Below are positions 1 through 64,000 of a DNA stretch of 64,000 bases, piece by piece. Both the position numbers and the translations under genes were made by a program. The notes beneath the pieces were generated by a model. The model had not been told where the DNA came from, did no database searches, and saw nothing but the letters and a program-made list of their open reading frames with translations. Source of the DNA: Parcubacteria group bacterium GW2011_GWA2_51_10 (GTDB lineage Bacteria; Patescibacteriota; Minisyncoccia; Phycocordibacterales; UBA2100). Position 1 is the stretch's first letter. The number at the start of each line of letters is the position of its first letter. Location: positions 2,324 through 66,323 of the forward strand of contig LCQS01000001.1 of NCBI GenBank assembly GCA_001004265.1, read 5' to 3'.

Positions 1-156
1 ACGACGTGTGAGTTTCGCGCGGAGTATGCATGCTATCGTGAGGCATCCTGCGGAAGACAATTGAACGGTCGCTGCGGATGGACAGAAACTGTCGAGCTTC
101 GCCAATGCCTTCAGAATTCTCCAGCGGTTGATGGAAATATTGAAGTCGTTTTCTAA
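1..156 (+). CDS. C-terminal fragment of an ORF cut by the window edge; Cys-rich tail, function unknown
   Basis: Frame 1 is open from nt 1 to TAA at 154-156 (TTCEFRAEYACYREASCGRQLNGRCGWTETVELRQC...VVF*). No family recognised. Confidence 0.3.
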   Translation, partial: TTCEFRAEYACYREASCGRQLNGRCGWTETVELRQCLQNSPAVDGNIEVVF

Positions 157-294
157 TCTTTGCGCAGAGTTCCCCGAAGCTCTGCTGCGGCGGTGGACTG
201 CGCAAAGGGCGGAGGGGGTCGGGGAACCGCATCCGGTTCTCCGTGGAGGAGAGCAGCGAGCGAAGCGAGCGTTGAGAACCGACGGTTCTCAAAA

Positions 295-333
295 AATAAA
301 ATACCTCGTCAGCTTGCTGCGAGGTATTTTATT
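295..333 (+). terminator. Stem-loop with U-rich 3' arm, likely intrinsic terminator of the upstream gene
   Basis: AATAAAATACCTCG (295-308) pairs perfectly with CGAGGTATTTTATT (320-333), with an 11-nt loop. A second 7-bp hairpin, GAGAACC/GGTTCTC, lies at 274-290. Confidence 0.6.
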
Positions 334-341
334 CTATGGAT

Positions 342-350
342 GGGTATAAT
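342..350 (+). promoter_or_regulatory. Extended -10 element (TGGGTATAAT)
   Basis: TATAAT at 345-350 preceded by TGG, 38 nt upstream of the GTG at 388. Confidence 0.4.
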
Positions 351-387
351 TCTCCCCACGTTGCTGCGACAGGGGTACAATTGAGGA

Positions 388-1065
388 GTGAAAACAAATG
401 AGGTGCGGGCTAAAGCAGTTACCTTAAGACAGCAGGGAAAGACATATTCGGAAATCCGCAATACTCTGACGGTCGATATACCGAAATCGACACTTTCCTA
501 TTGGTGTCGAGGTACCAAAATGTCTCGCGAAAGTCGCACAAGAATTGAGCTACTCTCACTCAGAAATTTAGCAATCGGGCGCGTCGTAGCTCTTGAGCTA
601 AAGCGAGCAACAAGGCGGGAAATGGAGAATCGTATGCGCGTAGATAATAAATTTCTGCAAAAACGTTTTAGACACGATAAGAATATTCAAAAGATCGCAT
701 TGGTCATGCTCTATTTAGCTGAAGGATCAAAGACCGATAGACGATCAGTAATGTTCGGTAATTCAAGCCCCGGTGTCATTAGATTATTTCTGAATTTATT
801 ACGAGCGGCCTTTCCCGTTGACGAGAAGAAGTTTAGGGTAACTGTTCAATGTCGCGCGGATCAAAACGTTCCAAGCCTCGAACGTTTTTGGAGTGATCTA
901 ACGCGCATACCCAGAAGACAATTTTATAGGGCACAGATAGATAGGCGCTCGATAAACAAGCCAACGCGTAAAGTTGAATATAAGGGCGTATGCCGGATCG
1001 ATTATTTTTCTTCAGCTATAGATTTTGAACTCAAACATATAGCAGAAGAGCTTCAAGAGATGTAA
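388..1065 (+). CDS. Free-standing LAGLIDADG-like homing-endonuclease-family protein with N-terminal helix-turn-helix
   Basis: N-terminus QQGKTYSEIRNTL...STLSYW is HTH-like. LYLAEGSK resembles the LAGLIDADG helix (xxLAxGxG/K). Size 225 aa. Start codon uncertain (GTG at 388 abuts GAGGAG). Confidence 0.5.
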   Translation: MKTNEVRAKAVTLRQQGKTYSEIRNTLTVDIPKSTLSYWCRGTKMSRESRTRIELLSLRNLAIGRVVALELKRATRREMENRMRVDNKFLQKRFRHDKNIQKIALVMLYLAEGSKTDRRSVMFGNSSPGVIRLFLNLLRAAFPVDEKKFRVTVQCRADQNVPSLERFWSDLTRIPRRQFYRAQIDRRSINKPTRKVEYKGVCRIDYFSSAIDFELKHIAEELQEM

Positions 1066-1082
1066 TATGCCTCAAATCTTCT

Positions 1083-1158
1083 GGGCCCGTAGCTCAATTG
1101 GTAGAGCGTCCGCATGGCATGCGGGAGGTAAGGGGATCGTAACCCCTCGGGTCCACCA
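1083..1158 (+). tRNA. tRNA-Ala (anticodon GGC) with encoded CCA
   Basis: Hand-folded cloverleaf: acceptor GGGCCCG/CGGGTCC with the G3:U70 alanine identity pair, D arm GCTC...GAGC, anticodon stem TCCGC/GCGGG with loop AT-GGC-AT, T arm AGGGG/CCCCT, 3' ACCA. Confidence 0.9.
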
Positions 1159-1417
1159 AATTTGATTTGACGAATAACACAACCCGCCCGCGCCCCCGCG
1201 CGACCGGAGGGAGCGCGTCCGAGTCGCTTTCCAGCGTGATCGGGGCGCTTCGGTTTTGAGTCACCACGCCGACCCAGTAGGTCATTCTGTTGAATGAGGA
1301 GCGTGCGACATCTGGGGTTCTGTTGGAAGTGCGTCCGAACTTATTAATACAATGACCACAGAGAGCATGGTATGCTATACGAAAGGTCGTTAATGGGCTC
1401 ATTTAAACGGCGCTTTT

Positions 1418-1669
1418 ATGGCGGAAAAACAAGTTGGTACAGTTACGCATTGGTACGATAAAATCGGCGTGGCGGTCGTTCGGCTCACCGGGAAGCTCGG
1501 TAAGGGCGACGCGATCGTAGTGCGAAAGGGCGATGAGGAATTTGAAGATACTGTCGCATCGCTGCAGATCGATCACGAGGATGTCACGGCAGCGAAAAAG
1601 GGAGATGATGCGGCAATCAAACTTTCGCAGCGCGCAAAAGAAGGTTCGGGAGTTTTTTTGGCTAGCTAA
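1418..1669 (+). CDS. Small translation-elongation-factor-like beta-barrel protein (EF-Tu domain 2-like)
   Basis: 83 aa. GTVTHWYDKIGVAVVRL...GDAIVV...V.SLQIDHEDV..AKKGD..AIKL matches the pattern of stand-alone EF-Tu domain II-like proteins. Confidence 0.55.
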   Translation: MAEKQVGTVTHWYDKIGVAVVRLTGKLGKGDAIVVRKGDEEFEDTVASLQIDHEDVTAAKKGDDAAIKLSQRAKEGSGVFLAS

Positions 1670-1704
1670 CGTTCATTCCCCAGTGCATCTCGGACGAGCC
1701 GAGC

Positions 1705-2070
1705 ATGGCCTGGGGCGTGATATGCTTTTTTATCATGGACGGTGGAATGCATCATCTGCACACGCGAAAAAGATTATATCGGACGCACGAGCGATATCCG
1801 CACCCGATTTTTTGGAAACGATGCCTCGATTATGTGATGTATGGCGCGGCGATAGCCGCGCCTGTCGCTCTTATGCCGCAGGTGTGGACGCTCTATTCGC
1901 AAAAAAATGCTTCTGGTCTCGCATTGCCGACGTGGGTGGCCCTCGGCTTGATCAACATCCTTTGGGTGTTGTATTCATTCGCGCATCGTGAGCCGCCGCT
2001 TGGAATAGCAAATGCGCTATTTGCAATGCTCAACTTCAGCATTGTCGCCGGCATTTTAATCTACGGCTAA
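1705..2070 (+). CDS. PQ-loop / SemiSWEET-like small membrane transporter
   Basis: Three predicted TM helices and a PQ motif (ALMPQVWTLY). The true start is probably an internal Met (about 1735 or 1747). Confidence 0.5.
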   Translation: MAWGVICFFIMDGGMHHLHTRKRLYRTHERYPHPIFWKRCLDYVMYGAAIAAPVALMPQVWTLYSQKNASGLALPTWVALGLINILWVLYSFAHREPPLGIANALFAMLNFSIVAGILIYG

Positions 2071-2096
2071 GGCTATTAGTTGGTACCGGCGCGCCA

Positions 2097-2669
2097 TTAC
2101 GGCGCCAATATATTTTTGGGCCGTACAGAACGATGCAGAAGACGCAGAACGAAATAATCGAGCCCATAATATCCAGCGACTTTCCACGCAAGGACAAGCG
2201 CAATCCCAAGTGTGAACATTATTGGATTGACAGATACAGTACCGGCAAGCATAAAATTGAGATTCATAAAAATACCGAAAAATGCCGAGATACCGACGAG
2301 AAGACCCACGATGAGAGCAATGCCGACGAGTAACTCTCCCCAGGCGATAAATGTGCTCCATATTTCCGCATTCGGCAAGACGACGTTCTCCAAGAAATAT
2401 GCATACCAACCCTGAACGTCAGGGTGCGCGCCACCGGTTTTTTCGAGCGCTCCTTTTACAAAACCGGTAATGGCTGTACCTGCCGCATCTCCGACCCATG
2501 CTGGGTTATGTAATTTTCCCCATCCAGCCTCCAACCACAGCCAGCCGACATATACGCGGACAATGAGCCAGAGAACCGAACTTCTTGTGTCTGAAAGAAG
2601 AAAATGTGAGAAAGGGGATTCCTCAACCAGGTAGCGACGCATCGAATAACTATATATGCACATTCCCAA
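2097..2669 (-). CDS. DoxX/DoxD-like membrane protein
   Basis: Four TM segments. LIVRVYVGWLWLEAGWGKL and WGELLVGIALIVG resemble the DoxX family. Confidence 0.55.
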   Translation of the reverse strand: MGMCIYSYSMRRYLVEESPFSHFLLSDTRSSVLWLIVRVYVGWLWLEAGWGKLHNPAWVGDAAGTAITGFVKGALEKTGGAHPDVQGWYAYFLENVVLPNAEIWSTFIAWGELLVGIALIVGLLVGISAFFGIFMNLNFMLAGTVSVNPIMFTLGIALVLAWKVAGYYGLDYFVLRLLHRSVRPKNILAP

Positions 2670-2760
2670 TTACCGAGCGATTTTATAGAGACGTGTGAAC
2701 AAGTTGTCACACATCATCGACATTCAATTTGCGCCGGAGAGAGTGTGCGGAAATTTTTCC

Positions 2761-2828
2761 CGCGGCAAGCCCCGTTAGAGACAAAAACGCGCTGCGAGCC
2801 CTCGCGGTCTCTAACGGGGCTTGCCGCG
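2761..2828. repeat. Perfect 22-bp inverted repeat containing the CCCGTTAGAG motif
   Basis: CGCGGCAAGCCCCGTTAGAGAC (2761-2782) and GTCTCTAACGGGGCTTGCCGCG (2807-2828), with a 24-nt loop. It lies in the divergent region between the DoxX-like and glycosidase genes. Confidence 0.85.
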
Positions 2829-2844
2829 CTCAGTGAGAGTCCTC

Positions 2845-2853
2845 TGATATACT
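2845..2853 (+). promoter_or_regulatory. Extended -10 (TGATATACT) placed 6 nt before the ATG, a leaderless-type layout
   Basis: TATACT at 2848-2853, TG at 2845-2846, ATG at 2860. No Shine-Dalgarno sequence in between. Confidence 0.45.
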
Positions 2854-2859
2854 CGAACG

Positions 2860-3909
2860 ATGGATATTCTTCACGAGGTCCGCAAGCTTCTTGAAGAAAA
2901 TCGCCGCATCACGGACGGTCACCAGTACACCGTGCCCTCCGGCGATCATTACCCCTATCAATGGCTCTGGGATTCGTGTTTTCACGCCATCATCCTCGCG
3001 CAATATGACGTGGAATCTGCGAAGGCCGAGATACGATCGCTGCTTTCAAAGCAGTTCTCAAGCGGTCTTGTGCCCCACATCATCTATTGGGCGCCCGGCA
3101 TTCTCCACCTCTTCCGCTGGGGTGTGGAGGGCACCAGCTCTATAACTCAGCCGCCGATGATCGCATACGCCGCGTGGGAGATACATCGCCGCTCGGAGGA
3201 CACGCCGTTCCTTGCCTCTATCTTTCCTGCACTTATTGCTTACTATGATTTCTTACTTTCAGAGCGTGATCCGAATAGCCATCATCTTGCCAGCATTATT
3301 AGTCCGGATGAATCCGGTGAGGACAACTCGCCTCGCTTTGACGTTCCTCTCGGGGTAACTCCCGCTGTCTCACTCAAGGATCATCTCGCGAAACGTACTG
3401 AGCTTGTGGAGAAAAACAGAGAGTGCAATTTTGACGCGCGATACTGCATGCGGGATTTCTTTTGGGTGAAAGACGTGCTTTTTAATACGGTATTGGTGGA
3501 GAATCTGCGCGTGCTTGCGAAAATCGCTGCACATCTCAATAGAGGTGAGCACGAGAGAACTCTTCTACGAAATGCCGATGCGGTTGCCGGCGCAATGCGA
3601 GAGAAGATGTTTGAAGATGGTTGCGCGCGATTCGGCATACGTACAACCTCGCTTCATGAGATGTCGTACCGATCGCAGGCGGAAGCTTTTTCGTGGCGAG
3701 GACCAGTGTGGATCGGTGCTCATTGGTTTATCTATCGTGGGCTCAAACGATATGGGTTTACAGAGGAAGCCGCTGAAATTTGCGATAAAAGCAAGTTACT
3801 GCTTGAACGTTCCGGATTTCGCGAGTGCTTTAATCCGGAAACAGGAAAGGGGCTAGGTGCACACAATTTCACGTGGGGCGCTCTGGTTCTTGATATGATG
3901 GAACAGTGA
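2860..3909 (+). CDS. Six-hairpin glycoside hydrolase (GH63 / trehalase / debranching-enzyme C-domain-like)
   Basis: Motifs YPYQWLWDSCFHA and DESGEDNSPRFD are typical of (alpha/alpha)6 glucosidases. 349 aa. Confidence 0.6.
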   Translation: MDILHEVRKLLEENRRITDGHQYTVPSGDHYPYQWLWDSCFHAIILAQYDVESAKAEIRSLLSKQFSSGLVPHIIYWAPGILHLFRWGVEGTSSITQPPMIAYAAWEIHRRSEDTPFLASIFPALIAYYDFLLSERDPNSHHLASIISPDESGEDNSPRFDVPLGVTPAVSLKDHLAKRTELVEKNRECNFDARYCMRDFFWVKDVLFNTVLVENLRVLAKIAAHLNRGEHERTLLRNADAVAGAMREKMFEDGCARFGIRTTSLHEMSYRSQAEAFSWRGPVWIGAHWFIYRGLKRYGFTEEAAEICDKSKLLLERSGFRECFNPETGKGLGAHNFTWGALVLDMMEQ

Positions 3910-4102
3910 ATCCCGTTAGAGATGCTGCAATACATGATCGATATATGGTTAAGACTGAAGAATATTACATTGCGCATCAAGGTATCATGACAATAAACGG
4001 AAACGCCTAAACTAATTACATGCTTGACCGAATATGATCACTAAGCTCGATAGCGAATGCCATTGCGCTAATGCAATAGGCGCTTCCTATCTCTAACGGG
4101 AT
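3910..4102 (+). repeat. Long-range 14-bp perfect inverted repeat (CCCGTTAGAG family) clamping the glycosidase stop to the kinase start
   Basis: ATCCCGTTAGAGAT (3910-3923) starts 1 nt after TGA (3907-3909). ATCTCTAACGGGAT (4089-4102) ends on the AT of ATG (4101). Confidence 0.85.
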
Positions 4103-4949
4103 GAAGATCGCATTCGATATCGGCGGCACATCAATGCGCGTGGCGCTTGCTGCAGCTGATCGCGTCAGCGAAGCGCGCAGAATATTCACTCCGCAGGATC
4201 CGAAAGATGGTGTCAAAGCGCTCGCGAACCTAATGCGCGAATGCGCGGGAGATGAATCAATCGAAGCCGCAGTGGGCGGTTTCCCCGGCGTAGTGGGTGG
4301 TGGCGCAATTCAATACGCGCCCAATCTTCCGGAGTGGAAGGATGTCTTGCTTGCCGAGGAGCTTACGCGCGCGCTTGAGGCGCCCGTAGAGGTGTTGAAC
4401 GATGGAGACTGCGCCGCGCTCGGAGAGGCGGCGTACGGCGCAGGCAGAGGCGCACGTATTGTTGCTTATGTCGGCATCGGCACCGGTATCGGCTGCGGCC
4501 GCATAATAGATGGCCGCATCGACAGTGGTGTCTACGATTTAGAGGCGGGGCACCAGATCGTGGATGCAAAAGAAGGCAGGGAATTGGAGGAGCTCGTTTC
4601 CGGACGCGCTTTTGAGAAGCGTTATGGCGTCCATCCGAGCAAGGCACCGCGCGAAGGGTACTCGGAAATGACGCCCATTCTCGCCGCCGGACTTTACAAT
4701 ATGGTACTGCATTGGTCGCCCGAAGTTTTCGTGCTCGGAGGCGGAATGATGAACGAAAATAACGGCTATCGACTTCTCGATGTCGCATCGGCGCTTAAGC
4801 GCTTTTCCTCGCCTTATCCGAAACTTCCCGAGCTTCGTCTTGCAGAGCACAAAGACGCGTCAGGTTTATACGGCGCTCTCGCTCTCATGCAAAATCCGCA
4901 GATGGGGGTTTATCCGAAATTCGATAAACAACAGAGCCGACCTCTCTAA
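4101..4949 (+). CDS. ROK/ASKHA-family sugar kinase (glucokinase-like)
   Basis: MKIAFDIGGTSMRVAL phosphate-1 motif, LNDGDCAALGEA, GIGTGIGCG. The classic ROK CxCGxxGC zinc motif is not seen. Confidence 0.7.
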   Translation: MKIAFDIGGTSMRVALAAADRVSEARRIFTPQDPKDGVKALANLMRECAGDESIEAAVGGFPGVVGGGAIQYAPNLPEWKDVLLAEELTRALEAPVEVLNDGDCAALGEAAYGAGRGARIVAYVGIGTGIGCGRIIDGRIDSGVYDLEAGHQIVDAKEGRELEELVSGRAFEKRYGVHPSKAPREGYSEMTPILAAGLYNMVLHWSPEVFVLGGGMMNENNGYRLLDVASALKRFSSPYPKLPELRLAEHKDASGLYGALALMQNPQMGVYPKFDKQQSRPL

Positions 4950-6483
4950 TTTCATTCGTGATGCGCCGCGACACGTGATCAAGAAAATCGTATGGCAATT
5001 GCGCGAAGCGCGCCGTGAATCCGTTCACGCTTGTCACTGCCCAAAGCGCAACGACATGACCAGCGCCAGCATCGTCGCCTTTCGTAAACGTATGCATTGA
5101 ATGCGTTACAGTTGCGCCAGCTTGCCAGACCGTTTCGTACAAATCTGCGGCACGCAATTCTTCTATATATATTCCGTCAACGGCGCGGGCAATTCGTAAG
5201 CTCTCTTCGTTAACTTCGCCCTCGATGCGGACAACTAGCCCTGGGCCAGGGAATGGGTGTCTCCAAATAAGATCTTCGGGAATGCCGATATCGCGGCCGA
5301 TAGAGCGTGCCGAATCTTTTACTTGATCCGAAAGCGGTTCGATTTTCGGGACAGAGAAATCCAATCCGGTATTGTGATGAACTTTTATCTCGGCAATTCG
5401 TGCGCCTGTAGCGTGTCCGAATCCGCTCTCGCGCAAATCCGTATAAAGCGTGCCCTGCGCGATAAAATCTGCGCCAAATGATTTTATTTTTTCATTTAGA
5501 ACTGCCTTATAAACATCTCGCATGGCAACGCGCTTGTCTCGCATCTCAGTTTTTCCCGACAATGCCTTAAGAAATTCTGCCGTTGCATCAACTATTTCCA
5601 ATTTTATCCAATCCTCACTTCCGAAATATTTTTGCACATATGCCTCATCATCAGGCCTATCAATTCCTTTTATATAAACTCCCAGGAGTACATTTTTTTT
5701 CCCTGCGAGCACTTCTTTTAGGAGATATGCCACGACGGAAGAATCCGAACCGCCAGAGAGCGCGATGACAACTTTTTTATCGCCGATCTTTTCACGCAAT
5801 TCACTTATCTTTGCCTCCGATACGTTGTGCGCAGGGAATCTATCGGTGATCTTACAAATTTTGAAACAGAAATTCTCGTACATTCGTGCTCCCTCGAGAG
5901 TCTCCGTGACTTCCGGATGAAATTGAACTCCCACAAGATGCTTGTATCTTCCAGCTGCGACCGGTGAATTTGTGGTGGAGCCGAGGATTTGTATGACCGC
6001 GTCCGGAAAAATTGCGTCGCCATGACTTTCCAAGACCGGCGTTTCTCTAGCGAGTCCGTCGAAAAGCTCATCGTCGTGAGCGATGCGAAGACTATGCACT
6101 CCGAATTCGCGCTTTGCCTGCGGAGTAACTTTTGCTCCGACATGTTTTGCCCACATTTGAAATCCAAGACAAACGCCGAGAGTAGGAATTCCTAAATCAA
6201 AGATTTTGTTATCAAAAGGCGGCGGCTCATCTTGTACGGAGGCGGGGCCGCCGGAAACAATAATTCCAGCGGGTTGCAATTTCTTCACATCATCCGCGGT
6301 AACACTTGCCGGATCTGCAACGAGACTGTAAACACCCAATTTGGAAAGCGTTTGGACGATCAGATGATCGAACTGCGAACCCATTGAAAAGAGAAGAATA
6401 AGATGCTTTGTTTTCCGCACCTTCATTTCTTCTGCAATCTCGGCAAGAGTCTCTGGATCCGCAGATTTGAATAACGAGAGCAT
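4885..6483 (-). CDS. guaA: GMP synthase (glutamine-hydrolysing)
   Basis: GATase Cys in GVCLGFQ, His in FHPE, ATP-pyrophosphatase P-loop SGGSDSSV, C-terminal dimerisation domain ending ...DKPPSADFA. Confidence 0.92.
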   Translation of the reverse strand: MLSLFKSADPETLAEIAEEMKVRKTKHLILLFSMGSQFDHLIVQTLSKLGVYSLVADPASVTADDVKKLQPAGIIVSGGPASVQDEPPPFDNKIFDLGIPTLGVCLGFQMWAKHVGAKVTPQAKREFGVHSLRIAHDDELFDGLARETPVLESHGDAIFPDAVIQILGSTTNSPVAAGRYKHLVGVQFHPEVTETLEGARMYENFCFKICKITDRFPAHNVSEAKISELREKIGDKKVVIALSGGSDSSVVAYLLKEVLAGKKNVLLGVYIKGIDRPDDEAYVQKYFGSEDWIKLEIVDATAEFLKALSGKTEMRDKRVAMRDVYKAVLNEKIKSFGADFIAQGTLYTDLRESGFGHATGARIAEIKVHHNTGLDFSVPKIEPLSDQVKDSARSIGRDIGIPEDLIWRHPFPGPGLVVRIEGEVNEESLRIARAVDGIYIEELRAADLYETVWQAGATVTHSMHTFTKGDDAGAGHVVALWAVTSVNGFTARFAQLPYDFLDHVSRRITNEIREVGSVVYRISDKPPSADFA

Positions 6484-6574
6484 GATTGCGCGATTTTAAC
6501 ACTGGTTTGACGACACTGTAAGCGCGTTTTGTATTCATGCTCTTTTTATACGTCATGTGGATAACTGGCTTGCG

Positions 6575-6619
6575 GTGGGGTATAGTGGTGTATATTCCAT
6601 ATTAGTGGGAGAAAGTGGG
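6575..6619 (+). promoter_or_regulatory. Putative MraZ operator: four GTGG(G/T) boxes phased at 10 bp
   Basis: GTGGG at 6575, GTGGT at 6585, GTGGG at 6605 and GTGGG at 6615, ending 12 nt upstream of the mraZ ATG (6631). TATAGT and TATATT -10-like hexamers lie between the boxes. Confidence 0.6.
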
Positions 6620-6630
6620 ATAAACGAATT

Positions 6631-7065
6631 ATGCTGATAGGAGAATACGAACACACGCTCGACGAGAAAAAGCGAGTTTCGCTGCCCAAACCGTTTTCCA
6701 AAACATTGGGAAAGAAAATGGTTTTGACGCGCGGGCTCGATACATGCCTTTTTCTTTTTTCACAAGACGCATGGGAGAAAGTCGCAGAAAAATTGCAGGC
6801 GCTTTCATTTGCACAAGCAGACACGCGTGGATTCAATCGGTTTCTTTTATCTGGTGCGGTTGAGGTTGAGGCGGATGGAGCCGGCCGAATCCTCATTCCG
6901 GACCATCAGAAGCAATTCGCAAATCTCAAGCGCGCGGTCGTATTCGCGGGAGTTTCCGACCGGGTCGAGATCTGGGATGCGGCGCTTTGGAAGAACTACA
7001 AGACACGCATCGAAAAACAAGCTGATGCGATGGCAGAGAAGCTGGGAGAAATTGGAGCACTATAA
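6631..7065 (+). CDS. mraZ: Transcriptional regulator MraZ
   Basis: Two SpoVT/AbrB-like halves (DEKKRVSLP and DGAGRILIP). First gene of the dcw-type cluster. Confidence 0.92.
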   Translation: MLIGEYEHTLDEKKRVSLPKPFSKTLGKKMVLTRGLDTCLFLFSQDAWEKVAEKLQALSFAQADTRGFNRFLLSGAVEVEADGAGRILIPDHQKQFANLKRAVVFAGVSDRVEIWDAALWKNYKTRIEKQADAMAEKLGEIGAL

Positions 7066-7150
7066 GTAGTAAGTAGTAAGTAGTAAGTAGTAATTCAAAC
7101 GAGCAAATTAGACGATACCTACTAACTACTTTCTACTAACTACTAACTAG
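7063..7150 (+). repeat. Heptad-phased stop-codon module pair: (TAAGTAG)x4 plus complementary CTACTAA-type arm
   Basis: GTAG at 7066, 7073, 7080 and 7087. CTAC at 7119, 7126, 7133 and 7140, then CTAG at 7147. It starts on the mraZ TAA and ends on the rsmH GTG. Confidence 0.9.
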
Positions 7151-8178
7151 TGGTGGCACGGGATAGCTGGGGGATCCATATAATCGTCATGCGCACGCGA
7201 CGTTTAAATTCCTCCAGCGATCCGGTGCCGCCATCAAAGGTAGCGCACCGCGCCACGTTGCTTGATACAGAGGCAACGAGACACATTCCTGTTCTTTTAC
7301 ACGAAACAATCAGAGAACTCGCAATCGCGCGGGGCGACATCGTCGTTGACACCACGCTCGGCGGAGCCGGCCACGCATCCGCAATCGCGGAGCGGCTTGG
7401 CGCTAAAGGCCTTCTTATCGGCATAGACGCTGATCACGCCGCAATCGAACGATCGAGAAACGCGCTCGCACATTTCAACAATACGAAGATTCATCTCATC
7501 GAGGGGAATTTTCGAAATCTTGCTGCCATTTTGAACACGTTAGACGTGCCAACTATCGACAAAGCGCTTTTCGATCTCGGATGGAGCGGATATCAGCTCG
7601 CTGCTGGCAAAGGATTCTCCTTTCTTCGCGATGAGCCACTCCTCATGACGTATGGGGAGCCGGGGGAGGGAACTCTTACTGCTCGCACGATCGTGAATGA
7701 ATGGAGCGAGGATAGCATTGCCGATGTCTTATTCGGATGGGGCGAGGAGCGCTATGCGCGACGCATCGCAAAAAAAATCGTGGAGCGTCGGACTCGAGAG
7801 CCAATAGAAACTTCAATGCAGCTTGCCGCGATTGTGAAGGAGGCAGTGCCGCCGAAGTATCGATTCGGCAGAATTCATCCCGCGACAAAAACATTTCAGG
7901 CGCTTCGGATCGCGGTCAATGACGAACTCGGTGCGCTCTCGAAGGGACTTTCGGCCGCATGGGAACACCTACGGGAGGATGGGCGCATCGCAGTCATTAC
8001 GTTCCACAGCATTGAGGATAGGGAAGTAAAACATCTCTTCGCCGGGTGGGAGAAATCAGGGAGTGGAAAACGAGTAGCGAAAAAGCCGATACGTCCAACG
8101 AGGGAGGAAATCGAGCGCAATCCGCGCGCTCGAAGTGCGAAATTGCGAGTTGTCAAAAAAGTCCTACAAGAAATCTGA
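7150..8178 (+). CDS. rsmH: 16S rRNA (cytosine1402-N4)-methyltransferase
   Basis: HIPVLL, TLGGAGHA, FDLGWSGYQL, FHSIEDR, NPRARSAKLR. An alternative ATG at 7189 lies 4 nt after a TATAAT (7179-7184). Confidence 0.9.
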   Translation: MVARDSWGIHIIVMRTRRLNSSSDPVPPSKVAHRATLLDTEATRHIPVLLHETIRELAIARGDIVVDTTLGGAGHASAIAERLGAKGLLIGIDADHAAIERSRNALAHFNNTKIHLIEGNFRNLAAILNTLDVPTIDKALFDLGWSGYQLAAGKGFSFLRDEPLLMTYGEPGEGTLTARTIVNEWSEDSIADVLFGWGEERYARRIAKKIVERRTREPIETSMQLAAIVKEAVPPKYRFGRIHPATKTFQALRIAVNDELGALSKGLSAAWEHLREDGRIAVITFHSIEDREVKHLFAGWEKSGSGKRVAKKPIRPTREEIERNPRARSAKLRVVKKVLQEI

Positions 8179-8211
8179 CTGAACTTCGTGTCGTAAAGCA
8201 ACGTACAAAAA

Positions 8212-8547
8212 ATGAACAAGCGTATATCCATATTAAGTATTGAGCATCCCTTCGAGCGCCTTCTCCTGCGCGCGCTTTTAGTCATTTTTGTCGGCCTCAT
8301 ATTCGCATATCTATATTTTGTCGGGGCATCCATTCTCCATATCATCGCTCGCAAAGATGCGCTCACGCAATCAGCTGCGATCAGCACCGCGATCGGGAAC
8401 CATGAGCGGGACTATTTTGCACTGTCGAAAAATCTGACGGCAGAATCGGGCGGACAATTCGGCCTTCGGCCAGTGGGAGAGGTTGCGTATGTCAATCGTC
8501 CGGGCACACTCGGTCTCGCCGACGGCGCTCTTGAGAACGGTATATGA
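8212..8547 (+). CDS. FtsL-like small bitopic membrane protein (positional call)
   Basis: Single N-terminal TM (LLLRALLVIFVGLIFAYLYFV). It sits between rsmH and ftsI, where ftsL normally lies. No sequence signature. Confidence 0.4.
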   Translation: MNKRISILSIEHPFERLLLRALLVIFVGLIFAYLYFVGASILHIIARKDALTQSAAISTAIGNHERDYFALSKNLTAESGGQFGLRPVGEVAYVNRPGTLGLADGALENGI

Positions 8548-8571
8548 AAAATATCGGATACAGTGTAGACA

Positions 8572-10296
8572 ATGCCGCAGACAGCAAAGAGTAGATTACG
8601 CAATCGCGCCCGCATACTTTCCGGCATATTCATATTGGTCGCAGGGTTTCTCATTGTGCGACTGTATTTTGTGCAGATCATCCACGGTGATAAATTCGCG
8701 CGCGATGCAATGGGGCAATATGTCGCGCCCGCGCCGGATACGCAGGAGCGCGGGTCAATTTTTTTCACTCGCAACGATGGCGCCTCGGTCGCAGCCGCTG
8801 TCATGCAATCGGGATGGCGCATTGCTATTCAACCAAAAAGCTTAACGGACCCCGCGGCAATATATGAAAAACTAAATGGCCTCACTCCCATAGATAGGGA
8901 GCGCTTTTTTGGCAGCGCGGATAAGACAGGCGACCCGTATGAAGAAGTGGCATTCAAGGTTCCCGACGACGCGGCGAGCGCTATTCGCGCAAAAAAGATT
9001 TCGGGCATCATTCTTGTGCGGGACGAGTGGCGCTACTATCCCGCGGGCGCGCTCGCCGCACACACGGTTGGGTTTGTCGGTTATAAGGGCGATACAAAAA
9101 CGGGCGTGTACGGGCTTGAGCGCAGCTGGCAGGACACGCTCACGCGCACATCGAGAGATCACTACGTCAATCCATTCGCAGAGATTTTCACGAACGTTGG
9201 CGATTTATTCGCGAGCGATCCGAGTGGACGGCAGGGAGATATCATCACTTCGATAGAGCCGGCCGTGGAGAAGGAGTTGGAAGAGGCGCTCGAAGAAGTG
9301 CGAGAAAAATACGATGCAAAAATTGTCGGCGGGATCGTCATGAATCCGCGAACAGGCGAGATTATCGCGCTCGGCGCGAAGCCGGACTTCAATCCGAATA
9401 CGTACAATCTCGTTTCCGACATTGCCATATTTTCTAACCCGCTCGTGGAAAATATTTACGAGATGGGCTCCATCATGAAGCCCCTCACTGTTGCAGCGGG
9501 AATTGACGCCGGCGCCATCAGGCCCGAGAGCATCTATGAAGATAGGGGATTCATCATGCGAAGCGGTAAGAAAATATCAAATTTTGACGGAAAGGCGCGG
9601 GGAGTTGTTAGCATGCAAGAGGTACTCAATCAGTCGCTTAATACGGGCGCGGCCTTTATTGCGGAAAAGACGGGACATTCGGTTTTTTCGGATTACATCC
9701 ATGCGGCGGGATTGGGCGAAAAAACGGGAATCGATCTGCCGAATGAATCGGCAGGATTAATTCGCGCAATAGAGGGCGGGACAGATGTGGACTATGCTTC
9801 AGCTTCGTTTGGGCAGGGAATAGCGTTTTCTCCCATTGCGATGGTGCGTGCGCTTTCTGCGCTTGCCAATGGCGGAGCGATACCAGTACCGCATATTGTG
9901 ACCGCAATTCGCTATCAGAGCGGCGTTGTGAAAAAAATTCCTGTTGCGGAGCAGAGACAAGTTTTCAAGCCGGAGACTGCCGAGACCGTAACACGCATGC
10001 TTACGACCGTGTACGACAAGGCACTTTTGGACGGCGAGCTTCGTGAAGAGCGCTACTCGATCGCGGCAAAGACGGGCACGGCGCAGATTGCGGTTCCCGG
10101 CGGCGCGGGATACTACGACGATCGTTATTTGCACTCATTCTTCGGATACTTTCCCGCGCATGATCCGCAGTTCATCGTATTTCTGTATGCCCTCGAGCCG
10201 CGCGGCGAATTGTATGCCTCGCGCACGCTCGCGCGCCCCTTCCATGAGATCGCGAAGTTTTTGATAAATTACTACGAAATCCCGCCGGATAGATAG
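8572..10296 (+). CDS. ftsI: Class B penicillin-binding protein / peptidoglycan D,D-transpeptidase
   Basis: N-terminal TM, PBP dimerisation domain, SxxK = SIMK, SxN = SLN, KTG = KTGTA. Confidence 0.88.
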   Translation: MPQTAKSRLRNRARILSGIFILVAGFLIVRLYFVQIIHGDKFARDAMGQYVAPAPDTQERGSIFFTRNDGASVAAAVMQSGWRIAIQPKSLTDPAAIYEKLNGLTPIDRERFFGSADKTGDPYEEVAFKVPDDAASAIRAKKISGIILVRDEWRYYPAGALAAHTVGFVGYKGDTKTGVYGLERSWQDTLTRTSRDHYVNPFAEIFTNVGDLFASDPSGRQGDIITSIEPAVEKELEEALEEVREKYDAKIVGGIVMNPRTGEIIALGAKPDFNPNTYNLVSDIAIFSNPLVENIYEMGSIMKPLTVAAGIDAGAIRPESIYEDRGFIMRSGKKISNFDGKARGVVSMQEVLNQSLNTGAAFIAEKTGHSVFSDYIHAAGLGEKTGIDLPNESAGLIRAIEGGTDVDYASASFGQGIAFSPIAMVRALSALANGGAIPVPHIVTAIRYQSGVVKKIPVAEQRQVFKPETAETVTRMLTTVYDKALLDGELREERYSIAAKTGTAQIAVPGGAGYYDDRYLHSFFGYFPAHDPQFIVFLYALEPRGELYASRTLARPFHEIAKFLINYYEIPPDR

Positions 10297-10387
10297 AATA
10301 GGGAAGCAGCGTATAGCGTATAGCGTGCAGCATATGACGTATCTTGTATCTACAAACTAAAAAATATAAACTGAAACTGTTTCTGAA

Positions 10388-10460
10388 GGCGCATTCGTCT
10401 AGGGGCCTAGGACACTACCCTCTCACGGTAGGAACACGGGTTCAAATCCCGTATGCGTCA
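10388..10460 (+). tRNA. tRNA-Glu (anticodon CUC), no encoded CCA
   Basis: Acceptor GGCGCAT/ATGCGTC, D region TCGTCTAGGGGCCTAGGAC typical of tRNA-Glu, anticodon stem CTACC/GGTAG with loop CT-CTC-AC, T arm ACGGG-TTCAAAT-CCCGT. Confidence 0.9.
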
Positions 10461-10529
10461 CAAAATTTTGCTATTCGGAGTGACGGACTAAGCAGCGTAT
10501 TCGAACTCTGTCGCGGGTCATATAAAAAC

Positions 10530-10553
10530 AAACGGCCCCGCGGAGGGCCGTTT
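10530..10553. terminator. Bidirectional stem-loop terminator between tRNA-Glu and the Crp-like gene
   Basis: AAACGGCCC (10530-10538) pairs with GGGCCGTTT (10545-10553), with a 6-nt loop and A/T runs on both sides. Confidence 0.7.
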
Positions 10554-10569
10554 AAGCGTCGGATGGGCG

Positions 10570-11148
10570 TCAGCCTCTGGGTTTCGGCTTCTCCGGCCAC
10601 TTAGTATTGCGCCACTTCCTGAAGACGCGCGATACCATCTCGCGTGAGGATGCCACCTGCACCGCAACGAGAGTGGAGTGATGCCGCCTTGCTGCACGCG
10701 GCGTCCACAATGAGGGATAGTGCTCGAATAGTTTGAGCATCATTTCCTCGATACCATCGCATGCATATAGCTCCTTCACGGCGCGAGTTCTTCTTGCGTC
10801 GCTGCTCGTGATTACTTCGATATCCTCCGGCGTGAGATCGCTCTTGTGGATCCCCTGAACGGTCGCGTACTTATAAGCCCGTGCTTTCCCGAACCAGGAG
10901 GTGCCTTCGAGCAATTCAATACCGAGGGCTTCACCGCGCACTACGATGCCGAGTCCCTTCTCATTCGCACGGCTGCTGATGCGGTAAATCGAAAGGACAC
11001 CCTCCAGCACGAGATAGGCACATCGTGCCTTCACGCCAATTTCGCATTCGTGCAGAGGCTCATTGCGCCCGAGTCGTATGGGCTCCGGCCGCACTGCCTT
11101 GAGCAATGTTGCGGGGAGGACCGTGCTTGTTGACAAACATGTATTCAT
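10570..11148 (-). CDS. Crp/Fnr-family transcriptional regulator
   Basis: N-terminal cNMP-binding-like beta-roll (AYLVLEGVLSIYR...G.E.LG) and C-terminal HTH (ASSREMVSRVFRKW). Strong SD: AGGAGG 4 nt before the ATG. Confidence 0.6.
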   Translation of the reverse strand: MNTCLSTSTVLPATLLKAVRPEPIRLGRNEPLHECEIGVKARCAYLVLEGVLSIYRISSRANEKGLGIVVRGEALGIELLEGTSWFGKARAYKYATVQGIHKSDLTPEDIEVITSSDARRTRAVKELYACDGIEEMMLKLFEHYPSLWTPRAARRHHSTLVAVQVASSREMVSRVFRKWRNTKWPEKPKPRG

Positions 11149-11225
11149 GATGCCTCCTGTGGGTTAGAAGGTCCGGACACAGCCTGCCGTCTGGACTGCG
11201 GGAAGCATATGCCACCACATGGTCT

Positions 11226-11792
11226 GTGGCAAGTCGAGATGTTTCATCTATTATTTTGTATACTGCCGCAGTGCGCAAAGCGCTGAAGAGGGAATTTTAT
11301 GTGCGCGATGGAGAAATCGTGGCGCGTGAGCTTTTGGGGAAATTCCTTGTGCGCAAAATTGGAACTAAAGAAATCGCAGCGATGATCACTGAGGTGGAAC
11401 TATACGAAGGATTCGAGGATAGGGCGTCGCACGGGTTCAAGAGAACAAAGCGCTCCGAAGTTATGTATGGCCCGGGCGGGCATTGGTACGTGTATCTATG
11501 TTACGGCATGTACGAAATGCTAAATATTGTAATAGGACCGGAAGATCATCCCGCGGCAATTCTGATTCGCGGCGCTGATACATATAATGGACCGGGAAAG
11601 CTGACACGAGCACTTCGTATCGACAGAACTCTGAACGCAATGCCGGCGAGCAAGGAGACAGGTTTATGGATTGAGGATAGGAGATTCGCAATCTCGCAAA
11701 AAGATATATTGCGAACGCCTCGCATCGGCATCGGCGATGCAGGACCGAAATGGACTAAACGTCTGCATAGATTCCTCTTGCAACAGAATTGA
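11226..11792 (+). CDS. mpg: DNA-3-methyladenine glycosylase (Mpg/AAG family)
   Basis: VARELLGKFLV, TEVELYEG..DRASH, GPGGHWYVYLCYGMYEMLNIV, ILIRG, GPGKLTRALRID. GTG start is uncertain. Confidence 0.8.
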   Translation: MASRDVSSIILYTAAVRKALKREFYVRDGEIVARELLGKFLVRKIGTKEIAAMITEVELYEGFEDRASHGFKRTKRSEVMYGPGGHWYVYLCYGMYEMLNIVIGPEDHPAAILIRGADTYNGPGKLTRALRIDRTLNAMPASKETGLWIEDRRFAISQKDILRTPRIGIGDAGPKWTKRLHRFLLQQN

Positions 11793-11878
11793 CGAGAAAT
11801 TTGTCTACTGCACAATATGATGAGCGGGTTGTCGCCTCTTTCCTGATTGCAAATAAGAGGCAAAAGCTGGAGAAGCAA

Positions 11879-11983
11879 ATGAGCATATGGTGGGTGGTCG
11901 TGATGTTACTCGGGCTCCTTGTAGCTATTGGAGTCCTCTACATGGTTCTCCAAAGCCGTCTAAAGAAGACGGATCTCCCCTAG
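11879..11983 (+). CDS. 34-aa single-TM peptide (hypothetical)
   Basis: ATG at 11879 preceded by GGAG 6 nt upstream. MSIWWVVVMLLGLLVAIGVLYMVLQSRLKKTDLP. Followed by a 10-bp hairpin (11990-12014). Confidence 0.35.
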   Translation: MSIWWVVVMLLGLLVAIGVLYMVLQSRLKKTDLP

Positions 11984-12021
11984 AAGCTCGGAGGTGCCCT
12001 CTTCGGGCATCTCCATTTATA

Positions 12022-12282
12022 ATGTTCGACATGAAATCATTTCGAGAAAAGGTTCACTCGATCGTCGCGAGAATTCCGAAAGGGAAAACGCTGACGTATA
12101 AAGAAGTCGCTACGCGAGCGGGAAATCCGAAGGCGGCGCGGGCCGTCGGCGCGATAATGCGAACGAATTATGACTCGGCGATCCCGTGCCATCGCGTTGT
12201 GCGCTCCGACGGACGGCCCGGTGGTTACAATCGCGGCGCAAGTATAAAGGTCGCATTGTTGCGACAGGAGCGATTGCAGTAA
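12022..12282 (+). CDS. ogt: Methylated-DNA--protein-cysteine methyltransferase, DNA-binding/active-site domain only
   Basis: IPKGKTLTYKEVA...NPKAARAVG and the PCHRV active-site motif. The ORF-track start at 11887 is unlikely. ATG at 12022, or ATG at 12031 which lies 7 nt after TATAAT (12018-12023). Confidence 0.78.
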   Translation: MFDMKSFREKVHSIVARIPKGKTLTYKEVATRAGNPKAARAVGAIMRTNYDSAIPCHRVVRSDGRPGGYNRGASIKVALLRQERLQ

Positions 12283-12443
12283 TGTATAATCCATTCATAT
12301 GCCCGGTAGTGTAATGTGCCTTGGGCTTACACAATGTTTGAATCAAAAATCATCACTATGACAAAGCAGAAAATAGGGTATTTATTATTAAGCCGCGGCG
12401 GCCGGTAGGCGTCTGCCGCAAAAGGCAGGTTTACTAACCGGGT

Positions 12444-13385
12444 ATGTCGAACGTCATCGTGTCAGGTTCGCTCGCGTATGATCGCATCATGGATTACAAC
12501 GGGCTCTTCGCCGATCACTTCGTGCCGGACAAGATTCACAGCATCAGTCTTAGCTTCACGGTCGACAGAATGTCTGTCGAATTCGGCGGCACGGCGGGCA
12601 ATATCGCATACAATCTCGCTCTCCTCGGCGAAAAGCCCGCGATTATTGCAACGGCCGGAACTGATTTTGGATCTTATAAATCGCATTTGCTGCTCTCCGG
12701 CATCGATCCGACGACGATCCGTATCGTGGAAGGGGAGATGACATCCTCCGCAGTCGTCCTTACGGACAAAGCAGACAATCAAATCGCGGCATTTCATCCA
12801 GGAGCGGGGGGGCACGCGTATGACACGCCTGTTGAGACGGACGGCCGCGTGCTCGCTATCATCGCGCCCGGATGCATTTCCGACATGACGTCTCTCCCCG
12901 ATTATTACCGCCGCAAAGGACTTAAGTACCTCTATGATCCCGGCCAGCAGATACTCTCGCTTTCGTCCGAAAATTTACAGGACGGCTTAACAGGCGCACA
13001 CATTTTGTTTGCGAGCGATTACGAATTCGGCCTCATCGCTCAGAAGACGGGATGGGCGGAAGGAACGATACTGGAGCATGTGTCTACAATAGTTGTCACA
13101 TATGGTGCGGAGGGCTCGCGTATCGTTACGCGAGAAGGCGAGACTCGCGTGGCGGCCGCTCCCGTGAAAGACGCCATCGATCCTACCGGGGCGGGTGATG
13201 CCTATCGGGCGGGATTTGTTAAGGGAATGCTCCGTGATCTGCCGTACACTTCCTGTGCCAAGCTTGGGAGCATCGTCGCGTCGTATGCAGTTGAAGCATA
13301 CGGGACGCAAACCCACCGCTTCACTCTGGATGATGTTGCCGCCCGATATAAATCTGCGTATGGTGAGAAGGTGGCGCTCGTGTAA
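12444..13385 (+). CDS. PfkB-family carbohydrate/nucleoside kinase, probably adenosine kinase by context
   Basis: GG motif (FGGTAGN) and DPTGAGDAYRAGF anion-hole motif. Located 9 nt upstream of ahcY. Confidence 0.75.
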   Translation: MSNVIVSGSLAYDRIMDYNGLFADHFVPDKIHSISLSFTVDRMSVEFGGTAGNIAYNLALLGEKPAIIATAGTDFGSYKSHLLLSGIDPTTIRIVEGEMTSSAVVLTDKADNQIAAFHPGAGGHAYDTPVETDGRVLAIIAPGCISDMTSLPDYYRRKGLKYLYDPGQQILSLSSENLQDGLTGAHILFASDYEFGLIAQKTGWAEGTILEHVSTIVVTYGAEGSRIVTREGETRVAAAPVKDAIDPTGAGDAYRAGFVKGMLRDLPYTSCAKLGSIVASYAVEAYGTQTHRFTLDDVAARYKSAYGEKVALV

Positions 13386-13394
13386 ATTATAATC

Positions 13395-14651
13395 ATGCCG
13401 AACGATATCAAAGACATCACGCTGGCAGAGGAAGGAAAGCGGCTCATCGAATGGGCGGCGCGCGATATGCCTGTTCTTTCGAGCATTAAAGAGCGCTTCG
13501 AGAAAGAGAAACCCCTGAAGGGGATGAAAATAGGCGCATGCCTACACGTGACTGTTGAGACGGCAAACCTGATGCTCGCCCTCAAAGCTGGTGGCGCGGA
13601 CGTCGCCCTCTGTGCATCAAATCCGCTTTCGTCGCAAGATGAGGCGGCGGCGGGCCTCGTTAGTCTCGGCATTCCGGTATTTGCAATTTCTGGAGAAGAC
13701 CGCGATACTTTTTTTAAGCATATCAATTCGGTCATTGCATATAGACCCGACATAACGATGGATGACGGAGCAGATCTCGTTACCGCCATCCATACGAAGC
13801 ATCCAGAATTGCTCGCTCACATGATTGGAAGCACGGAAGAGACAACGACAGGCGTGATCCGTTTGCGTGCAATGGCGCGCGATGGCGCGCTCAAAATTCC
13901 CGTCGTTGCAGTGAACGATGCGAAGACGAAGAATCTTTTTGATAATCGTTACGGCACGGGCCAATCCACGATGGAGGCGATCATACGTGCGACAGACATG
14001 CTCGTCGCCGGCCGCGTGTTCGTCGTCGCCGGGTATGGCTGGTGCGGAAAGGGGCTTTCGATGCGCGCTCGCGGCATGGGGGCGAATATCATCGTAACAG
14101 AGGTGGATCCCGTGAAAGCGCTCGAAGCGGCGATGGATGGATTTCGCGTGATGCCGATGATTGAGGCGGCGCCTTTGGGAGATTTGTTCTGCACCGTCAC
14201 AGGCGACATCAACGTCATAGGCGCGGAACATTTCAAGATGATGAAAGATGGGGCGTTTGTGTGCAATGCCGGTCACTTTGACGTCGAGGTCAATGTGAAA
14301 GCGCTAGAGAAAATGGCAGACAGCGTGAAAAGGGGAATTCGAGAACACGTGGATGAGTATTTGCTTGGCGGGAGAAGAATTTATGTTCTTGCAGAGGGCC
14401 GTTTGGTGAATCTTGCCGCGGCCGAGGGGCATCCCGCGAGCGTGATGGATATGAGCTTTTCGACGCAGGCACTCGCATGCGAATGGCTTGTCCTGAGCGG
14501 AGCCGAAGGGCTCGCTCCGGGTGTGCACAACGTGCCAGAGAAGATCGAGAACGATGTCGCACGTCTCAAACTCGCCTCGATGGGACTTTCGATAGATACG
14601 CTCACGGAGGAGCAGAAGAGATATCTAGCGAGCTGGCAAGAAGGGACATGA
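13395..14651 (+). CDS. ahcY: Adenosylhomocysteinase
   Basis: Full-length match to the SAH hydrolase pattern ([24 protein letters not shown] site [17 protein letters not shown]). Confidence 0.93.
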
Positions 14652-14691
14652 ACTAGTAAGTAGAGAGTAGTACGTAGAAAGTAGGGAGTAT
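14652..14691 (+). repeat. Heptad-phased xTAG module (six units) between ahcY and the hydrolase gene
   Basis: CTAG at 14653; GTAG at 14660, 14667, 14674 and 14681; GTAT at 14688 running into the ATG at 14692. Contains GGGAG as the SD. Confidence 0.85.
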
Positions 14692-15618
14692 ATGAAAGCA
14701 AAACTTGAAATGCGGGCGTGTCATCACGTCGAAATAATTACGCCGAAGAAGGTGCGTCTCAACGGGTTGTGGTTCGGACCCGCCTCGACGCGCATCCGCT
14801 CGTCGACGCGAGGCAGGCCTCGAAAATCAAAGCGCACGATAATTTGGGTTCATGGACTCGCAAGCTCGATGTTCAGCAAGCAGCGCATCATGGAACGACT
14901 CGCGAAAAAAGGTATTGCGGTACTCGCATTCAATAATCGCGGACATGACGCAATCAGTCGCATTGCGAAAGTTGGTGAGAAGAGAATTGCCAAATCGAGA
15001 TGGGGAGGAGGAGCGCACGAAATATTTGCCGAGTGTGTGGACGATATCGACGGTGCTATAGGATTTGCTCGCCGTGCCGGCGCCAAAGAGATATTTCTTG
15101 TGGGCCACTCAACTGGTTGCCAAAAATCCATATACTGGGCATACAAACGAAAAGGCCGAGGCATCAAAGGCATCGTTCTATTGGCACCAATGAGCGATTG
15201 GGCGGCGGAAATACATCTGAAAGGTAAAAAGAGAATCGACAAGAATAATGCTGTAGCTCGAGCACTCGTGCGAAACGGCCGGAAACACGAGTTGCTGCCG
15301 CAAAAGTTGTGGCCTGGTCCGATAGATGCACAGCGTTTCTTGAGTCTCTACACGCCTGACAGCATCGAAGAAATTTTTTCATATGCACAGCCGAAAAAGA
15401 ACCCTCGTGTTCTTCGTTCCATCCAAAAACCCTTACTTGTCATTTTGGCTGAAAAAGACGAGTTTGCTGACAGGTCGGCTGGAAGAATTGCCGACTGGTT
15501 CGCGAGACGTCTCGGAAAGAGGATACAGGCGGGCGTTATTGCGGATGTGAGTCATAGTTTAAAGGGAGGAGAGACAAAAGTCACTTCACTCATTCTTCAC
15601 TGGATGCGAAGGTTATAA
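14692..15618 (+). CDS. Alpha/beta-fold hydrolase
   Basis: Nucleophile elbow GHSTGC. HGL..S near the N-terminus (oxyanion region). Late His in DVSHSL. Confidence 0.65.
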   Translation: MKAKLEMRACHHVEIITPKKVRLNGLWFGPASTRIRSSTRGRPRKSKRTIIWVHGLASSMFSKQRIMERLAKKGIAVLAFNNRGHDAISRIAKVGEKRIAKSRWGGGAHEIFAECVDDIDGAIGFARRAGAKEIFLVGHSTGCQKSIYWAYKRKGRGIKGIVLLAPMSDWAAEIHLKGKKRIDKNNAVARALVRNGRKHELLPQKLWPGPIDAQRFLSLYTPDSIEEIFSYAQPKKNPRVLRSIQKPLLVILAEKDEFADRSAGRIADWFARRLGKRIQAGVIADVSHSLKGGETKVTSLILHWMRRL

Positions 15619-15657
15619 TTGCGAGGATATTAATAAAGGACCTAATCGCTTTCGAGT

Positions 15658-16260
15658 ATGAATGACAACAAGGGTGTTTGGATTGGGGCGGCGATTTTAG
15701 TGGTGCTTGCTCTTCTCGGTTTGTGGTGGCTCTCAACGCGCCAGCAAAGCGGCCCGCTGGGAGTAGAGAGCGGAAATGGCGGCGAAATCCCGGCATTGGA
15801 ATCGAGGGGCATGGGCGACTTTGTATCCACAGAGAGACGGACTTCAACGAATGTTGCAGATATCGCGGCGGGTATCAGCGGCGCTTCCACGTTTGCTTCG
15901 CTTTTTTCCTCGACGGGTATCAAGGCGACTATTCAGGGAGTGGGGCCCTACACGGTTTTCGTCCCGACCGACGGTGCGTTTTCACTTCTAGAGAGCGGGA
16001 CGATAGCGAATATGAGCGCGGCGGAAAAGAAGCGCCTTGTTCAGTACCATGTGGTATCTGGCCGCGCGATCGATCCGGACGCTGTAAAGAGCGGGCAGAT
16101 AATGGCCCTCTCCAAAGATGTCCTTAATTTCGAAGTAAGTACAACAGACAAGACAGCACGGGTGAACAATTCGTTCTTCATCAAGGCCTACCAGGGCAGA
16201 AACGGTATCGTGTACTTAGTGAGCGCTGTGCTTCTTCCGCCCGAGAGCACCACACCGTAG
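15658..16260 (+). CDS. Membrane-anchored fasciclin (FAS1) domain protein
   Basis: N-terminal TM. FAS1 H1/H2-like motifs YTVFVPTDGAF and LVQYHVVSG. Confidence 0.7.
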   Translation: MNDNKGVWIGAAILVVLALLGLWWLSTRQQSGPLGVESGNGGEIPALESRGMGDFVSTERRTSTNVADIAAGISGASTFASLFSSTGIKATIQGVGPYTVFVPTDGAFSLLESGTIANMSAAEKKRLVQYHVVSGRAIDPDAVKSGQIMALSKDVLNFEVSTTDKTARVNNSFFIKAYQGRNGIVYLVSAVLLPPESTTP

Positions 16261-16267
16261 AAGAAAA

Positions 16268-16337
16268 CCCAGAGGTCGGTTCTCTGGGATTTCGGCGGTA
16301 GACCCTAGAAAACTCAGAGGTCGGTTCTCTGGGATTT
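16268..16337 (+). terminator. Tandemly duplicated terminator hairpin (two copies, 45-bp period)
   Basis: CCCAGAG-GTCGGTT-CTCTGGG-ATTT at 16268-16292 and CTCAGAG-GTCGGTT-CTCTGGG-ATTTT at 16313-16338, just after the fasciclin stop. Confidence 0.7.
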
Positions 16338-16375
16338 TGTGGACGCATATGCGTATCGTCGAACAGTAATGTAAA

Positions 16376-17131
16376 ATGCCTGGCATGGAGGAATCTGGAA
16401 TTCACATTGCGCTCGCGGCCGAGAAGATTAGCGAGTTTTTTGGTTTTCCGATAACGAACACCCTCCTCATGAGTTGGATTGTTGTGATTCTTCTTGCGGT
16501 TCTCGCTTTTATTATCGGGCGAAACCTCGCCCTAATACCGGGCCGCTTCCAAACGCTTCTTGAGTGGACCTTCGGCGGGATATACGACTACATTGCTGAT
16601 ACGCTTGAGAGCAGAGAAATGGCGCGCCGTTTTTTCCCGCTTCTTCTGACCATTTTCTTTTTTATTTTCACCGCAAATCTACTAGAGTTCACACCAGGAA
16701 TTGGCAGTGTCGGTTTCTTTCATGGGAACGAGTTCACGCCGCTCTTACGTAGTATGAACACCGATCTCAATATGACACTCTCACTTGCCATTATTTCTTT
16801 CCTTGTTATAGAGATAACAGGAATAGTCATGATCGGTTTTTGGAAATATTCGAGCAGATTTCTGAACTTCGGCTCTGTCATAGGATTCTTTGTAGGGATA
16901 ATAGAATTTTTCTCGGAGCTTGCGCGACTTGTATCATTCTCTTTCCGTCTCTTTGGGAACATTTTCGCAGGCGAAGTTTTAATACTTGTCATCGCATACT
17001 TTGTTCCGTACTTTCTACCAGTTCCATTTATGGCTTTCGAAGTCTTCGTTGGCTTCATCCAAGCCGCGATTTTCTCGCTCCTCACGCTCTTTTTTATCAA
17101 GCTTGCCGTTACGGAAGTTGCAACGCATTAA
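16376..17131 (+). CDS. atpB: F-type ATP synthase subunit a
   Basis: Five to six TM helices. Conserved Arg region LSFRLFGNIFAGE. First gene of the atp operon. Confidence 0.9.
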   Translation: MPGMEESGIHIALAAEKISEFFGFPITNTLLMSWIVVILLAVLAFIIGRNLALIPGRFQTLLEWTFGGIYDYIADTLESREMARRFFPLLLTIFFFIFTANLLEFTPGIGSVGFFHGNEFTPLLRSMNTDLNMTLSLAIISFLVIEITGIVMIGFWKYSSRFLNFGSVIGFFVGIIEFFSELARLVSFSFRLFGNIFAGEVLILVIAYFVPYFLPVPFMAFEVFVGFIQAAIFSLLTLFFIKLAVTEVATH

Positions 17132-17182
17132 AACAGCGCGCCCACTTTCCTCCGAAGCGGGCGCGATTATATGGCGGTCGGC

Positions 17183-17326
17183 TCAGAGAGCTGCTACCAC
17201 AAAAGCGGCGAACAGTGCCGCCACTGTTCCTTCTTTCAGCGACTGACGGGCTAGCCCGGTTTCCTGGTACGTCGCTATTCCCCACAGCGCTCCGGCGATT
17301 ATGCCGACAATCACTATCGTCGTCAT
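17183..17326 (-). CDS. 47-aa two-TM peptide encoded antisense inside the atp operon (hypothetical)
   Basis: Below the ORF-track size cut-off. AGGAGG 5 nt upstream of the ATG (17326). MTTIVIVGIIAGALWGIATYQETGLARQSLKEGTVAALFAAFVVAAL*. A downstream hairpin CGCGCCC/GGGCGCG (17137-17165) is followed on the minus strand by a T-rich run. Confidence 0.4.
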   Translation of the reverse strand: MTTIVIVGIIAGALWGIATYQETGLARQSLKEGTVAALFAAFVVAAL

Positions 17327-17454
17327 CGAGACCTCCTAGCAAAATGAAACGAGCTGTACTATGACATGAATAATCGAGGCCATCAAGGATCTTTGTCTGA
17401 AAAAACCATGCTAAAATTCTGCCATTGTTATCAAGATTATTAGTTATTCTTTTC

Positions 17455-17719
<265 letters not shown>

Positions 17720-17847
17720 TTATTGACGCATTAATTCGTTGGACTTCAGCTTCCGGCGCTCGTCGTATTATCAATACGCCTCGCTTGCAAGCTTCGTCCG
17801 CCTCGTACTGCACTCAAAATTAAACGAACGAAGCAAGAATTCGAGAA

Positions 17848-18294
17848 ATGGAACAACTTTTAACTGTATTCGGCGTCAATTGGAAACTCCTGCTCGCGCA
17901 GGGTTTTAACTTCGCGCTCCTCCTCATTGTTCTTACATATTTTCTCTACAAGCCAGTTCTCAAAATCATCGATGAGCGGCGCGAGAAAATCGCCCAGGGC
18001 GTGAAGACGGCCGAAGCGGCTGCACGGAAACTGGAAGAGGCGAAAAAAGAAAGCGATTCGATTATTGGCAGCGCGTCGCGTGAGGCGGAGGGGCTCGTTG
18101 CCGTCGCGCGCACGCGCGCGAACGAGCAGGGCGTCGAGATAATTCGCAGCGCGGAAAACAGAGCCGATTCGATTCTTGCGGACGCAAAGGCACGCGCGGA
18201 AGAAGAAAAACGTCAGGCGCTCTTTGAGAGCGAGAAGGAAATCACGCGCGCGGCGCTTCTTGCGGCTGAGAGAATATTGAAAACTAGTAAGTAG
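17848..18294 (+). CDS. atpF: F-type ATP synthase subunit b
   Basis: N-terminal TM followed by a long charged Ala/Glu/Arg-rich helix, in the expected operon position. The last four codons (ACT AGT AAG TAG) are repeat units. Confidence 0.8.
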   Translation: MEQLLTVFGVNWKLLLAQGFNFALLLIVLTYFLYKPVLKIIDERREKIAQGVKTAEAAARKLEEAKKESDSIIGSASREAEGLVAVARTRANEQGVEIIRSAENRADSILADAKARAEEEKRQALFESEKEITRAALLAAERILKTSK

Positions 18295-18323
18295 AAAGCA
18301 GTTAGTAGTACATAGAAAATTCC
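18284..18323 (+). repeat. Heptad-phased xTAG module between atpF and atpH
   Basis: CTAG at 18284, GTAG at 18291, GCAG at 18298, GTAG at 18305, ATAG at 18312. ATG at 18324. Confidence 0.8.
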
Positions 18324-18713
18324 ATGCCTGACTCATACGCAAAAGCACTCTGGGTAACGATTCAGCGCGGCGCTAAGTCAAAAGAAGCGGTCGAATCTAT
18401 ACGGCAGATTCTGGAGAGGGATGGCCGGATGGCGCTTCTGCCTCGCATAGTGCGCTCGCTCCAGCGCCACGCTGCGCGGGAAGGGCGTCGCGAAGGCGTA
18501 GTGCTTTCAGTTGCGCGGCAGGAGGATGCGCGACGAGCTCGTAGCGAAATCGGGGGCCTCCTCCCGGAAATGGGTATACGAAAAGATGAGGTTACAACTC
18601 AAATCGATGAACACCTTATTGGCGGATGGCGACTAGAAGGTCGGGATCGGCTCGCCGATGCGAGTTACAAGAAATATCTGCTGGACATGTATAATGCGGC
18701 CACAAAATCATAG
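18324..18713 (+). CDS. atpH: F-type ATP synthase subunit delta (short, 129 aa)
   Basis: Operon position, plus an OSCP C-terminal pattern ([22 protein letters not shown]). Confidence 0.7.
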
Positions 18714-18715
18714 CT

Positions 18716-20290
18716 ATGGACTCGAGCGCTGTTGAAAAAATCATAAAGGAGATAGAAGGATACGCGCCGACTGTCGAGCATAGGCATATCGGGCGCGTCA
18801 CGTCAGTCGGCGATGGCGTGGTCGCGATCGATGGCCTTTCAAAAGCCGTCATGAGCGAGATTGTTGAATTTGAGGAAACGGGCAAACGCACTCTTTTGCG
18901 CGCGATGGAAGTGGAAGGGTCTCTATTTGGACTTGTTCTAAATCTTGAAGAGGACGGCGTTCGAGCGGTCATTCTGGGAGACACCGCGCGAGTCTACGAG
19001 GGAATGACAGTTAAATCGACGGGGCGAATACTTTCGGTGCCCGCGAGCGAGGAACTCCTCGGCCGCGTGGTGAATGCTCTTGGCGAGCCGATCGACGGTA
19101 AAAGCGCTTTTTCGAATACGACGATGATGCCCGTTGAGCGACAGGCGGCAGGCGTCATTGATCGCAAGCCCGTTTCTGTTCCGCTACAGACGGGAATCAA
19201 GGCGATAGACTCAATGATTCCGATCGGCCGCGGCCAGCGAGAGCTCATCATCGGCGATCGCGGCACCGGCAAAACGACTGTCGCAATCGACGCCATTATA
19301 AATCAGAAGAATGAGCCGAAAGGGAATCGTCCTGTCTGCATTTATGTCGCTATCGGCCAGAAGGAATCAAAGACCGCGCGCATAGTACAGCAGCTCCGCA
19401 ACGAAGGCGCGCTCGATTACACGATCATCGTAGACGCGCCTGCTTCCGCTCCTGCCGCGCTCCAATTTCTTGCCCCATATTCCGGAGTCGCCATCGGAGA
19501 GTATTTCATGGACCAGGGGAGGGACGTGCTTATTATTTATGACGATCTTTCCAAGCAAGCGGTGGCATACCGAGAACTATCATTACTTCTTCGCCGTCCG
19601 CCGGGACGCGAGGCATATCCGGGCGATATTTTCTATCTGCATTCGCGGCTTTTGGAGCGCGCTGCGCGGCTTTCAGACGAGAAGGGCGGCGGATCCATCA
19701 CCGCGCTTCCGATTATAGAGACACAGGAGGGCGATGTATCCGGCTATATCCCGACGAACGTCATCTCGATCACCGACGGCCAAATGTTCCTTATCACCGA
19801 TCTATTCAACAAGGGAATTCGTCCAGCGATTGACGTGGGCATATCGGTGTCGCGCGTCGGCTCAAATGCGCAAACAAAAGCAATGAAGGCCGTCGCGGGC
19901 GGCCTCAAGCTTGAGCTCGCGCAATTCCGAGAGTTGGAGGCCTTCATGCAATTCGCGCAGGATCTTGATAAGGCGACGGCCGATCGCATCGAATCCGGTA
20001 GGAGGATGGTGGAAGTCTTAAAGCAGAAAAACGGCGCGCCAATTCCAATAGAAAAGCAGATTGCAGTTCTGTATGCGGCAGGGCAGAAGTTTTTCTCTGA
20101 TGTAGCGGTCGCACAGGTGACAAGAGTTGAAGCGAGGCTCATTGAATTTCTCGACGGACAAATCTCGAAAACTCTCGCCGAAATTCGTAAAAGCGGCCAA
20201 CTTTCGGACGCGTCAAAAAAACAACTCGACAAGGCAATTGAAGAATTCCGGCTCGCGCACCCTGAACTCTTTTCACGGACGAAATTGTAA
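18716..20290 (+). CDS. atpA: F-type ATP synthase subunit alpha
   Basis: Walker A GDRGTGKT, and full-length conservation (e.g. [14 protein letters not shown]). Confidence 0.96.
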
Positions 20291-20309
20291 TTTTTCGACT
20301 GCGCTCAGG

Positions 20310-20356
20310 GTCTAAGATTTATTAATTTTGCTACGCTCAATAAGTAAATCTAAGAC
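20310..20356 (+). repeat. Imperfect inverted repeat whose 3' arm abuts the atpG start codon
   Basis: GTCTAAGATTTAT (20310-20322) pairs with the 13-nt arm 20344-20356 (GTAAATCTAAGAC) with one A:A mismatch and a terminal T:G wobble; if 20323 and 20343 are added the stem reaches 14 bp. ATG at 20357. Confidence 0.65.
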
Positions 20357-21274
20357 ATGGCCAATCTCAAAAGCATCAAGTCGAAGATTCTTTCCTACAA
20401 AAAAACGGGGACGGTGACGCACGCGATGGAAGCGGTGTCGGCCGTCAAAATGCGCAAGTCGCAAGAGCGCGCACTTTCGATGCGGCCATATGCGCGTGCG
20501 GCTTTGCGTATGCTCGGAAGCGTATCGGGAAGCATCGATGCGCTCCGCCATCCTCTCACGCAAGAGCGAACGGCGGGAAAAGTCGGAATCATCATCATCA
20601 CGAGCGACAAGGGGCTTGCGGGCTCACTCAATTCCGCCGTCATGAGGAAAACGGAGCAGTTTATTCTGGAAGCAAATCTCTCAAGCAACGAGCTCGCGTT
20701 CTTTTGTCTCGGGAAGCGCGGGTATGAATTCGCGCTCCGTCGCGGGTTTGAAGTCATGCATCAGCACACGAACATATCGGATGGCATAGACGAGATAGAG
20801 TTCCACAAGATAACAGACAAAGTTATCGAGCTACAGATGAGTGGAGCTCTGCGCGAGGTGCGCGTCGCATACACTGATTTTCGCTCCACATTCGAGCAGC
20901 AGGCCGCGATGCACAAGATTTTACCGCTTTCGCAAAAAATTATGGAGTATATCGTGAAAGAAATCCCACCTGATAGGGGAAAGTACGCAGAAATGGCGGA
21001 GGAAATCAACGGTGTCCAGAGCTATACAATAGAGCCGGAGCCAGAAGCGGTTCTCGCGGCGCTCCTCCCGAAGCTTGTTAACGTCGCCATTTTTCATAAG
21101 CTCCTCGAGTCGAAGGCGTCGGAACATTCGGCACGCATGGTCGCGATGAAGAATGCCACCGACAAGGCAAGAGAGATGACGCAAAGTCTCACGCGCACGT
21201 TCAACAAAGTTCGGCAGGCAGCGATTACACGCGAGGTATCAGAGATTACAAGCGGAATCGAAGCGATGCGTTAA
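20357..21274 (+). CDS. atpG: F-type ATP synthase subunit gamma
   Basis: N-terminal I.SIK.T.KIT.AM-like helix (IKSKILSYKKTGTVTHAMEAVSAVKM) and C-terminal helix (ARMVAMKNATDKA...ITREVSEI). Confidence 0.9.
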   Translation: MANLKSIKSKILSYKKTGTVTHAMEAVSAVKMRKSQERALSMRPYARAALRMLGSVSGSIDALRHPLTQERTAGKVGIIIITSDKGLAGSLNSAVMRKTEQFILEANLSSNELAFFCLGKRGYEFALRRGFEVMHQHTNISDGIDEIEFHKITDKVIELQMSGALREVRVAYTDFRSTFEQQAAMHKILPLSQKIMEYIVKEIPPDRGKYAEMAEEINGVQSYTIEPEPEAVLAALLPKLVNVAIFHKLLESKASEHSARMVAMKNATDKAREMTQSLTRTFNKVRQAAITREVSEITSGIEAMR

Positions 21275-21275
21275 T

Positions 21276-23136
<1,861 letters not shown>

Positions 23137-23138
<2 letters not shown>

Positions 23139-23379
23139 GGCGACCTTCCATCTCACCATCTCCTCCGTCGGGCAGACGCACTTTGATGGTGAAGCGCGCT
23201 CCGCAACATTCCCGGGAGCCGACGGAGAATTTACGATTCTTCCTAAGCACGAGCCGTTCATCTCGACCCTCAGCTCCGGTACGATCATTGTACGACCCGA
23301 AAATGGCGAGACGCAGGAGTTTTCAAATGACAACGGCGTTTTGGAGTGCTCGTCAAACAAAGTAGTAGTTTTGCTCTAG
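23137..23379 (+). CDS. atpC: F-type ATP synthase subunit epsilon, beta-sandwich domain only (80 aa)
   Basis: The N-terminal domain pattern (..P...G..GILP.H.P.I..L..G...V) is present. The ORF ends where the C-terminal helical hairpin would begin. Confidence 0.8.
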
Positions 23380-23423
23380 CGAATAGTTCGTGATAATTAG
23401 AGAGGCTAAATATAAGTATTTGA

Positions 23424-23452
23424 CTACTAACTACTTTCTACTAGCTAAGGAA
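23424..23452 (+). repeat. Heptad-phased CTAC module upstream of the RNHCP gene
   Basis: CTAC at 23424, 23431 and 23438, and CTAA at 23445, followed by the AAGGA SD and the ATG at 23453. Confidence 0.75.
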
Positions 23453-23752
23453 ATGAAAAGATTTCAGAGAAGAATCGAAGATTTTGTATGTGCGCATTGT
23501 GGTGTCAAAGTCGTCGGCGATGGGTATACCAATCATTGCCCGCAATGTCTGTGGAGCAAGCACGTTGATATCAACCCGGGTGATCGCGCCGCGACGTGCG
23601 GTGGCCTCATGGAGCCGATTCGTGTCGACGGAGGGTCCGGCGAATACAGACTTGTGCATCTTTGCCATGACTGCGGGATAGAGAGGCGGAATAAGATGGA
23701 GAAAGGGGACGATATCAACGCACTCATTACGCTCGCAGCCGAGCAGGGGTAA
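23453..23752 (+). CDS. RNHCP-domain zinc-ribbon protein
   Basis: FVCAHCG...YTNHCPQCLWSKHVD...HLCHDCG. The start is reassigned to the Met preceded by AAGGA, because the ORF-track start at 23390 reads through the repeat. Confidence 0.65.
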   Translation: MKRFQRRIEDFVCAHCGVKVVGDGYTNHCPQCLWSKHVDINPGDRAATCGGLMEPIRVDGGSGEYRLVHLCHDCGIERRNKMEKGDDINALITLAAEQG

Positions 23753-23801
23753 TCACCGCGCACTGCTTGCAGGGGCAGGCGATACGTGGCATCGTCAAGG
23801 C

Positions 23802-24359
23802 ATGGCCGGCGGTGGAGAAGACGGCGGGCATGCCCCCGGAGGGCCTCCGTGGCCGTCCGTATCTCACTATTACGGCGACTTCGTAAGGCAATTGCTTGTC
23901 GGCGCGGCTGCGCTCATTGTTATTGGTGCGCCTTTCTATGCCGATTCACTACGCGCAGAGCTGCCATTTGAAGTCGTAGGCGCGCTTATTCTCGTGGCAC
24001 TCGCGGCAGTTACTAATCCGTGGAATCGGAATGTCATTGTTGCGGACGCCATTGCAAGCGGAGTCGGGATGGCAGTATTCCAAACATGGGCGCTCTCCGG
24101 TTATGACGCTGCAGGGCCTATAGCATTCGTCTTGCGCCAAGCACTCGCAATTTTGTTCTTGGTTGCGTTTTATTTCAGCGTGAAGACGTTGCGTGCGATG
24201 ATTCTGCGCCAGATCGGAAAAAAGGACAGACCCGATGAGTTCCAGGAGTCGGAACGTCAAAGAAAAATAGACATTCTCTCGCATTTTTATAAGGAGGATA
24301 AGAGCGAAAAATCACGGAGAAAAAAGGAAATTCATCCCATAGACAAGGAGGGTGATTAA
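23802..24359 (+). CDS. Hypothetical membrane protein (4 TM, Lys/Glu-rich tail)
   Basis: Hydrophobic segments LLVGAAALIVIGAPFY, VVGALILVALAAV, IASGVGMAVFQTWAL, ALAILFLVAFYF. No family recognised. Confidence 0.45.
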   Translation: MAGGGEDGGHAPGGPPWPSVSHYYGDFVRQLLVGAAALIVIGAPFYADSLRAELPFEVVGALILVALAAVTNPWNRNVIVADAIASGVGMAVFQTWALSGYDAAGPIAFVLRQALAILFLVAFYFSVKTLRAMILRQIGKKDRPDEFQESERQRKIDILSHFYKEDKSEKSRRKKEIHPIDKEGD

Positions 24360-24422
24360 GGAGCAGTTTGTGGTTAGCGGTTCTTAGTTATTAGTAAACG
24401 CCCGCAGCATCACGCATGCACT

Positions 24423-25046
24423 ATGAAATTCCATGACGCTGTGCTGACAAAAAAGAACAGACCGAAAGTGCACCGGCGCCGGTGGGGCGTCACCCTCGGG
24501 GAAGCTCGCCGCGTGTTCGTAGGCATACGTGTCGAGGGCGATGCCGCAGACACGATCGCGACACTTCAGGAAGGTCTTCCGTCGATTCCAATGCGCGTTA
24601 TTCCGAAGCGCGATTTGCATCTTACGCTCGTGCCCCCGTGGCTCGAAAGAGATATTCCTAGCGCTTCGAAGCGCCTACGCGATGCGATCGAGCGGCCGTT
24701 CGCGTTTCCACTGAAATTTAAGTACCTCGAATATGGCCCGAGCTCCGATGCGCCGTTTCTTATCTGGATAACATGCGATGCATCAAAGAAACTCCTTGAA
24801 CTGAAGAAGCGGCTTCTTAAAGCACTCGGCAAAAAAGAAGAAGTTCCATTCATTCCTCACGTGACGGTCGCGCGTCTACGCGGTTCCTTCGCTAATTCAT
24901 TCAAGAATCATCATCTTGGCAAACGTGTTCCGCTCACGATGACAGTTAATGCGCTCGAGCTTCTTGGAAGCCCGCATCGAGGCGGAATTGGCTACGAAAC
25001 TCTAGAGAAAATTTCTTTGCACCGCGAGGAAGAAACGCCTCGATAA
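24423..25046 (+). CDS. thpR: 2H-phosphoesterase (RNA 2',3'-cyclic phosphodiesterase / LigT-like)
   Basis: Two HxTx motifs: HLTL and HVTV. Confidence 0.75.
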   Translation: MKFHDAVLTKKNRPKVHRRRWGVTLGEARRVFVGIRVEGDAADTIATLQEGLPSIPMRVIPKRDLHLTLVPPWLERDIPSASKRLRDAIERPFAFPLKFKYLEYGPSSDAPFLIWITCDASKKLLELKKRLLKALGKKEEVPFIPHVTVARLRGSFANSFKNHHLGKRVPLTMTVNALELLGSPHRGGIGYETLEKISLHREEETPR

Positions 25047-25051
25047 ACTGT

Positions 25052-25074
25052 TGTCCAAGGACTCTCCTTGGACA
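25052..25074 (+). terminator. Stem-loop after the thpR-like gene
   Basis: TGTCCAAGGA (25052-25061) pairs with TCCTTGGACA (25065-25074), followed by TACTTT. Confidence 0.6.
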
Positions 25075-25325
25075 TACTTTAGCTACGCTGGGTAGACATT
25101 TTCTGGTACGATGGCTCGATTATGGGTTTGTCTACCGGCATAGAGTGAATCTGCCCCAACATATAACCTCAAGCGTGATATCGTTCGTCCTCATCATCAA
25201 GCTCCCATCACTGCAAAGAAAGGGAGTAGACTATGGTTTTTTGCCCGGTTAGAATGTGCCCCCGAAAGGAAAGCGAAGCTAGGTAATCTAGATATTTTTC
25301 TGCAGCGGTGCAGCTTCGGCACGTG

Positions 25326-25355
25326 TTGACAAGATTGATTAAGAAGGCATATAGT
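25326..25355 (+). promoter_or_regulatory. Sigma-70-type promoter for the giant subtilase gene
   Basis: TTGACA (25326-25331), 18-nt spacer, TATAGT (25350-25355). It lies about 70 nt upstream of the ATG at 25424. Confidence 0.6.
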
Positions 25356-25423
25356 GCGCATCGGTTTGGCAAATTTGCCCATTTATCGCTCAGCCTGGAT
25401 TTATTCATCGGTCGCTACATTAC

Positions 25424-28400
25424 ATGAGAAAAACATTCAGAGGATTGGCGGTTGTTATCGCAATGTCGATGTTTGCGCAGCCCGTGTTCGCCATCACGGT
25501 GTCAGATATACCCGCGGCTCTCACGAAGCAGAACAAAGTGCACAAAAGTGAGATATCCTCAACTCCTGCTTCATTCTCCAAGCAAGCATTGAAATCAAAC
25601 ACGCAGAAAGACCTGGCTGTATCGACGCTCACGGCACAAACATCTGACAAAGTGCACCCGGCCTACGTAGAGGGCGAGATCATTGTGAAGTTCAGAGAAA
25701 ATCGTGTCGACCTCAAGAAAGCAGCAGGCGTTTCGCGGTCAACCCAGTTCGCCACGCGGCAAAATCTATCTTTTAAAGAGAATATCCGCCGTGCGAACCT
25801 TACAGTGCTCAAGACGAAGGGGAAGGAAACAACTGATCAGGCTATCGCACGTCTAAAAAACGATCCAGACGTGGAATATGTACAGCCGAATTATCAGTAT
25901 TATCGTCTTGCGGAAGGAGGCGGCGGCTCTATAAATGATGCATCTTACGGAGAGCAGTGGGCACTCGAAAACATAGGACAGACAGTCAACGGCGCAGCCG
26001 GGACAAATGACGCTGATATTGACGCAAACGAATCATGGGATATTACGGATGGAGAGGATGTAATCGTTGCCATAATTGATAGCGGAGTGGCGTATAACCA
26101 TCCAGACCTATTGCAGAATATGTGGGATGGCGACGAGTGCGTTGATGAAAACGGATCAGTACTTGACGAATGCAATCATGGATATGATTTTGAAGACGAC
26201 GATAAAACGCCACTGCCTACCTCGAGCAGCCACGGCACGCATATCGCAGGTATCATAGCGGCGCGAAAAAATAACAGTGTCGGAATTGTCGGAGTTGCGC
26301 CCAGTGCAAAAATCATGGCCCTAAAGTCTTCGTTAACAACCGCGCAGAACGTCGCGGCGATAAATTTTGCAAAACAGAATGGAGCAAAAGCGATAAATGC
26401 AAGTTGGGCATGTTGGGGAGATGGTGGTACGGACCCTGCCACGGCTTGCGCCACATTTGAGGAACTTGACTACCGTGATCAAGCGCTTACAGATGCTATC
26501 GCTGGTTTTCCGGGTTTGTTTATCGCTGCCGCAGGCAATGGTGGCGGCGACGCCGATTTAGATGGTGACAACCACGATTCCGGACAAACTCTTCATGCGT
26601 ATCCGTGCGATCTGACGCTTCCCAATATCATCTGTGTGGCAGCTACGGATCAGGATGATGTCATGGCCTTTTTCTCTGATTTCGGGACCGTGTCCATCGA
26701 CCTTGGCGCGCCGGGGGTGAATATTCTGAGTACTATCGCGGATTCGACCGTGATGACAGAGAATTTCAACAGCGTTACGACACCGAGTCTGCCAAGCGGA
26801 TGGGAAAAAACCGGTGATTGGGGAACACATGACTTTTCTGGCAACAAGGTCCTTTATTCCGACCTTGCCGTACCGTATGCAAATAATGCAAACAGTGTTG
26901 CTACAAGTCCGAGTATTGATCTCGCGGGAGCGGCGAGTGCAATGGTCAGTTTCGTAACCCAGTGTGATACGCAATACTCGCCCACGGAGTGGACGGATTA
27001 CATGCAGTTGAAATACAGCGGTGACGGCGTTAATTTCGTCCCGGTACCAGTGGTACTTGGCGAATCGAGATGGGATGAATCGCTCCTGGACTTGCTCAAC
27101 GGCGACTCTGACCCCTCCGGTGGAGCCCTCTTTATTTTCTCTGAAGTGCAGCTCCCAGGGCCGTTCAGTGCAAGCTCGAAGCTGCAGTTTGGCTGGATAA
27201 CGAATGGCTCTGATAATGATTATGACGCATGCTTTATAGATGATCTTGTCGTCACTAAGATCTCCGACGGTTCGGATGGACTTTACGACTATAAATCTGG
27301 CACCTCTATGGCAACGCCGCACGTCGCGGGTGTTGCCGCGCAGGTGTATGCGCTGCGACCAGACTTCACTACCGCGCAAGTAAAAGATGTAATTCTTGCT
27401 AGCGGTGATGCTAACGCGTCGCTTGTCGGAAAGACGGTGATGGGCAAGCGTCTGAACGCCTTCGCCGCGCTTGATACTTCAAACAATAGCACGCTTATCG
27501 TGAAGAAAGTCGTTGTGAACGACGACGGTGGCACTGCCGCGACCAGCACCTTCGCTTTCAAGGTGAACCATGGTGACAGTCAGTCGTTCGAAGAAGATGG
27601 ACAGAACGAGCTCACACTTGATGCCGGCACATACACGGTCACTGAAGTCGAGGCTACGGGCTACACGCCTACGTATCTCGACTGTACAGATATTGTGCTC
27701 GCATCTGGGGAGACGAAGACCTGCACCATTACCAACGATGACGTAGAGGTTCCCGACACCACGCCGCCGGTAATAAATCTCACAGGCGAGACGACTATCG
27801 ATCTCATTGTCGGCGCAGAATTCAGTGACCCAGGATTCGAAGCAATCGATGACGTTGACGGCGATATCTCGGCGAATGTCGCGAAAGGTGGCGATACTGT
27901 CGACACAGCCACACCAGGCACATACGTCATCACATACAACGTTTCAGACTCTGCAGGAAATGCCGCGGAAGAAAAAATCCGTACCGTGAATGTCTCGGAC
28001 GTTGAAGCTCCGACGTTCAGCGGTGTGCCGGAGAATCAGAATGTAGAAGCAACGTCTGCGGCAGGTGCTGTTGTGACCTACACATTTCCCACAGCGACCG
28101 ACGACGTAGACGAAAGCGTAACAGTAACGTGTGCGCCCGAAAGCGGAACAACGTTCGCGATGGGCACGACGGTCGTCGAGTGCTCTGCCTCCGATAGCGC
28201 GGGCAACGACGCATCGATGTCATTCAATGTTGTCGTCGCTGACACGACAGACCCGGAGATATCGAATATGCCAGAAAATCAGACGATAGAGATAACCGAG
28301 GGCGATAGCTCAACCGCATCTTACTCTTCGCCGACGGCAACAGATAACATCGATGGCTCGGTAAGCGTTTCGTGCTCGCCAGAATCAGGAGCGACCTTTG

Positions 28401-30718
28401 CTCTCGGTGCAACAAGCGTGCGGTGTTCGGCGACGGACTCTGCTGGCAACGAGACGATTGCGTCGTTCACGATAGAAGTTGTTCTCGTCGACGAAACTTC
28501 GCCAGTCATTACCCTCAATGGCGAATCAACGATAACGCTCGAGCTTGGCGACCTATTTACTGATCCCGGAGCGACTGCGACAGACAACGTCAACGGAAAT
28601 CTCACCGATGAGATAGTTGTCGGTGGCGATACCGTAGATACGAACACGCCCGGCACATACACCATTACGTACAATGTCTCCGACGCGGCAGGCAATGTGG
28701 CGGCTGAGCAGACGCGTACCGTGACGGTCTTGCCCGCGCCTCCTTCCGATCTCACCACGCTCACAGCTACTATTGATGAAGCGCAGACGCTCCACGATGG
28801 TGCGACAGAGGGCGACGCCCCGGGGCAGTATCCGACTGGCTCAAGGGCCACACTTCAGGCGGCGATAGATGAGGCGAGCCTCATCACAACCGCAGGCAGT
28901 CAATCCGAAGTCGACACCGCGGTTGTTGTACTTGAGACGGCGATCACGACCTTTGAGGAATCGGTGATAGGCCTGTCGGATCTCACCGCACTTGCGGCCC
29001 TCATTGAAGAGGCCGAAGCAATAGCAGATGATGCCGTCGTAGGCGAGGACCCCGGAGAATATTCGCAGGCGTCGCTCGACACTTTCAACACGGCTATCGC
29101 GGAGGCGCAGGCGGTCGATAACACCGTGGCACAATCGACGGTAGATGCTGCAGTCGCCAGTCTTAACGACGCGGTCGACACGTTTGAGGCGAGTGTAGTT
29201 CCGACTCCTGACGCAACCGCTCCGATAATCACGCTACTCGGTAGCGCAACCACAAGCGTTGCGCTCGGCAACATATTCGCCGATCCCGGCGCAACAGCGA
29301 ATGACGATGTCGATGGTGCCGTAACACCGGTCGTGAGCGGCAGCGTCGATACCAACGCAGTCGGCACATACGCGCTCACTTATACGGCGACGGATGCGGC
29401 GGGCAACACTTCTTCGGTCGTTCGGAATGTGATCGTTTCAGCAACATCTCTTGAGATTGACACTACAAGCAGCGGAGACACACAGACTGGAACGCTTTCG
29501 AATGCTGCGACGATAGCTACGACAACGCCGAGTGGGAATGTGACTATCGCAATGCCCGCTAATCTTACGGTCTCTGGGCCGGCAGGATGGGATGGCACCA
29601 TCGATCTTCCGACATCGGTAACGACGACCGTGGTACCTGTTGCTGATTCTGGCAGTACAGCGACTTCCGTAAGCTCCATTGAAATAGGTTTCGGTACGAC
29701 CACTCTCACATTCGATAAGGGTGTACGTATACATTTTGCGGGTCGGGCTGGAAATCTTATTGGTTACTCGCATGGTGCGGATACATTCACAGCGATAACG
29801 AGTACGTGTAGCGGGGACAGCCAGACAGTCGGCGACGCGCTCGCTGCAGGAAGTGACTGCAAGATCAGCGTCGGTAGTGATCTCATCGTCTGGACGAAGC
29901 ACTTCAGCACATTTACGACCTATACACAGACTGCCATCCCTACCCCGACTCCTTCTCCCGCCCCATCGAGCGGCGGCGGAGGAGGTGGAGGCGGCGGCGA
30001 AGGAGGCATCTCATACACGTATTCTGTGACCATCAATAATGGTGCTGTAGAGGCGACGTCGACAGCCGTTTCACTCGCAGTCGCACCTGCTAACGCCAAC
30101 CAAATGCAGATCTCGAACACGTCTGAATTTGCGAGCTCAACGTGGCTACCATTCCAGAATACGTATCCGTGGGCGCTCGCACCGGGCGCGGGAGTTAAGA
30201 CTGTATATGTTCGCTATGGTAACAATGGTTCTGTTATCGCAAATGCGCAGGACAGCATCACGCTCGTAGGGGGTGCGGTTCTCGGAGCACAGACCCAAAC
30301 ACAGCAGTCGGTACCGCAGGGATTGATAGGGGTGGGAGGCGGACAGGTGCTTGGTGCATCCGTCTACAACTTTACAAAAATGCTTCAACGCGGATCGAGA
30401 GGTCGGGATGTCGAGGAACTTCAGAAGATCCTGATCGCTGCTGGGTACCTGGATATCGAAGCGCCGACAGCTTTTTTCGGCGTCATGACGGAAGCGGCAG
30501 TCAAAGCGTACCAAGAAGCGAACGGGCTTGAGCAGGTAGGCGTTGTTGGTCCTAAAACCCGAGCCCTACTCAACAAAGGTACATCATCGAAAATGCCTTT
30601 CGCCGCACCTTCCGCAATTACAGACGAACAGCGCGATCTTTTAATCGTAGAACTCATGGCAAAAGTACGAGAACTCACAGCGAAACTTGAAGCATTGAAA
30701 GCGCAACAATTACAGTGA
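25424..30718 (+). CDS. Giant secreted multidomain protein: S8 subtilisin-like protease plus Ig-like/HYR/FIVAR-type repeats plus C-terminal peptidoglycan-binding domain
   Basis: Signal peptide. Catalytic triad: D in AIIDSGV (codon 26078-26080), H in SSHGTH (26231-26233), S in GTSMATPH (27305-27307). Three copies of the P.I.L.G.....L..G..F.DPG..A.D..DG......GG.VDT..PGTY.ITY...D.AGN repeat. Two HYR-like repeats. Two helical LT.L...I.EA... repeats. A poly-Gly linker. PG_binding_1-like LQRGSRGRDVEELQKIL...VKAYQEANGL. Terminal coiled coil. Confidence 0.85.
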   Translation: MRKTFRGLAVVIAMSMFAQPVFAITVSDIPAALTKQNKVHKSEISSTPASFSKQALKSNTQKDLAVSTLTAQTSDKVHPAYVEGEIIVKFRENRVDLKKAAGVSRSTQFATRQNLSFKENIRRANLTVLKTKGKETTDQAIARLKNDPDVEYVQPNYQYYRLAEGGGGSINDASYGEQWALENIGQTVNGAAGTNDADIDANESWDITDGEDVIVAIIDSGVAYNHPDLLQNMWDGDECVDENGSVLDECNHGYDFEDDDKTPLPTSSSHGTHIAGIIAARKNNSVGIVGVAPSAKIMALKSSLTTAQNVAAINFAKQNGAKAINASWACWGDGGTDPATACATFEELDYRDQALTDAIAGFPGLFIAAAGNGGGDADLDGDNHDSGQTLHAYPCDLTLPNIICVAATDQDDVMAFFSDFGTVSIDLGAPGVNILSTIADSTVMTENFNSVTTPSLPSGWEKTGDWGTHDFSGNKVLYSDLAVPYANNANSVATSPSIDLAGAASAMVSFVTQCDTQYSPTEWTDYMQLKYSGDGVNFVPVPVVLGESRWDESLLDLLNGDSDPSGGALFIFSEVQLPGPFSASSKLQFGWITNGSDNDYDACFIDDLVVTKISDGSDGLYDYKSGTSMATPHVAGVAAQVYALRPDFTTAQVKDVILASGDANASLVGKTVMGKRLNAFAALDTSNNSTLIVKKVVVNDDGGTAATSTFAFKVNHGDSQSFEEDGQNELTLDAGTYTVTEVEATGYTPTYLDCTDIVLASGETKTCTITNDDVEVPDTTPPVINLTGETTIDLIVGAEFSDPGFEAIDDVDGDISANVAKGGDTVDTATPGTYVITYNVSDSAGNAAEEKIRTVNVSDVEAPTFSGVPENQNVEATSAAGAVVTYTFPTATDDVDESVTVTCAPESGTTFAMGTTVVECSASDSAGNDASMSFNVVVADTTDPEISNMPENQTIEITEGDSSTASYSSPTATDNIDGSVSVSCSPESGATFALGATSVRCSATDSAGNETIASFTIEVVLVDETSPVITLNGESTITLELGDLFTDPGATATDNVNGNLTDEIVVGGDTVDTNTPGTYTITYNVSDAAGNVAAEQTRTVTVLPAPPSDLTTLTATIDEAQTLHDGATEGDAPGQYPTGSRATLQAAIDEASLITTAGSQSEVDTAVVVLETAITTFEESVIGLSDLTALAALIEEAEAIADDAVVGEDPGEYSQASLDTFNTAIAEAQAVDNTVAQSTVDAAVASLNDAVDTFEASVVPTPDATAPIITLLGSATTSVALGNIFADPGATANDDVDGAVTPVVSGSVDTNAVGTYALTYTATDAAGNTSSVVRNVIVSATSLEIDTTSSGDTQTGTLSNAATIATTTPSGNVTIAMPANLTVSGPAGWDGTIDLPTSVTTTVVPVADSGSTATSVSSIEIGFGTTTLTFDKGVRIHFAGRAGNLIGYSHGADTFTAITSTCSGDSQTVGDALAAGSDCKISVGSDLIVWTKHFSTFTTYTQTAIPTPTPSPAPSSGGGGGGGGGEGGISYTYSVTINNGAVEATSTAVSLAVAPANANQMQISNTSEFASSTWLPFQNTYPWALAPGAGVKTVYVRYGNNGSVIANAQDSITLVGGAVLGAQTQTQQSVPQGLIGVGGGQVLGASVYNFTKMLQRGSRGRDVEELQKILIAAGYLDIEAPTAFFGVMTEAAVKAYQEANGLEQVGVVGPKTRALLNKGTSSKMPFAAPSAITDEQRDLLIVELMAKVRELTAKLEALKAQQLQ

Positions 30719-30883
30719 AATTCGACCCGATGAATATCAGGCAATCGCCAGGTAGACTTGTTGCCTCAAGTTCACAAAGACCATCAAGCGGCATGGACTT
30801 TTGCGGCTAATTTGTAGGGTTGCGAACGAAATCGCGGATACTCAGTCATTTACAGGTTTAGGGGCGTGTTACTGTACTTAGTC

Positions 30884-31990
30884 ATGTCAAGCTCAAAACT
30901 GGCGATAGGTATCGTTGGCCTGCCCAATGTGGGTAAATCAACATTGTTTAATGCGCTCACGAAGAAGGGCGTGCCGGCGGAGAACTATCCGTTCTGCACG
31001 ATAGATCCATCGGTTGGCATCGTCGCTGTTCCCGATGAGCGCGTCACTAAACTCTCTGAAATGTCCCTGTCCGAAAAAACTATTCCCGCAGTTGTCGAAT
31101 TTATTGATATTGCGGGGCTTGTAAAAGGAGCGGCAGAAGGGGAGGGGCTTGGTAATCAATTCTTGTCGCATATCCGCGAGACGGATGCCATTCTCGAAGT
31201 TGTGCGGCTTTTCGAGGACGAGGATGTGCACCACGTGCACGGGAAGATCGATCCTCTTCACGATATAGAAGTTATCAATATGGAGCTTGTACTCGCAGAT
31301 CTAGAGACCGCCTCGAAAGCGCTCGAGAGAGCGGAGAGGGACGCGAAGGGCGGAGACAAAGAGCTCATTGCTCTACGGGATGCACTACAGAGAACTGTTC
31401 CCACGCTCGAGTCAGGTAAGTCAGTGCGCGAAATGGAACTCACGGAGGAAGAAGAGCGCGCGATTAAATCACTTCATCTTCTGACGCAGAAACCCATTCT
31501 CTATGCTCTCAATAAAAAAAGCGGAGCGCTAAATATAGATGCGGAGGAAGGTGAGCGGTGGCGAGAGCTTTCACGTTTTCTGGAGAATTCACACGCGCAA
31601 TATGTGCTCGTCGATGCAGGAGTTGAGAGCGAACTTTCCGACGTGCATGCTGATGAAAAAGAAGATTTTCGACGAGAGCTCGGCGTAGAGGACGGCATCA
31701 ATGCACTCATCAAGGCGGGCTACACGATGCTCGATCTCATTTCTTTTTTTACAACTGGCAAAGACGAGACGCGAGCGTGGACTATCAAAAATGGCTCGAC
31801 TGCTCCGGAAGCGGGGGCGGCGATACACACCGACTTTCGGGACAAATTCATCCGCGCGGATGTCATTCAATGGGGCAAACTATTAGAAGCCGGTTCGTGG
31901 GCTAAAGCACGCGAAATGGGCATTTTGCGTTCGGAAGGCAGAGAATACGTCGTCCACGATGGCGATGTAATGGAGTTCAAGCATGGATAA
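30884..31990 (+). CDS. ychF: Ribosome-binding ATPase YchF
   Basis: G1 motif GLPNVGKST, DIAGLV, TGS-like C-terminus (GDVMEFKH). The ORF-track start at 30866 is also possible. Confidence 0.9.
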   Translation: MSSSKLAIGIVGLPNVGKSTLFNALTKKGVPAENYPFCTIDPSVGIVAVPDERVTKLSEMSLSEKTIPAVVEFIDIAGLVKGAAEGEGLGNQFLSHIRETDAILEVVRLFEDEDVHHVHGKIDPLHDIEVINMELVLADLETASKALERAERDAKGGDKELIALRDALQRTVPTLESGKSVREMELTEEEERAIKSLHLLTQKPILYALNKKSGALNIDAEEGERWRELSRFLENSHAQYVLVDAGVESELSDVHADEKEDFRRELGVEDGINALIKAGYTMLDLISFFTTGKDETRAWTIKNGSTAPEAGAAIHTDFRDKFIRADVIQWGKLLEAGSWAKAREMGILRSEGREYVVHDGDVMEFKHG

Positions 31991-32000
31991 GAGATGCGTG

Positions 32001-32031
32001 CCCCGTTAGAGGCGAAGCTCTCTAAATGGGG
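32001..32031 (+). repeat. Degenerate CCCGTTAGAG-family hairpin just after the ychF stop
   Basis: CCCCGTTAGAG (32001-32011) faces CTCTAAATGGGG (32020-32031); the arms are imperfectly complementary. Confidence 0.6.
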
Positions 32032-32049
32032 TAATGGAGTCTAGACATT

Positions 32050-32087
32050 CGCCGCATCGTCGTGAGACGCGCGGCGGGTTGTTTTTT
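32050..32087 (+). terminator. Intrinsic terminator of ychF
   Basis: CGCCGC-AT-CGTC gtga GACG-C-GCGGCG extended stem (32050-32076), followed by GGTTGTTTTTTG. Confidence 0.7.
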
Positions 32088-32113
32088 GCATGAGTTTGCT
32101 TTGTAAGGCTCGG

Positions 32114-32122
32114 TGATATAAT
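32114..32122 (+). promoter_or_regulatory. Extended -10 (TGATATAAT) 6 nt upstream of the ATG, a leaderless-type layout
   Basis: TATAAT at 32117-32122, TG at 32114-32115, ATG at 32129, no SD. Confidence 0.55.
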
Positions 32123-32128
32123 GCGCTC

Positions 32129-32383
32129 ATGGTAAAGAAAGCACCAAAGAACATAGTGTTGGAGACCTTGTTATCGTTAGACAAGCAAGTTCGGGATATT
32201 TCTAAAGATATGGCAACGAAAGATTACGTTAAAGCTACTGTAGATGATGTTGTCGATAAGGCAAAAAAGGAAATTCTTACTGAACTGCGCGCAGTGACAA
32301 AGGCAGTTGATAAGGATGCTGTGACGATCATTGATCATGGAAAGCGAATTGTGAAGTTAGAGCGTCATCCGGTATTGCAATAA
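32129..32383 (+). CDS. Hypothetical 84-aa charged helical protein
   Basis: ORF with Lys/Asp/Val-rich coiled-coil-like composition, 4 nt upstream of the next gene. No family recognised. Confidence 0.4.
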   Translation: MVKKAPKNIVLETLLSLDKQVRDISKDMATKDYVKATVDDVVDKAKKEILTELRAVTKAVDKDAVTIIDHGKRIVKLERHPVLQ

Positions 32384-32387
32384 TATT

Positions 32388-33356
32388 ATGGACAAACCCA
32401 AAGTTACGCCAAAAGATTTCTTTCTCTGGATAGCCGCGATGGTCGCGCTCTACGTGAGCGTTATTTCATTCATTGCGCTTCTTTTTGATTACATTAACTA
32501 CGCGTTTCCAGACGTGCTGAATTATTACGTTGACCCGTATTCGGGAAGCATTCGCTACGAGATCGCATCGATCGTTGTGCTGTTTCCTGTCTTTCTCGTT
32601 CTCATGCGGCTGATCCGCAAAGACATCCAAGCACTACCGGAGAAGCGTGATTTGTGGGTACGACGGTGGGCTCTGTTCCTTACAGTTTTTATCGCGGGTG
32701 CGACTGTTATCGGCGACTTGATTACGCTTATCAATTACTTTCTCGGGGGAGAGATCACGATGCGGTTCGTTTTGAAAGTGCTCGTCGTGTTCCTCGTGGC
32801 AGGTGGCGCTTTTCTGCACTTCCTCGCGGACATTCGCGGCTATTGGGTGCAATTTCCAGAACGGGCGCGGACAATGGGATACGCCGTCGGTGTTCTCGTC
32901 TTGGCGACTATCGTCGCTGGGTTTTTCATCATGGGCTCTCCGAATCAGATACGTGATTACCGATTCGATGATCGGAAAGTTGGTGATCTCACAACAATTC
33001 AATACCAAATCGTGAATTACTGGCAGCTCAAACAGAAATTGCCCGCCACATTCGAGGAACTCGCGGATCCGATAGGCGGCTTTACCGTGCCTGTCGATCC
33101 GCAGACCGGCGAGCCATATCGCTATGAAGTTACCGGGACTCTGTCGTTCGAACTCTGCGCGAATTTCAATGCGCAGAGCCAGCAAACGAATTTTCCTCGC
33201 GGCGCGTATGGCCCCTATTACGCGCCCAAACCCGCGATACTAGAAAATGGGGGAGTAGCGATAGAAGATTCGTGGCAGCATGGGGCAGGCGAGGTGTGTT
33301 TCAATCGCACTATTGATCCGGAGCGATATCCTCCATTCACTAAGCCCGCGAGATAG
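32388..33356 (+). CDS. DUF5671-like integral membrane protein
   Basis: N-terminus KDFFLWIAAMVALYVSVISFIALLFDYINYAFPD and six TM helices followed by a soluble C-terminal domain, the pattern I associate with DUF5671 of CPR bacteria. Confidence 0.5.
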   Translation: MDKPKVTPKDFFLWIAAMVALYVSVISFIALLFDYINYAFPDVLNYYVDPYSGSIRYEIASIVVLFPVFLVLMRLIRKDIQALPEKRDLWVRRWALFLTVFIAGATVIGDLITLINYFLGGEITMRFVLKVLVVFLVAGGAFLHFLADIRGYWVQFPERARTMGYAVGVLVLATIVAGFFIMGSPNQIRDYRFDDRKVGDLTTIQYQIVNYWQLKQKLPATFEELADPIGGFTVPVDPQTGEPYRYEVTGTLSFELCANFNAQSQQTNFPRGAYGPYYAPKPAILENGGVAIEDSWQHGAGEVCFNRTIDPERYPPFTKPAR

Positions 33357-33385
33357 TCGAATCTATTGGGTTGCGTAGCCCTGCA

Positions 33386-33412
33386 CGTGCTCATATGCAG
33401 CACGGTTTTCTT
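33386..33412 (+). terminator. Small stem-loop plus T-run
   Basis: CGTGCT (33386-33391) pairs with AGCACG (33399-33404), followed by GTTTTCTT. Confidence 0.45.
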
Positions 33413-33429
33413 CATGTTATCGTGTTCGA

Positions 33430-36400
33430 ATGCGCGGGTACGACCATAAAAAGATAGAGAAAAAATGGCAAAAGAAATGGGAAGCGGACAACATTTACAC
33501 AACGCCGGACACATCTCCCAAGAAAGATAATTTCTATCTTCTGACCGAATTTCCATATCCTTCGGGTAACCTGCATGTCGGGCATTGGTACGCATTTTCT
33601 GTTCCAGACATTTTAGCGCGGTACCTGCGAATGCGCGGGAAAAACGTGCTGTATCCTATCGGTTTTGATGCATTCGGACTACCTGCGGAGAACGCTGCCA
33701 TAAAAAATAAACTAAACCCGCGAACGTGGACAGAAGAGAATATCGCGTACATGCGCAAGCAAATTCGCTCCATGGGCGCGTCGTTCGATTGGTCGCGAGA
33801 GGTAGTCACCTGTGATCCCGCGTATTACAAATGGACGCAGTGGCTTTTTCTACAGCTTTTCAAAAAGGGGCTCGTATATCAAAAGGAGACAGCAGTGAAC
33901 TGGTGTCCAAATTGCAAGACTGTGCTTGCGAACGAGCAGGTGGTGGATGGGAGATGCGAACGCTGCGACACGGAAGTAGTTCAGAAGCAGATGCTCCAAT
34001 GGAATATCAAAATTACTGATTACGCGGATCGGCTTATCGATGATTTAGAAAAGCTGGACTGGCCGAGGGAAATCAAGGAATCGCAGAAAAATTGGATAGG
34101 GCGCTCCGAAGGCGCCGAAATTGATTTTCCGCTCGCAATCGATGATGTGAAAAGAATCATTCTTCTCCATGGGAAGGGCGGCTCGGCGGTAGGAGCGTGG
34201 AAGCCGTGGCTTAAAATGAAGCTCGAGGCGATGGGTTATGAGGTGCAGATACCAGCTCTCCCTAATACAAACGAACCAAATGATGAAGAGCAGGCGGATT
34301 ATGTGCAAAAGCATTGCACGCTCGACGAGCACACAGCAATCGTCGGGCATTCCTTCGGGGGAGTTGTCGCGTTGCGGCTTTTGGAGCGAGGCGTGAAGGT
34401 AAGACGCGTCGCGCTCGTGGCAACACCGTACTCCGGCGTATACCTTGATGGAAAGGAGCGGCCGAGTGTAACGGCCATTCTAAAAAAAGGTTTCGATTTT
34501 GAAAAGATTAAGAAGCAATCGGACTTCGTGCTTTTGTATGACACAAACGATCACGTCGTTCCCATGAGCGATGGTGAGGCATTTGCGGAGAAGTTGGGCT
34601 GCTATCTCGTGCGGGGAAAGGGTGTCGAGAGCCACTTCAACGGCGCTGTGGAGCCGGATGTTTTTCTTGCGGCGGTGCCTGCCATACGCGTATTTACGAC
34701 GCGCCCCGATACTCTATTCGGTGCGACATACCTTGTATTGGCACCAGAGCATCCTTGGTTGACGCTCGCGCTGCAGCACAAGACGGTATTAAAGAATCAC
34801 GGCGAGGTTCAATCCTACGTTGATCAATCAAAAAAGAAGACAGAACTCCAGCGTCAAACGGGAGAAAAAGAAAAGACAGGCGTACGACTCGAAAGAGTCG
34901 AGGCGGTTAATCCCGCAACGGGTGGAAAAATCCCGATGTTCGTGGCGGATTACGTACTCGGCCATTACGGCACAGGTGCGATTATGGCAGTTCCCGCACA
35001 CGATCAGCGCGACTTCGAATTCGCGAAGAAATTCAATCTGCCGGTGCAGCACGTACTAGCTACAACGATTCAGAGCACGGCAGGCGCTGATGCAGTCCAT
35101 GCGCGAGAACCCTTTGTCGAGAAAAACGCAGTTATGTGCATCATAAAGCATTGGGCAAAAGATGAATACCTGTGTATCAAGTGGCGGGATTATGATGTTC
35201 GCGCCTTTGTAAGCGGAGGAATAGAAAAGGGCGAGGACGCCGTGGCAGCAGGGATACGAGAAATTCGTGAGGAGACGGGCTACCTAAATCCGAAATTTAT
35301 CAGGCACGTCGGCGGACCGTCCATCGTAGAGTTTTACCACCAGCGGAAAAAGGAAAATACGCGCACGCGCTTCGAGTATCTCTACTTCGAGCTCGAAGAT
35401 GGTAAACAGGAAGAGATTAGCACCGCGGAGGATGCAAAGCACGAGATTTTCTGGAAAACCTTCGCCGAGCTGTCCGGCTACCTTACGATTAAAGAGAATG
35501 CAAAAGTATTAGGACTTCTTGCAACCGGATCCGAGGGTGCGTACGTAGGCGAAGGTATTCTTATGAACTCCGACGGATTTGACGACATGTCGTCCGAGGA
35601 AGCCCGACGCGCAATCACCGAGAAATACGGACGCCTGAAAACTACATACAAATTACGCGACTGGATCGTCTCGCGCCAGCGATACTGGGGCGTTCCGATC
35701 CCTATCGTTCATTGCAAAAAATGCGGCGCTGTATCTGTCAGCGAAGAAGATTTACCCGTTGTACTTCCTGAAGTAGATGATTACCTGCCGGAAGGAACGG
35801 GAAAGTCGCCGCTCGCAAAAAAGCGCGAATGGGTTGAAGTAAAATGTCCTTCATGCGGAGGGGTGGGGGAGCGGGAAACGGATACGCTCGATACATTCGT
35901 TGATTCTTCGTGGTATTTTCTCCGGTACGCTGATCCACTGAATAGTGAAGAGTTTGCCTCCAAGGAGAATCAAAAACAGTGGATGCCCGTAGATTTATAT
36001 TCTGGCGGTGCAGAGCACACGACGATGCACGTCCTCTATTCGCGTTTTTGGCACAAGGCACTTTTCGATCTCGGACTCGTCGCTGACTCGGAGCCGTACG
36101 TGCGCCGGATGAATCGCTCACTTATTTTGGGACCCGATGGACAGAAGATGAGCAAGTCGCGCGGGAACGTCGTTGATCCAGACGCAGTAGTGGAGCGGCT
36201 CGGTGCAGATACGGTGAGAATGTATCTTGCGTTCATTGGTCCATACAATGAAGTTTCGAGCTACCCGTGGAATCCAGACGGGGTGGTAGGCGTTCGTCGC
36301 TTTCTAGAACGCGTTTTTCGTGCGGAAGCACTCGTTGTGGAGGCAGATACAGATGAGCTTAGCGAATCTCTCCACGAGACGTTGAAAAAAGTGGGAGAGG

Positions 36401-36807
36401 ACATAGAGCAGATGAAATTTAATACGGCCGTTTCCGCGCTCATGATCCTGCTTAATGCGATCGAGAAAGCGAAAACTGTGAGCACATCGCAGTGGGACGT
36501 CTTCCTGCGAATGCTCGCACCATTCGCTCCGCATGTGGCAGAAGAATTATGGAGCGTGCGCCACCAAGGAACCATTCACGACGAAGAGTGGCCGGAATAT
36601 GATGCATCACTCATCGCGCGAGCCATGCGTACCATTGTGATTCAGGTGAATGGCAAAAAAAGGGGAGAGTTGCGCGTGGCATCAGACGCAGCGAACGATG
36701 CTGTAGAGTCCGACGCACGGCAACAAATCGCTCCTCATTTAGAAGGGAAGCGGGTATTGAAAACAATCTTCGTACCAGGCCGTCTCGTGAATTTCGTTGT
36801 TGTATGA
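33430..36807 (+). CDS. leuS: Leucyl-tRNA synthetase with two inserted enzyme domains (alpha/beta serine hydrolase; NUDIX)
   Basis: HIGH = HVGH, KMSKS = KMSKSRGN, CP1 editing motifs TTRPDTLFGATY and GTGAIMAVPAHDQRDFEFA. 1125 aa. Extra modules at nt 34132-34686 (GHSFGG) and 35059-35538 (Nudix box at 35215-35283). Confidence 0.93.
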   Translation: MRGYDHKKIEKKWQKKWEADNIYTTPDTSPKKDNFYLLTEFPYPSGNLHVGHWYAFSVPDILARYLRMRGKNVLYPIGFDAFGLPAENAAIKNKLNPRTWTEENIAYMRKQIRSMGASFDWSREVVTCDPAYYKWTQWLFLQLFKKGLVYQKETAVNWCPNCKTVLANEQVVDGRCERCDTEVVQKQMLQWNIKITDYADRLIDDLEKLDWPREIKESQKNWIGRSEGAEIDFPLAIDDVKRIILLHGKGGSAVGAWKPWLKMKLEAMGYEVQIPALPNTNEPNDEEQADYVQKHCTLDEHTAIVGHSFGGVVALRLLERGVKVRRVALVATPYSGVYLDGKERPSVTAILKKGFDFEKIKKQSDFVLLYDTNDHVVPMSDGEAFAEKLGCYLVRGKGVESHFNGAVEPDVFLAAVPAIRVFTTRPDTLFGATYLVLAPEHPWLTLALQHKTVLKNHGEVQSYVDQSKKKTELQRQTGEKEKTGVRLERVEAVNPATGGKIPMFVADYVLGHYGTGAIMAVPAHDQRDFEFAKKFNLPVQHVLATTIQSTAGADAVHAREPFVEKNAVMCIIKHWAKDEYLCIKWRDYDVRAFVSGGIEKGEDAVAAGIREIREETGYLNPKFIRHVGGPSIVEFYHQRKKENTRTRFEYLYFELEDGKQEEISTAEDAKHEIFWKTFAELSGYLTIKENAKVLGLLATGSEGAYVGEGILMNSDGFDDMSSEEARRAITEKYGRLKTTYKLRDWIVSRQRYWGVPIPIVHCKKCGAVSVSEEDLPVVLPEVDDYLPEGTGKSPLAKKREWVEVKCPSCGGVGERETDTLDTFVDSSWYFLRYADPLNSEEFASKENQKQWMPVDLYSGGAEHTTMHVLYSRFWHKALFDLGLVADSEPYVRRMNRSLILGPDGQKMSKSRGNVVDPDAVVERLGADTVRMYLAFIGPYNEVSSYPWNPDGVVGVRRFLERVFRAEALVVEADTDELSESLHETLKKVGEDIEQMKFNTAVSALMILLNAIEKAKTVSTSQWDVFLRMLAPFAPHVAEELWSVRHQGTIHDEEWPEYDASLIARAMRTIVIQVNGKKRGELRVASDAANDAVESDARQQIAPHLEGKRVLKTIFVPGRLVNFVVV

Positions 36808-36811
36808 AATC

Positions 36812-36830
36812 TTGGATTTCGTAAATCCAG
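36812..36830. terminator. Weak AT-rich hairpin between convergent leuS and cysS
   Basis: TGGATTT (36813-36819) pairs with AAATCCA (36823-36829). Confidence 0.35.
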
Positions 36831-36837
36831 ATATGCT

Positions 36838-38364
36838 CTAGCGGCAGCGGCAGACGATAGGGCCGGTCGCGGAATCTTCAAGTGTGTAGCCCTCTTGCTC
36901 GAGTTCCGCTCGAATTCTGTCTGCGAGAGTCCAATTTTTATCTGCCCTCGCACTCTCGCGGGATAGCACTTTGTCGTGTATTTCCGGCGGCAGTGCATCG
37001 AGCGCTACACTTTCGCCAAATTCCTTGGCGATTAGGGCATCCGCTTTCGAATCGTCAAGGTTGAGCGCCAGGCCGAACACTTTGTCTGCGTCCAATACTG
37101 CTGCGCGCGCATCTTCCACTCGGACAGCGGTGTCCTTCATCATTTCCCAGATGACGGCGAGTGCGCCCGCAGTATCAAGATCATCGTTAAAGCGCTCATG
37201 GTAGCGGAATTTCACAGAGGGAGGAGGCGTGCCGATTTCGGGCGCGCTGCGCACAAAATGGCGAAGCTTGAGGTATGCTGCTTGCGCCGCTTTAAGTGCG
37301 TCCCACGTAAAATTTGCCGGAGTGCGATAGTGCGCTTGCAGAAAAAGGTAGCGCAGTGCGAGCGGGTGGAGTCCTCGCTTGGTTATCTCCGACAAGTACA
37401 CGACGTTGCCCTCGGATTTGGAGATCTTTTTGCCATCTATCTGTATGTGCGCTCGATGCATCCAGAATTTCGAAAGCGGCCTGCGGCCGGTAACTGCCTC
37501 GGATTGTGCGATCTCATTGTTATGGTGAACCGGAATGTGCTCGATCCCTCCCGTGTGTATGTCTATCTGCTGCCCGAGTGTCGCGCGGATCATCGCGGAG
37601 CACTCGATGTGCCAGCCGGGGAATCCGCGTCCCCATGGACTTTCCCATCCCAATTTCTCATCGAGCTTCCATAAAATAAAATCCGACGGACTTCGCTTAT
37701 CTTTCCGCGCGATACGCGCTCCCTCTTTTTGTCCCTCGAGATTTATATTGCCGAGCTTGCCGTAGTTGGGGAAGCGCGCTGTGTCGAAGTACACTCCCGA
37801 CTTCGTGCGATACGCGTATCCTTTCTCCTCGAGTGTCGCTATCATCGCAACATCGAGCGAGATGTAATCGGACGCGCGCGGGAATGCGATCCTGCTTGTG
37901 TCGATATTGAGCGCACGCAAATCATCAATAAAAATCTCTGAATATCGCTCGCCGAGAGTGCGCATGCTCTCTATGGTGAGAGGCAGGCCCTCGCGCTTAA
38001 GACCCTTTGTCATTCGATCCTCGCCCTCGTCGGCATCTCCCGCGTTATCGCCGGCGAGGTGTCCTACATCGGTAAAATTGATGGTCTGCTTTACCTGAAA
38101 ACCGTTATATTCAAGTGTTCTTCGTAACGCATCAGTAAACACAAACATTGAAAGATTCCCGATGTGTTGGACGTCGTACACTGTCGGTCCGCAGTTGTAC
38201 ATGCGAACGGTATGAGCGTGCGGAGGGGGCGAGAATTTCTGCATCTGCCCTCCGAGGGTGTTGTAGAGGTAAAGAGGAAGATTCCGCGCACGCCGCCTCC
38301 TAAATATGTTGAAAAAACTGAATGCCATCATCGTAAGTATGAACGTTCTATTGCGCCCCGACAA
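36838..38364 (-). CDS. cysS: Cysteinyl-tRNA synthetase
   Basis: MYNCGPTVYDVQHIGN (HIGH region), KISKSEGN (KMSKS), WHIECS zinc site. The true start may be internal. Confidence 0.9.
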   Translation of the reverse strand: MSGRNRTFILTMMAFSFFNIFRRRRARNLPLYLYNTLGGQMQKFSPPPHAHTVRMYNCGPTVYDVQHIGNLSMFVFTDALRRTLEYNGFQVKQTINFTDVGHLAGDNAGDADEGEDRMTKGLKREGLPLTIESMRTLGERYSEIFIDDLRALNIDTSRIAFPRASDYISLDVAMIATLEEKGYAYRTKSGVYFDTARFPNYGKLGNINLEGQKEGARIARKDKRSPSDFILWKLDEKLGWESPWGRGFPGWHIECSAMIRATLGQQIDIHTGGIEHIPVHHNNEIAQSEAVTGRRPLSKFWMHRAHIQIDGKKISKSEGNVVYLSEITKRGLHPLALRYLFLQAHYRTPANFTWDALKAAQAAYLKLRHFVRSAPEIGTPPPSVKFRYHERFNDDLDTAGALAVIWEMMKDTAVRVEDARAAVLDADKVFGLALNLDDSKADALIAKEFGESVALDALPPEIHDKVLSRESARADKNWTLADRIRAELEQEGYTLEDSATGPIVCRCR

Positions 38365-38378
38365 GCACTCGACATGTT

Positions 38379-40112
38379 TTGAAGCGTGATACGATAATGA
38401 AGCAAATACCGGTCATGGAACTATTCACGGAACTAAGTTTGCTGATCGCGGTCGCCACCGTGATGGCTGTCGTCATGCGGCTTCTCCGGCAGCCGCTCAT
38501 CATCGGACATATTCTAACCGGTCTCATCGTGGGGCCGCTTCTTCTCGATGTCGTGCGATCTGCCGATACACTCGCGCTCATGAGCGAAATAGGCATTGCG
38601 ATTCTGCTTTTCACTGTCGGATTGAACTTGAATCCGGACATTATACGGAAATTCGGCCGCGTCGCGCTTCTCGCGGGCGTGGGGCAGGTTCTCGCGACAT
38701 CGATCGTCGGCTACTTTATCTCCCTTGCGTTGGGCTTCACTCCTCTCGCATCTTTTTATATTGCCGTCGCGCTTTCGTTCAGCAGCACCATCATCATCAT
38801 GAAGTTGATAACGGACAAGGGCGATCTAGACGTCCTATACGCGAAAATAGCGGTAGGTTTTCTTCTCGTACAGGACTTGATCGCAGTACTTCTCCTCCTG
38901 GGACTGCCACTGTTTGCAACAGGTGAGCTCGAACTTTCGAGCATTATGCGTCTTGCGCTCATGGGGCTATTTCTCGTTTCGTTCGTGATGCTTGCGTCAC
39001 GTTTCTTTATTTCTCGCGCGAGTGCATTCATATCGCAGTCGCAGGAATTTCTATTTTTGTTTGCCATAACGTGGGGTATCGGCATCGCTGCGCTTTTTCA
39101 ATATTTCGGATACTCGCTCGAGAGTGGCGCTCTCATTGCTGGCATCGCGCTTGCATCGCTTCCAGAGCGGCACGAAATTAGCGCGCGTCTCTCGCCGCTG
39201 CGCGACTTTTTCATCGTGATGTTTTTCATATTTCTCGGTTCGCAGATGCAGTTTGCCGATATCACGAATCTTATTCCAGCCGCGGTTATTTTGTCCCTGT
39301 TGATTCTCATTGGGAATCCTATAATTCTCATGGCAATCATGGGTGCTCTCGGATACCGGAAGAAAACAAGCATGCAGACAGGCTTTACGGTCGCGCAGAT
39401 CAGCGAGTTCTCTCTCATCTTGGTCGCGCTCGGAGTTACGCTCGGGCATGTCGAAGGGGCGATACTTTCACTTGTTACACTCGTCGGCCTCATTACGATA
39501 TTCGGCTCGACCTACCTTGTTTTATACTCCGACCGCATCTACAGCATCCTCGCTCCCTATCTCGGAATCTTTGAACGCGGCGGCGCATGGGAGCCGCCGA
39601 CACGTCGCACTTCTCACAGCGTTGTTCTTTTTGGATGCAATCGGATTGGATACGACTTTATTCAATCCCTCAAGAAAATGGGAAAACCATTTCTCGTTAT
39701 CGATTACAATCCCGAAACGATTGATGAGTTGGAGCGGCAGGGAATAGCGACCGAATTTGGCGATGCGGGCGATTTGAATTTTCTCGAGTCTCTCGACCTC
39801 ACACATGTCGAACTCGCTATTTCTACTATCCCGAACAGTGAGATCAATCTTTTAATTCACCGCGCCGTCAAGGCCGCGAATTCTCGTGCAATTGTTATGG
39901 TGGTGGCGCATAGGGTGAGAGACGCACTTTCGCATTACGATGAGGGAGTGGACTACGTGATACTCCCGCATTTTCTCGGCGGGCGCTACGCTGCGGAGGT
40001 CGTCATCGAATATCGTACGGACAAATCGAAGTACGATGCGCTGCGCACTGAGCACATCGAGCATCTGCAATTGCGAGCGGAGCTTGGGCACGAGCATCCG
40101 CGCCGCGCCTAG
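38379..40112 (+). CDS. Kef-type cation:proton antiporter (CPA2) with C-terminal RCK/TrkA-N domain
   Basis: About 12 TM helices, then a Rossmann-like VVLFGCNRIGYDF. An alternative ATG at 38397 gives MKQIPVMEL. Confidence 0.8.
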   Translation: MKRDTIMKQIPVMELFTELSLLIAVATVMAVVMRLLRQPLIIGHILTGLIVGPLLLDVVRSADTLALMSEIGIAILLFTVGLNLNPDIIRKFGRVALLAGVGQVLATSIVGYFISLALGFTPLASFYIAVALSFSSTIIIMKLITDKGDLDVLYAKIAVGFLLVQDLIAVLLLLGLPLFATGELELSSIMRLALMGLFLVSFVMLASRFFISRASAFISQSQEFLFLFAITWGIGIAALFQYFGYSLESGALIAGIALASLPERHEISARLSPLRDFFIVMFFIFLGSQMQFADITNLIPAAVILSLLILIGNPIILMAIMGALGYRKKTSMQTGFTVAQISEFSLILVALGVTLGHVEGAILSLVTLVGLITIFGSTYLVLYSDRIYSILAPYLGIFERGGAWEPPTRRTSHSVVLFGCNRIGYDFIQSLKKMGKPFLVIDYNPETIDELERQGIATEFGDAGDLNFLESLDLTHVELAISTIPNSEINLLIHRAVKAANSRAIVMVVAHRVRDALSHYDEGVDYVILPHFLGGRYAAEVVIEYRTDKSKYDALRTEHIEHLQLRAELGHEHPRRA

Positions 40113-40185
40113 CACAGAAGAATTTGGTTCGGAGCGGCTTTCCAATGAATGAGCCGCATGCGATAATCTTCCGCATATTATATTT

Positions 40186-41466
40186 ATGCACGGCGTATTT
40201 CACGATAGCGGCAGGGAAGTAGCAGGTTCGAAGATGCCTCATGTATGGGCGGGCGTGTTTGTCATACTGATTTTTGGCTTTGGGTATCTCATCGGCGTGC
40301 GTGGTTTTCTTGCGGAGCGCATACCGGCACCAATTGTGTCGGCAATAGCAGCTCCATTGCAACCGCAGGGCGTCGATTTCTCGCCCGTATGGAAAGCATG
40401 GCGCGTTATCGACGAGAAATTCGTTCCAGCGTCAGTTGCCACAACTACGTCGATTGCCACGAGCACGCAGGATGCTAATCAAAAGCGCGTGTGGGGGATG
40501 ATACAGGGCCTCGCAGCCTCGCTTGACGATCCCTACACGTTCTTTCTCCCGCCGGTAGAGAAAAAACTATTCGAGGATGATATGAGCGGCAGCTTCGAAG
40601 GAGTCGGCATGGAAATTGCAGTGCGCGATCAGGTGCTCACCGTCGTTTCGCCCTTAAAAGGAACCCCATCTGAGAGAGCGGGCATCAAAAGCGGAGACAA
40701 AGTTTTAAAAATCGATGGCGAAGATACGCGCGGCATGGATATTACCGAAGCCGTGAAGCGCATTCGCGGTCCGCAGGGCACGGAGGTGACGTTGACGGTA
40801 TTTCGTGATGGGTGGGATGAGCCGCTCGATATCAAAGTGAAGCGCGACGTTATCAATGTTCCGACTTTGACGACGGAAGTGCGGTCGGATGGCATCTTCG
40901 TGCTCACGCTCTCGAGCTTCACTGCGCAATCTCCGGATCTTTTCAGAAACGCACTGCGCGAATTTGTTACGTCGGGGAATACGAAACTCATCATCGATCT
41001 GCGGCGGAACCCCGGTGGGTACCTCGAGGCCGCGGTTGATATGGCGAGTTGGTTTTTGCCAGCCGGAAAAGTTGTCGTAACGGAAGATTATGCAGGACAT
41101 GCGCAAAATGTCGTGCATCGCTCGCGCGGATACGACATCTTCAATGACAACCTAAAGATGGTTGTGCTCGTGGATAAAGGCTCGGCGTCAGCATCAGAAA
41201 TTCTCGCAGAAGCCTTGCGCTATCACGGCAAAGCGACGCTCATCGGCGCGAGCACGTTCGGAAAAGGGTCCGTGCAGGAACTGGTGGAAATTACCCCGGA
41301 AACATCGCTCAAGGTTACGATTGCTCTCTGGCTCGGCCCGAACGGGCAGTCGATTCCGACTTCCGGCATTGTGCCCGATGTGGAAGTGAAATTGACTGAA
41401 GATGACACGGTGGCGGGGAAGGACCCACAGCTTGATAAAGCAATTGAAATAGTTAAGAGTTTATAG
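40186..41466 (+). CDS. ctp: Carboxy-terminal processing protease (S41) with PDZ domain
   Basis: N-terminal TM, PDZ (GIKSGDKVLKIDG), catalytic Ser in GSASASEI, Lys in FGKGSVQ. Confidence 0.85.
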   Translation: MHGVFHDSGREVAGSKMPHVWAGVFVILIFGFGYLIGVRGFLAERIPAPIVSAIAAPLQPQGVDFSPVWKAWRVIDEKFVPASVATTTSIATSTQDANQKRVWGMIQGLAASLDDPYTFFLPPVEKKLFEDDMSGSFEGVGMEIAVRDQVLTVVSPLKGTPSERAGIKSGDKVLKIDGEDTRGMDITEAVKRIRGPQGTEVTLTVFRDGWDEPLDIKVKRDVINVPTLTTEVRSDGIFVLTLSSFTAQSPDLFRNALREFVTSGNTKLIIDLRRNPGGYLEAAVDMASWFLPAGKVVVTEDYAGHAQNVVHRSRGYDIFNDNLKMVVLVDKGSASASEILAEALRYHGKATLIGASTFGKGSVQELVEITPETSLKVTIALWLGPNGQSIPTSGIVPDVEVKLTEDDTVAGKDPQLDKAIEIVKSL

Positions 41467-41528
41467 TTGTTAGTTTTTAGTTTGCACAGTGCGACTTACT
41501 CTAAACTTAAAACTCAAAACTTAAAACT
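41463..41528 (+). repeat. Heptad-phased AGTT / AACT complementary arms bridging the ctp stop and the rplI start
   Basis: AGTT at 41465, 41472 and 41479. AACT at 41504, 41511, 41518 and 41525. ATG at 41529. The arms are about 12/14 complementary. Confidence 0.8.
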
Positions 41529-41972
41529 ATGCAGGTGATTTTGTTGAAGGACGTTGGTGGGGTAGGGCAGAGAAATACCGTCAAGGACATCTCGGATGGA
41601 TATGCAGTGAATTATTTAATTCCGAACGGATTGGCGCAGCAGGCGACCAAGAAGAGTCTCGCCAAACTGGAAACGATGCGGAAGGAAGAACAAGCGCGCA
41701 GTGCGCAAGTGAACGCCGGCTGGCAACGTCTTATAGAAATCCTACGGAAGAGTCCGATCACTGTCGCAGTGCGCGTGAATGACAAGGGGAGTCCATATCA
41801 GCATGTCACCGGCAGCGCGATTGAGAAGGCAATTCAGGACGTGCATGGACTTTCGATCCCGAAGGGTTCTGTCATCTTAGACAAACCGATAACGGCTGCC
41901 GGAGAGCACACCGTAGAAATGCGCCTCGGATCATCTACAGCGCAGATACAAGTAACAATCAAAGCGCTTTAG
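41529..41972 (+). CDS. rplI: 50S ribosomal protein L9
   Basis: MQVILLKDVGGVGQRNTVKDISDGYAVNYLIPNGLA is the canonical L9 N-domain. Confidence 0.92.
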   Translation: MQVILLKDVGGVGQRNTVKDISDGYAVNYLIPNGLAQQATKKSLAKLETMRKEEQARSAQVNAGWQRLIEILRKSPITVAVRVNDKGSPYQHVTGSAIEKAIQDVHGLSIPKGSVILDKPITAAGEHTVEMRLGSSTAQIQVTIKAL

Positions 41973-41977
41973 CCAGG

Positions 41978-42250
41978 TTAGACAACATCAACAATGCTGC
42001 GAGTGTTGGTGCGGCCGTCGAAGTTTGTCTTTCGTTTCGTGCGGAATTGAACGGTCCCGACAGTGAGCGCAAAGAGCGTATGATCGACTCCGACCCCGAT
42101 ATTCTTGCCAGGTAAAACTTTCGTCCCACGTTGGCGAATAATGATCTCGCCGACTTTCACGCTTTCGCCATCCGATTTTTTAATGCCGAGATACTTCGGA
42201 TTTGAATCGCGAAGATTTTTCGCTGTTCCGCCAGCTTTTGTATGTGCCAT
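41978..42250 (-). CDS. rpmA: 50S ribosomal protein L27
   Basis: [24 protein letters not shown]...[21 protein letters not shown]. Confidence 0.93.
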
Positions 42251-42254
42251 GTGA

Positions 42255-42289
42255 ATAGCCTCTAGCTACGAGCTTCTAGCTTCTAGAAA
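42255..42289. repeat. Heptad-phased CTAG module in the rpmA / 42316-gene divergent spacer
   Basis: ATAG at 42255, CTAG at 42262, CGAG at 42269, CTAG at 42276, CTAG at 42283. Confidence 0.7.
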
Positions 42290-42315
42290 AAGCTAAAATG
42301 TCATATCATTGAAGC

Positions 42316-42678
42316 ATGCGGAATATAGCAGAATTGCCTGGCCAAATCAAGCTTTGGGTGGGAAAAGTGGCGGAAGAGTGGGGGATTGCGATCATTGTGT
42401 TTCTCATTGCGCTTGGCTCGTTCGGGCTTGGACGGCTTTCTGCTATTGAGAGCGTCCGACCGCCTGTTTCGATAACCTCTGCTGCCGCGGCGAGCGCGCC
42501 CTTCTCGATGTCGGCGGGAGGACTCATCGTTGCGTCACGCGCGGGCGAGAAATATTTTTTTCCGTGGTGTTCGGGTGCACAGGCAATAGTCGAGAAGAAT
42601 AAGATATGGTTCCAGAGCGAAGAAGCCGCCCGTAGCGCAGGATATGCGCCGGCAAAAAATTGCAAAGGGCTCAAATGA
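42316..42678 (+). CDS. Membrane-anchored protein with C-terminal Ada-type metal-binding-like (sunset) domain
   Basis: One TM (WGIAIIVFLIALGSFGLG). C-terminus KYFFPWCSGAQAI...IWFQSEEAARSAGYAPAKNC. Confidence 0.4.
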   Translation: MRNIAELPGQIKLWVGKVAEEWGIAIIVFLIALGSFGLGRLSAIESVRPPVSITSAAAASAPFSMSAGGLIVASRAGEKYFFPWCSGAQAIVEKNKIWFQSEEAARSAGYAPAKNCKGLK

Positions 42679-42724
42679 ACAGCTTGTAGCTTCTGGCTAC
42701 CGGTTGTGAGAAGATAGAAACTTA

Positions 42725-42770
42725 GTAGAAAATTTTCACTAGTCCGTAGAAGCTAGTCCCTAGAACCTAT
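42725..42770 (+). repeat. Heptad-phased xTAG module upstream of the exonuclease gene
   Basis: GTAG at 42725, CTAG at 42739, GTAG at 42746, CTAG at 42753, CTAG at 42760, and CTAT at 42767 overlapping the ATG at 42769. Confidence 0.75.
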
Positions 42771-43362
42771 GTTGATCGTCGACGTTGAAGCTTCGGGAAC
42801 TGATCCGCAGAAACATTCCATTGTGAGCGTCGGAGCGCTCGACTTTAGGAATCCTACAAATCGATTTTATGAAGAGTGCCGAATTTGGGACGGCGCTCAC
42901 ATCATGGACGAGGCACTGGCAGTTTGCGGCTTCACGAGAGAGCAAATTACCGATCCTTCTAAAATGAGCGAGGCAGATCTTGTCCACGCTTTTTTGACAT
43001 GGAGTGAGGATTTAGAGGAGCGGACACTGACGGGGCAAAACGTGTCTTTTGACAGAGATTTTTTGCGCCACGCCGCAGAACGGGCGGGGCATACCGATTG
43101 GCCATTCGCATATCGCACCATCGATACGCACTCTCTCTGTTATATGCACATGATACAGCACGGGCTTCAGCCGCCAGTCATGCACAAGCGCTCCGCGCTC
43201 GATCTGGATGCGGTACTGCGCTATTGCGGCATACCGGAGGAGCCCACTCCACACAATGCCCTTACCGGCGCGCTATCGCACGCGGAAGTGGTCGCGAGGC
43301 TTCTTTATGGACGCAAACTCCTCCCGGAATTTATGCAGTACGAAATACCTTGGTCCAGATAG
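42769..43362 (+). CDS. DEDD-family 3'-5' exonuclease (DnaQ/RNase T-like)
   Basis: ExoI VDVEASG, ExoII GQNVSFDRDFL, ExoIII HNALTGALSHAE. The His is present, but the usual Asp five residues later reads Gly. Confidence 0.7.
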   Translation: MLIVDVEASGTDPQKHSIVSVGALDFRNPTNRFYEECRIWDGAHIMDEALAVCGFTREQITDPSKMSEADLVHAFLTWSEDLEERTLTGQNVSFDRDFLRHAAERAGHTDWPFAYRTIDTHSLCYMHMIQHGLQPPVMHKRSALDLDAVLRYCGIPEEPTPHNALTGALSHAEVVARLLYGRKLLPEFMQYEIPWSR

Positions 43363-43430
43363 TTGTGCGTGAGCATGTATATAACTTTCGTAAGGCACCT
43401 TACTACGAACCACGTACTACTAACTAATCC

Positions 43431-43934
43431 ATGCACTACCTTAGGAAGCTCGGAATGTACGTTTCGCTCTTTATTTTGTGGGCGGCGCATGTCGTGCGCT
43501 GGAATTTGGCATACCTGACGGGAAAGAAAGAATGGGCGAGGGGAGTGCGTGTCATACTGGTCAATGACAGAAGTGTCTTGCTCGTCTCGCACTGGTATGC
43601 GCCGTGGACCTGGACGCTGCCCGGCGGCAATATGGAACCTGGCGAAACAATAGAGCAAACAGGAATGCGCGAGACACGCGAAGAGGTCGGTCTGGAAATA
43701 AAATCGATCGCGGGAGTTATCGGCACTTACAGGGGTCCGCTAGGGAAGGGGGATAGTATCTCGGTCGTGTATACCGGCGATTTTGAAGGATCAATGTCGC
43801 TTACCCCTACTCTCGAAATTATGGCGCGCAGCTGGTTTGATATTGATAATCTGCCCCCGGAAATTTCTCCGGCTAATCGCAGGCGCATCGAAGCGTATCG
43901 AGCTGGCGTGAGGGAAGAGGTTGGCAAATGGTAA
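43431..43934 (+). CDS. NUDIX hydrolase with N-terminal hydrophobic segment
   Basis: Nudix box GGNMEPGETIEQTGMRETREEVGL. Confidence 0.8.
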   Translation: MHYLRKLGMYVSLFILWAAHVVRWNLAYLTGKKEWARGVRVILVNDRSVLLVSHWYAPWTWTLPGGNMEPGETIEQTGMRETREEVGLEIKSIAGVIGTYRGPLGKGDSISVVYTGDFEGSMSLTPTLEIMARSWFDIDNLPPEISPANRRRIEAYRAGVREEVGKW

Positions 43935-44004
43935 AGCTGTGTCTTAATACTTATACTTATGCACATTCATGCGTTTTACATATATTGTACGAATGTGTAT
44001 GGAT

Positions 44005-44013
44005 TGTTAGAAT
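44005..44013 (+). promoter_or_regulatory. Extended -10 (TGTTAGAAT) 6 nt upstream of the ATG, a leaderless-type layout
   Basis: TAGAAT at 44008-44013, TG at 44005-44006, ATG at 44020. Confidence 0.45.
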
Positions 44014-44019
44014 ACGCTG

Positions 44020-44938
44020 ATGAAGACGCAGCGCGACACTCTCCCACTTCTCGAGTACATACTTCCGTTCCTCGACTACTGCGAGATTGAAAAAGGGCTA
44101 TCGAACAATACGCAGAAAAATTACCGCCAGTATCTCCTACTCTTCGTTAAGTGGCTTAAGGTAACCCCTATACCTCGCTCGTACCTATAGGACGCCCCGC
44201 GGCGGCTTTTTGGGCAAGAAGTCGCAAAATTACTATCTAATAGCGCTTCGCGCTTTACTTAATTTTTTGGCGGAGCGAGATATTCGGACGCTTCCCTCTT
44301 CTAAAATAAAACTTGCAAAGCAGAGGGGCGATGAGACTATTTCATTTCTCGAGGTGCGTGACATCGAAAAGATGCTGGACGTACCTGATATCAAGACGCC
44401 ATCGGGGTTGCGTGATCGTGCAATTATGGAGCTCCTCTTTTCTTCCGGGATGCGGATCTCGGAGCTCGTCGCACTCAATGCCGACCAGCTGTCGTTTTTG
44501 TCTGATAAGAGCACTTCGCGCACGTACGAGCTCTCAATTGTTGGCAAAGGCAAATACGTGAGAACAATTTTTGTTTCTCCTCGCGCGGCGCGCTGGCTTC
44601 GTGCACACATTGATTCTCGGCGCGATATGGAAAAACCTCTTTTTATCAATCGGCGCACGAAGGATCCTGAATCAAAACGACTTTCGCCACGTTACATCCA
44701 AACGATGATCTCGAAATATGCGATGTTGGCGGGTCTCTCGAAAAAGGTGACGCCGCATACACTACGGCACACGTACGCGACGGACCTATTGGCGCACGGC
44801 GCGGATTTACGCAGCGTACAAGAGCTCTTGGGACACAAAAATGTGGCGACGACGCAGATTTACACGCATGTCACGAATAAACGACTCAGGGATATACACG
44901 AAAAATTCCACGGCGGAAAGGAGCTTAGTGACAAGTGA
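44020..44938 (+). pseudogene. XerC/XerD-type tyrosine recombinase, apparently disrupted (frame change plus short internal deletion in the N-terminal domain)
   Basis: The N-terminal fragment (44020-44190, frame 1: ...LDYCEIEKGLSNNTQKNYRQYLLLFVKWLK...) ends at TAG. The catalytic part continues in frame 2 (from 44165; TTG at 44210) with all active-site residues (R in GMRISEL, HTLRHTYAT, LLGH, Y in TQIYTH). About 20 aa of the expected third helix is missing between WLK and LYLAR. Confidence 0.55.
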
Positions 44939-45042
44939 CCGCCCGTTTTCCACAGCTTCGCATAGACAAGCGCTGGTCTGGCGGTATGGTTGCCGTGGTG
45001 ATGGTTATTTAACCCATGCAAATGGGCGGTAGCCATCACCAT

Positions 45043-45070
45043 GCAAAAACCACCTCCGGGTGGTTTTTGC
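45043..45070. terminator. Bidirectional intrinsic terminator
   Basis: GCAAAAACCACC (45043-45054) pairs perfectly with GGTGGTTTTTGC (45059-45070), with a 4-nt loop and A/T tracts on both sides. Confidence 0.85.
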
Positions 45071-45074
45071 TTTT

Positions 45075-45203
45075 CTAGCGCCTGCCTCTCGATGTGTAGG
45101 GATTCGAGCGGTCGTGCTCTTTAATTTTGACTCGCCTTCCGTTAATTTTTCGCACGTACGCAGGAATGCGGTTAAATGTTTGTCCCTTTTTAGTTTGGGC
45201 CAT
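45075..45203 (-). CDS. 42-aa highly basic peptide (hypothetical)
   Basis: Below the ORF-track cut-off. MAQTKKGQTFNRIPAYVRKINGRRVKIKEHDRSNPYTSRGRR*. It ends 4 nt before the strong terminator. TAGTAT lies 6 nt upstream of the ATG. No SD. Confidence 0.35.
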   Translation of the reverse strand: MAQTKKGQTFNRIPAYVRKINGRRVKIKEHDRSNPYTSRGRR

Positions 45204-45436
45204 GTGTAAATACTAACTCCATCGTAGTGAGATTGTGAATTGCAGCTGTGCATAAACAGGGCCGCCCCGTCTACCATCGCTCCACAGGAGCGAGGTATTT
45301 CGCGGGGCGACGCCGGGCTTGTTTTTTGGAAGGCAAAGCGCCCTCCGGCGCTGCAAATCTGTTAGCCTCTCTACCCCGCAGCCTGCCTGCGCAGGCAGGC
45401 AAGCTGCGGGGTATTCGGCTTCCAATAAGTGAGTTT
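45204..45436. other. Highly structured non-coding spacer (candidate ncRNA or leader), class unknown
   Basis: Nested stems CGCCCCG/CGGGGCG (45263-45309) enclosing TCGCTCC/GGAGCGA (45277-45293), followed by a T6 run (45322-45327). AGCGCC/GGCGCT at 45337-45352. CCCCGCAGC...GCTGCGGGG enclosing the palindrome CTGCCTGCGCAGGCAG at 45374-45411. Confidence 0.3.
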
Positions 45437-46738
45437 TCAAACTTCCCCAAGCATAGGAAGTCCGAGGCGGCGGCGGGTGGTCTCGCCCTTGAAGAGATCC
45501 TGCGTGCGTTCTGCCGCGTGTCCTCGATCGCCAGCATGAGCGCCGTTTCGCATTGCCTGGAAGCTTGTTCCGAGAAAGACGGTGTGCTTGCCGTATCGCC
45601 CTGAAATCTCATCCACGCTTTCAAAGATTCGCTTGAGACCCTCGGACTTAGCCACGGAGCCGAATAAATCAAGCTGACCACCGCCGCCGTCAATTAATTT
45701 CATCATTGTGATGCCCGTGGCCCGGTAGAGGATATTTTTGTGAAAAATCTTGGGGAAGTGCTCCCCTGTCGCTTTCAGAATGTCGTGTGGTACGGAGCTC
45801 GGGAATGGCAATTTTATTTCGCACGCGTGATATTTGAATTCCTGCGTCTTGAGAAAAAAGACAATTTCCGATGCCACGAGGTCCCATCGGCGAAGTTTGA
45901 TGCATGCATTTTCGATATTTTTAGAAAGCTGCGAATACACAAATTCAGGATTCCGAGATGGTGGTGTGAATGTTTTTGTTTTCGAGATCGAAAGATGCGT
46001 CTGTCGGCCTTCCACATCCAATTCGTTCATGACTTCGCCGTTCAGTTCATGCCAAATCTCAATGAATGGTTTTGAGAGCATCGCCTTCACCCAGACCTCT
46101 TCCCTCTTGGCGAATTCCCACGCGGTGCGGATTCCATATGTATTTAAATATGCCGCCGTGTTCGGGCCCACGCCCCAAATCTTCTCGACCGGTGTTTTCT
46201 CCAAGTAGGCGCGGACGTCTTTGAGCGAGATGGCAGTCAGCCCATCGGGTTTTTTCCACTTCGAACCGATCTTTGCGAGTACCTTTGTCGCGGAAAGGCC
46301 GATGGAGAAAGTCATCCCCAGTTCCCTCTCCAAGTCCTGCTTAATGTGCTCGGCAATATTACGATATCCCATTCGATGTACGCGCCGCATACCTGACAAA
46401 TCCGCAAAGCATTCGTCAATGCTGTATTCCTCCACAGCCGGCGTGTAGCGCCGGACGATTTCATACATACGATTCGAGAATAGACTGTATGTCTCATAAT
46501 CCGACGGCAGGATAACCACACTCGGGCACACTCTCCGTATTTCAGAGAGCATCATGCCGCGCTTCACGCCCATGCGTTTGGCCTCATAGGTCATTGAGGA
46601 AGCGATACCGCGCTCTTTTCCTGTCACGACCGGCTTTCCTCGGAGTGCCGGATTTTTGGCAACCTCACACGATGCGAAAAAAGAGTCGCCATCGATGTGA
46701 AGAATCGCTCGCGGAAACGAATGTGAGATACCCCACAT
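45437..46738 (-). CDS. Y-family DNA polymerase (DinB/UmuC-like)
   Basis: ILHIDGDSFFASCE (catalytic Asp), SIDECFADL (DE), little-finger region, 433 aa. Co-oriented downstream of lexA. Confidence 0.87.
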   Translation of the reverse strand: MWGISHSFPRAILHIDGDSFFASCEVAKNPALRGKPVVTGKERGIASSMTYEAKRMGVKRGMMLSEIRRVCPSVVILPSDYETYSLFSNRMYEIVRRYTPAVEEYSIDECFADLSGMRRVHRMGYRNIAEHIKQDLERELGMTFSIGLSATKVLAKIGSKWKKPDGLTAISLKDVRAYLEKTPVEKIWGVGPNTAAYLNTYGIRTAWEFAKREEVWVKAMLSKPFIEIWHELNGEVMNELDVEGRQTHLSISKTKTFTPPSRNPEFVYSQLSKNIENACIKLRRWDLVASEIVFFLKTQEFKYHACEIKLPFPSSVPHDILKATGEHFPKIFHKNILYRATGITMMKLIDGGGGQLDLFGSVAKSEGLKRIFESVDEISGRYGKHTVFLGTSFQAMRNGAHAGDRGHAAERTQDLFKGETTRRRLGLPMLGEV

Positions 46739-46741
46739 AAG

Positions 46742-46776
46742 TTAGTGAGTAGTTAGTAGAAAGTAGTAAGTAGATA
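46742..46776 (-). repeat. Heptad-phased module immediately upstream of the polymerase start (CTAC arm in gene orientation)
   Basis: Plus-strand TTAG at 46742 and GTAG at 46749, 46756, 46763 and 46770. Confidence 0.8.
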
Positions 46777-46795
46777 AGCAACCCATAGACCTCAT

Positions 46796-47362
46796 TCAGT
46801 ACTTACGGACGACGGCGGTTACTACTGCCTCTACTCTGAAATTCTCGGTAGGATAAATCGGTTTGTACTTTACATTCGCCGGCTCAAGAAAATATTTCCC
46901 GCTCTTTTTTCTAAGATATTTCATTGTGTATTCGTTATCTATACTCGCGATCACGATTTGCCCGGGCTTATAGGTGGCGCGACGCTCGACAATGACCATA
47001 TCTCCCGGATGTATGCCGGCGTCTATCATTGAGTCGCCTTTCACCTTGAGGATGTAGCTCGCCTCTTTATTTGGCGTGAGATACTCGTCAAAATCCATTA
47101 CGTCCATAAGCTCTTCCTCAGCCGGGCTCGGAAATCCCGCCTCTACAAGGCCAAGGAGGCGCGTGCTGCCTTTTATAGCCCTCGGGATAAGATGGCCAGA
47201 ATTGTCTTTGGAGACCAAACCCTCGGCTATAAGGCGCTCTAAGAGCTTAAAAACGGCGTTTTTAGACCTAAAACCTGTCAGGCCCATGATTTCCTTGTAT
47301 CCGGGCAAACGGCCGCTTTTATGATAAAAAGCGACGATCCTTTCTTTGTAGGTTTGATACAT
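46796..47362 (-). CDS. lexA: LexA-like SOS repressor (wHTH plus S24 peptidase)
   Basis: N-terminal winged HTH, Ala-Gly cleavage site in LVEAGFP, Ser in KGDSM, Lys in YTMKYL. Confidence 0.85.
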   Translation of the reverse strand: MYQTYKERIVAFYHKSGRLPGYKEIMGLTGFRSKNAVFKLLERLIAEGLVSKDNSGHLIPRAIKGSTRLLGLVEAGFPSPAEEELMDVMDFDEYLTPNKEASYILKVKGDSMIDAGIHPGDMVIVERRATYKPGQIVIASIDNEYTMKYLRKKSGKYFLEPANVKYKPIYPTENFRVEAVVTAVVRKY

Positions 47363-47374
47363 CCCTACATCCTA

Positions 47375-47390
47375 GTGAACTCCAGTTCAC
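47375..47390. promoter_or_regulatory. Putative SOS (LexA) box, Cheo-box type GAAC-N4-GTTC
   Basis: Perfect palindrome GTGAAC-TCCA-GTTCAC, 12 nt upstream of the lexA ATG (47362). Confidence 0.65.
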
Positions 47391-47398
47391 CTGTCAAA

Positions 47399-47785
47399 TC
47401 AATGAATATTTTCCGAGAACTTTGCTGCAACTTTCTCTCGAAGCTTTCTGATCTTTGGATCATTGCTGATTGCGGACGCCGTATCGAGCCTGTCGGACAA
47501 CACTTTCAATTCTTCAGGGGATCCTACTCCATACTTCTCTACCCACTGTTCCACTTCTCTGGTAATTTCATTCGCCACCTGCTTCGGCTTTAAAGATTCT
47601 GTACCATGCCACATGATTTTACCGCGTGACTGACGCAGTTCTTTCTTATGTGCATGGTCGAGCTTGATTTCGGTTACTGTTTTTTGCGGTACTGAGAGCG
47701 AAAGGGCGGATTTTATAAGGTGCCGAATTTGTCCTTCCGGATGCTCCCTCTTACGCCTACCAGTTCTTTCAGGACCCTGCCTCAT
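47399..47785 (-). CDS. Hypothetical protein upstream of lexA
   Basis: 128-aa ORF, charged and helical, no family recognised. An internal Met (MWHGTESL...) is an alternative start. Confidence 0.3.
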   Translation of the reverse strand: MRQGPERTGRRKREHPEGQIRHLIKSALSLSVPQKTVTEIKLDHAHKKELRQSRGKIMWHGTESLKPKQVANEITREVEQWVEKYGVGSPEELKVLSDRLDTASAISNDPKIRKLREKVAAKFSENIH

Positions 47786-47860
47786 ATATTCAGTATGGGA
47801 TGCATTATCAGAAAAGACAAGCGTGCGGTTTCCCGGCGCACGCTGTGAAGAGGGAGGATC

Positions 47861-48115
47861 TTATCGCCCGGTGCATCGTCTGCTTTTTTCGGGCTTGCCG
47901 TATTTCCGCGCCCGATGATGCCACCAGCCATGTGCTCTGCGTAGGCGTTCATGCTGTCGTAAATCAGCTTGCGCGCCCAGATAAGTCAACACGAGCGATG
48001 AGGTAACGATAAACAATATCCCCACCGCCGACGCAGGGTCGCCTATGCTACTGCCGACTATCCCTGTGACACTATTCAAGACAAGTGACAAAGTCACTTG
48101 GTTTTTCGTCTCCAT
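47861..48115 (-). CDS. Hypothetical two-TM protein with basic tail
   Basis: METKNQVTLSLVLNSVTGIVGSSIG...AVGILFIVTSSLVLTYLGA. GAGG lies 9 nt upstream of the ATG at 48115. Confidence 0.3.
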   Translation of the reverse strand: METKNQVTLSLVLNSVTGIVGSSIGDPASAVGILFIVTSSLVLTYLGAQADLRQHERLRRAHGWWHHRARKYGKPEKSRRCTGR

Positions 48116-48157
48116 TGGTCTCACCCTCGTTATTGTTCAGGTACTATAAAATCACAT

Positions 48158-48829
48158 ATGCCGAGCGAGAGCAATCTGCCGCGTTTGTATTATTATTCAG
48201 CGATGCGTCAATGGATTGCGCTACTGCAGAAAGATGAACGGAAATTATTTCGCACGCTTAATACTCCGCAGAAGATCCAAGATTACCTCGATACGTTGCC
48301 GATAAACTTTGAGAGAAACGGTGAGACATATATGTCACCTCGGCGAGTGATAAAGGCAGGCATCGCCCACTGTTTTGAGGGTGCGCTCTTTGCAGCGGCG
48401 GCATTGTGGTTCCACGGGCAAAGACCTTTAATCCTCGACTTGCGCACGGTGCCGTATGATGAAGATCACGTTGTCGCGTTATTTCAAACGGGCGGACTGT
48501 GGGGAGCCATAAGCAAAACCAATCATGCAATACTTCGCTACCGAGATCCGATATACAAAACGGTGCGCGAGCTCGCGATCTCTTACTTTCATGAGTACAT
48601 GCTCGAGAATCGGAAAAAAACATTGCGCGAATACTCTAAACCGTTCAATCTCTCGCGCTATAGTCCCGCGAAATGGATCACGGCGGAAGAGGAGCTTCAC
48701 TGGCTTGTAGAAGCGCTTGATACTAGTCCTCACTTCCCTATTGTCCCGTCGTCAGCCTTAAGAAAACTTCGTCTCATCTCGAAGCCTGAAGCTAAAATTC
48801 TCGAAATCACCGAATGGCCAAGGGACTAG
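48158..48829 (+). CDS. Hypothetical protein with papain/transglutaminase-like Cys-His pattern
   Basis: GIAHCFEGALFAAAAL (candidate nucleophile Cys) and DEDHVVALF (candidate His). Start moved to the ATG at 48158, which is preceded by TAAAAT 5 nt upstream. Confidence 0.4.
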   Translation: MPSESNLPRLYYYSAMRQWIALLQKDERKLFRTLNTPQKIQDYLDTLPINFERNGETYMSPRRVIKAGIAHCFEGALFAAAALWFHGQRPLILDLRTVPYDEDHVVALFQTGGLWGAISKTNHAILRYRDPIYKTVRELAISYFHEYMLENRKKTLREYSKPFNLSRYSPAKWITAEEELHWLVEALDTSPHFPIVPSSALRKLRLISKPEAKILEITEWPRD

Positions 48830-48912
48830 TTGGTGGTCAGTAGTAAAGTAGCGAATGCCAAGGAAATAGGTTGCGTTTTAACTACTTACTACTAACTACT
48901 TTCTACTCACTA
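48830..48912. repeat. Heptad module pair shared by two convergent genes
   Basis: A degenerate GTAG arm (48840-48852). CTAC at 48882, 48889, 48896 and 48903, then CTAG at 48910, which is the stop codon of the minus-strand M23 gene. Confidence 0.8.
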
Positions 48913-50181
48913 GAGATAATTCATCGGATTCAAATATCCCGATAGAGGCGCTATCGGCATCATCGCCTCGGAGCAAGAGGTTTTCTTGTTTGTCGCATCG
49001 CCCAATTTCATTATTTGGGTTGCAGTAGAAGCATAGACGCCGAAATGCAAGTGCGGTCCGGTAGCGTATCCCGTCTGGCCGCTGTAGCCGATTACCTGTC
49101 CGCCAACAACCGATTCTTCTGCGGTAACATTGATTTGCGAGAGGTGGGCGTAGAGCGTATCGAGTCCGTTTTCATGGCGCACGAGAACCCATCTGCCATA
49201 CGAATAGCACCCCTTCACGGAGCCTGTATCGCCCGTGCCTTTCACGACTCCCCCACGAGCCGCTCTTACGGGTGTGCCGATCGAAGCGGCAAGGTCGATG
49301 CCATTGTGGCCCTTCCCGTTGTACGCACCGGCGAGCGCGAAACTAGAATTGCCAAATTCTTGCGTAAGACGTACTTTGTCGAGCGGCCACTGCAGAATCC
49401 CCTTTCCTACGGCCGTGATTTTCGACGGATCGACGGTGTATTGCAGTCTCGCCTGCAGATCCAGAAGTGCGCTTTCAAAGTTCGCCTTCGCAGCCTGCTT
49501 CTGCGCGAGTAGTGCCTGGTATGTTGATTCTTGCGATTTCGTCTCAGCCAAGAGGTCTGCTTGCGCCTTGCGCGTGGCATTCAGCGAGCCTTGCTGGGTT
49601 AAAAGTGTTTGCTGCTCCTTCTGCAATTGCACGCGTTTTTTCTCGGCGTCAGTCTTAATTTCTGTCAGGGATTCCTTTTCCGTCGCAAGGCGATCGATGT
49701 CATCGCTCACGGCGTCTTGAATGTTCGCAATGGCATCTGCATCCTGCCATGCCTCGGAAATATTTTCCGCGGAAAGAAGGGAGATAGAGAATGGGATTTC
49801 TTCAGTTTGCGCCATTCGACGAATTGATTCCGCAAGTCCGGCCTCATTGCTTTCAATCGTGCTCTCTTTCTTAGCGATTCCGCCGGCAAGCTGCTGGATC
49901 TGCAGCTGCGTTGTTTTTATTTGATTTTTTGTCAGATTGATTGATGCCGTCAGTTTTTTGCGTTGAAGATCGAGTTGTGCGATCTGATTCTGGAGCGTAT
50001 TTTTTTGCTTCACTGTAGAATCGAGCTGCGTCTGGAATTGCGCGATTTCTTTATTCAGTTTTTCGATTTCTACGCTGTTGCGGTCTATCTCCTGTTGCAG
50101 CTCATCGCGAGTCTGTGCAAAAGAAACAAATGGCGCGGCAAATAGTACGATGAGAAGCACGAACGAAAGAGCCCTGCTCAT
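48910..50181 (-). CDS. Secreted coiled-coil M23 metallopeptidase (EnvC/LytM-like, catalytic residues intact)
   Basis: Signal peptide MSRALSFVLLIVLFAAPFVSFA, a long Gln/Leu-rich coiled coil, HNGIDLA (HxxxD) and GPHLHF (HxH). The ATG at 50181 overlaps the gltX TGA (ATGA). Confidence 0.85.
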   Translation of the reverse strand: MSRALSFVLLIVLFAAPFVSFAQTRDELQQEIDRNSVEIEKLNKEIAQFQTQLDSTVKQKNTLQNQIAQLDLQRKKLTASINLTKNQIKTTQLQIQQLAGGIAKKESTIESNEAGLAESIRRMAQTEEIPFSISLLSAENISEAWQDADAIANIQDAVSDDIDRLATEKESLTEIKTDAEKKRVQLQKEQQTLLTQQGSLNATRKAQADLLAETKSQESTYQALLAQKQAAKANFESALLDLQARLQYTVDPSKITAVGKGILQWPLDKVRLTQEFGNSSFALAGAYNGKGHNGIDLAASIGTPVRAARGGVVKGTGDTGSVKGCYSYGRWVLVRHENGLDTLYAHLSQINVTAEESVVGGQVIGYSGQTGYATGPHLHFGVYASTATQIMKLGDATNKKTSCSEAMMPIAPLSGYLNPMNYL

Positions 50182-51533
50182 AACGCGGCAATAGCGGCAT
50201 CTATTCTTCGGAGCGCTGCATCCCGGCCGATCACGGAGGCGATCACGAATGGGTCTGGTGAGCGCTCTTTCCCACTCAAGGCATATCGAAGCGGCCACAG
50301 AACTTTGCCGCGGCCCTCGTGTGTCGCGTATTCCCATACAGCATCCTTTAGACGTTCGGGCAGAGAAAAGATTTCAGGCTCTGCGGCAGACAATTTGTCG
50401 TGCAGCGTCGTGAGATGGCGGCGCGCTTCGCCCGCGCCGCTTCCTTTCTCCGGGATTTTGGCAGAAACAAGAGTCGGGTCGGAAAAGAAGTAATCAAATT
50501 CGCCATTTGTCACGAGAGAGCCGACATCGCTCCAGACACTTATACGCTCGTGCACAATTGGCGCGAGCTTGCGACCGATTTCGGGATCCCACAGCAGCTT
50601 GCGAGCCGCGACATACTTTTCTAATTCCACTTGCGCGGTCGCCTCAAATTCTTCGCGTGGCATTTGCAGAAGATACTGTCTGTTGAACCAGCGCAGCTTC
50701 TCGATATCGAAGACGGCACCGCTTTTATGCACATCCGAGATATCAAATTCCTGCACCATCTCGCCGAGTGAGAGAATTTCTTTTCCCGACGGCGGCGTCC
50801 AGCCGAGGGTGGCGACGTAATTGAGGAGCGCTTGCGGCAAAAATCCCGCCTCTCTGTAGCTGCGGACAGATACATCGCCCGTTCTTTTTGACAATTTCGC
50901 TCTGTCGCTTCCTAGATGGAGTGGGTAATGCGCGTAGAGCGGCCGCTCTACACCGAGGGCCTCCTGGATCAGAATTTGGCGCGGTGTATTTGAGATGTGA
51001 TCATCCCCGCGAATCACGTGCGTGATTCGCATGAGAGCGTCGTCAACAACCACTGCAAAGTGATACAGCGCCTCGGATAGCGAGCGCGCAATAACGAAAT
51101 CTCCAAGCTCTCTCGTGTCGAAGGTTATGTCACCGCGGATGAGGTCGGTGAATGTTATAAGAGTGCCGGGATTTTTAAGCCGGACGACATGAAGCATTTT
51201 GCCCGGTTCCTTTTTGCTCTCTTCTTCAGAAATATACGCACTCTTCTCGCTGACGAGCCGATCCAGCTCGTGGCTATAGATCTCGGTCCTCTCCGATTGG
51301 CGGTAAAACTCATCCCAATCGAGCCCAATCCAATGAAGGGAGTCGATAATGTCGGCCTCGTACTCTCCCTTGCTGCGTTCTCTATCGGTATCCTCGCTTC
51401 GGAAGACGATCGTGCCTTTGTGTTTGCGAGCAAAGAGATAATTCAATATCGCCATGCGAGCTGTCCCGACATGGCAGTAACCCGTTGGACTCGGCGGAAA
51501 ACGTACACGCACCTCGTTCATTCCAAGATTCAT
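50178..51533 (-). CDS. gltX: Glutamyl-tRNA synthetase
   Basis: RFPPSPTGYCHVGTAR (HIGH region), KLSKR (KMSKS). Start placed at the Met of MNLGMNEVRVRF (51533), not at the ORF-track 51584. Confidence 0.9.
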   Translation of the reverse strand: MNLGMNEVRVRFPPSPTGYCHVGTARMAILNYLFARKHKGTIVFRSEDTDRERSKGEYEADIIDSLHWIGLDWDEFYRQSERTEIYSHELDRLVSEKSAYISEEESKKEPGKMLHVVRLKNPGTLITFTDLIRGDITFDTRELGDFVIARSLSEALYHFAVVVDDALMRITHVIRGDDHISNTPRQILIQEALGVERPLYAHYPLHLGSDRAKLSKRTGDVSVRSYREAGFLPQALLNYVATLGWTPPSGKEILSLGEMVQEFDISDVHKSGAVFDIEKLRWFNRQYLLQMPREEFEATAQVELEKYVAARKLLWDPEIGRKLAPIVHERISVWSDVGSLVTNGEFDYFFSDPTLVSAKIPEKGSGAGEARRHLTTLHDKLSAAEPEIFSLPERLKDAVWEYATHEGRGKVLWPLRYALSGKERSPDPFVIASVIGRDAALRRIDAAIAAL

Positions 51534-51647
51534 CCCGTTAGAAGCAGGGCGCGGCCGAGTACTGCTTTTCTTGTGCCACGTCATAAATATATATTATCCA
51601 TTACTCAAGTATCCAGATAATTACGCGTCCGCGGCTTCTAACGGGAT
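51532..51647 (-). repeat. Long-range 14-bp perfect inverted repeat (CCCGTTAGA family) clamping the murG stop to the gltX start
   Basis: ATCCCGTTAGAAGC (51532-51545) and GCTTCTAACGGGAT (51634-51647). In gene orientation the first arm begins on the A of the murG TGA and the second ends on the AT of the gltX ATG. Confidence 0.85.
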
Positions 51648-52789
51648 CATACCGACTCGTGCTCGAGCGCCGTATCAATGATGAGGACAGCTATCTTGCG
51701 CGCGCTTGCCGGCCGAGCAAAAGCGCGCGCGGCGCCGCGCATTTTTTCTTGCAGATCTTTATCGCCCACGATGCGCTCTATTTCCGAAAGCAGAATGTGC
51801 GGCGTGAGATTGTGCTGTTCGATAACGACCGCTGCGCCGCTGCGCGCATATGAAAATGCATTTTCCGTCTGATCATGCGATATATCCTTCGGAATCGGAA
51901 CGAGTATCGCGGGGATGCCCCAACTCGCGATCTCGAAAATGGTTCCACTACCTGCGCGCGCCACAACGACCGTCGCAATTCCAGCCGCCATTCGCAGGGC
52001 GAGCGTGTTTAAGAGGCCGAAGGCGCGATAGCGTTGCTCAAATGAAGAATGCTCAAGAACGAGACGCGCGATTCTTTTCGTCTCATCGAGGTGTGCCGTA
52101 CCGGCTTGATGAATGACATTGTATCGCTTCACCAAATCCGGAAGCGCGTCTAAAACGGCATTGTTTATTGTCATGGAGCCCTGCGAGCCGCCCATAATAA
52201 AGACACTCGGAAGGCCGTTCTCTAGTTTCAGAAACTCATATCCCCCTTCACGCGCGGGCGCTTCGATCTCTTTTCGAATCGGGTGTCCGATGCGTGCGAT
52301 TTTATCGCGGGCGCTCTTTGGGAATTTTGCGGCAGCATCCGGATGCGCCACACCGATTCTGCTGGCGAATTTCGATGACCATACTGATACCCGGCCGGGC
52401 GTCGCATCCGCGTCGTATATGATGACGGGAATTCGTAGGAGGCGCGCCGCAAAAAGAGTCGGATACGCTGCAAAGCCGCCCGTTGAGAATACGACATCCG
52501 GATATAACTTGTAGAGCTGGATCGTCGCGCGGATGACTCCCCAGCCAGTTTTTATAATGTCAAAAATATTGAGAATGCTCCGATAGCGCCGCAGGCGCCC
52601 CGCCGGGCTCTTCATATACACAATGTCATGTTCGCTAATGGCAACAGGATCGAAGACGGATGGGCCGATGTAGAAAAGCTGGGGCTCGATGAGCCGTCGC
52701 TCCTTGCTGACATCCTCGAGCGCCTCCGAGACCGCGATGAGAGGATAAAAATGTCCGCCCGTCCCGCCACCTGTGAGTGCGATTCTCAT
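51647..52789 (-). CDS. murG: UDP-N-acetylglucosamine--N-acetylmuramyl-(pentapeptide) pyrophosphoryl-undecaprenol GlcNAc transferase
   Basis: MRIALTGGGTGGHFYPLIAV and the GT28 C-terminal pattern (MGGSQGS). Confidence 0.9.
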   Translation of the reverse strand: MRIALTGGGTGGHFYPLIAVSEALEDVSKERRLIEPQLFYIGPSVFDPVAISEHDIVYMKSPAGRLRRYRSILNIFDIIKTGWGVIRATIQLYKLYPDVVFSTGGFAAYPTLFAARLLRIPVIIYDADATPGRVSVWSSKFASRIGVAHPDAAAKFPKSARDKIARIGHPIRKEIEAPAREGGYEFLKLENGLPSVFIMGGSQGSMTINNAVLDALPDLVKRYNVIHQAGTAHLDETKRIARLVLEHSSFEQRYRAFGLLNTLALRMAAGIATVVVARAGSGTIFEIASWGIPAILVPIPKDISHDQTENAFSYARSGAAVVIEQHNLTPHILLSEIERIVGDKDLQEKMRGAARAFARPASARKIAVLIIDTALEHESV

Positions 52790-52845
52790 TTTCTTATTGT
52801 ATCAAAAGTAAGGCGCCCTCGCCGCGCAAGGCGACGAGGACGCTG

Positions 52846-53172
52846 CTATTCCCGCTTCAGTTTTCTTAGCAGTCGCCCTACAGCCGCGATACAGTTGTCG
52901 TAGGTTTGCAGGTCGTAGACACTTTTCCTGTACTGGTTCCAGCATTCGTGGTCGAGATGGAACTGTACGTCTATGAGCACGTCCGCCTTTGCCGTGCGCA
53001 GCGCTCTCCTGTAGTCCATGGCCTCGATCGCCGATAGAATCCAAAGCGCGCAGAATGCGGTTGCAAGGAACGTGAGTAAGATCGGCAGAATCCGGATGCG
53101 CCGCTGCGGCACGCGGAGCGGTATGATTTCCATCGGTCCTGTATCGGTGTACGCATATTGGTACGTGCGCAT
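52846..53172 (-). CDS. Hypothetical single-TM protein between ftsW and murG
   Basis: 108-aa ORF, TM ILPILLTFLATAFCALWILSAI, co-oriented in the operon. No family recognised. Confidence 0.35.
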   Translation of the reverse strand: MRTYQYAYTDTGPMEIIPLRVPQRRIRILPILLTFLATAFCALWILSAIEAMDYRRALRTAKADVLIDVQFHLDHECWNQYRKSVYDLQTYDNCIAAVGRLLRKLKRE

Positions 53173-53246
53173 TTTATTCCCCCGTCTGTGTGAAGCGCCA
53201 GGATAGCGCTATCTGTGCAGAAATGTGCGACAGCTGCTCTCATCTG

Positions 53247-54347
53247 TCAATTCTTTGCGCGTCGAGAAATATTTAAGAGTATTCCAGCACTCGCAAGCGA
53301 AACGAGCATCGCGCTTCCTCCTTGGCTTATGAACGTGAGCGGTATTCCCGTAATGGGCACGAGGCCGAGCATCGCGGCGATATTTATGAATGCCTCACTT
53401 CCTAAGTATGTCGCAATGCCGATCCCTAAAAGTCCTCCGAACACATCAGGTGCGCGCGCAGCGACGCTAAATCCACGCAGCGCAAAAAGAAGAAACAACA
53501 ACACGAGCGCAACGCTTCCGATGAAGCCAAATTCCTCGGCCGCAACAGCGAAAATCGAATCCCCCATTGGCTCCGGCAAGTACGTAAATTTCTGCACGCC
53601 CTGCCCGAATCCTCGCCCAGTCAATGCGCCAGAACCAATTGCGATCAGTGATTGCTTTATTTGGTACCCTTCGGCTTGTTGATTTTGAGACGGGTTGATA
53701 AATGTCAGAATGCGCTCTTTTGCATACGGCTTTGCCATAATTAATACGCCAAGGGCAATCGGCACTATGCAGAGAATCGCAATGACATGCTTCCATGGCG
53801 GACCCGCGGCTATATACACTGCAAAAGTGGCAATGAAAATGACGCCGAAAGTGCCGATATCCGGCTGCAGAAACAAGAGCACTGCAGGGAGAGCGATGAG
53901 CACGAGAAATCCGCCGAGTGAGTGTCGCATGGAGTAGAGGCGCCCTCTGAACACAGAAAAATAGGCAGCCGCCATGATAATTGTGCCGAGCTTTAGTGCT
54001 TCTGATGGCTGGAAAGAAAGGCCGAAGATATCGAGCCACCGCCGGCCGCCGCCGTGCGCTATTCCAAGATCGGGCACGAACACAAGCGCTGTTGCGATGA
54101 GTGAGAGTGCATAGATGTATGGCGCGAATCGCCGCCACTTCTTATGATCCACAATACTCGCCACAATCAGTGCGAGAAGTCCAAGGCCGAGGCCGAGCAC
54201 GATATGATTGAACGCAACAGAAGGAAGATTTTCCATACCGCGCGCGAGAAGCCCGAATGAAGCCGACGCGAACATGAAAACGCCGCTCGCGAGCAGGAGA
54301 ACTATCAATATTAGAAGCAGTTTGTCGATATGTGGTATGCGTTGCAT
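53247..54347 (-). CDS. ftsW: SEDS-family peptidoglycan glycosyltransferase FtsW/RodA
   Basis: Ten TM helices, RRWLDIFGLSFQPSE, FAVAAEEFGFIG, GIPLTFISQGGSA. Confidence 0.88.
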   Translation of the reverse strand: MQRIPHIDKLLLILIVLLLASGVFMFASASFGLLARGMENLPSVAFNHIVLGLGLGLLALIVASIVDHKKWRRFAPYIYALSLIATALVFVPDLGIAHGGGRRWLDIFGLSFQPSEALKLGTIIMAAAYFSVFRGRLYSMRHSLGGFLVLIALPAVLLFLQPDIGTFGVIFIATFAVYIAAGPPWKHVIAILCIVPIALGVLIMAKPYAKERILTFINPSQNQQAEGYQIKQSLIAIGSGALTGRGFGQGVQKFTYLPEPMGDSIFAVAAEEFGFIGSVALVLLFLLFALRGFSVAARAPDVFGGLLGIGIATYLGSEAFINIAAMLGLVPITGIPLTFISQGGSAMLVSLASAGILLNISRRAKN

Positions 54348-54354
54348 ATCATGC

Positions 54355-55419
54355 TTACCTCAGCGAGAGAATCGCGATGATTACGCCGGCAAACGCAAAG
54401 ATGATGGAAAGCACCCAATAGCGCATAACGACCTTGTATCCGGGCCAGCCGATCGCCTCGAAATGATGATGAAGGGGCGCTATGCGAAATACCTTACGTC
54501 CGAGAAACCTCTTCGAGAGCACTTGCGCGATATCGGAAGCGACTGTAGCGACCAGAAGTGCACCGATCACCGGCAATACGGAAATGCCGATACCTCCACC
54601 GAGGTTATCAGTCATAAATGCGGTGACCGCGAGTGCGAGCGTGAGCCCCATTGTACCGGTATCGCTCATATAAAAACGCGCCGGCGGAATATTGAACCAC
54701 AGGAAGGCAAGGAGGCCGCCGACGATGGCGGCAGAGAATGCGGACAAATCTATTTGATTCTGCGCATACGCGATGAGTGCGTACGAGGCGAATACGGATG
54801 CGAACACGCCGCCCGAGAGGCCGTCTATGCCGTCTATGACTCCGCTCGCGTAAACTGCAAGCGCTATCGCGACGAAAAGTGGAATAATGAGCCACCCAAT
54901 TTCGAACGGATTTCCAAATGGGATATTCACGGCGGTGACGCCAAGTTTCGCGTAAAACCACCAGCCGAGAAAAAGCGATAGTAGAACGACGATTGCAAGA
55001 CGCGCGCGAAGGGAGAGGCCGCCTCCGGCATGTCTCACGACCAAAAAATCGTCCAGTAGGCCTGCAAACGATCCGGTAAGTAGAGCCGCGAGTGGTATCC
55101 ACGTCTGACTGCGGCTTAAAAAGTCTAATTTTAAGATTGATGCGCTTGGCATAAACTCCGCGACGAGTGCGATGCCGATGATCGTGAGGAGCACGCTTCC
55201 CCATACGACAATTCCTCCCATGCGAGGCGCGCGTACCTCGTGTTTTTCATGGAGGTAGTTGAATTCAGCCGCCGGAGTCCCGTCAAGTGCCGTTTTCCCG
55301 GGAATTTTTTTCCACGCACGGTACTTGTAGAGATAATGCGTCAGGATTGGCGTCAAGATCATGCCTATCACGAACGCCGCACCCGCGGGCACGAGAATCC
55401 TGACAATATCGTACTGCAT
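54355..55419 (-). CDS. mraY: Phospho-N-acetylmuramoyl-pentapeptide-transferase
   Basis: PRMGG, AGLLDDF, GIDGLSGG, APLHHHFE. Confidence 0.93.
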   Translation of the reverse strand: MQYDIVRILVPAGAAFVIGMILTPILTHYLYKYRAWKKIPGKTALDGTPAAEFNYLHEKHEVRAPRMGGIVVWGSVLLTIIGIALVAEFMPSASILKLDFLSRSQTWIPLAALLTGSFAGLLDDFLVVRHAGGGLSLRARLAIVVLLSLFLGWWFYAKLGVTAVNIPFGNPFEIGWLIIPLFVAIALAVYASGVIDGIDGLSGGVFASVFASYALIAYAQNQIDLSAFSAAIVGGLLAFLWFNIPPARFYMSDTGTMGLTLALAVTAFMTDNLGGGIGISVLPVIGALLVATVASDIAQVLSKRFLGRKVFRIAPLHHHFEAIGWPGYKVVMRYWVLSIIFAFAGVIIAILSLR

Positions 55420-55442
55420 CGCCCTATTGTATCTGCATTGCC

Positions 55443-56456
55443 CTATCGGGTCACCCTTTCGCCGTCTGTAAAGTGCTCGCGGGTCTTTTGCACAAGAGCT
55501 TCTATATCGTTGAAGCGCCCGCTTCGCGATGATGAAAGGACGACTGCCGCGACAAGATGTTCCGGCTCGACCTCAAACACAATGGCGAGATTACCCCCCG
55601 CGAGATCCGTAAAACCAGTTTTGCCCATGACTAGGCCAGGCAAACTGCCGAGCGCCTCATTGGTATTATGTGCGAACGCTTCGACTCCGCCGTCGGCATC
55701 TGCGAGGCGAACGTCGGAGTTCGCAGTTCGAGCGAAAAAGGGCGGCCTCTCGGAAGCGGCGAATCCGAAAAGCACTGCCATATCGCGCGCGGATCCGTAT
55801 GCCCCGGAGAGTGTCTCACTCGCGTCAAGTCCGCTTACATTGAGAAAATACGTATTGCGAAGGCCCAGCTCTCGAGAGAGTTCTTTCATCCTCCACAAGA
55901 CAGCGTCGCCCTCAGGGGAACCCGGGTAGAGAGTTCGCACGCGCTCTTCCGCCAATTTCGCAAGCAGGTTGGCACCCGAATTCGACGACGAGACGAGCGT
56001 GTAGTCGACGATGTCTTGCACTCTCCACTGTTCGCGCAGCGAGGAGTTAGCCGGTGCGCCAGAAAGAGAGACGCCGCGAGGAAGGGTCACTGTCTCATCG
56101 GGTGAGAACACTTCAGCGACGATGAGCGCGAGGGCAACTTTTGTCAGGGAAGCGAGCGGAAGCTGCGCGTCCGCATTTTTCTCATACAGTGTGCTGCCGC
56201 TTTCTAAATCAACTACGATCGCGCCTTGCGCGTAAAGTTCGATCCCATCAAACGGACTGCTTTCAGCCACCGCGGCGGACGCGGCCTGAAGACCCCCGTG
56301 CGTGAGACGCCTGGGATTTTCAAAATCGACAAGGGCCGCGATAGCGCCCATGAGGAGGAGAATGAGAACAATGACGACAAGTGTCGCCGTTTCTCCGAAA
56401 GAACGCTGTGACGGAATGGGAGAGGCTGGCTTCAGTTCTTCAGTCGTCATCTGCAT
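55443..56456 (-). CDS. D-alanyl-D-alanine carboxypeptidase (S11, PBP5/DacB-like)
   Basis: TM anchor, SxxK = SLTK, SxN = SSN, KTG = KTGFT. Start at an internal Met (56456 or 56450) to limit overlap with scpB. Confidence 0.8.
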   Translation of the reverse strand: MQMTTEELKPASPIPSQRSFGETATLVVIVLILLLMGAIAALVDFENPRRLTHGGLQAASAAVAESSPFDGIELYAQGAIVVDLESGSTLYEKNADAQLPLASLTKVALALIVAEVFSPDETVTLPRGVSLSGAPANSSLREQWRVQDIVDYTLVSSSNSGANLLAKLAEERVRTLYPGSPEGDAVLWRMKELSRELGLRNTYFLNVSGLDASETLSGAYGSARDMAVLFGFAASERPPFFARTANSDVRLADADGGVEAFAHNTNEALGSLPGLVMGKTGFTDLAGGNLAIVFEVEPEHLVAAVVLSSSRSGRFNDIEALVQKTREHFTDGERVTR

Positions 56457-57015
56457 GATTACTTTGGTTTGATTCAAATGCCGCGAGTGCGCCCGCGATT
56501 GTATCATAATCGGGCAGGGCTTTTGCATCGGTTACTCCAAGATGCGCCAAGAGCTCCGTCGTCGGCGTGTATACGTATTCTCGACCGTCATTTGGATTAT
56601 TCGCGCGCGCAATGAGTCCTCGCATGAGAAGCGTGCGCAGCGTCGAGAATGTATTAACGCCGCGCATGTAATCTATGTCCGCTTTTGTTGATGGTCCGCG
56701 GTAGAGAAGGATCGCAAGAACCTCGAGGCCTGCCTCGCCGATATCTTTTTCACGCTCGCGCTCGTATGCTCGCGCTAGAAACTCAGCGCCCTTCGGCGCA
56801 ACCGCAAGCCCCACTTCAGTTTCTGTGCGAATGAGAGCGATGCCGTGCGACAGCCGACTCTCAAGAAGATCAAGTGCCTGGGACAAATCTGAAGTCGAGC
56901 ATTCCGCAAGCTGCGCGAGCCGCTTCCGCTCTAAGGTTCGTCCTTCTGCGAAGAGAAGACTCTCCGCGCGCAGTGCAAGGAGAGAGAGCTTATTCGCGTC
57001 CGCCTCGCTTATCAT
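56440..57015 (-). CDS. scpB: Segregation and condensation protein B
   Basis: Two winged-helix repeats (EALLFA-type LLFAEGRTL; LEVLAILLYRGPSTKADIDYMRGV). 4-nt overlap with scpA. Confidence 0.85.
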   Translation of the reverse strand: MISEADANKLSLLALRAESLLFAEGRTLERKRLAQLAECSTSDLSQALDLLESRLSHGIALIRTETEVGLAVAPKGAEFLARAYEREREKDIGEAGLEVLAILLYRGPSTKADIDYMRGVNTFSTLRTLLMRGLIARANNPNDGREYVYTPTTELLAHLGVTDAKALPDYDTIAGALAAFESNQSNHADDD

Positions 57016-57749
57016 ATCCCGTACTTTGGAGTAATGAGCGCTTCCATCTCAAGCGTGATGTCTGAAAAAAGCTCTCCTTGAGAGACGCTTACTGACCCGG
57101 AGCGGGCGAGCTCCAAGACTGCGAGGAAATATACGATTGTCTCGTGTCTCCCCCGCGAGCGTGTGAGCTCGCGGAAGCTCGCATGCAGGGCGGAAGAAAG
57201 ACGCTCACGAAGCTGCGCAATAACATCTGGCAGCGCTAATATCGGAGCAACCGCCGCTTCGGCAATCTTGCCTGGCGTGGGCAGCATATTTATAAGGCGC
57301 TGCACTGTCCCTCTCATCGCGTTAAGCGTGATCGCGCCGGGCGTGAATACGGGCGTGCGCTCTCGCCGATGGAGCGGGAAATAAAGCGGCGATTTTTCCC
57401 ACTCTTTTTCGAGCGCGTGCACGGCGCGGCGAATCACGCGCAAGCGAGCAAGTCGGCGCTCAAGTTCCTCTATGCTCTCGCGCTCGTCTTCGGAGAGTTC
57501 AAAGGTTGGAAGAAGGGAGCGAGATTTAATAAGAAGGAGCGTGGATGCAACAAGAATGAATTGTGCGGTCTCCCCGAGCGGCAGCTCTGGGAGTGTTTCA
57601 ACGTAGAGAATGTACGCATCTGTAACCTGCGCGAGAGAAATATCAGTGATCGACAGCTTTCGTTCCTCAATCAGATTGAGAAGTGTTTCCAATGGACCCG
57701 CGAACTCTGCTATTGCAACGCTAAATCCATGAGACATATCGAGTATCAA
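57012..57749 (-). CDS. scpA: Segregation and condensation protein A
   Basis: FAGPLETLLNLIEERKLSITDISLAQVTDAY is the kleisin N-terminal motif. Confidence 0.85.
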   Translation of the reverse strand: MILDMSHGFSVAIAEFAGPLETLLNLIEERKLSITDISLAQVTDAYILYVETLPELPLGETAQFILVASTLLLIKSRSLLPTFELSEDERESIEELERRLARLRVIRRAVHALEKEWEKSPLYFPLHRRERTPVFTPGAITLNAMRGTVQRLINMLPTPGKIAEAAVAPILALPDVIAQLRERLSSALHASFRELTRSRGRHETIVYFLAVLELARSGSVSVSQGELFSDITLEMEALITPKYGI

Positions 57750-57754
57750 TGCAT

Positions 57755-59065
57755 CTATTCGCTTAATCGAATATCTATTCGATTCAGGTCCCGCGGGAAG
57801 GCTGTTGCTTCTTTCACATTCGCGATTCCGAGCATGCGCGCTGTCATGCGCTCTAATCCTGTAGCAGACCCTCCGTGCGGCGGGAGCCCATATTTGAAGG
57901 CCTGAAGATAGAAAGAAAATTTCTGCGGATCCAATCCTCGCTCGTGCATTCGTCCAATGAGAGCGTCGTAATCATGCATGCGTTGCGAGCCGCTGTTAAT
58001 TTCGAGGCCGCGAAACAGAAGATCGAATCCGCGCGAGTACGGCGCCTCATGCGGATCTTCATATGTGTAGAATGCGCGTGCCTTCGTCGGAAAAGCGGTG
58101 ATGAACACGAAGTCTGATGCCCTCTCTTTTTTTGCCCACTCGCATATACTCCTCTCCCCTGCCGGATCGAGATCGGGCGCTTCCGTGACCCCGAGTATCT
58201 TTTGCGCTTCGCGAAGCGTGAGCGTCGGTATTTCATCCCCAATTACGGGCGGTGGAAGGTCGAATCGCTCGAACATATCGGGATGGCGCTCGGTCGCGAG
58301 CGATACAATGTCCGATACACAGCGCGAAAGCACCGCCATCGGCTCACGATGACTTTCAATAAATCCCATTTCAAAATCAAGGCTCGTCGCTTCAGAAAGA
58401 TGACGCGTTGTTGAATGTTTCTCGGCGCGGAAAATCTTAGCGACAGTGAACGCGCGCTCGAAAGGGCCAACCATAATCTGCTTGTAGAATTGCGGCGATG
58501 TTGCGAGAAACGCGCTCGTATCATGATGATAACTGACCCTGAACGCCGCGGCTCCGCCTTCTGCGTCTTCGCCGACAATGGCAGGGGCAGTGAATTCAGT
58601 GAAATCTTGCTTGCGCATTGAGGAGCGAAAACCTTCCAAAATCGTTTCCTGCATTGTGAAAATATCCCGCGACCGCGCCGTGCGGAGCGTGAGCGGCAGA
58701 TAATCGAGGTGCGTATCCAAATTGAGCTCGGCGCTCATATCAAACGGCAGCTCCTGCGCACGCGAAAGTATTACGACTGATTGAACGGATAGTTCTATGC
58801 CGCCGAACGGACCTGCGCCGCGCATATTTTCCGGTCGCTCTTTCAGCTCCCCCACGATTGCGACCGTAAACTGCGGGCGCAATTCCTTGGCAATTTCCAT
58901 CGCTTCTGACGCCCTCGGCGTTACGACGCACTGAACGATGCCGCTTCGGTCGCGCACGTCGAGGAAAATGAGCTTGCCGTGATCGCGCCTCACGTCTACC
59001 CAGCCCGCAATAGTTACGGTCTTCCCAATCTGTGCTGGCAATTCGCGATTGATGGTGCGTTCCAT
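57755..59065 (-). CDS. aspS: Aspartyl-tRNA synthetase, short archaeal/class IIb type (possibly non-discriminating)
   Basis: OB-fold N-terminus (V.IAGWV...RDHGKLIFLDVRDRSG), motif 2 FRAE...TTRHLSE, motif 3 GGSATGLERM, C-terminal FPRDLNR. 436 aa. Confidence 0.82.
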   Translation of the reverse strand: MERTINRELPAQIGKTVTIAGWVDVRRDHGKLIFLDVRDRSGIVQCVVTPRASEAMEIAKELRPQFTVAIVGELKERPENMRGAGPFGGIELSVQSVVILSRAQELPFDMSAELNLDTHLDYLPLTLRTARSRDIFTMQETILEGFRSSMRKQDFTEFTAPAIVGEDAEGGAAAFRVSYHHDTSAFLATSPQFYKQIMVGPFERAFTVAKIFRAEKHSTTRHLSEATSLDFEMGFIESHREPMAVLSRCVSDIVSLATERHPDMFERFDLPPPVIGDEIPTLTLREAQKILGVTEAPDLDPAGERSICEWAKKERASDFVFITAFPTKARAFYTYEDPHEAPYSRGFDLLFRGLEINSGSQRMHDYDALIGRMHERGLDPQKFSFYLQAFKYGLPPHGGSATGLERMTARMLGIANVKEATAFPRDLNRIDIRLSE

Positions 59066-59067
59066 AG

Positions 59068-60009
59068 TTACAGAGCTATCCCGATTTTCTCGCGAACAAA
59101 CTTCATTTTCATTTGCGCAAGTTTTCGTGCGCTCTTACTTCCTTCCGCGAGAACACCCTTCACGTCTTCGTCGCCAATGGATGCGCGTTTCTCGCGCATC
59201 GGCGCGACTTCCCGTTCGATGTCCGCGAAGAGCGCTTCCTTGAGGGCCTTATAATTGCCTCGGTTCGTCTTGTAAAGCTCGGACAGTTCCTCTCTCCCTT
59301 TGAGCGACGAGTGTATCGCATACACGATTTCGGGGCTCTCGCCTTTTGAATCTGTAACGATGCTCATGACGGTTCTCCGTATTTCCTCTTTTGATCCGAA
59401 GAGCGGTATCGTGTTACCGTAACTCTTGCTCATTTTTTTGCCATCGACTCCAGGAATCGTTGCCACTCCCCGCAGTATTTTTTCTCGCGGCTCTTTGAAC
59501 GTGTCGCCGTATGCATTGTTGAATTTAACGGCGGCTTCTCGCGCATACTCAATGTGCTGACGCTGATCTTCGCCAACGGGCACAATGTCCGTATCGTAGA
59601 GCAAAATGTCGGCCGCCATCAACATCGGGTACGCAAAAAGGCCTGCATTTGCTTCCAGCCCCTTTGCCACCTTGTCCTTATATGCATGCGCGCGCTCCAA
59701 AAAAGGCACTGTCACGAGGCACTGAAAAATCCATGCGAGTTCCATGTGCTCGGGAACGTCCGACTGCCTGAAGATGACCGCTTTTTTTGGATCAATGCCG
59801 ATAGCGAGATAGTCTTTTACAATATCGAGTGTGTTTCGCCGAAGTTCCTCAGGGTTTTTCTGCGTCGTGAGTGCGTGATAATCGGCGACCATCAGCATAC
59901 TTTCGTACTCCTCGTACATTGACAAGAATGGCTTGAGCGCACCGAAATAATTCCCGATATGGAGAGGCCCGGAAGGCTGAAGTCCGGTCAGAAGCCGTCT
60001 TTTAGTCAT
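59068..60009 (-). CDS. trpS: Tryptophanyl-tRNA synthetase
   Basis: TGLQPSGPLHIGNYFGA and KMSKS. Confidence 0.92.
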   Translation of the reverse strand: MTKRRLLTGLQPSGPLHIGNYFGALKPFLSMYEEYESMLMVADYHALTTQKNPEELRRNTLDIVKDYLAIGIDPKKAVIFRQSDVPEHMELAWIFQCLVTVPFLERAHAYKDKVAKGLEANAGLFAYPMLMAADILLYDTDIVPVGEDQRQHIEYAREAAVKFNNAYGDTFKEPREKILRGVATIPGVDGKKMSKSYGNTIPLFGSKEEIRRTVMSIVTDSKGESPEIVYAIHSSLKGREELSELYKTNRGNYKALKEALFADIEREVAPMREKRASIGDEDVKGVLAEGSKSARKLAQMKMKFVREKIGIAL

Positions 60010-60042
60010 AATCTCTCGATTTTATCAGAGATTTAATGATTG

Positions 60043-61692
60043 CTAAACGACGGGCCGTGAGACAGTGCTCGCGACAGGGAGTTCCACTACAAATCGTGAA
60101 CCCTTCCCCGCACCTTCCGAAGTAGCCCAAATTTTACCGCCGTGAGCGTCAATGACCGATTTTGCTATGAAGAGCCCATAGCCTGTGCTGTGGACGTTTA
60201 CTTTTATCGAGTCCTTTCCGGGAGAGCCGGGCTGGAAGAGTTTTGCCATGTCCTCCGTTGTAATCCCGACCCCCGTATCAACAACGGTAAGCCGCACCCA
60301 ACCTGCACTTCTCGTAAGCATGACACGCACGCTACCGTGCGGCGTATAACGAATGGAATTATCAATGATATTCCGAATGACATGATCGCGTAATTTCTGC
60401 TCATCGCCCACGATCACGAAACTACCGCTCGAAGGCGCGTCATATGTAAGTGCGAGTCCTTTTTCTTGTGCTTCCGAGCGCAGGAATTCCACGGCAGTCG
60501 AGACTGCGCCAGCAAAATCTAATTCTTTTTTGTCGAAATGCACTGTTCCCTTTTTTAAATTCGCGGCTTCGAGAATATCTTTAACAAGATCCGCGCCTCT
60601 GCGCGTCTCCGAGAGCGCCGAATGCGCCGTATCGCCTAGCCTCGGCTCGACTTTGCCGAGATCCCCTTCGACGATTGCAGAAAATACCGCCGCATTTGTC
60701 GCAAGATACCCTTTCACTTCGTGGCTGATGAAATGTATGAGGTTCTCCTGCTGTTGATTTGAAACCTCAAGTTCCTTTTCCTGCTTCTCAATGATCTGTC
60801 GCTGCTCTATCTCTCTCATGACGCCGCGTATGAGGAGTATTCCTGCAGCAAGTACAAGAACGAAGGCGCCAAGAGAGAATGCGAGAATGAGAACGTCGTC
60901 GACCAAAGTGATGATCGCGAGATTCGCGATAGCGAGAGCAAAAACAAGAGTACTCGTGGCAGTTACCTTCAAGTTAAAGAGGTCGTGTCTATATATGGCC
61001 AACGCCATGCAGGCCGCGAACGGCAAAATGAAAAGCGCACCGAATGGAATGTATCGTACGTTCAGGAAAACGGCCGGAAGTATGATGTTGAAGGCGATGA
61101 GAAGCGAAAAAGTGATGACGGTGCCGACGAATATGATCACATACGGTGACCGCCCACCACGTGCAGCTATCATTTTCCTTATCAGTTGATACAGGCCACT
61201 ACCGATAAGGAACAAAATAACAGCCAAAAAGAGCACGATGCCTGGAGCGACGATAGTTTTTGAAACCGAGCCGTCTTTGGCAATGACATCAATGCCGGAG
61301 AAAACGAATGGCGTAAGTGTCCACAGCGACGTTGCGACGACAATCGGGATGAGTACGCGCGTGTACACACGCGGATACTTTTTCGATTCCAGCGGATATA
61401 CATAGAAGAGATGGAAGAATGTAAAGGCGTGATAAACGCCAAGAAAGATGAGCGCGCGCAAAAGCCACAATACAAGCTCGGGAGAAGTAACCTTATAGTT
61501 AACGTAGTTCACAATGCTCCATAGCACGGTGACGAGCGCAAACATCATAAACGCTTTATTTGAAGCGCTATGTGGTTTATTTATGTAAATAACAACGCCC
61601 AATAATCCTATCGCGGCAATTGCAATGCCCACGAGCAGAAGGTCGAGGCGCTGAAAGAGCAAAACTTCAAAAATGCTGTCGAATATCGCCAT
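60043..61692 (-). CDS. Membrane sensor histidine kinase (no response regulator in the window)
   Basis: About eight N-terminal TM helices, H-box FISHEVKG, N-box IRNIIDNSIRYT, G-boxes DTGVGI and GYGLFIAKSV. Confidence 0.8.
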   Translation of the reverse strand: MAIFDSIFEVLLFQRLDLLLVGIAIAAIGLLGVVIYINKPHSASNKAFMMFALVTVLWSIVNYVNYKVTSPELVLWLLRALIFLGVYHAFTFFHLFYVYPLESKKYPRVYTRVLIPIVVATSLWTLTPFVFSGIDVIAKDGSVSKTIVAPGIVLFLAVILFLIGSGLYQLIRKMIAARGGRSPYVIIFVGTVITFSLLIAFNIILPAVFLNVRYIPFGALFILPFAACMALAIYRHDLFNLKVTATSTLVFALAIANLAIITLVDDVLILAFSLGAFVLVLAAGILLIRGVMREIEQRQIIEKQEKELEVSNQQQENLIHFISHEVKGYLATNAAVFSAIVEGDLGKVEPRLGDTAHSALSETRRGADLVKDILEAANLKKGTVHFDKKELDFAGAVSTAVEFLRSEAQEKGLALTYDAPSSGSFVIVGDEQKLRDHVIRNIIDNSIRYTPHGSVRVMLTRSAGWVRLTVVDTGVGITTEDMAKLFQPGSPGKDSIKVNVHSTGYGLFIAKSVIDAHGGKIWATSEGAGKGSRFVVELPVASTVSRPVV

Positions 61693-61697
61693 AGAGA

Positions 61698-62609
61698 TCA
61701 GAATCGCCTCAGGTAATGAGCGGTGTTGGTAAAGAAAATCGCATCCGGATACACTGAACGAATCTGTGCCCTTGTCTTATATCGCGCCATAGAAAAGATG
61801 GTTCCATTCAAAAAGACTGGAGAGTGCCACGCGAAGATTGATTGAATGATGCCGTGCAGCCAACTTTTGTACCCGTCAAACTCGATGGATGTTTTCGATA
61901 CTCGATGGAGAACATCGTCGAGCTTTCTTTGCTGTTCGCCGTCTAGATGGTGCTTGAATAGCGAATGATACGCGAGATCGAAATATCCGTCCGGAAATGA
62001 TTCAGGCAGTGAAAAAATATCATTCGTGCAAAGAATAATCGTAAATTGCGAATGAGCGCGTGCACGAGCTGCATCTACGCTCGCACTGTCAAGTGTCGAA
62101 TTGCGTTCGATAGAGACTGATTCTGTTGCCCCCAAGGTGCGCGAGGCGATCTCGTGCGTGCTTTCAAACATGTCGATACCTACGATGGTAACTCTATGCG
62201 TGTATCCGACACGCTTGAGATATTCGATAACTTGCCGATCGACCTCCATGCCTCCTGCGCCAGCACTTGCTATTGTGACGTCGCGATTCGCCTCAATGAT
62301 CGTCTTAGATATCTCTTTCACAAGAGGGCGCACGAGCCCTGGTTTTTCACGACGTTCGAGCGCAATCAGCTCTGTGTGCATTTCTTCGTCCCACGGATCG
62401 TATGGAAAGTCCGTAAGTTCAAGGAGCAGAGACGCATCCATTTTTCTTGCATGGCCAATCAACCAAGCAGCATATGCCATTGGCGAGTGTGCAGCGCGCA
62501 AAAAACGCTCGAGTTCTGCGATCGCATATGCCCGCGATGAGTTTCTCGGATCAGTCTTTAAGTCCTGGAGTTTTGCCAGTATGCCAGTGATCTTTTGCTG
62601 TCTCGTCAT
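61698..62609 (-). CDS. Hypothetical protein with Rossmann/SAM-methyltransferase-like core
   Basis: VTIASAGAGGMEV (motif I-like), VGIDM, FDLAYHSLFKHHL. Start moved to MTRQQK (62609). Confidence 0.4.
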   Translation of the reverse strand: MTRQQKITGILAKLQDLKTDPRNSSRAYAIAELERFLRAAHSPMAYAAWLIGHARKMDASLLLELTDFPYDPWDEEMHTELIALERREKPGLVRPLVKEISKTIIEANRDVTIASAGAGGMEVDRQVIEYLKRVGYTHRVTIVGIDMFESTHEIASRTLGATESVSIERNSTLDSASVDAARARAHSQFTIILCTNDIFSLPESFPDGYFDLAYHSLFKHHLDGEQQRKLDDVLHRVSKTSIEFDGYKSWLHGIIQSIFAWHSPVFLNGTIFSMARYKTRAQIRSVYPDAIFFTNTAHYLRRF

Positions 62610-62616
62610 ATGTAGT

Positions 62617-63666
62617 TTATTTGAGCACTGCGGAAAGAGGAAGCCGCGATGAGCGCGCAGTCGGGGGCTCGGCATGGCCGACGCGAAACATAAATGTTAC
62701 AGGACGGCCGCCTGCGCTGCATATGCGTTCAACAGTTGCATAGGTGTCTTTGAGTATTCGTACATGCGCATGACCAAAGCCGTGAGCACCATCGTTTTCG
62801 AGTTTCAACCGCAGGAATAAGATGCCGGCAAGCGGTTGGACAGAAAGAGATCGCAGGGTTGCAGCAAGCCATACGCGCTCGAGAACTCGTCCCGCAATGA
62901 CAAAATCGATCGGCTGTGTGCCACTAGAAATAAGGCAGCCAATTGCGGAGGCAGATGCATTCGTCGCCCCGTTTTGTTTGGCGATTGCCTTATGCATGCC
63001 GACGAGACACAGGATTCGGGCGATACTCCACGACCGGAGCAATTTGAATATCGCTCTGCCCGGCGGCGGCAATTCAAGTGTCTCGATGTAAAATCCTGCA
63101 GAGCTTCTGTCGTCCTCCCCCCTTGTCCAGTTGATGTGACTGAAGAAAAAATCATGGATTTTTTTATTCGTCAGCATTATTTCCTCGTTAACTGCTCCGG
63201 CTCTCCCGAGAGCGTCCACTGATTCGCGAGATTCAACGAGCGTGAGCACTGTCGAGGACTCGCTCTTAGCCGCACCAAGGAGAGCCGCCCTCTCTTCCAC
63301 GGAAAGGACTCGACGCTCATAGGGCTTTCTGTTCGTTGTTCGCGCATCTATCGCGCCGGCAAGAGGATCTTTCCGTCCGCCCTCACGTAACGTAATGGTT
63401 GCGACGTGGTTATGGTCTTGATCCGGAAAGTACGCAACAGACGCTCCATACCCATCTGCGCTTGCTGCAAGCACAATATTTTCAAGCGCCGCCCCGCACG
63501 CCATGTACGACGCCCGCTGGCCCCAATTGTAAATTGACTGGTCCACCTCCGGAGCGAGCCACACATCAATTGCACTATCACCTGCAAAGAAGCGCCACGG
63601 CTGCGCATTCTCGCCTGACGGCGCTCGTATTCCAGCTCTGATGTAACGCTCGATATTCTCCTTCAT
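62617..63666 (-). CDS. Acg-type double nitroreductase-fold protein
   Basis: IRAGIRAPSGENAQPWRF at the N-terminus. About 350 aa, as expected for two fused nitroreductase halves. Confidence 0.6.
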   Translation of the reverse strand: MKENIERYIRAGIRAPSGENAQPWRFFAGDSAIDVWLAPEVDQSIYNWGQRASYMACGAALENIVLAASADGYGASVAYFPDQDHNHVATITLREGGRKDPLAGAIDARTTNRKPYERRVLSVEERAALLGAAKSESSTVLTLVESRESVDALGRAGAVNEEIMLTNKKIHDFFFSHINWTRGEDDRSSAGFYIETLELPPPGRAIFKLLRSWSIARILCLVGMHKAIAKQNGATNASASAIGCLISSGTQPIDFVIAGRVLERVWLAATLRSLSVQPLAGILFLRLKLENDGAHGFGHAHVRILKDTYATVERICSAGGRPVTFMFRVGHAEPPTARSSRLPLSAVLK

Positions 63667-63980
63667 ACTGAAATGCCAAATCGCTTAGCAAAGGCGTGCC
63701 CTTCCTCGGCGCGCTTATCGCGCGCAGAGGGAGCGTCATAACCTGGGATAAGCATTTCATCAAATGATACGAGGGCGCGATTGCTTTCAAGAGGTTCGCC
63801 ACTCACAATTCTGCGCACGCAGTATGCGACCGCTGCGCCCGCAAGCATTGCCGCTCCTCCCAGCTGCGGCCATGATACGAGCGACTTGCCGATCTCGAGG
63901 AGCGATTCTTGCATTCGCGGCGTTACATTCTCCGCGCCAATGTGTCGCGTGATGGTGCGGCCAATGTTAATTTTATCCAT
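63663..63980 (-). CDS. Hypothetical 105-aa protein, first visible gene of the nitroreductase/kinase operon
   Basis: ORF with a 4-nt overlap onto the nitroreductase gene and one hydrophobic segment (LGGAAMLAGAAVAY). No family recognised. Confidence 0.3.
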   Translation of the reverse strand: MDKINIGRTITRHIGAENVTPRMQESLLEIGKSLVSWPQLGGAAMLAGAAVAYCVRRIVSGEPLESNRALVSFDEMLIPGYDAPSARDKRAEEGHAFAKRFGISV

Positions 63981-64000
63981 TTTTTTTAGTTCCTCGTACC

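Follow-up and report, generated by a model that had tools for sequence, protein, structure and literature searches.

Correia repeats (NEMIS) of Neisseria and ERIC/IRU sequences of enterobacteria duplicate TA and have longer repeats than the family described here. We know of no report of either of them sitting precisely on start codons or rebuilding them. RNase III cleaves Correia repeats, which can also affect expression (PMC10969869). The Rickettsia palindromic elements (RPEs) are selfish palindromes of a reduced genome, which persist in translated sequence through a compatible frame (PMC10969869). For piggyBac, hairpin intermediates and footprint-free excision have been described (PMC5861402), and IS1380 is the prokaryotic outgroup of the piggyBac superfamily (PMC10813416).

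The elements analysed here form a previously undescribed family of small mobile elements of Kaiserbacteria, which are ultra-small groundwater bacteria. The family resembles Correia and ERIC/IRU, both MITEs of about 100-150 bp with TIRs, in its transcribed intergenic sites, its co-transcription with neighbours and its long hairpins. It differs from them in its 13-bp repeat, its 4-bp T..A duplication and its near-exclusive placement at start or stop codons. An RPE lies in frame and is translated as part of a host protein, whereas the Kaiserbacteria family avoids fusion (open in 1/11) and would be read as a separate upstream frame ending at the rebuilt start. The likeness to piggyBac/IS1380 lies in a 13-bp TIR starting with CCC (CCCTAGAAAGATA in piggyBac and CCCCGTTAGAAAG in many family copies) and in a 4-bp duplication with T first and A last. 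The repeat similarity is short and could be due to chance. The duplication in piggyBac is TTAA, which was never seen among the copies, in contrast to the TGAA- or TAAA-like duplications found here. To our knowledge, piggyBac has no start-codon bias.

The window is the whole stretch of DNA that was analysed, 64 kb in length. It contains 7 exact copies of the 9-mer CCCGTTAGA; the expectation was recomputed as 0.37, and 0 of 100 shuffles reached 7, so the enrichment claimed in the sequence-only reading stands. With one mismatch, the 9-mer is at background level in the window (11 extra matches, with 9.9 expected in total). The exact copies are arranged as three perfect inverted pairs and one degenerate hairpin, at four element sites (A-D). 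All four lie outside ORFs, with a coding share of about 88% in the window, and the family is confined to gene junctions. The flanking genes were assigned by Pfam as a GH63-like hydrolase, an ROK kinase, MurG, GltX and YchF. The features are as follows:

2770-2819, no strand assigned: element A, a family member of 50 nt within a perfect palindrome of 22 bp (2761-2828); it is flanked by inverted copies (CGCGGCAAG / CTTGCCGCG) in place of a direct duplication
3906-3908, plus strand: displaced old kinase start GTG, overlapping the left duplication of element B
3907-3910, plus strand: left duplication TGAA of element B, of which 3907-3909 is the glycosidase (GH63-like) stop codon
3911-4101, plus strand: element B, a 191-nt MITE with TIRs at 3911-3923 (TCCCGTTAGAGAT) and 4089-4101 (ATCTCTAACGGGA)
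4101, plus strand: the final base of element B, also the first base (A) of the ROK kinase ATG
4102-4105, plus strand: right duplication TGAA of element B, whose TG finishes the kinase start codon
32001-32031, plus strand: element C, the degenerate relic of a hairpin, 31 nt long (CCCCGTTAGAG-GCGAAG-CTCTCTAAATGGGG), 10 nt past the ychF stop and without duplication
51530-51532, minus strand: right-hand TGA of the element D duplication, formed by TG from the gltX ATG and one further base
51533, minus strand: the A of the gltX ATG, within element D
51533-51646, minus strand: element D, a 114-nt MITE with TIRs at 51646-51634 (TCCCGTTAGAAGC) and 51545-51533 (GCTTCTAACGGGA)
51582-51596, minus strand: TAATAT (51596-51591), a 6-nt spacer and ATG (51584-51582), inside element D
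51647-51649, minus strand: left duplication TGA of element D (in gene orientation), which is the murG stop codon
51650-51648, minus strand: old gltX ATG, in an ATGA overlap with the murG stop

The long-range stems were found as first described. After the TGA at 3907-3909, ATCCCGTTAGAGAT (3910-3923) and ATCTCTAACGGGAT (4089-4102) are complementary at 14/14 positions with a spacing of 165 nt, and the arms 51532-51545 and 51634-51647 are complementary at 14/14 positions with a spacing of 88 nt. The perfect 22-bp hairpin at 2761-2828 and the degenerate one at 32001-32031 are also present as reported. In the predicted folds of both read-through RNAs, the terminal stem encloses the entire spacer and the AUG is paired, as had been proposed (Z-scores -1.87 and -3.05). 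The conserved repeat is 13 bp in length, not 14. The 14th stem pair comes from the target-site duplication: the A that ends the left TGAA pairs with the T that opens the right one. The spacers of B and D have no evident mutual similarity except in the arms. This part of the earlier argument was right; the conclusion drawn from it, that these are not two copies of one MITE, did not survive the finding of TIRs, 4-bp duplications, empty sites and tandem copies, and of hundreds of family members at unrelated places in other genomes.

The family TIR is 13 bp, YCCCGTTAGANNN, with the general form 5'-[T/C]CCCGTTAGA-NNN. The copies range from 50 to about 190 nt, with a mode of about 95-122 nt. The ends and duplications were counted in 128 unique raw matches among those listed, chosen by two 9-mers alone. 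The 4-nt flanks were identical in 78/128 matches, compared with a shuffled mean of 12.6 and a maximum of 23, and the shuffle statistics, here and below, overstate independence because the copies share ancestry. The duplication has the form T-N-N-A; TGAA is the commonest, followed by TGGA, TGTA, TAAA and TCAA, and TATA, TAGA and CTTG also occur as flanking 4-mers. In copies of the C...G type, the left flank reads ATGAA and the right one G|TGAA, which shows that the repeated unit is exactly 4 bp. In six tandem pairs, the separation is exactly the 4-nt repeat, that is, the duplicated target was reused. TIR positions 2-10 are invariant across the 128 copies. Positions 1 and 11-13 are complementary in 101-125/128 copies, with 4 Watson-Crick types, compared with 43-68 when partners were shuffled; the arms are thus conserved and covary in relatives. 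Pairing at position 14 is at background. Perfect covariation of both arms is not explained by simple transposase recognition.

The family is multi-copy at unrelated loci, with four copies in the window and copies in about 10/80 related Kaiserbacteria loci at different junctions. More than 120 metagenomic contigs carry copies among the matches listed. The family is common in Kaiserbacteria genomes and metagenomes. A 14-mer scan of viral contigs gave 108 matches, estimated as about chance level, and real copies were found in L262 only. Overall, the copies have TIRs of at least 10 bp and a target-site duplication, are small, non-coding and multi-copy, and show filled/empty polymorphism, as is characteristic of MITEs.

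The comparison with relatives indicates how the two junctions were formed. The genes murG and gltX are syntenic in 80/80 related loci, and in 63/80 the site is empty, the genes being tightly spaced or overlapping at ...GTATGA. Separate insertions of family members lie at or beside this site in L077 and L009. The GH63|ROK site is empty in L206, L207 and L208, where the sequence reads ...GG(A/G)ATGAAGATC with a TGA/ATG overlap. It is filled, by orthologous elements, in L204 and L203. L204 carries element B with 2 substitutions. The L203 orthologue is a 60-nt version in which pairing is lost beyond the 10-nt core, and the element is still kept. The close relative L204 lacks element A and has its right flank CTTGTCGCG alone. 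Empty relatives with the same gene order have an ATGA gene overlap at both murG|gltX and glycosidase|kinase. B and D were inserted independently, each at a junction in which the TGA of the upstream gene overlapped the downstream ATG or GTG. Insertion at TGA(A) with duplication explains why a stop is tied to a start and why the ends are automatically paired. The "same design" noted for the two junctions is therefore a by-product of TGA(A) insertion within an ATGA overlap. Reads with the joined junctions ...CAGTGAAGATC or ...GTATGAATCTT would point to present-day excision or insertion.

Placement at start codons is a property of the family. All TGAA-flanked copies (40/40) adjoin ATG or GTG. For 35 of them, the ORF that begins there either has at least 60 codons or runs off a contig end, and for the other five it has 7-56 codons; of the non-genic ATGAA sites, only about 24% are gene starts. 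Of 54 displaced left codons, 52 are ATG and 2 are GTG. The left duplication copy keeps the upstream stop, and the right copy, together with the terminal A or G of the element, rebuilds ATG or GTG. The encoded proteins are unchanged, since start and stop codons are both restored by the duplication.

The orientation relative to the asymmetric target appears to be locked, being the same in 18/18 copies of the element D subfamily and 11/11 of the GTAAA subfamily, which is unusual for a transposon with symmetric ends. The element D subfamily also has a second helix, CGCGGAC/G(C)CCGCG, with a 4-nt bulge on the 3' arm, and this helix shows compensatory changes. The interiors of copies within one genome are almost unrelated, unlike those expected from a recent burst of a single master copy. 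No cognate transposase was found among the window ORFs checked, which are housekeeping genes. About 3 Mb of loci contained no repeat pair with a spacing of 0.4-6 kb that enclosed a transposase; this is weak negative evidence because the contigs searched were chosen for short copies. Repeat pairs at this distance with matching flanks were neighbouring separate MITEs or a segmental duplication. A search from orphan ends likewise found no autonomous element.

Across 719 genes, a -10-like hexamer has a peak exactly 6 nt upstream of start codons (58, with a background of about 2-3). Nearly no Shine-Dalgarno-like motifs were present. Where the insertion precedes a first gene, the box lies 6-7 nt before the old ATG in 17/38 cases and never before the new ATG. 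The frame from the old ATG is open across the element in 24/50 copies. In shuffled controls, 7.2 +/- 2.3 were open, with a maximum of 16; the other frames were open in 10/50 and the reverse frames in 6/50 and 12/50. When related copies were collapsed, the frame was open in 14/28 clusters. After crossing the element, open frames end at position -7 in 12 copies and at +1 in 11, counted from the new start. Among copies whose lengths would give an in-frame fusion, the frame is closed in 10/11. A translation-related constraint does appear, though of another kind than had been proposed earlier. Stopping at the rebuilt start is far above chance, which suggests termination-reinitiation through the frame from the old start. 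Reinitiation cannot be the full story, because half of the copies, both window copies included, are without this frame; in B and D it is broken early, after 9 and 34 codons.

We infer the following course of events. A cut-and-paste transposase with a 4-bp staggered cut would move the element, and copies would survive almost solely at start codons. Host mRNAs would be largely leaderless, with the -10 box 6 nt before the ATG, and insertion just past the start codon would spare the promoter and the initiating AUG. Ribosomes from the old AUG would translate a short frame across the element, melting the hairpin, and would stop either at the TAA that lies within the right repeat, 4 nt ahead of the new start, or at the TGA with which this start overlaps. 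Reinitiation would then occur on the rebuilt start. At B and D, the ribosome of the upstream gene nearing its stop would melt the 5' arm and free the start codon; at D, this release could also depend on the internal ATG 51584. In ATGA termination-reinitiation and in the CaMV 35S leader shunt, a short ORF ends at or near the next start, with a stem joining take-off and landing sites. The Kaiserbacteria arrangement may work in a similar manner by analogy, the shunt being a eukaryotic viral mechanism. A translational bypass of the T4 gene 60 type was dropped because no stop directly follows the take-off codon. As a whole, a start-codon-targeting MITE family, of which B and D are insertions, together with these steps of movement, survival and reinitiation, is very probably the best explanation of the data. 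A more far-reaching version is possible, and we put it forward tentatively: a MITE lineage specialised for genomes with leaderless mRNAs, with integration at transcript positions +2 to +5, a regenerated start, obligatory termination-reinitiation through a translated hairpin and orientation-specific integration. Insertion would take place inside the TG of the start codon plus two bases, and the terminal purine and the 4-bp duplication would regenerate the start. The ends would give each frame from the displaced AUG a defined outcome: frame 1 would reach the TAA 4 nt before the new start, frame 2 the overlapping TGA, and frame 3, a fusion, would be selected against. The orientation lock and the concerted arms would reflect a hairpin-based integration undescribed for bacterial TIR elements.

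The sequence-only reading had taken the arms as a purpose-built RNA device, in which a long-range stem hides the next start and acts as a switch or RNase III site, and internal promoters give unstructured transcripts. In favour of this view, the stems are perfect, and predicted folds show them closing the spacer with the AUG paired. Covariation of the arms extends across genomes, the element D spacer holds a -10-like box and an ATG, and RNase III cleaves Correia MITEs at the inverted repeats (PMC10969869). However, the arms must have come in by transposition, given the target-site duplications, the empty sites and the tandem re-insertions. At positions 11-13, 16 G-T wobbles stand beside 28 other mismatches, so wobbles are not in excess and nothing points specifically to selection at the RNA level. 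The L203 orthologue persists without pairing beyond the 10-nt core. Generic sigma-70 promoter and terminator scans of both spacers (B and D) were at chance level, and an internal promoter with an ATG occurs in 1/52 copies. At the gathering score, Rfam gave only tRNAs in the window, and permissive scans of both elements gave a sub-threshold generic hairpin. We consider a device of this kind unlikely as the origin of the stems; its effect could still hold as a secondary consequence of insertion.

A single-strand palindromic element of the IS200/IS605 or REP/RAYT type would account for the locked orientation, for the extragenic location and for arms that evolve in concert, as if the hairpin were the substrate. 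Its hairpin would be recognised as ssDNA by an HUH transposase and inserted in one orientation beside a 4-5-nt target, so that the flank repeat would be the target plus a matching right cleavage site. Yet the flanking 4-mer differs between copies and is the same on both sides of each, which fits a staggered-cut duplication, and C...G-type copies repeat exactly 4 bp. The inverted repeats are truly terminal, whereas REP and IS200/IS605 elements are defined by subterminal hairpins without duplication, and no TnpA or RAYT gene was seen. This makes a single-strand element quite improbable. An inverton, with 13-14-bp inverted repeats around a promoter segment flipped by a site-specific recombinase to make the downstream gene phase-variable, is less credible still. 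Short inverted repeats do surround AT-rich segments of 88-165 bp just 5' of genes, the motif is common to several loci, and an Xer-like tyrosine recombinase gene is present in the window. Against this, all public assemblies retrieved (L001, L002, L204) have the spacer in one and the same orientation, the orientation to the gene is fixed in 18/18 subfamily members, duplications and empty sites are present, and the genes that would be switched, gltX and murG, are essential for housekeeping. The inverton was rejected on the fixed orientation in the assemblies compared and on the duplications. An integron attC site carries RYYYAAC at its 5' end and GTTRRRY at its 3' end; attC was also rejected, as the motif order is reversed here (GTTAGAR ... 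YTCTAAC) and the final base is not Y.

Genomes of the Candidate Phyla Radiation (CPR) are regarded as streamlined, and a widespread, apparently still mobile MITE family alters this picture. Full-text literature searches gave no description of MITEs in CPR/Patescibacteria, and a literature string search for the motif matched only primers. A large MITE census of 2024 used RefSeq genomes and does not mention Patescibacteria. A transposon that lands on start codons and rebuilds them is apparently tolerated through a translated upstream frame. Such a case would serve as an experiment of nature on how leaderless initiation and reinitiation work in organisms not yet culturable alone. The -10 box exactly 6 nt before Kaiserbacteria starts makes large-scale leaderless translation directly testable.

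Public gene calls put the gltX start at the upstream ATG 51584, inside the element D spacer, whereas orthologues favour the ATG at 51533. ATG 51584 is in frame with gltX and open, giving a 17-residue extension. The distance from TAATAT to this ATG fits the promoter-to-ATG spacing of the lineage, and by its sequence the pair could be a putative secondary leaderless start. As a family-wide feature, an internal leaderless restart (-10 box, 5-8 nt, in-frame ATG) was rejected, as it occurs in 1/52 elements, element D alone. The ROK kinase start is probably also called differently in public data, where an exact-protein lookup was without a match. The family causes annotation errors, one example being GltX, annotated with 17 surplus residues because its start was placed within the element.

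The two gene junctions described in the sequence-only reading were confirmed by the sequence check. On the plus strand, the TGA of the GH63-like glycosidase (3907-3909) is followed by ATCCCGTTAGAGAT (3910-3923) and, 165 nt past this first arm, by ATCTCTAACGGGAT (4089-4102), which overlaps the ATG of the ROK kinase. At the minus-strand junction, the murG TGA lies partly within ATCCCGTTAGAAGC (51647-51634), and GCTTCTAACGGGAT (51545-51532) terminates on an ATG of gltX. The repeat finder gave 14 of 14 complementary arm positions at both junctions and, at 2761-2828, a hairpin of 22 perfect base pairs; a degenerate one follows ychF at 32001-32031. The identities of the flanking genes were supported by Pfam. 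The motif CCCGTTAGA occurs 7 times in the window (0.37 expected; no shuffle attained 7), and all copies lie outside ORFs; about 88% of the window is coding. Its one-mismatch variants showed no excess over background in the window scan. The observation is confirmed, and the interpretation given in the sequence-only reading is partly supported. In predicted folds of the read-through RNA, the terminal stem closes each spacer and pairs the AUG. The window holds four elements.

2770-2819: element A, a 50-nt member of the family
3911-4101, plus strand: element B, between the glycosidase and kinase genes
32001-32031, plus strand: element C, a decayed 31-nt relic
51533-51646, minus strand: element D, between murG and gltX

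The elements form a new MITE family that occupies an unusual niche at start codons. They are very probably insertions derived from a transposon, with inverted repeats and a duplication. A metagenome scan for two 9-mers placed 72-102 nt apart returned at least 128 unique hits, selected by the 9-mers alone. Among the matches listed, position 1 (the base outside the core) and positions 11-13 form Watson-Crick pairs in 101-125 of 128, compared with 43-68 of 128 for shuffled partners, with up to four pair types. Position 14 pairs no more often than background, which sets the inverted repeat at exactly 13 bp. The 14-bp stems proposed earlier therefore stand as a 13-bp repeat, and the 14th pair joins the last A of the left TGAA with the first T of the right TGAA. 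The 4 bases beyond the repeats match across both sides in 78 of the 128 matches listed (shuffles: mean 12.6, maximum 23); the commonest duplications among them are TGAA/TTCA, TAAA/TTTA, TGGA, TTGA/TCAA and TGTA, and therefore have the form T-N-N-A. Tandem copies spaced by exactly the 4-nt repeat were found in at least six of the related genome or metagenome loci (L numbers), pointing to repeated insertion at the regenerated target.

Tandem copies (locus, positions)
L091, 615-800
L111, 3080-3307
L118, 2685-2928
L120, 2306-2493
L188, 272-453
L193, 11-118

At positions 11-13 of the 128 matches listed, 16 G-T wobbles were counted against 28 other mismatches. Wobbles are not favoured, so there is no specific pointer to RNA-level selection. 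The 112-121-nt subfamily to which element D belongs is built from three parts: the 13-bp repeat forms helix 1, a 4-nt bulge WCCT is conserved on the 3' arm, and a second helix CGCGGW/WCCGCG shows compensatory changes. The elements had no family match in Rfam. The family arms show concerted evolution, and two subfamilies keep a fixed orientation relative to an asymmetric target. Searches of about 3 Mb of loci and of the window ORFs checked yielded neither a transposase nor a long element bearing these ends.

The second subfamily, CCCCGTTAGAAAGG...GGGCTTTCTAACGGGG, duplicates TAAA, nearly always preceded by G (GTAAA), and is not tied to start codons. Its copies, among L084-L202, keep one orientation relative to the target (11/11), and the right flank is frequently TAAAGG or TAAAGA.

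Examples of the TAAA-duplicating subfamily (locus, positions)
L113, 1261-1361
L119, 7382-7482
L156, 11392-11492

The sites were compared with relatives. Exact protein matches put the murG region on contigs of the Rifle project's groundwater metagenomes, and its homologues carry the names Candidatus Kaiserbacteria or Parcubacteria (Candidate Phyla Radiation, CPR). A MurG query, with one genome per species, gave 80 Kaiserbacteria-like loci. The murG-gltX order is kept in all 80, and the two genes abut or overlap in 63, typically as ...GTATGA with the gltX ATG over the murG TGA. The window reads ...GTATGA, element D, TGAATC..., a 114-nt insertion with TGA directly repeated on both sides; two public assemblies are identical across it. 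Similarly, three loci with a 68-69% identical kinase (L206, L207, L208) read ...GG(A/G)ATGAAGATC, the genes overlapping by ATGA, and the window reads ...CAGTGAA, 191 nt, TGAAGATC... Element B is present with 2 substitutions in the close relative L204. The more distant L203, whose kinase is 81% identical, carries an orthologous version of 60 nt that keeps the 40 nt at the left and the two 10-nt cores, with outer arm pairing lost. Family copies occur at other junctions in about 10 of the 80 loci, and two loci (L077 and L009) carry independent family insertions at or beside the murG-gltX site. This junction, a hotspot for several MITE-like families, also holds other palindromic insertions with ATGA/TATGA-type direct repeats, and one such family (CCCCATGAGAG...CTCTCACGGGG) is 1 or 2 bases off the present core.

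Other palindromic insertions at the murG-gltX junction (locus, positions)
L006, 8247-8376
L010, 11144-11270
L022, 2511-2646
L012, 11144-11228
L065, 11141-11227

The tie between stop and start codons is real; as a design, it is the automatic outcome of target choice and a terminal purine. When TGA(A) is duplicated at an ATGA overlap, the left copy stays the upstream stop, and the right copy forms ATG or GTG because the last base of the element is always A or G. All 40 TGAA-flanked copies end on ATG/GTG; in 35 the ORF that starts there is 60 codons or longer or is truncated by a contig end, and in the other 5 it spans 7-56 codons. Of 54 displaced left codons, 52 are ATG and 2 are GTG. Among 50 copies, 12 are at intra-operon stop/start overlaps and 38 before first genes. 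Of 1,298 ATGAA sites outside gene bodies in the same loci, only 310 are predicted gene starts; target preference combined with loss of intragenic insertions does not account for the start bias.

Almost no Shine-Dalgarno-like motifs precede the genes of the window. Among 719 Kaiserbacteria genes whose upstream sequence is non-coding, the position of a -10-like hexamer has its peak at exactly 6 nt from the start codon (58 versus a background of 2-3). This spacing is leaderless-transcript geometry, and the pattern implies that leaderless mRNAs are widespread in Kaiserbacteria. Throughout the window (for example before starts 2860, 21680, 52789(-), 55419(-) and 60009(-)) and in loci L003-L082, Shine-Dalgarno motifs are lacking and in many genes the box is of the GATAnAAT type. 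Of the 38 copies inserted before first genes, 17 have the box 6-7 nt ahead of the old, displaced ATG, and none has it at this distance from the new one at the right end of the element.

The frame of the old ATG is always open in the left repeat (CCC GTT AGA). It runs open from one end of the element to the other in 24 of 50 unique copies, against 7.2 ± 2.3 (maximum 16) in composition-preserving shuffles, 10/50 in other forward frames, and 6/50 and 12/50 in reverse frames. After related copies were collapsed, 14 of 28 clusters were open. The through-frame stop is a TAA inside the right repeat, 4 nt upstream of the new start, in 12 copies and a TGA overlapping the new ATG in 11. In 11 copies the length places the old ATG in frame with the gene, and 10 of these have a closed frame; L077 is the sole open fusion. 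These data may reflect selection for translation through the hairpin and reinitiation at the rebuilt start, and selection against N-terminal fusions. We regard the reinitiation mechanism as possible but somewhat doubtful.

Elements B and D belong to the in-frame length class and have early stops (34 and 9 codons, respectively), so the through-frame model is inapplicable to them as they stand. At both, the ribosome of the upstream gene, halting at the stem base, should unwind the 5' arm and leave the start accessible, which would be close to the occlusion idea of the sequence-only reading. Element D also contains TAATAT, 6 nt, and then an ATG (51584) in the gltX frame (51582-51596, minus strand), an arrangement that occurs in 1 of 52 elements. 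Public annotation begins GltX at this ATG, so that the protein has 468 residues rather than 451; the longer call is probably an artefact of the insertion, or a secondary leaderless start. The 9-bp flanks of element A are inverted, not direct (CGCGGCAAG / CTTGCCGCG), and there is no duplication. The element lies at a synteny breakpoint relative to L204, from which it is absent (L204:3550-3600), the right flank alone being present. This suggests a fold-back or element-mediated rearrangement.

The family resembles piggyBac, for which hairpin intermediates are known, in a 13-bp repeat (CCCTAGAAAGATA) and a 4-bp T..A duplication (PMC5861402), and IS1380 is the bacterial relative of piggyBac (PMC10813416). 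This resemblance is a lead only. Full-text literature searches turned up no account of MITEs in CPR bacteria and none of this motif. The cutting of Correia elements by RNase III and the in-frame elements of Rickettsia are both treated in a 2024 review of prokaryotic MITEs, from which the phrase "start codon" is absent (PMC10969869). For a 2024 MITE census, the bacterial genomes were taken from RefSeq, and Patescibacteria are not mentioned in it.

In the viral-contig scan, minus-strand copies of the start-codon class were seen on L262 (4733-4777 and 9058-9117), a contig that IMG/VR classes as viral. It may be a CPR phage or a CPR contig that was wrongly classified; the remaining hits looked like chance matches. 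Intergenic stop-codon-rich repeats of the TAGTAAGTAGAAAGTAG / CTACTAACTACT type also recur in the window and form imperfect inverted repeats.

Stop-codon-rich repeats in the window
23062-23137
23424-23447
just before starts 7150, 14692, 18324, 43431 and 46738(-)

Strings resembling TAGTAAGTAGAAAGTAG / CTACTAACTACT were also seen in the spacers of relatives (L061, L078).

Follow-up and report, generated by a model that had tools for sequence, protein, structure and literature searches.

The 64,000-nt stretch of DNA analysed here (the window) carries many short arrays of tandem 7-nt units, and these are very probably STRR-like heptanucleotide SSR arrays residing in a CPR/Patescibacteria genome. 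Our preferred explanation joins this identity to a function, namely that inverted pairs of such arrays would fold into hairpins that couple translation of adjacent cistrons. We give this explanation as a whole a probability of roughly 40%, and its functional part, which builds on predicted RNA structures, is itself just as tentative. The host is an uncultured, Paceibacteria/Kaiserbacteria-like groundwater bacterium whose closest MraZ relatives carry the names Candidatus Kaiserbacteria or Paceibacterota, and not one of the heterocystous cyanobacteria in which STRRs were originally defined. Shine-Dalgarno (SD) motifs are rare throughout its genome and leaderless-looking starts are numerous; a literature search combining CPR, leaderless starts and SD motifs returned no match.

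The arrangement is seen at its simplest between mraZ and rsmH. The 5' arm (7063..7093, forward strand) begins on the TAA stop codon of mraZ and consists of 4.4 copies of TAAGTAG at 100% identity according to TRF; it contains eight G and no C, and places stop codons in all three frames. It is followed by a 25-nt AT-rich loop (7094..7118) with neither an inner hairpin nor a U-tract, and then by the 3' arm (7119..7149), 4.4 units of CTACTAA/CTACTTT with no G and nine C, which TRF reports as (CTACTAA)x4.4 at 83% and which ends at a GTG at position 7150. The initial annotation had placed GTAG at 7066, 7073, 7080 and 7087, CTAC at 7119, 7126, 7133 and 7140, and CTAG at 7147 directly ahead of the GTG, all of which is correct. 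It had also taken this GTG for the rsmH start, and that part does not hold. Relatives conserve an ATG at 7189 (ATGCGCACGCGA) with GGAGGA or GGGGGA upstream of it, the window having GGGGGA as its SD, and judged by this conservation the rsmH start is most likely ATG 7189, GTG 7150 being only a mechanical ORF start. The array therefore ends 39 nt before the likely real start.

Arrays with the same 7-nt phase recur along the window, and the period-7 enrichment of intergenic DNA that the initial annotation expected to see against shuffled controls was borne out within it. We count 13-16 phased arrays compared with none in 20-30 shuffles, and find two more in the next 10 kb beyond the window. For CTACT-phased arrays the figures are 9-12 versus none in 20 dinucleotide shuffles, and for phased-CTA runs 16 versus none in 30 shuffles. 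TRF independently reports period 7, with 3.9-5.6 copies, at 12 places, and among periods 4-12 strong self-match windows come from period 7 only. The autocorrelation of intergenic DNA has its maximum at lag 7 (0.284), a signal that is absent from coding DNA (0.245). Arrays make up 6.2% of the intergenic DNA of the window; 400 of their 457 nucleotides are intergenic, and the remainder overlaps 3' tails of genes by at most 18 nt. Several unit families share the common 7-nt phase in this one genome, with a fixed core and free positions 6-7. A single CTA core defining all arrays was considered and rejected, because the AACTNAA arm described below mostly lacks CTA. With at least three head-to-tail 7-nt copies at many dispersed, mostly intergenic loci, the arrays are of the heptanucleotide SSR/STRR type. 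A search of the window with Rfam 15 at gathering score recovered two tRNAs only, and no family at the arrays.

All the recurrences listed by the initial annotation (14653-88, 18284-312, 23063-84 with 23107-35, 23424-45, 46742-70 and 48882-910) were found. On the forward strand, a single TAG-type array (14653..14688) fills the whole 40-nt spacer from the stop codon of the AdoHcy hydrolase gene to the ATG (14692) of an alpha/beta-hydrolase gene, its last unit being turned into an SD-like GGGAG. Another single TAG-type array (18284..18315, forward) overlaps the last atpF codons and the stop codon, and ends 9 nt before atpH. The atpD|atpC junction carries a pair, with a 5' arm (23061..23090, forward) of four AAGTAGT/AAGTAGA units that overlaps the last six atpD codons (a native E-V-V, then S-R-K-stop), and a 3' arm (23106..23137, forward) of 4.6 ACTACTN units that runs in phase into the atpC ATG as CTATG, without an SD. 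The 13-nt core shared by the two arms of this spacer was confirmed (AGTAGAAAGTAGT / ACTACTTTCTACT). Further downstream, a single CTACT-type array (23424..23447, forward) precedes an RNHCP-domain gene (ATG 23453, with an SD-like AAGGA). Within 23071-23098 there is one weak promoter match, TAGAAA-16-TAAAAT; a promoter search of the loop gave no more matches than shuffled sequence.

Several arrays come in addition to that list: 17455-85, 41449-83 with 41498-528, 42256-86, 42739-69 and 48840-53. The first is a CTAGAAG-type array of 4-5 units (17455..17485, forward) upstream of atpE (ATG 17492). The second is a hairpin pair of a different unit family, whose 5' arm of TAGTTNN units (41449..41483, forward) overlaps the native tail and stop codon of an S41 protease gene, and whose AACTNAA 3' arm (41498..41528, forward) runs in phase, without an SD, into the ATG (41529) of rplI, encoding L9. 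A further CTAGAAG-type array lies on the reverse strand in the divergent spacer upstream of rpmA, encoding L27 (42256..42286), and a CTAGTCC/CTAGAAC array runs in phase into the ATG of an RNase T-like exonuclease gene (42739..42769, forward). A degenerate CTACT-type remnant (43403..43428, forward) sits just 5' of a NUDIX gene (ATG 43431), and a single array that is of CTACT type when read on the minus strand (46742..46778, reverse) lies between the stop codon of a LexA/S24-like gene and the ATG (46738) of the Y-family polymerase. Lastly, a pair assigned to neither strand (48840..48912) separates two convergent genes, with a short AGTAG arm (48840-53), a loop and a CTACT arm (48882-912) that ends on the stop codon of the M23 peptidase gene; the AGUAG arm is the one read first by each transcript.

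The coding contribution of the repeats is smaller than was first proposed. The last one to four codons and the stop codon are indeed repeat-made, but the AtpD, AtpF and S41 tails are mostly native: AEVVSR of AtpD aligns with the conserved F1-beta C-terminus GGIEEVVAK, and the tails of AtpF and S41 have homologous counterparts in relatives. Arrays are retained outside reading frames only, reaching as far as the start codons and, in 3' tails, intruding by a few codons.

What the pairs have in common is a strict composition and order. The 5' arms contain 7-10 G and no C, while the 3' arms contain 0-1 G and 7-11 C. In all four pairs of the window the TAG-type arm comes first and the CTA-type arm second, and the same order, a G-containing TAG-type arm 5' of its C-containing complement, was found 21:0 in bacterial genome contigs and 15:0 in viral contigs, amounting to 35/35 non-redundant pairs from unrelated bacterial and viral contigs. 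The claim that TAG-type arms hold stop codons in all three frames was upheld, but the claim that CTAC-type arms are stop-free was not, since these have 2-3 TAA/TAG in two of the three frames. Similarly, the orientation rule relative to stops and starts stood for the order within pairs, whereas for single arrays it is a tendency and not a law, because the G-type arrays 14653-88 and 18284-315 directly precede starts. We also classed arrays and pairs by gene context at 120 genome loci using longest-ORF calls; these were too noisy in GC-rich genomes, and the classing is confounded because TAG-type arms terminate any ORF by construction.

Folding predictions confirmed that the arms can pair, with free energies of -30.9 (z -3.3), -32.1 (z -4.1) and -22.7 (z -2.0) kcal/mol. 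The stems consist of 5-7-bp helices separated by single mismatches and extend over 25-30 bp in all, whereas single arrays do not fold. The arms are complementary within a site even where the unit family differs between sites (41449/41498 versus 7063/7119). The explanation we prefer includes the observed polarity of the pairs: an array that has G but no C and is rich in UAG/UAA precedes its complement, which has C but no G, whichever strand is considered. Transcribed within an operon, such a pair would fold into a 25-30-bp imperfect hairpin with the upstream stop codon at its 5' foot and the downstream start codon at, or near, its 3' foot. The effect of this hairpin would most likely be post-transcriptional: it would hide the SD-less downstream start until the stem is melted by a ribosome that terminates on the 5' arm, after which the liberated, G-less 3' arm would form a leader free of structure. 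Protection or punctuation of the mRNA segment upstream may be a further role of the hairpin. Single arrays of the C or CTAG type would serve only as G-poor leaders, and single TAG-type arrays as all-frame stop pads.

Two junctions agree well with this picture. The atpC and rplI starts are real as judged by Pfam alignment, lack an SD and lie at the 3' foot of a hairpin. In folding models without the 5' arm, the start region is predicted to be unpaired with a probability of 0.73 instead of 0.35 at atpC and of 0.62 instead of 0.21 at rplI, and this modelled rise in accessibility fits translational coupling at atpD|atpC and S41|rplI. Other observations count against coupling or against the explanation as a whole. 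At mraZ-rsmH the predicted accessibility of ATG 7189 is the same with and without the 5' arm (0.50 versus 0.50), and in two of the four hairpins the z-score is only about -2. Some pairs in Pyrinomonadaceae have a terminator-like loop, with a GC-rich hairpin and a T run between the arms, and the polarity holds there too. Loops flanked by an A-run and a T-run are the exception among the 35 pairs; with an intrinsic terminator between them the arms would be on different transcripts, so coupling fails as a general explanation of the polarity.

The arrays are lineage-specific. Relatives with 83-90% identity in MraZ have no arrays at mraZ-rsmH, where the window carries an insertion of approximately 85 nt before the conserved leader. 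Some relatives have arrays of their own elsewhere: between atpE and atpF in L128 (predicted free energy -27.3, z -4.3), after the murE stop codon in L126, and in the rpmA leader in L127. The last is a phased-CTA array at the place orthologous to that of the window, in which the spacer bases differ and only the CTA/TAG triplets are common. In a metagenome scan with AtpC, the matches listed comprised only loci with 29-39% identity, none of which has arrays. We infer that the arrays probably arise and turn over locally by replication slippage, as suggested by their perfectly homogeneous arms, by the several unit families in one genome, by their absence at orthologous sites of close relatives and by their nucleation on native stop or tail sequence. 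Two findings speak against our explanation here. One is the absence of positional conservation between relatives, which would be expected of neutral or selfish turnover. The other is that copy-number polymorphism, a hallmark of SSRs and expected of slippage, was not seen among ten same-population contigs from several samples, which stay 99.8-100% identical across every array; as consensus assemblies of one population they provide a weak test.

The same data bear on the strongest alternative, that the arrays are neutral or selfish simple-sequence expansions without function, made by slippage or inverted duplication and tolerated outside reading frames. The fit from stop to start would then be a remnant of purifying selection that trims arrays at starts and in 3' tails. 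We regard this as a serious contender, albeit an unlikely one. Such a process accounts readily for the rapid turnover, in which close relatives lack arrays at the orthologous sites and carry them at others, for short spacers that are filled entirely by arrays stopping exactly at an ATG or in dispensable tails, and for unrelated unit families that have only the period in common. It also sits well with the occurrence of identical units in many phyla and in viral contigs, and with the report that no other long SSR class is as abundant in prokaryotes as the heptanucleotides (Mrazek, 2007, as cited in PMC4679880). On the other hand, neutral expansion does not predict the 35:0 polarity of pairs, the strict G-only or C-only composition of arms, the complementarity within a site of arms built from different units, or the phased-CTA at the orthologous rpmA leader of two genera in which all the spacer bases have changed. 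The uniform array length in the ten population contigs is likewise not what it would lead one to expect.

A rather improbable alternative is that the arrays are RNA processing or termination elements, serving as RNase III sites, 3'-end stabilisers or attenuators that set the mRNA levels of individual cistrons, for instance atpD relative to atpC. Stems of 25-30 bp would be long enough for RNase III, the elements lie between cistrons whose required stoichiometry differs as well as between convergent genes, REP-type hairpins downstream of ORFs are thought to act in this way (PMC3733652), and the Pyrinomonadaceae loops just described look like terminators. However, no array hairpin in the window has a GC-rich core or a U-tract, loops with flanking A- and T-runs are exceptional, and single arrays do not fold. 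We rejected intrinsic terminators as the identity of the arrays because none of the terminator-like sites in 6500-24500 falls on an array; the arms are approximately 30-40% GC and are not followed by a T run, and the host genome has canonical terminators elsewhere, away from the arrays (e.g. 16268-16333 and 17137-17165).

We consider it still more doubtful that the arrays are bound by an oligomeric protein reading RNA or single-stranded DNA at one trinucleotide per 7 nt, for example a HutP-like XAG-N4 reader, a TRAP-like ring, S1 or a cold-shock protein, in which case the sites together would make up a post-transcriptional regulon. In sequence the 5' arms are precisely (UAG-N4)n, matching the spacing at which HutP recognises three XAG triplets separated by 4-nt spacers (PMC2425495). 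The units have a fixed core and free positions 6-7, and the rpmA leaders of the window and L127 share the CTA/TAG triplets but not the four spacer bases. MacGregor proposed a protein-binding role for the TAACTGA repeats (PMC4679880). Against such a reader, no core is common to all unit families, most units of the AACTNAA arm lacking CTA and TAG altogether, and the two arms of one transcript present complementary and not identical motifs. The identical units across many phyla would furthermore require a common factor. Membership in the HutP class of anti-terminator sites was rejected because the second arm, CUA, is complementary and not same-sense; the called genes of approximately 85 kb of this genome yielded no HutP- or TRAP-type Pfam hit.

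A very unlikely reading is that the polarity records how the arrays are made. An enzyme would extend 3' ends with repeats, much as in telomere healing, and two G-strand extensions would meet head-to-head, or hairpin-primed copying would make the second arm. In agreement with this, the G-containing arm reads 5' to 3' toward the centre on both strands in 35/35 pairs, as it also does in the convergent GGGAATC pairs of Xanthomonas (PMC4692102). If so, heptad pairs would be scars of a widespread, not yet described pathway of DNA-end or hairpin processing, which SD-poor lineages, this CPR bacterium among them, would later have put to use as hairpins coupling stop to start. The least probable alternative, that the arrays are mobile elements, either GTAG-tagged REP/REPIN-like elements moved by a RAYT-type transposase or MITEs with inverted ends made of heptad arrays, would explain the fixed polarity of the ends as transposase recognition and the extragenic location between unidirectional and convergent genes, and would recall the outer GTAG tags of REP 'HH' dimers, which have the same polarity as the window pairs (PMC3733652), but it is contradicted by arms that arise from native coding tails, by common single arms and by the absence of target-site duplications. 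We rejected REP/REPIN membership because no 20-40-bp GC-rich palindrome adjoins any array of the window, the loops being AT-rich and unstructured, and MITE membership because the loops of the four pairs are unrelated in sequence and length and the arms overlap native coding tails. No Y1_Tnp (RAYT) hit was found among the Pfam-annotated genes of approximately 85 kb.

The atpD|atpC and S41|rplI junctions show the stop codon, predicted hairpin and SD-less start in the arrangement that a coupling device would require, and they offer concrete constructs with which to study initiation at internal cistrons where the Shine-Dalgarno sequence is largely absent. Even if the arrays are neutral, the polarity rule constrains their origin. 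New here are the finding of the class in CPR, where a tiny genome spends about 6% of its scarce intergenic DNA on arrays, the predicted two- to threefold gain in start-site accessibility on loss of the 5' arm at atpD|atpC and S41|rplI, and the rule itself, by which the G/UAG arm stands first in all 35 pairs from various phyla and viral contigs.

Bacteria have been known to carry heptanucleotide repeats since 1990, and to our knowledge neither their function nor the mechanism generating them has yet been demonstrated. The suggestion that the arrays belong to no described element class was not borne out, as STRR, Xanthomonas and TAACTGA heptamer repeats have all been described before. The more distant comparisons can be dealt with briefly. 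The window arrays resemble GTAG-tagged REP/BIME/REPIN elements in their GTAG motif, which is the conserved tag of the largest REP superfamily, in being extragenic, downstream of ORFs and between unidirectional or convergent genes, and in having GTAG on the outside of larger-hairpin dimers (PMC3733652). A REP, however, is a GC-rich palindrome with a single unpaired tag, whereas in the window the tag-containing heptad is itself tandem, and neither a REP body nor a RAYT is seen. HutP sites share the XAG triplets with 4-nt spacers found in the 5' arms (PMC2425495), but they form two same-sense clusters around a terminator stem in one Bacillus operon leader, while in the window the second arm is the complement and the sites are dispersed.

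The GGGAATC heptamers of Xanthomonas (Rehm et al., 2015) are closer. These form convergent inverted array pairs near the 3' ends of ORFs, with 70-75 inverted pairs per genome that are always convergent with the G-rich strand first, and lie far nearer to the end of the upstream ORF than to the next ORF (PMC4692102). Like the window arrays they are intergenic, mostly with about four units and without positional conservation between species. They differ in that the GGGAATC unit is rich in G-tracts, contains no stop codons and has been studied as a G-quadruplex former, whereas the window arrays have no G-tracts and their 3' arm adjoins start codons.

At the start codon the window arrays resemble the TAACTGA direct repeats, which adjoin SD-less start codons in Beggiatoaceae, Cyanobacteria and Bacteroidetes (MacGregor, 2015, PMC4679880). 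In the forward orientation these end one to a few nucleotides before SD-less starts, including those of ribosomal-protein genes, place stops in all frames and overlap the ends of upstream ORFs by at most 18 nt (PMC4679880). Read as TAACTAC, the C-type unit of the window has 5/7 bases in common with TAACTGA, and in the window, too, arrays in forward orientation stop within a few nucleotides of SD-less starts, namely those of atpC, rplI, the RNase T-like gene, dinB, atpE and rpmA. TAACTGA itself does not occur among the window units, which are TAACTAC/CTACTAA, CTAGAAG and AACTNAA. Moreover, the BOGUAY TAACTGA repeats are almost all direct (169 direct sets and one indirect), while half of the window arrays form inverted pairs and belong to several unit families.

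The window arrays are of the type of the STRRs of filamentous cyanobacteria, which are 7-bp tandem units dispersed between genes, with inverted sets forming hairpins between operon cistrons. In hupS-hupL, for example, such intercistronic hairpins have been proposed to act in transcript stability or translational coupling (PMC2670836). Units containing CTACT, such as CCCTACT, were also found in Nostoc, Trichodesmium and Moorena loci in the present analysis. Unlike STRRs, the window arrays reside in a CPR/Patescibacteria host, their units are AT-rich and rich in stop codons (TAAGTAG, CTAGAAG, TAGTTNN), and their arms begin on or inside the upstream stop codon and reach the downstream ATG in phase. 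The array class is already known, and the window is a CPR instance of the long-known heptanucleotide repeats and not a new element class; the roles that the initial annotation had offered as candidates, namely translational insulation or coupling, operon hairpins and a protein-binding RNA motif, match those proposed in the literature.

On the plus strand between mraZ and rsmH (7063-7150) the sequence reads TAA(GTAGTAA)x4, followed by a 25-nt AT-rich loop and CTACTAA CTACTTT CTACTAA CTACTAA CTAG/TG, and Tandem Repeats Finder resolved the two arms as (TAAGTAG)x4.4 at 100% identity and (CTACTAA)x4.4 at 83%. Each GTAG and CTAC position in the initial annotation of this spacer was exact, every further site it proposed was recovered, and Pfam agrees with its assignment of mraZ, rsmH, the atp genes, the Y-family polymerase and the M23 peptidase. 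Additional to these are a CTAGAAG-type array before atpE (17455-85), which keeps the 7-nt phase with another unit, a TAGTTNN/AACTNAA hairpin between the S41 protease gene and rplI (41449-83 and 41498-528), phased arrays before rpmA (42256-86, minus strand) and before an RNase T-like gene (42739-69), and a short partner arm at 48840-53. In the same genome, 10 kb beyond the window end, a TAG-type array immediately follows the dnaJ stop, and the -10 box of grpE has a CTAG-type array upstream of it. A heptad that is not of the TAG/CTA type, (AGCGTAT)x2.7, occupies 10308-10342 just upstream of tRNA-Glu (10388-10461); two tRNAs were the only Rfam matches in the window. As to the genes themselves, AtpC (epsilon; 23137-23379) has just 80 aa, the N-terminal beta-sandwich domain without the C-terminal helical domain, the OSCP profile matches AtpH (18324-18713, 129 aa) at positions 62-168 only, and a NUDIX hydrolase gene (21276-21683) sits between atpG and atpD, overlapping the atpD start by 4 nt. 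An 1125-aa class I aminoacyl-tRNA synthetase (33430-36807) has mid-protein Pfam matches to Ser_hydrolase and NUDIX, which may be an unusual inserted domain.

The period-7 signal is far above chance, and the original observation is real, well made and statistically solid. Among periods 4-12, strong self-match windows occurred at period 7 only, and the window holds 9-12 phased CTACT arrays, against none in 20 dinucleotide-preserving shuffles, and 16 phased CTA runs, against none in 30 shuffles. Lag-7 identity is 0.284 in intergenic DNA, the highest of lags 1-15, and 0.245, the background level, in coding DNA; arrays take up 6.2% of the window's intergenic bases. The arms differ cleanly in base composition, with 7-10 G and no C in 5' arms and 7-11 C and at most one G in 3' arms. 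Every frame of the TAG-type arms contains stops, as initially described, but the CTA-type arms, initially thought stop-free, contain two or three TAA/TAG in two frames. The proposal that repeats supply coding sequence holds for the last one to four codons and the stop, while the remainder of the AtpD and AtpF tails is native: the AtpD tail aligns with the conserved F1-beta C-terminus (...GGIEEVVAK) of solved structures, and relatives have homologous tails on AtpF and the S41 protein. The arrays overlap these native tails, which may have seeded them (e.g., GAA GTA GTA, encoding E V V).

At four sites, inverted pairs are predicted to fold into long imperfect hairpins, with single mismatches between helices of 5-7 bp: mraZ-rsmH (dG -30.9 kcal/mol, z -3.3), atpD-atpC (-32.1 kcal/mol, z -4.1), S41-rplI (-22.7 kcal/mol, z -2.0), and the convergent 243-aa gene and M23 (-20.6 kcal/mol, z -1.95). 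No folding was predicted for single arrays in the window. Complementarity within a site holds although unit families differ between sites (TAGTTNN/AACTNAA as against AGTAGNN/NNCTACT). The two arms of a pair do not mirror each other exactly; at mraZ the 5' arm is fully homogeneous but its 3' partner is not, and the arms therefore homogenise independently. Three pairs have the upstream stop on or within their 5' arm, and at atpC and rplI, whose starts are backed by Pfam alignment from residue 1-4, the 3' arm enters the ATG in phase (CTATG) without a Shine-Dalgarno (SD) sequence.

Only about one gene in five is preceded by an SD-like motif, and in many first genes an extended -10 box (TGnTAnAAT) lies ~6 nt before the ATG, suggesting that leaderless mRNAs are widespread in this CPR bacterium. 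Starts with such a box include 388, 2860, 32129, 51647 and 54355, and also L143 4362-4405. With SD use rare in this genome, the stop-hairpin-start layout is as expected for translational coupling. At atpD-atpC and S41-rplI, a ribosome terminating at the upstream stop would open the hairpin and expose the SD-less start, and the freed G-less 3' arm would act as an unstructured leader. To imitate the terminating ribosome we removed the 5' arm in silico. The start region (-12 to +6) then had a higher predicted unpaired probability, 0.73 instead of 0.35 at atpC and 0.62 instead of 0.21 at rplI, and the folding energy changed to about -6 kcal/mol for atpD-atpC (from about -40) and to about -9 kcal/mol for S41-rplI (from about -33). 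We tentatively give a coupling or leader function of the arrays a probability of about 0.4.

A rather unlikely alternative is that the arrays are neutral or selfish. The nearest MraZ homologues, 78-90% identical, carry the labels Candidatus Kaiserbacteria or Paceibacterota, and this is therefore a CPR/Patescibacteria genome. In relatives at 83-90% MraZ identity the mraZ-rsmH spacer is free of arrays, the closest having single units only (TAGTAGT...ACTAC), and the window's arrays are missing from the S41-rplI-rpmA-RNase T cluster of the relative L127 and from the atp operon of L128. L128 carries a hairpin of its own, CTAG-type and exactly from the atpE stop to the atpF ATG (dG -27.3, z -4.3), another relative, L126, has an array pair beginning on the murE stop (dG -39.9), and the L127 rpmA leader contains five phased CTA triplets, orthologous to 42256-86, with every spacer base different. 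Since relatives lack the window's arrays but have their own elsewhere, the architecture is shared by the family, and the individual arrays come and go. Directly after the 3' arm of a heptad pair, L126 11720-11760 resembles the beginning of a tRNA gene (TCTATCGGCTAGGAC...).

Several groundwater metagenome assemblies contain identical copies of the region, and no length variation at arrays was seen among 10 contigs of the same population. Two other assemblies of this population (L140, L142) have 56 nt that are absent from the window at 44166/44167, inside a Phage_integrase (XerC/D-like) gene; the gap breaks the frame and is either a real deletion or an assembly difference. In a comparison of window 1-4899 with another, L001, identity falls sharply at 4900, where the GMP synthase gene ends (from 100% to 96.6% and then 81-87%), suggesting a strain-level recombination boundary.

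The mraZ-rsmH hairpin falls outside the coupling logic because the rsmH start has its own SD and a predicted accessibility that 5'-arm deletion leaves unchanged. GTG 7150, initially taken as this start, is merely the first possible start of the ORF; relatives conserve an ATG equivalent to 7189. Six relatives share ATGCGCACGCGA with TGGAGGA/TGGGGGA ahead of it; the ATG of this motif is 7189 in the window, a start that two gene callers also use (329-aa product). The true start is thus probably ATG 7189 rather than GTG 7150, making the hairpin an insertion of ~85 nt that separates the mraZ stop from the conserved SD-led leader. This hairpin could at most have a role in mRNA stability or processing, or be a passenger, and processing or stability as the action of the arrays in general is unlikely. 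Canonical GC-rich, U-tailed terminators are present (e.g., 16268-16333 and 17137-17165), none coinciding with an array in a terminator scan of 6500-24500.

Scanning one genome per species for (CTACTNN)3CTAC gave at least 120 stretches, and the matches listed include Cyanobacteria, Bacteroidota, Acidobacteriota (many Pyrinomonadaceae), Planctomycetota, Chloroflexota and several CPR lineages, with the unit CTACTTA/TAAGTAG also in Daviesbacteria, Saccharibacteria, other Patescibacteria and Terrimonas. When pairs were defined as arrays of opposite orientation at most 200 nt apart, the order 5'-AGTAG arm ... CTACT arm-3' prevailed by 21:0 in the genome sample plus window and by 15:0 in viral contigs among the matches listed, together 35 non-redundant pairs with the AGTAG arm always first. 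As this order is identical on either strand, polarity is intrinsic to the element and not a gene-relative choice. For pairs, the orientation rule noted initially, TAG-type after stops and CTA-type before starts, follows automatically whether the spacer is co-directional, convergent or divergent. Gene context could not be usefully classified across phyla, the crude ORF calls being too noisy. No functional reading alone explains the absolute polarity, which is the most interesting unexplained feature. CTACT-type arrays are common among the IMG/VR viral contigs listed, reaching ~17 units and including inverted pairs. In three Pyrinomonadaceae MAG loci (L019, L082, L091), (AGTAGAC)n and (GTCTACT)n surround a GC-rich hairpin flanked 5' by an A run and 3' by a T run, a putative bidirectional intrinsic terminator framed by heptad arrays; a GC-rich loop hairpin with a T run occurs in a few Pyrinomonadaceae pairs and is not general.

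In summary, the arrays are non-random, intergenic, phased, polar and lineage-specific, and can form stable stop-to-start hairpins. They were initially not recognised as a described class, but similar heptamers are known, and the arrays are very probably of the STRR type (short tandemly repeated repetitive heptanucleotide sequences); the element class is already described, its mechanism is not. What is new is a CPR example of a known, functionally unsolved kind, with no new principle demonstrated, and an old question can be put to concrete experiments through the polarity rule and both stop-hairpin-start junctions. HutP reads XAG triplets with 4-nt spacers, a 7-nt period equal to that of the 5' arms (PMC2425495). 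A trans-acting triplet-reading protein is quite improbable here, and REP/MITE-type mobility is very improbable. GTAG-tagged REPs have the tetranucleotide in common with the arrays, and their dimers likewise carry GTAG on the outside, but each REP is a GC-rich palindrome with a single tag (PMC3733652). Tandem 7-bp STRR repeats have been known from filamentous cyanobacteria since 1990 and can form hairpins, e.g., between hupS and hupL, for which transcript stability or translational coupling has been proposed as the role (PMC2670836). Xanthomonas has about 185 GGGAATC arrays, 70-75 of them in inverted pairs that are 'always' convergent, near the upstream ORF end and at positions not conserved between species (PMC4692102). 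TAACTGA repeats, two bases different from the window's TAACTAC, finish a few nucleotides ahead of SD-less start codons and in forward orientation carry stops in all frames (PMC4679880).
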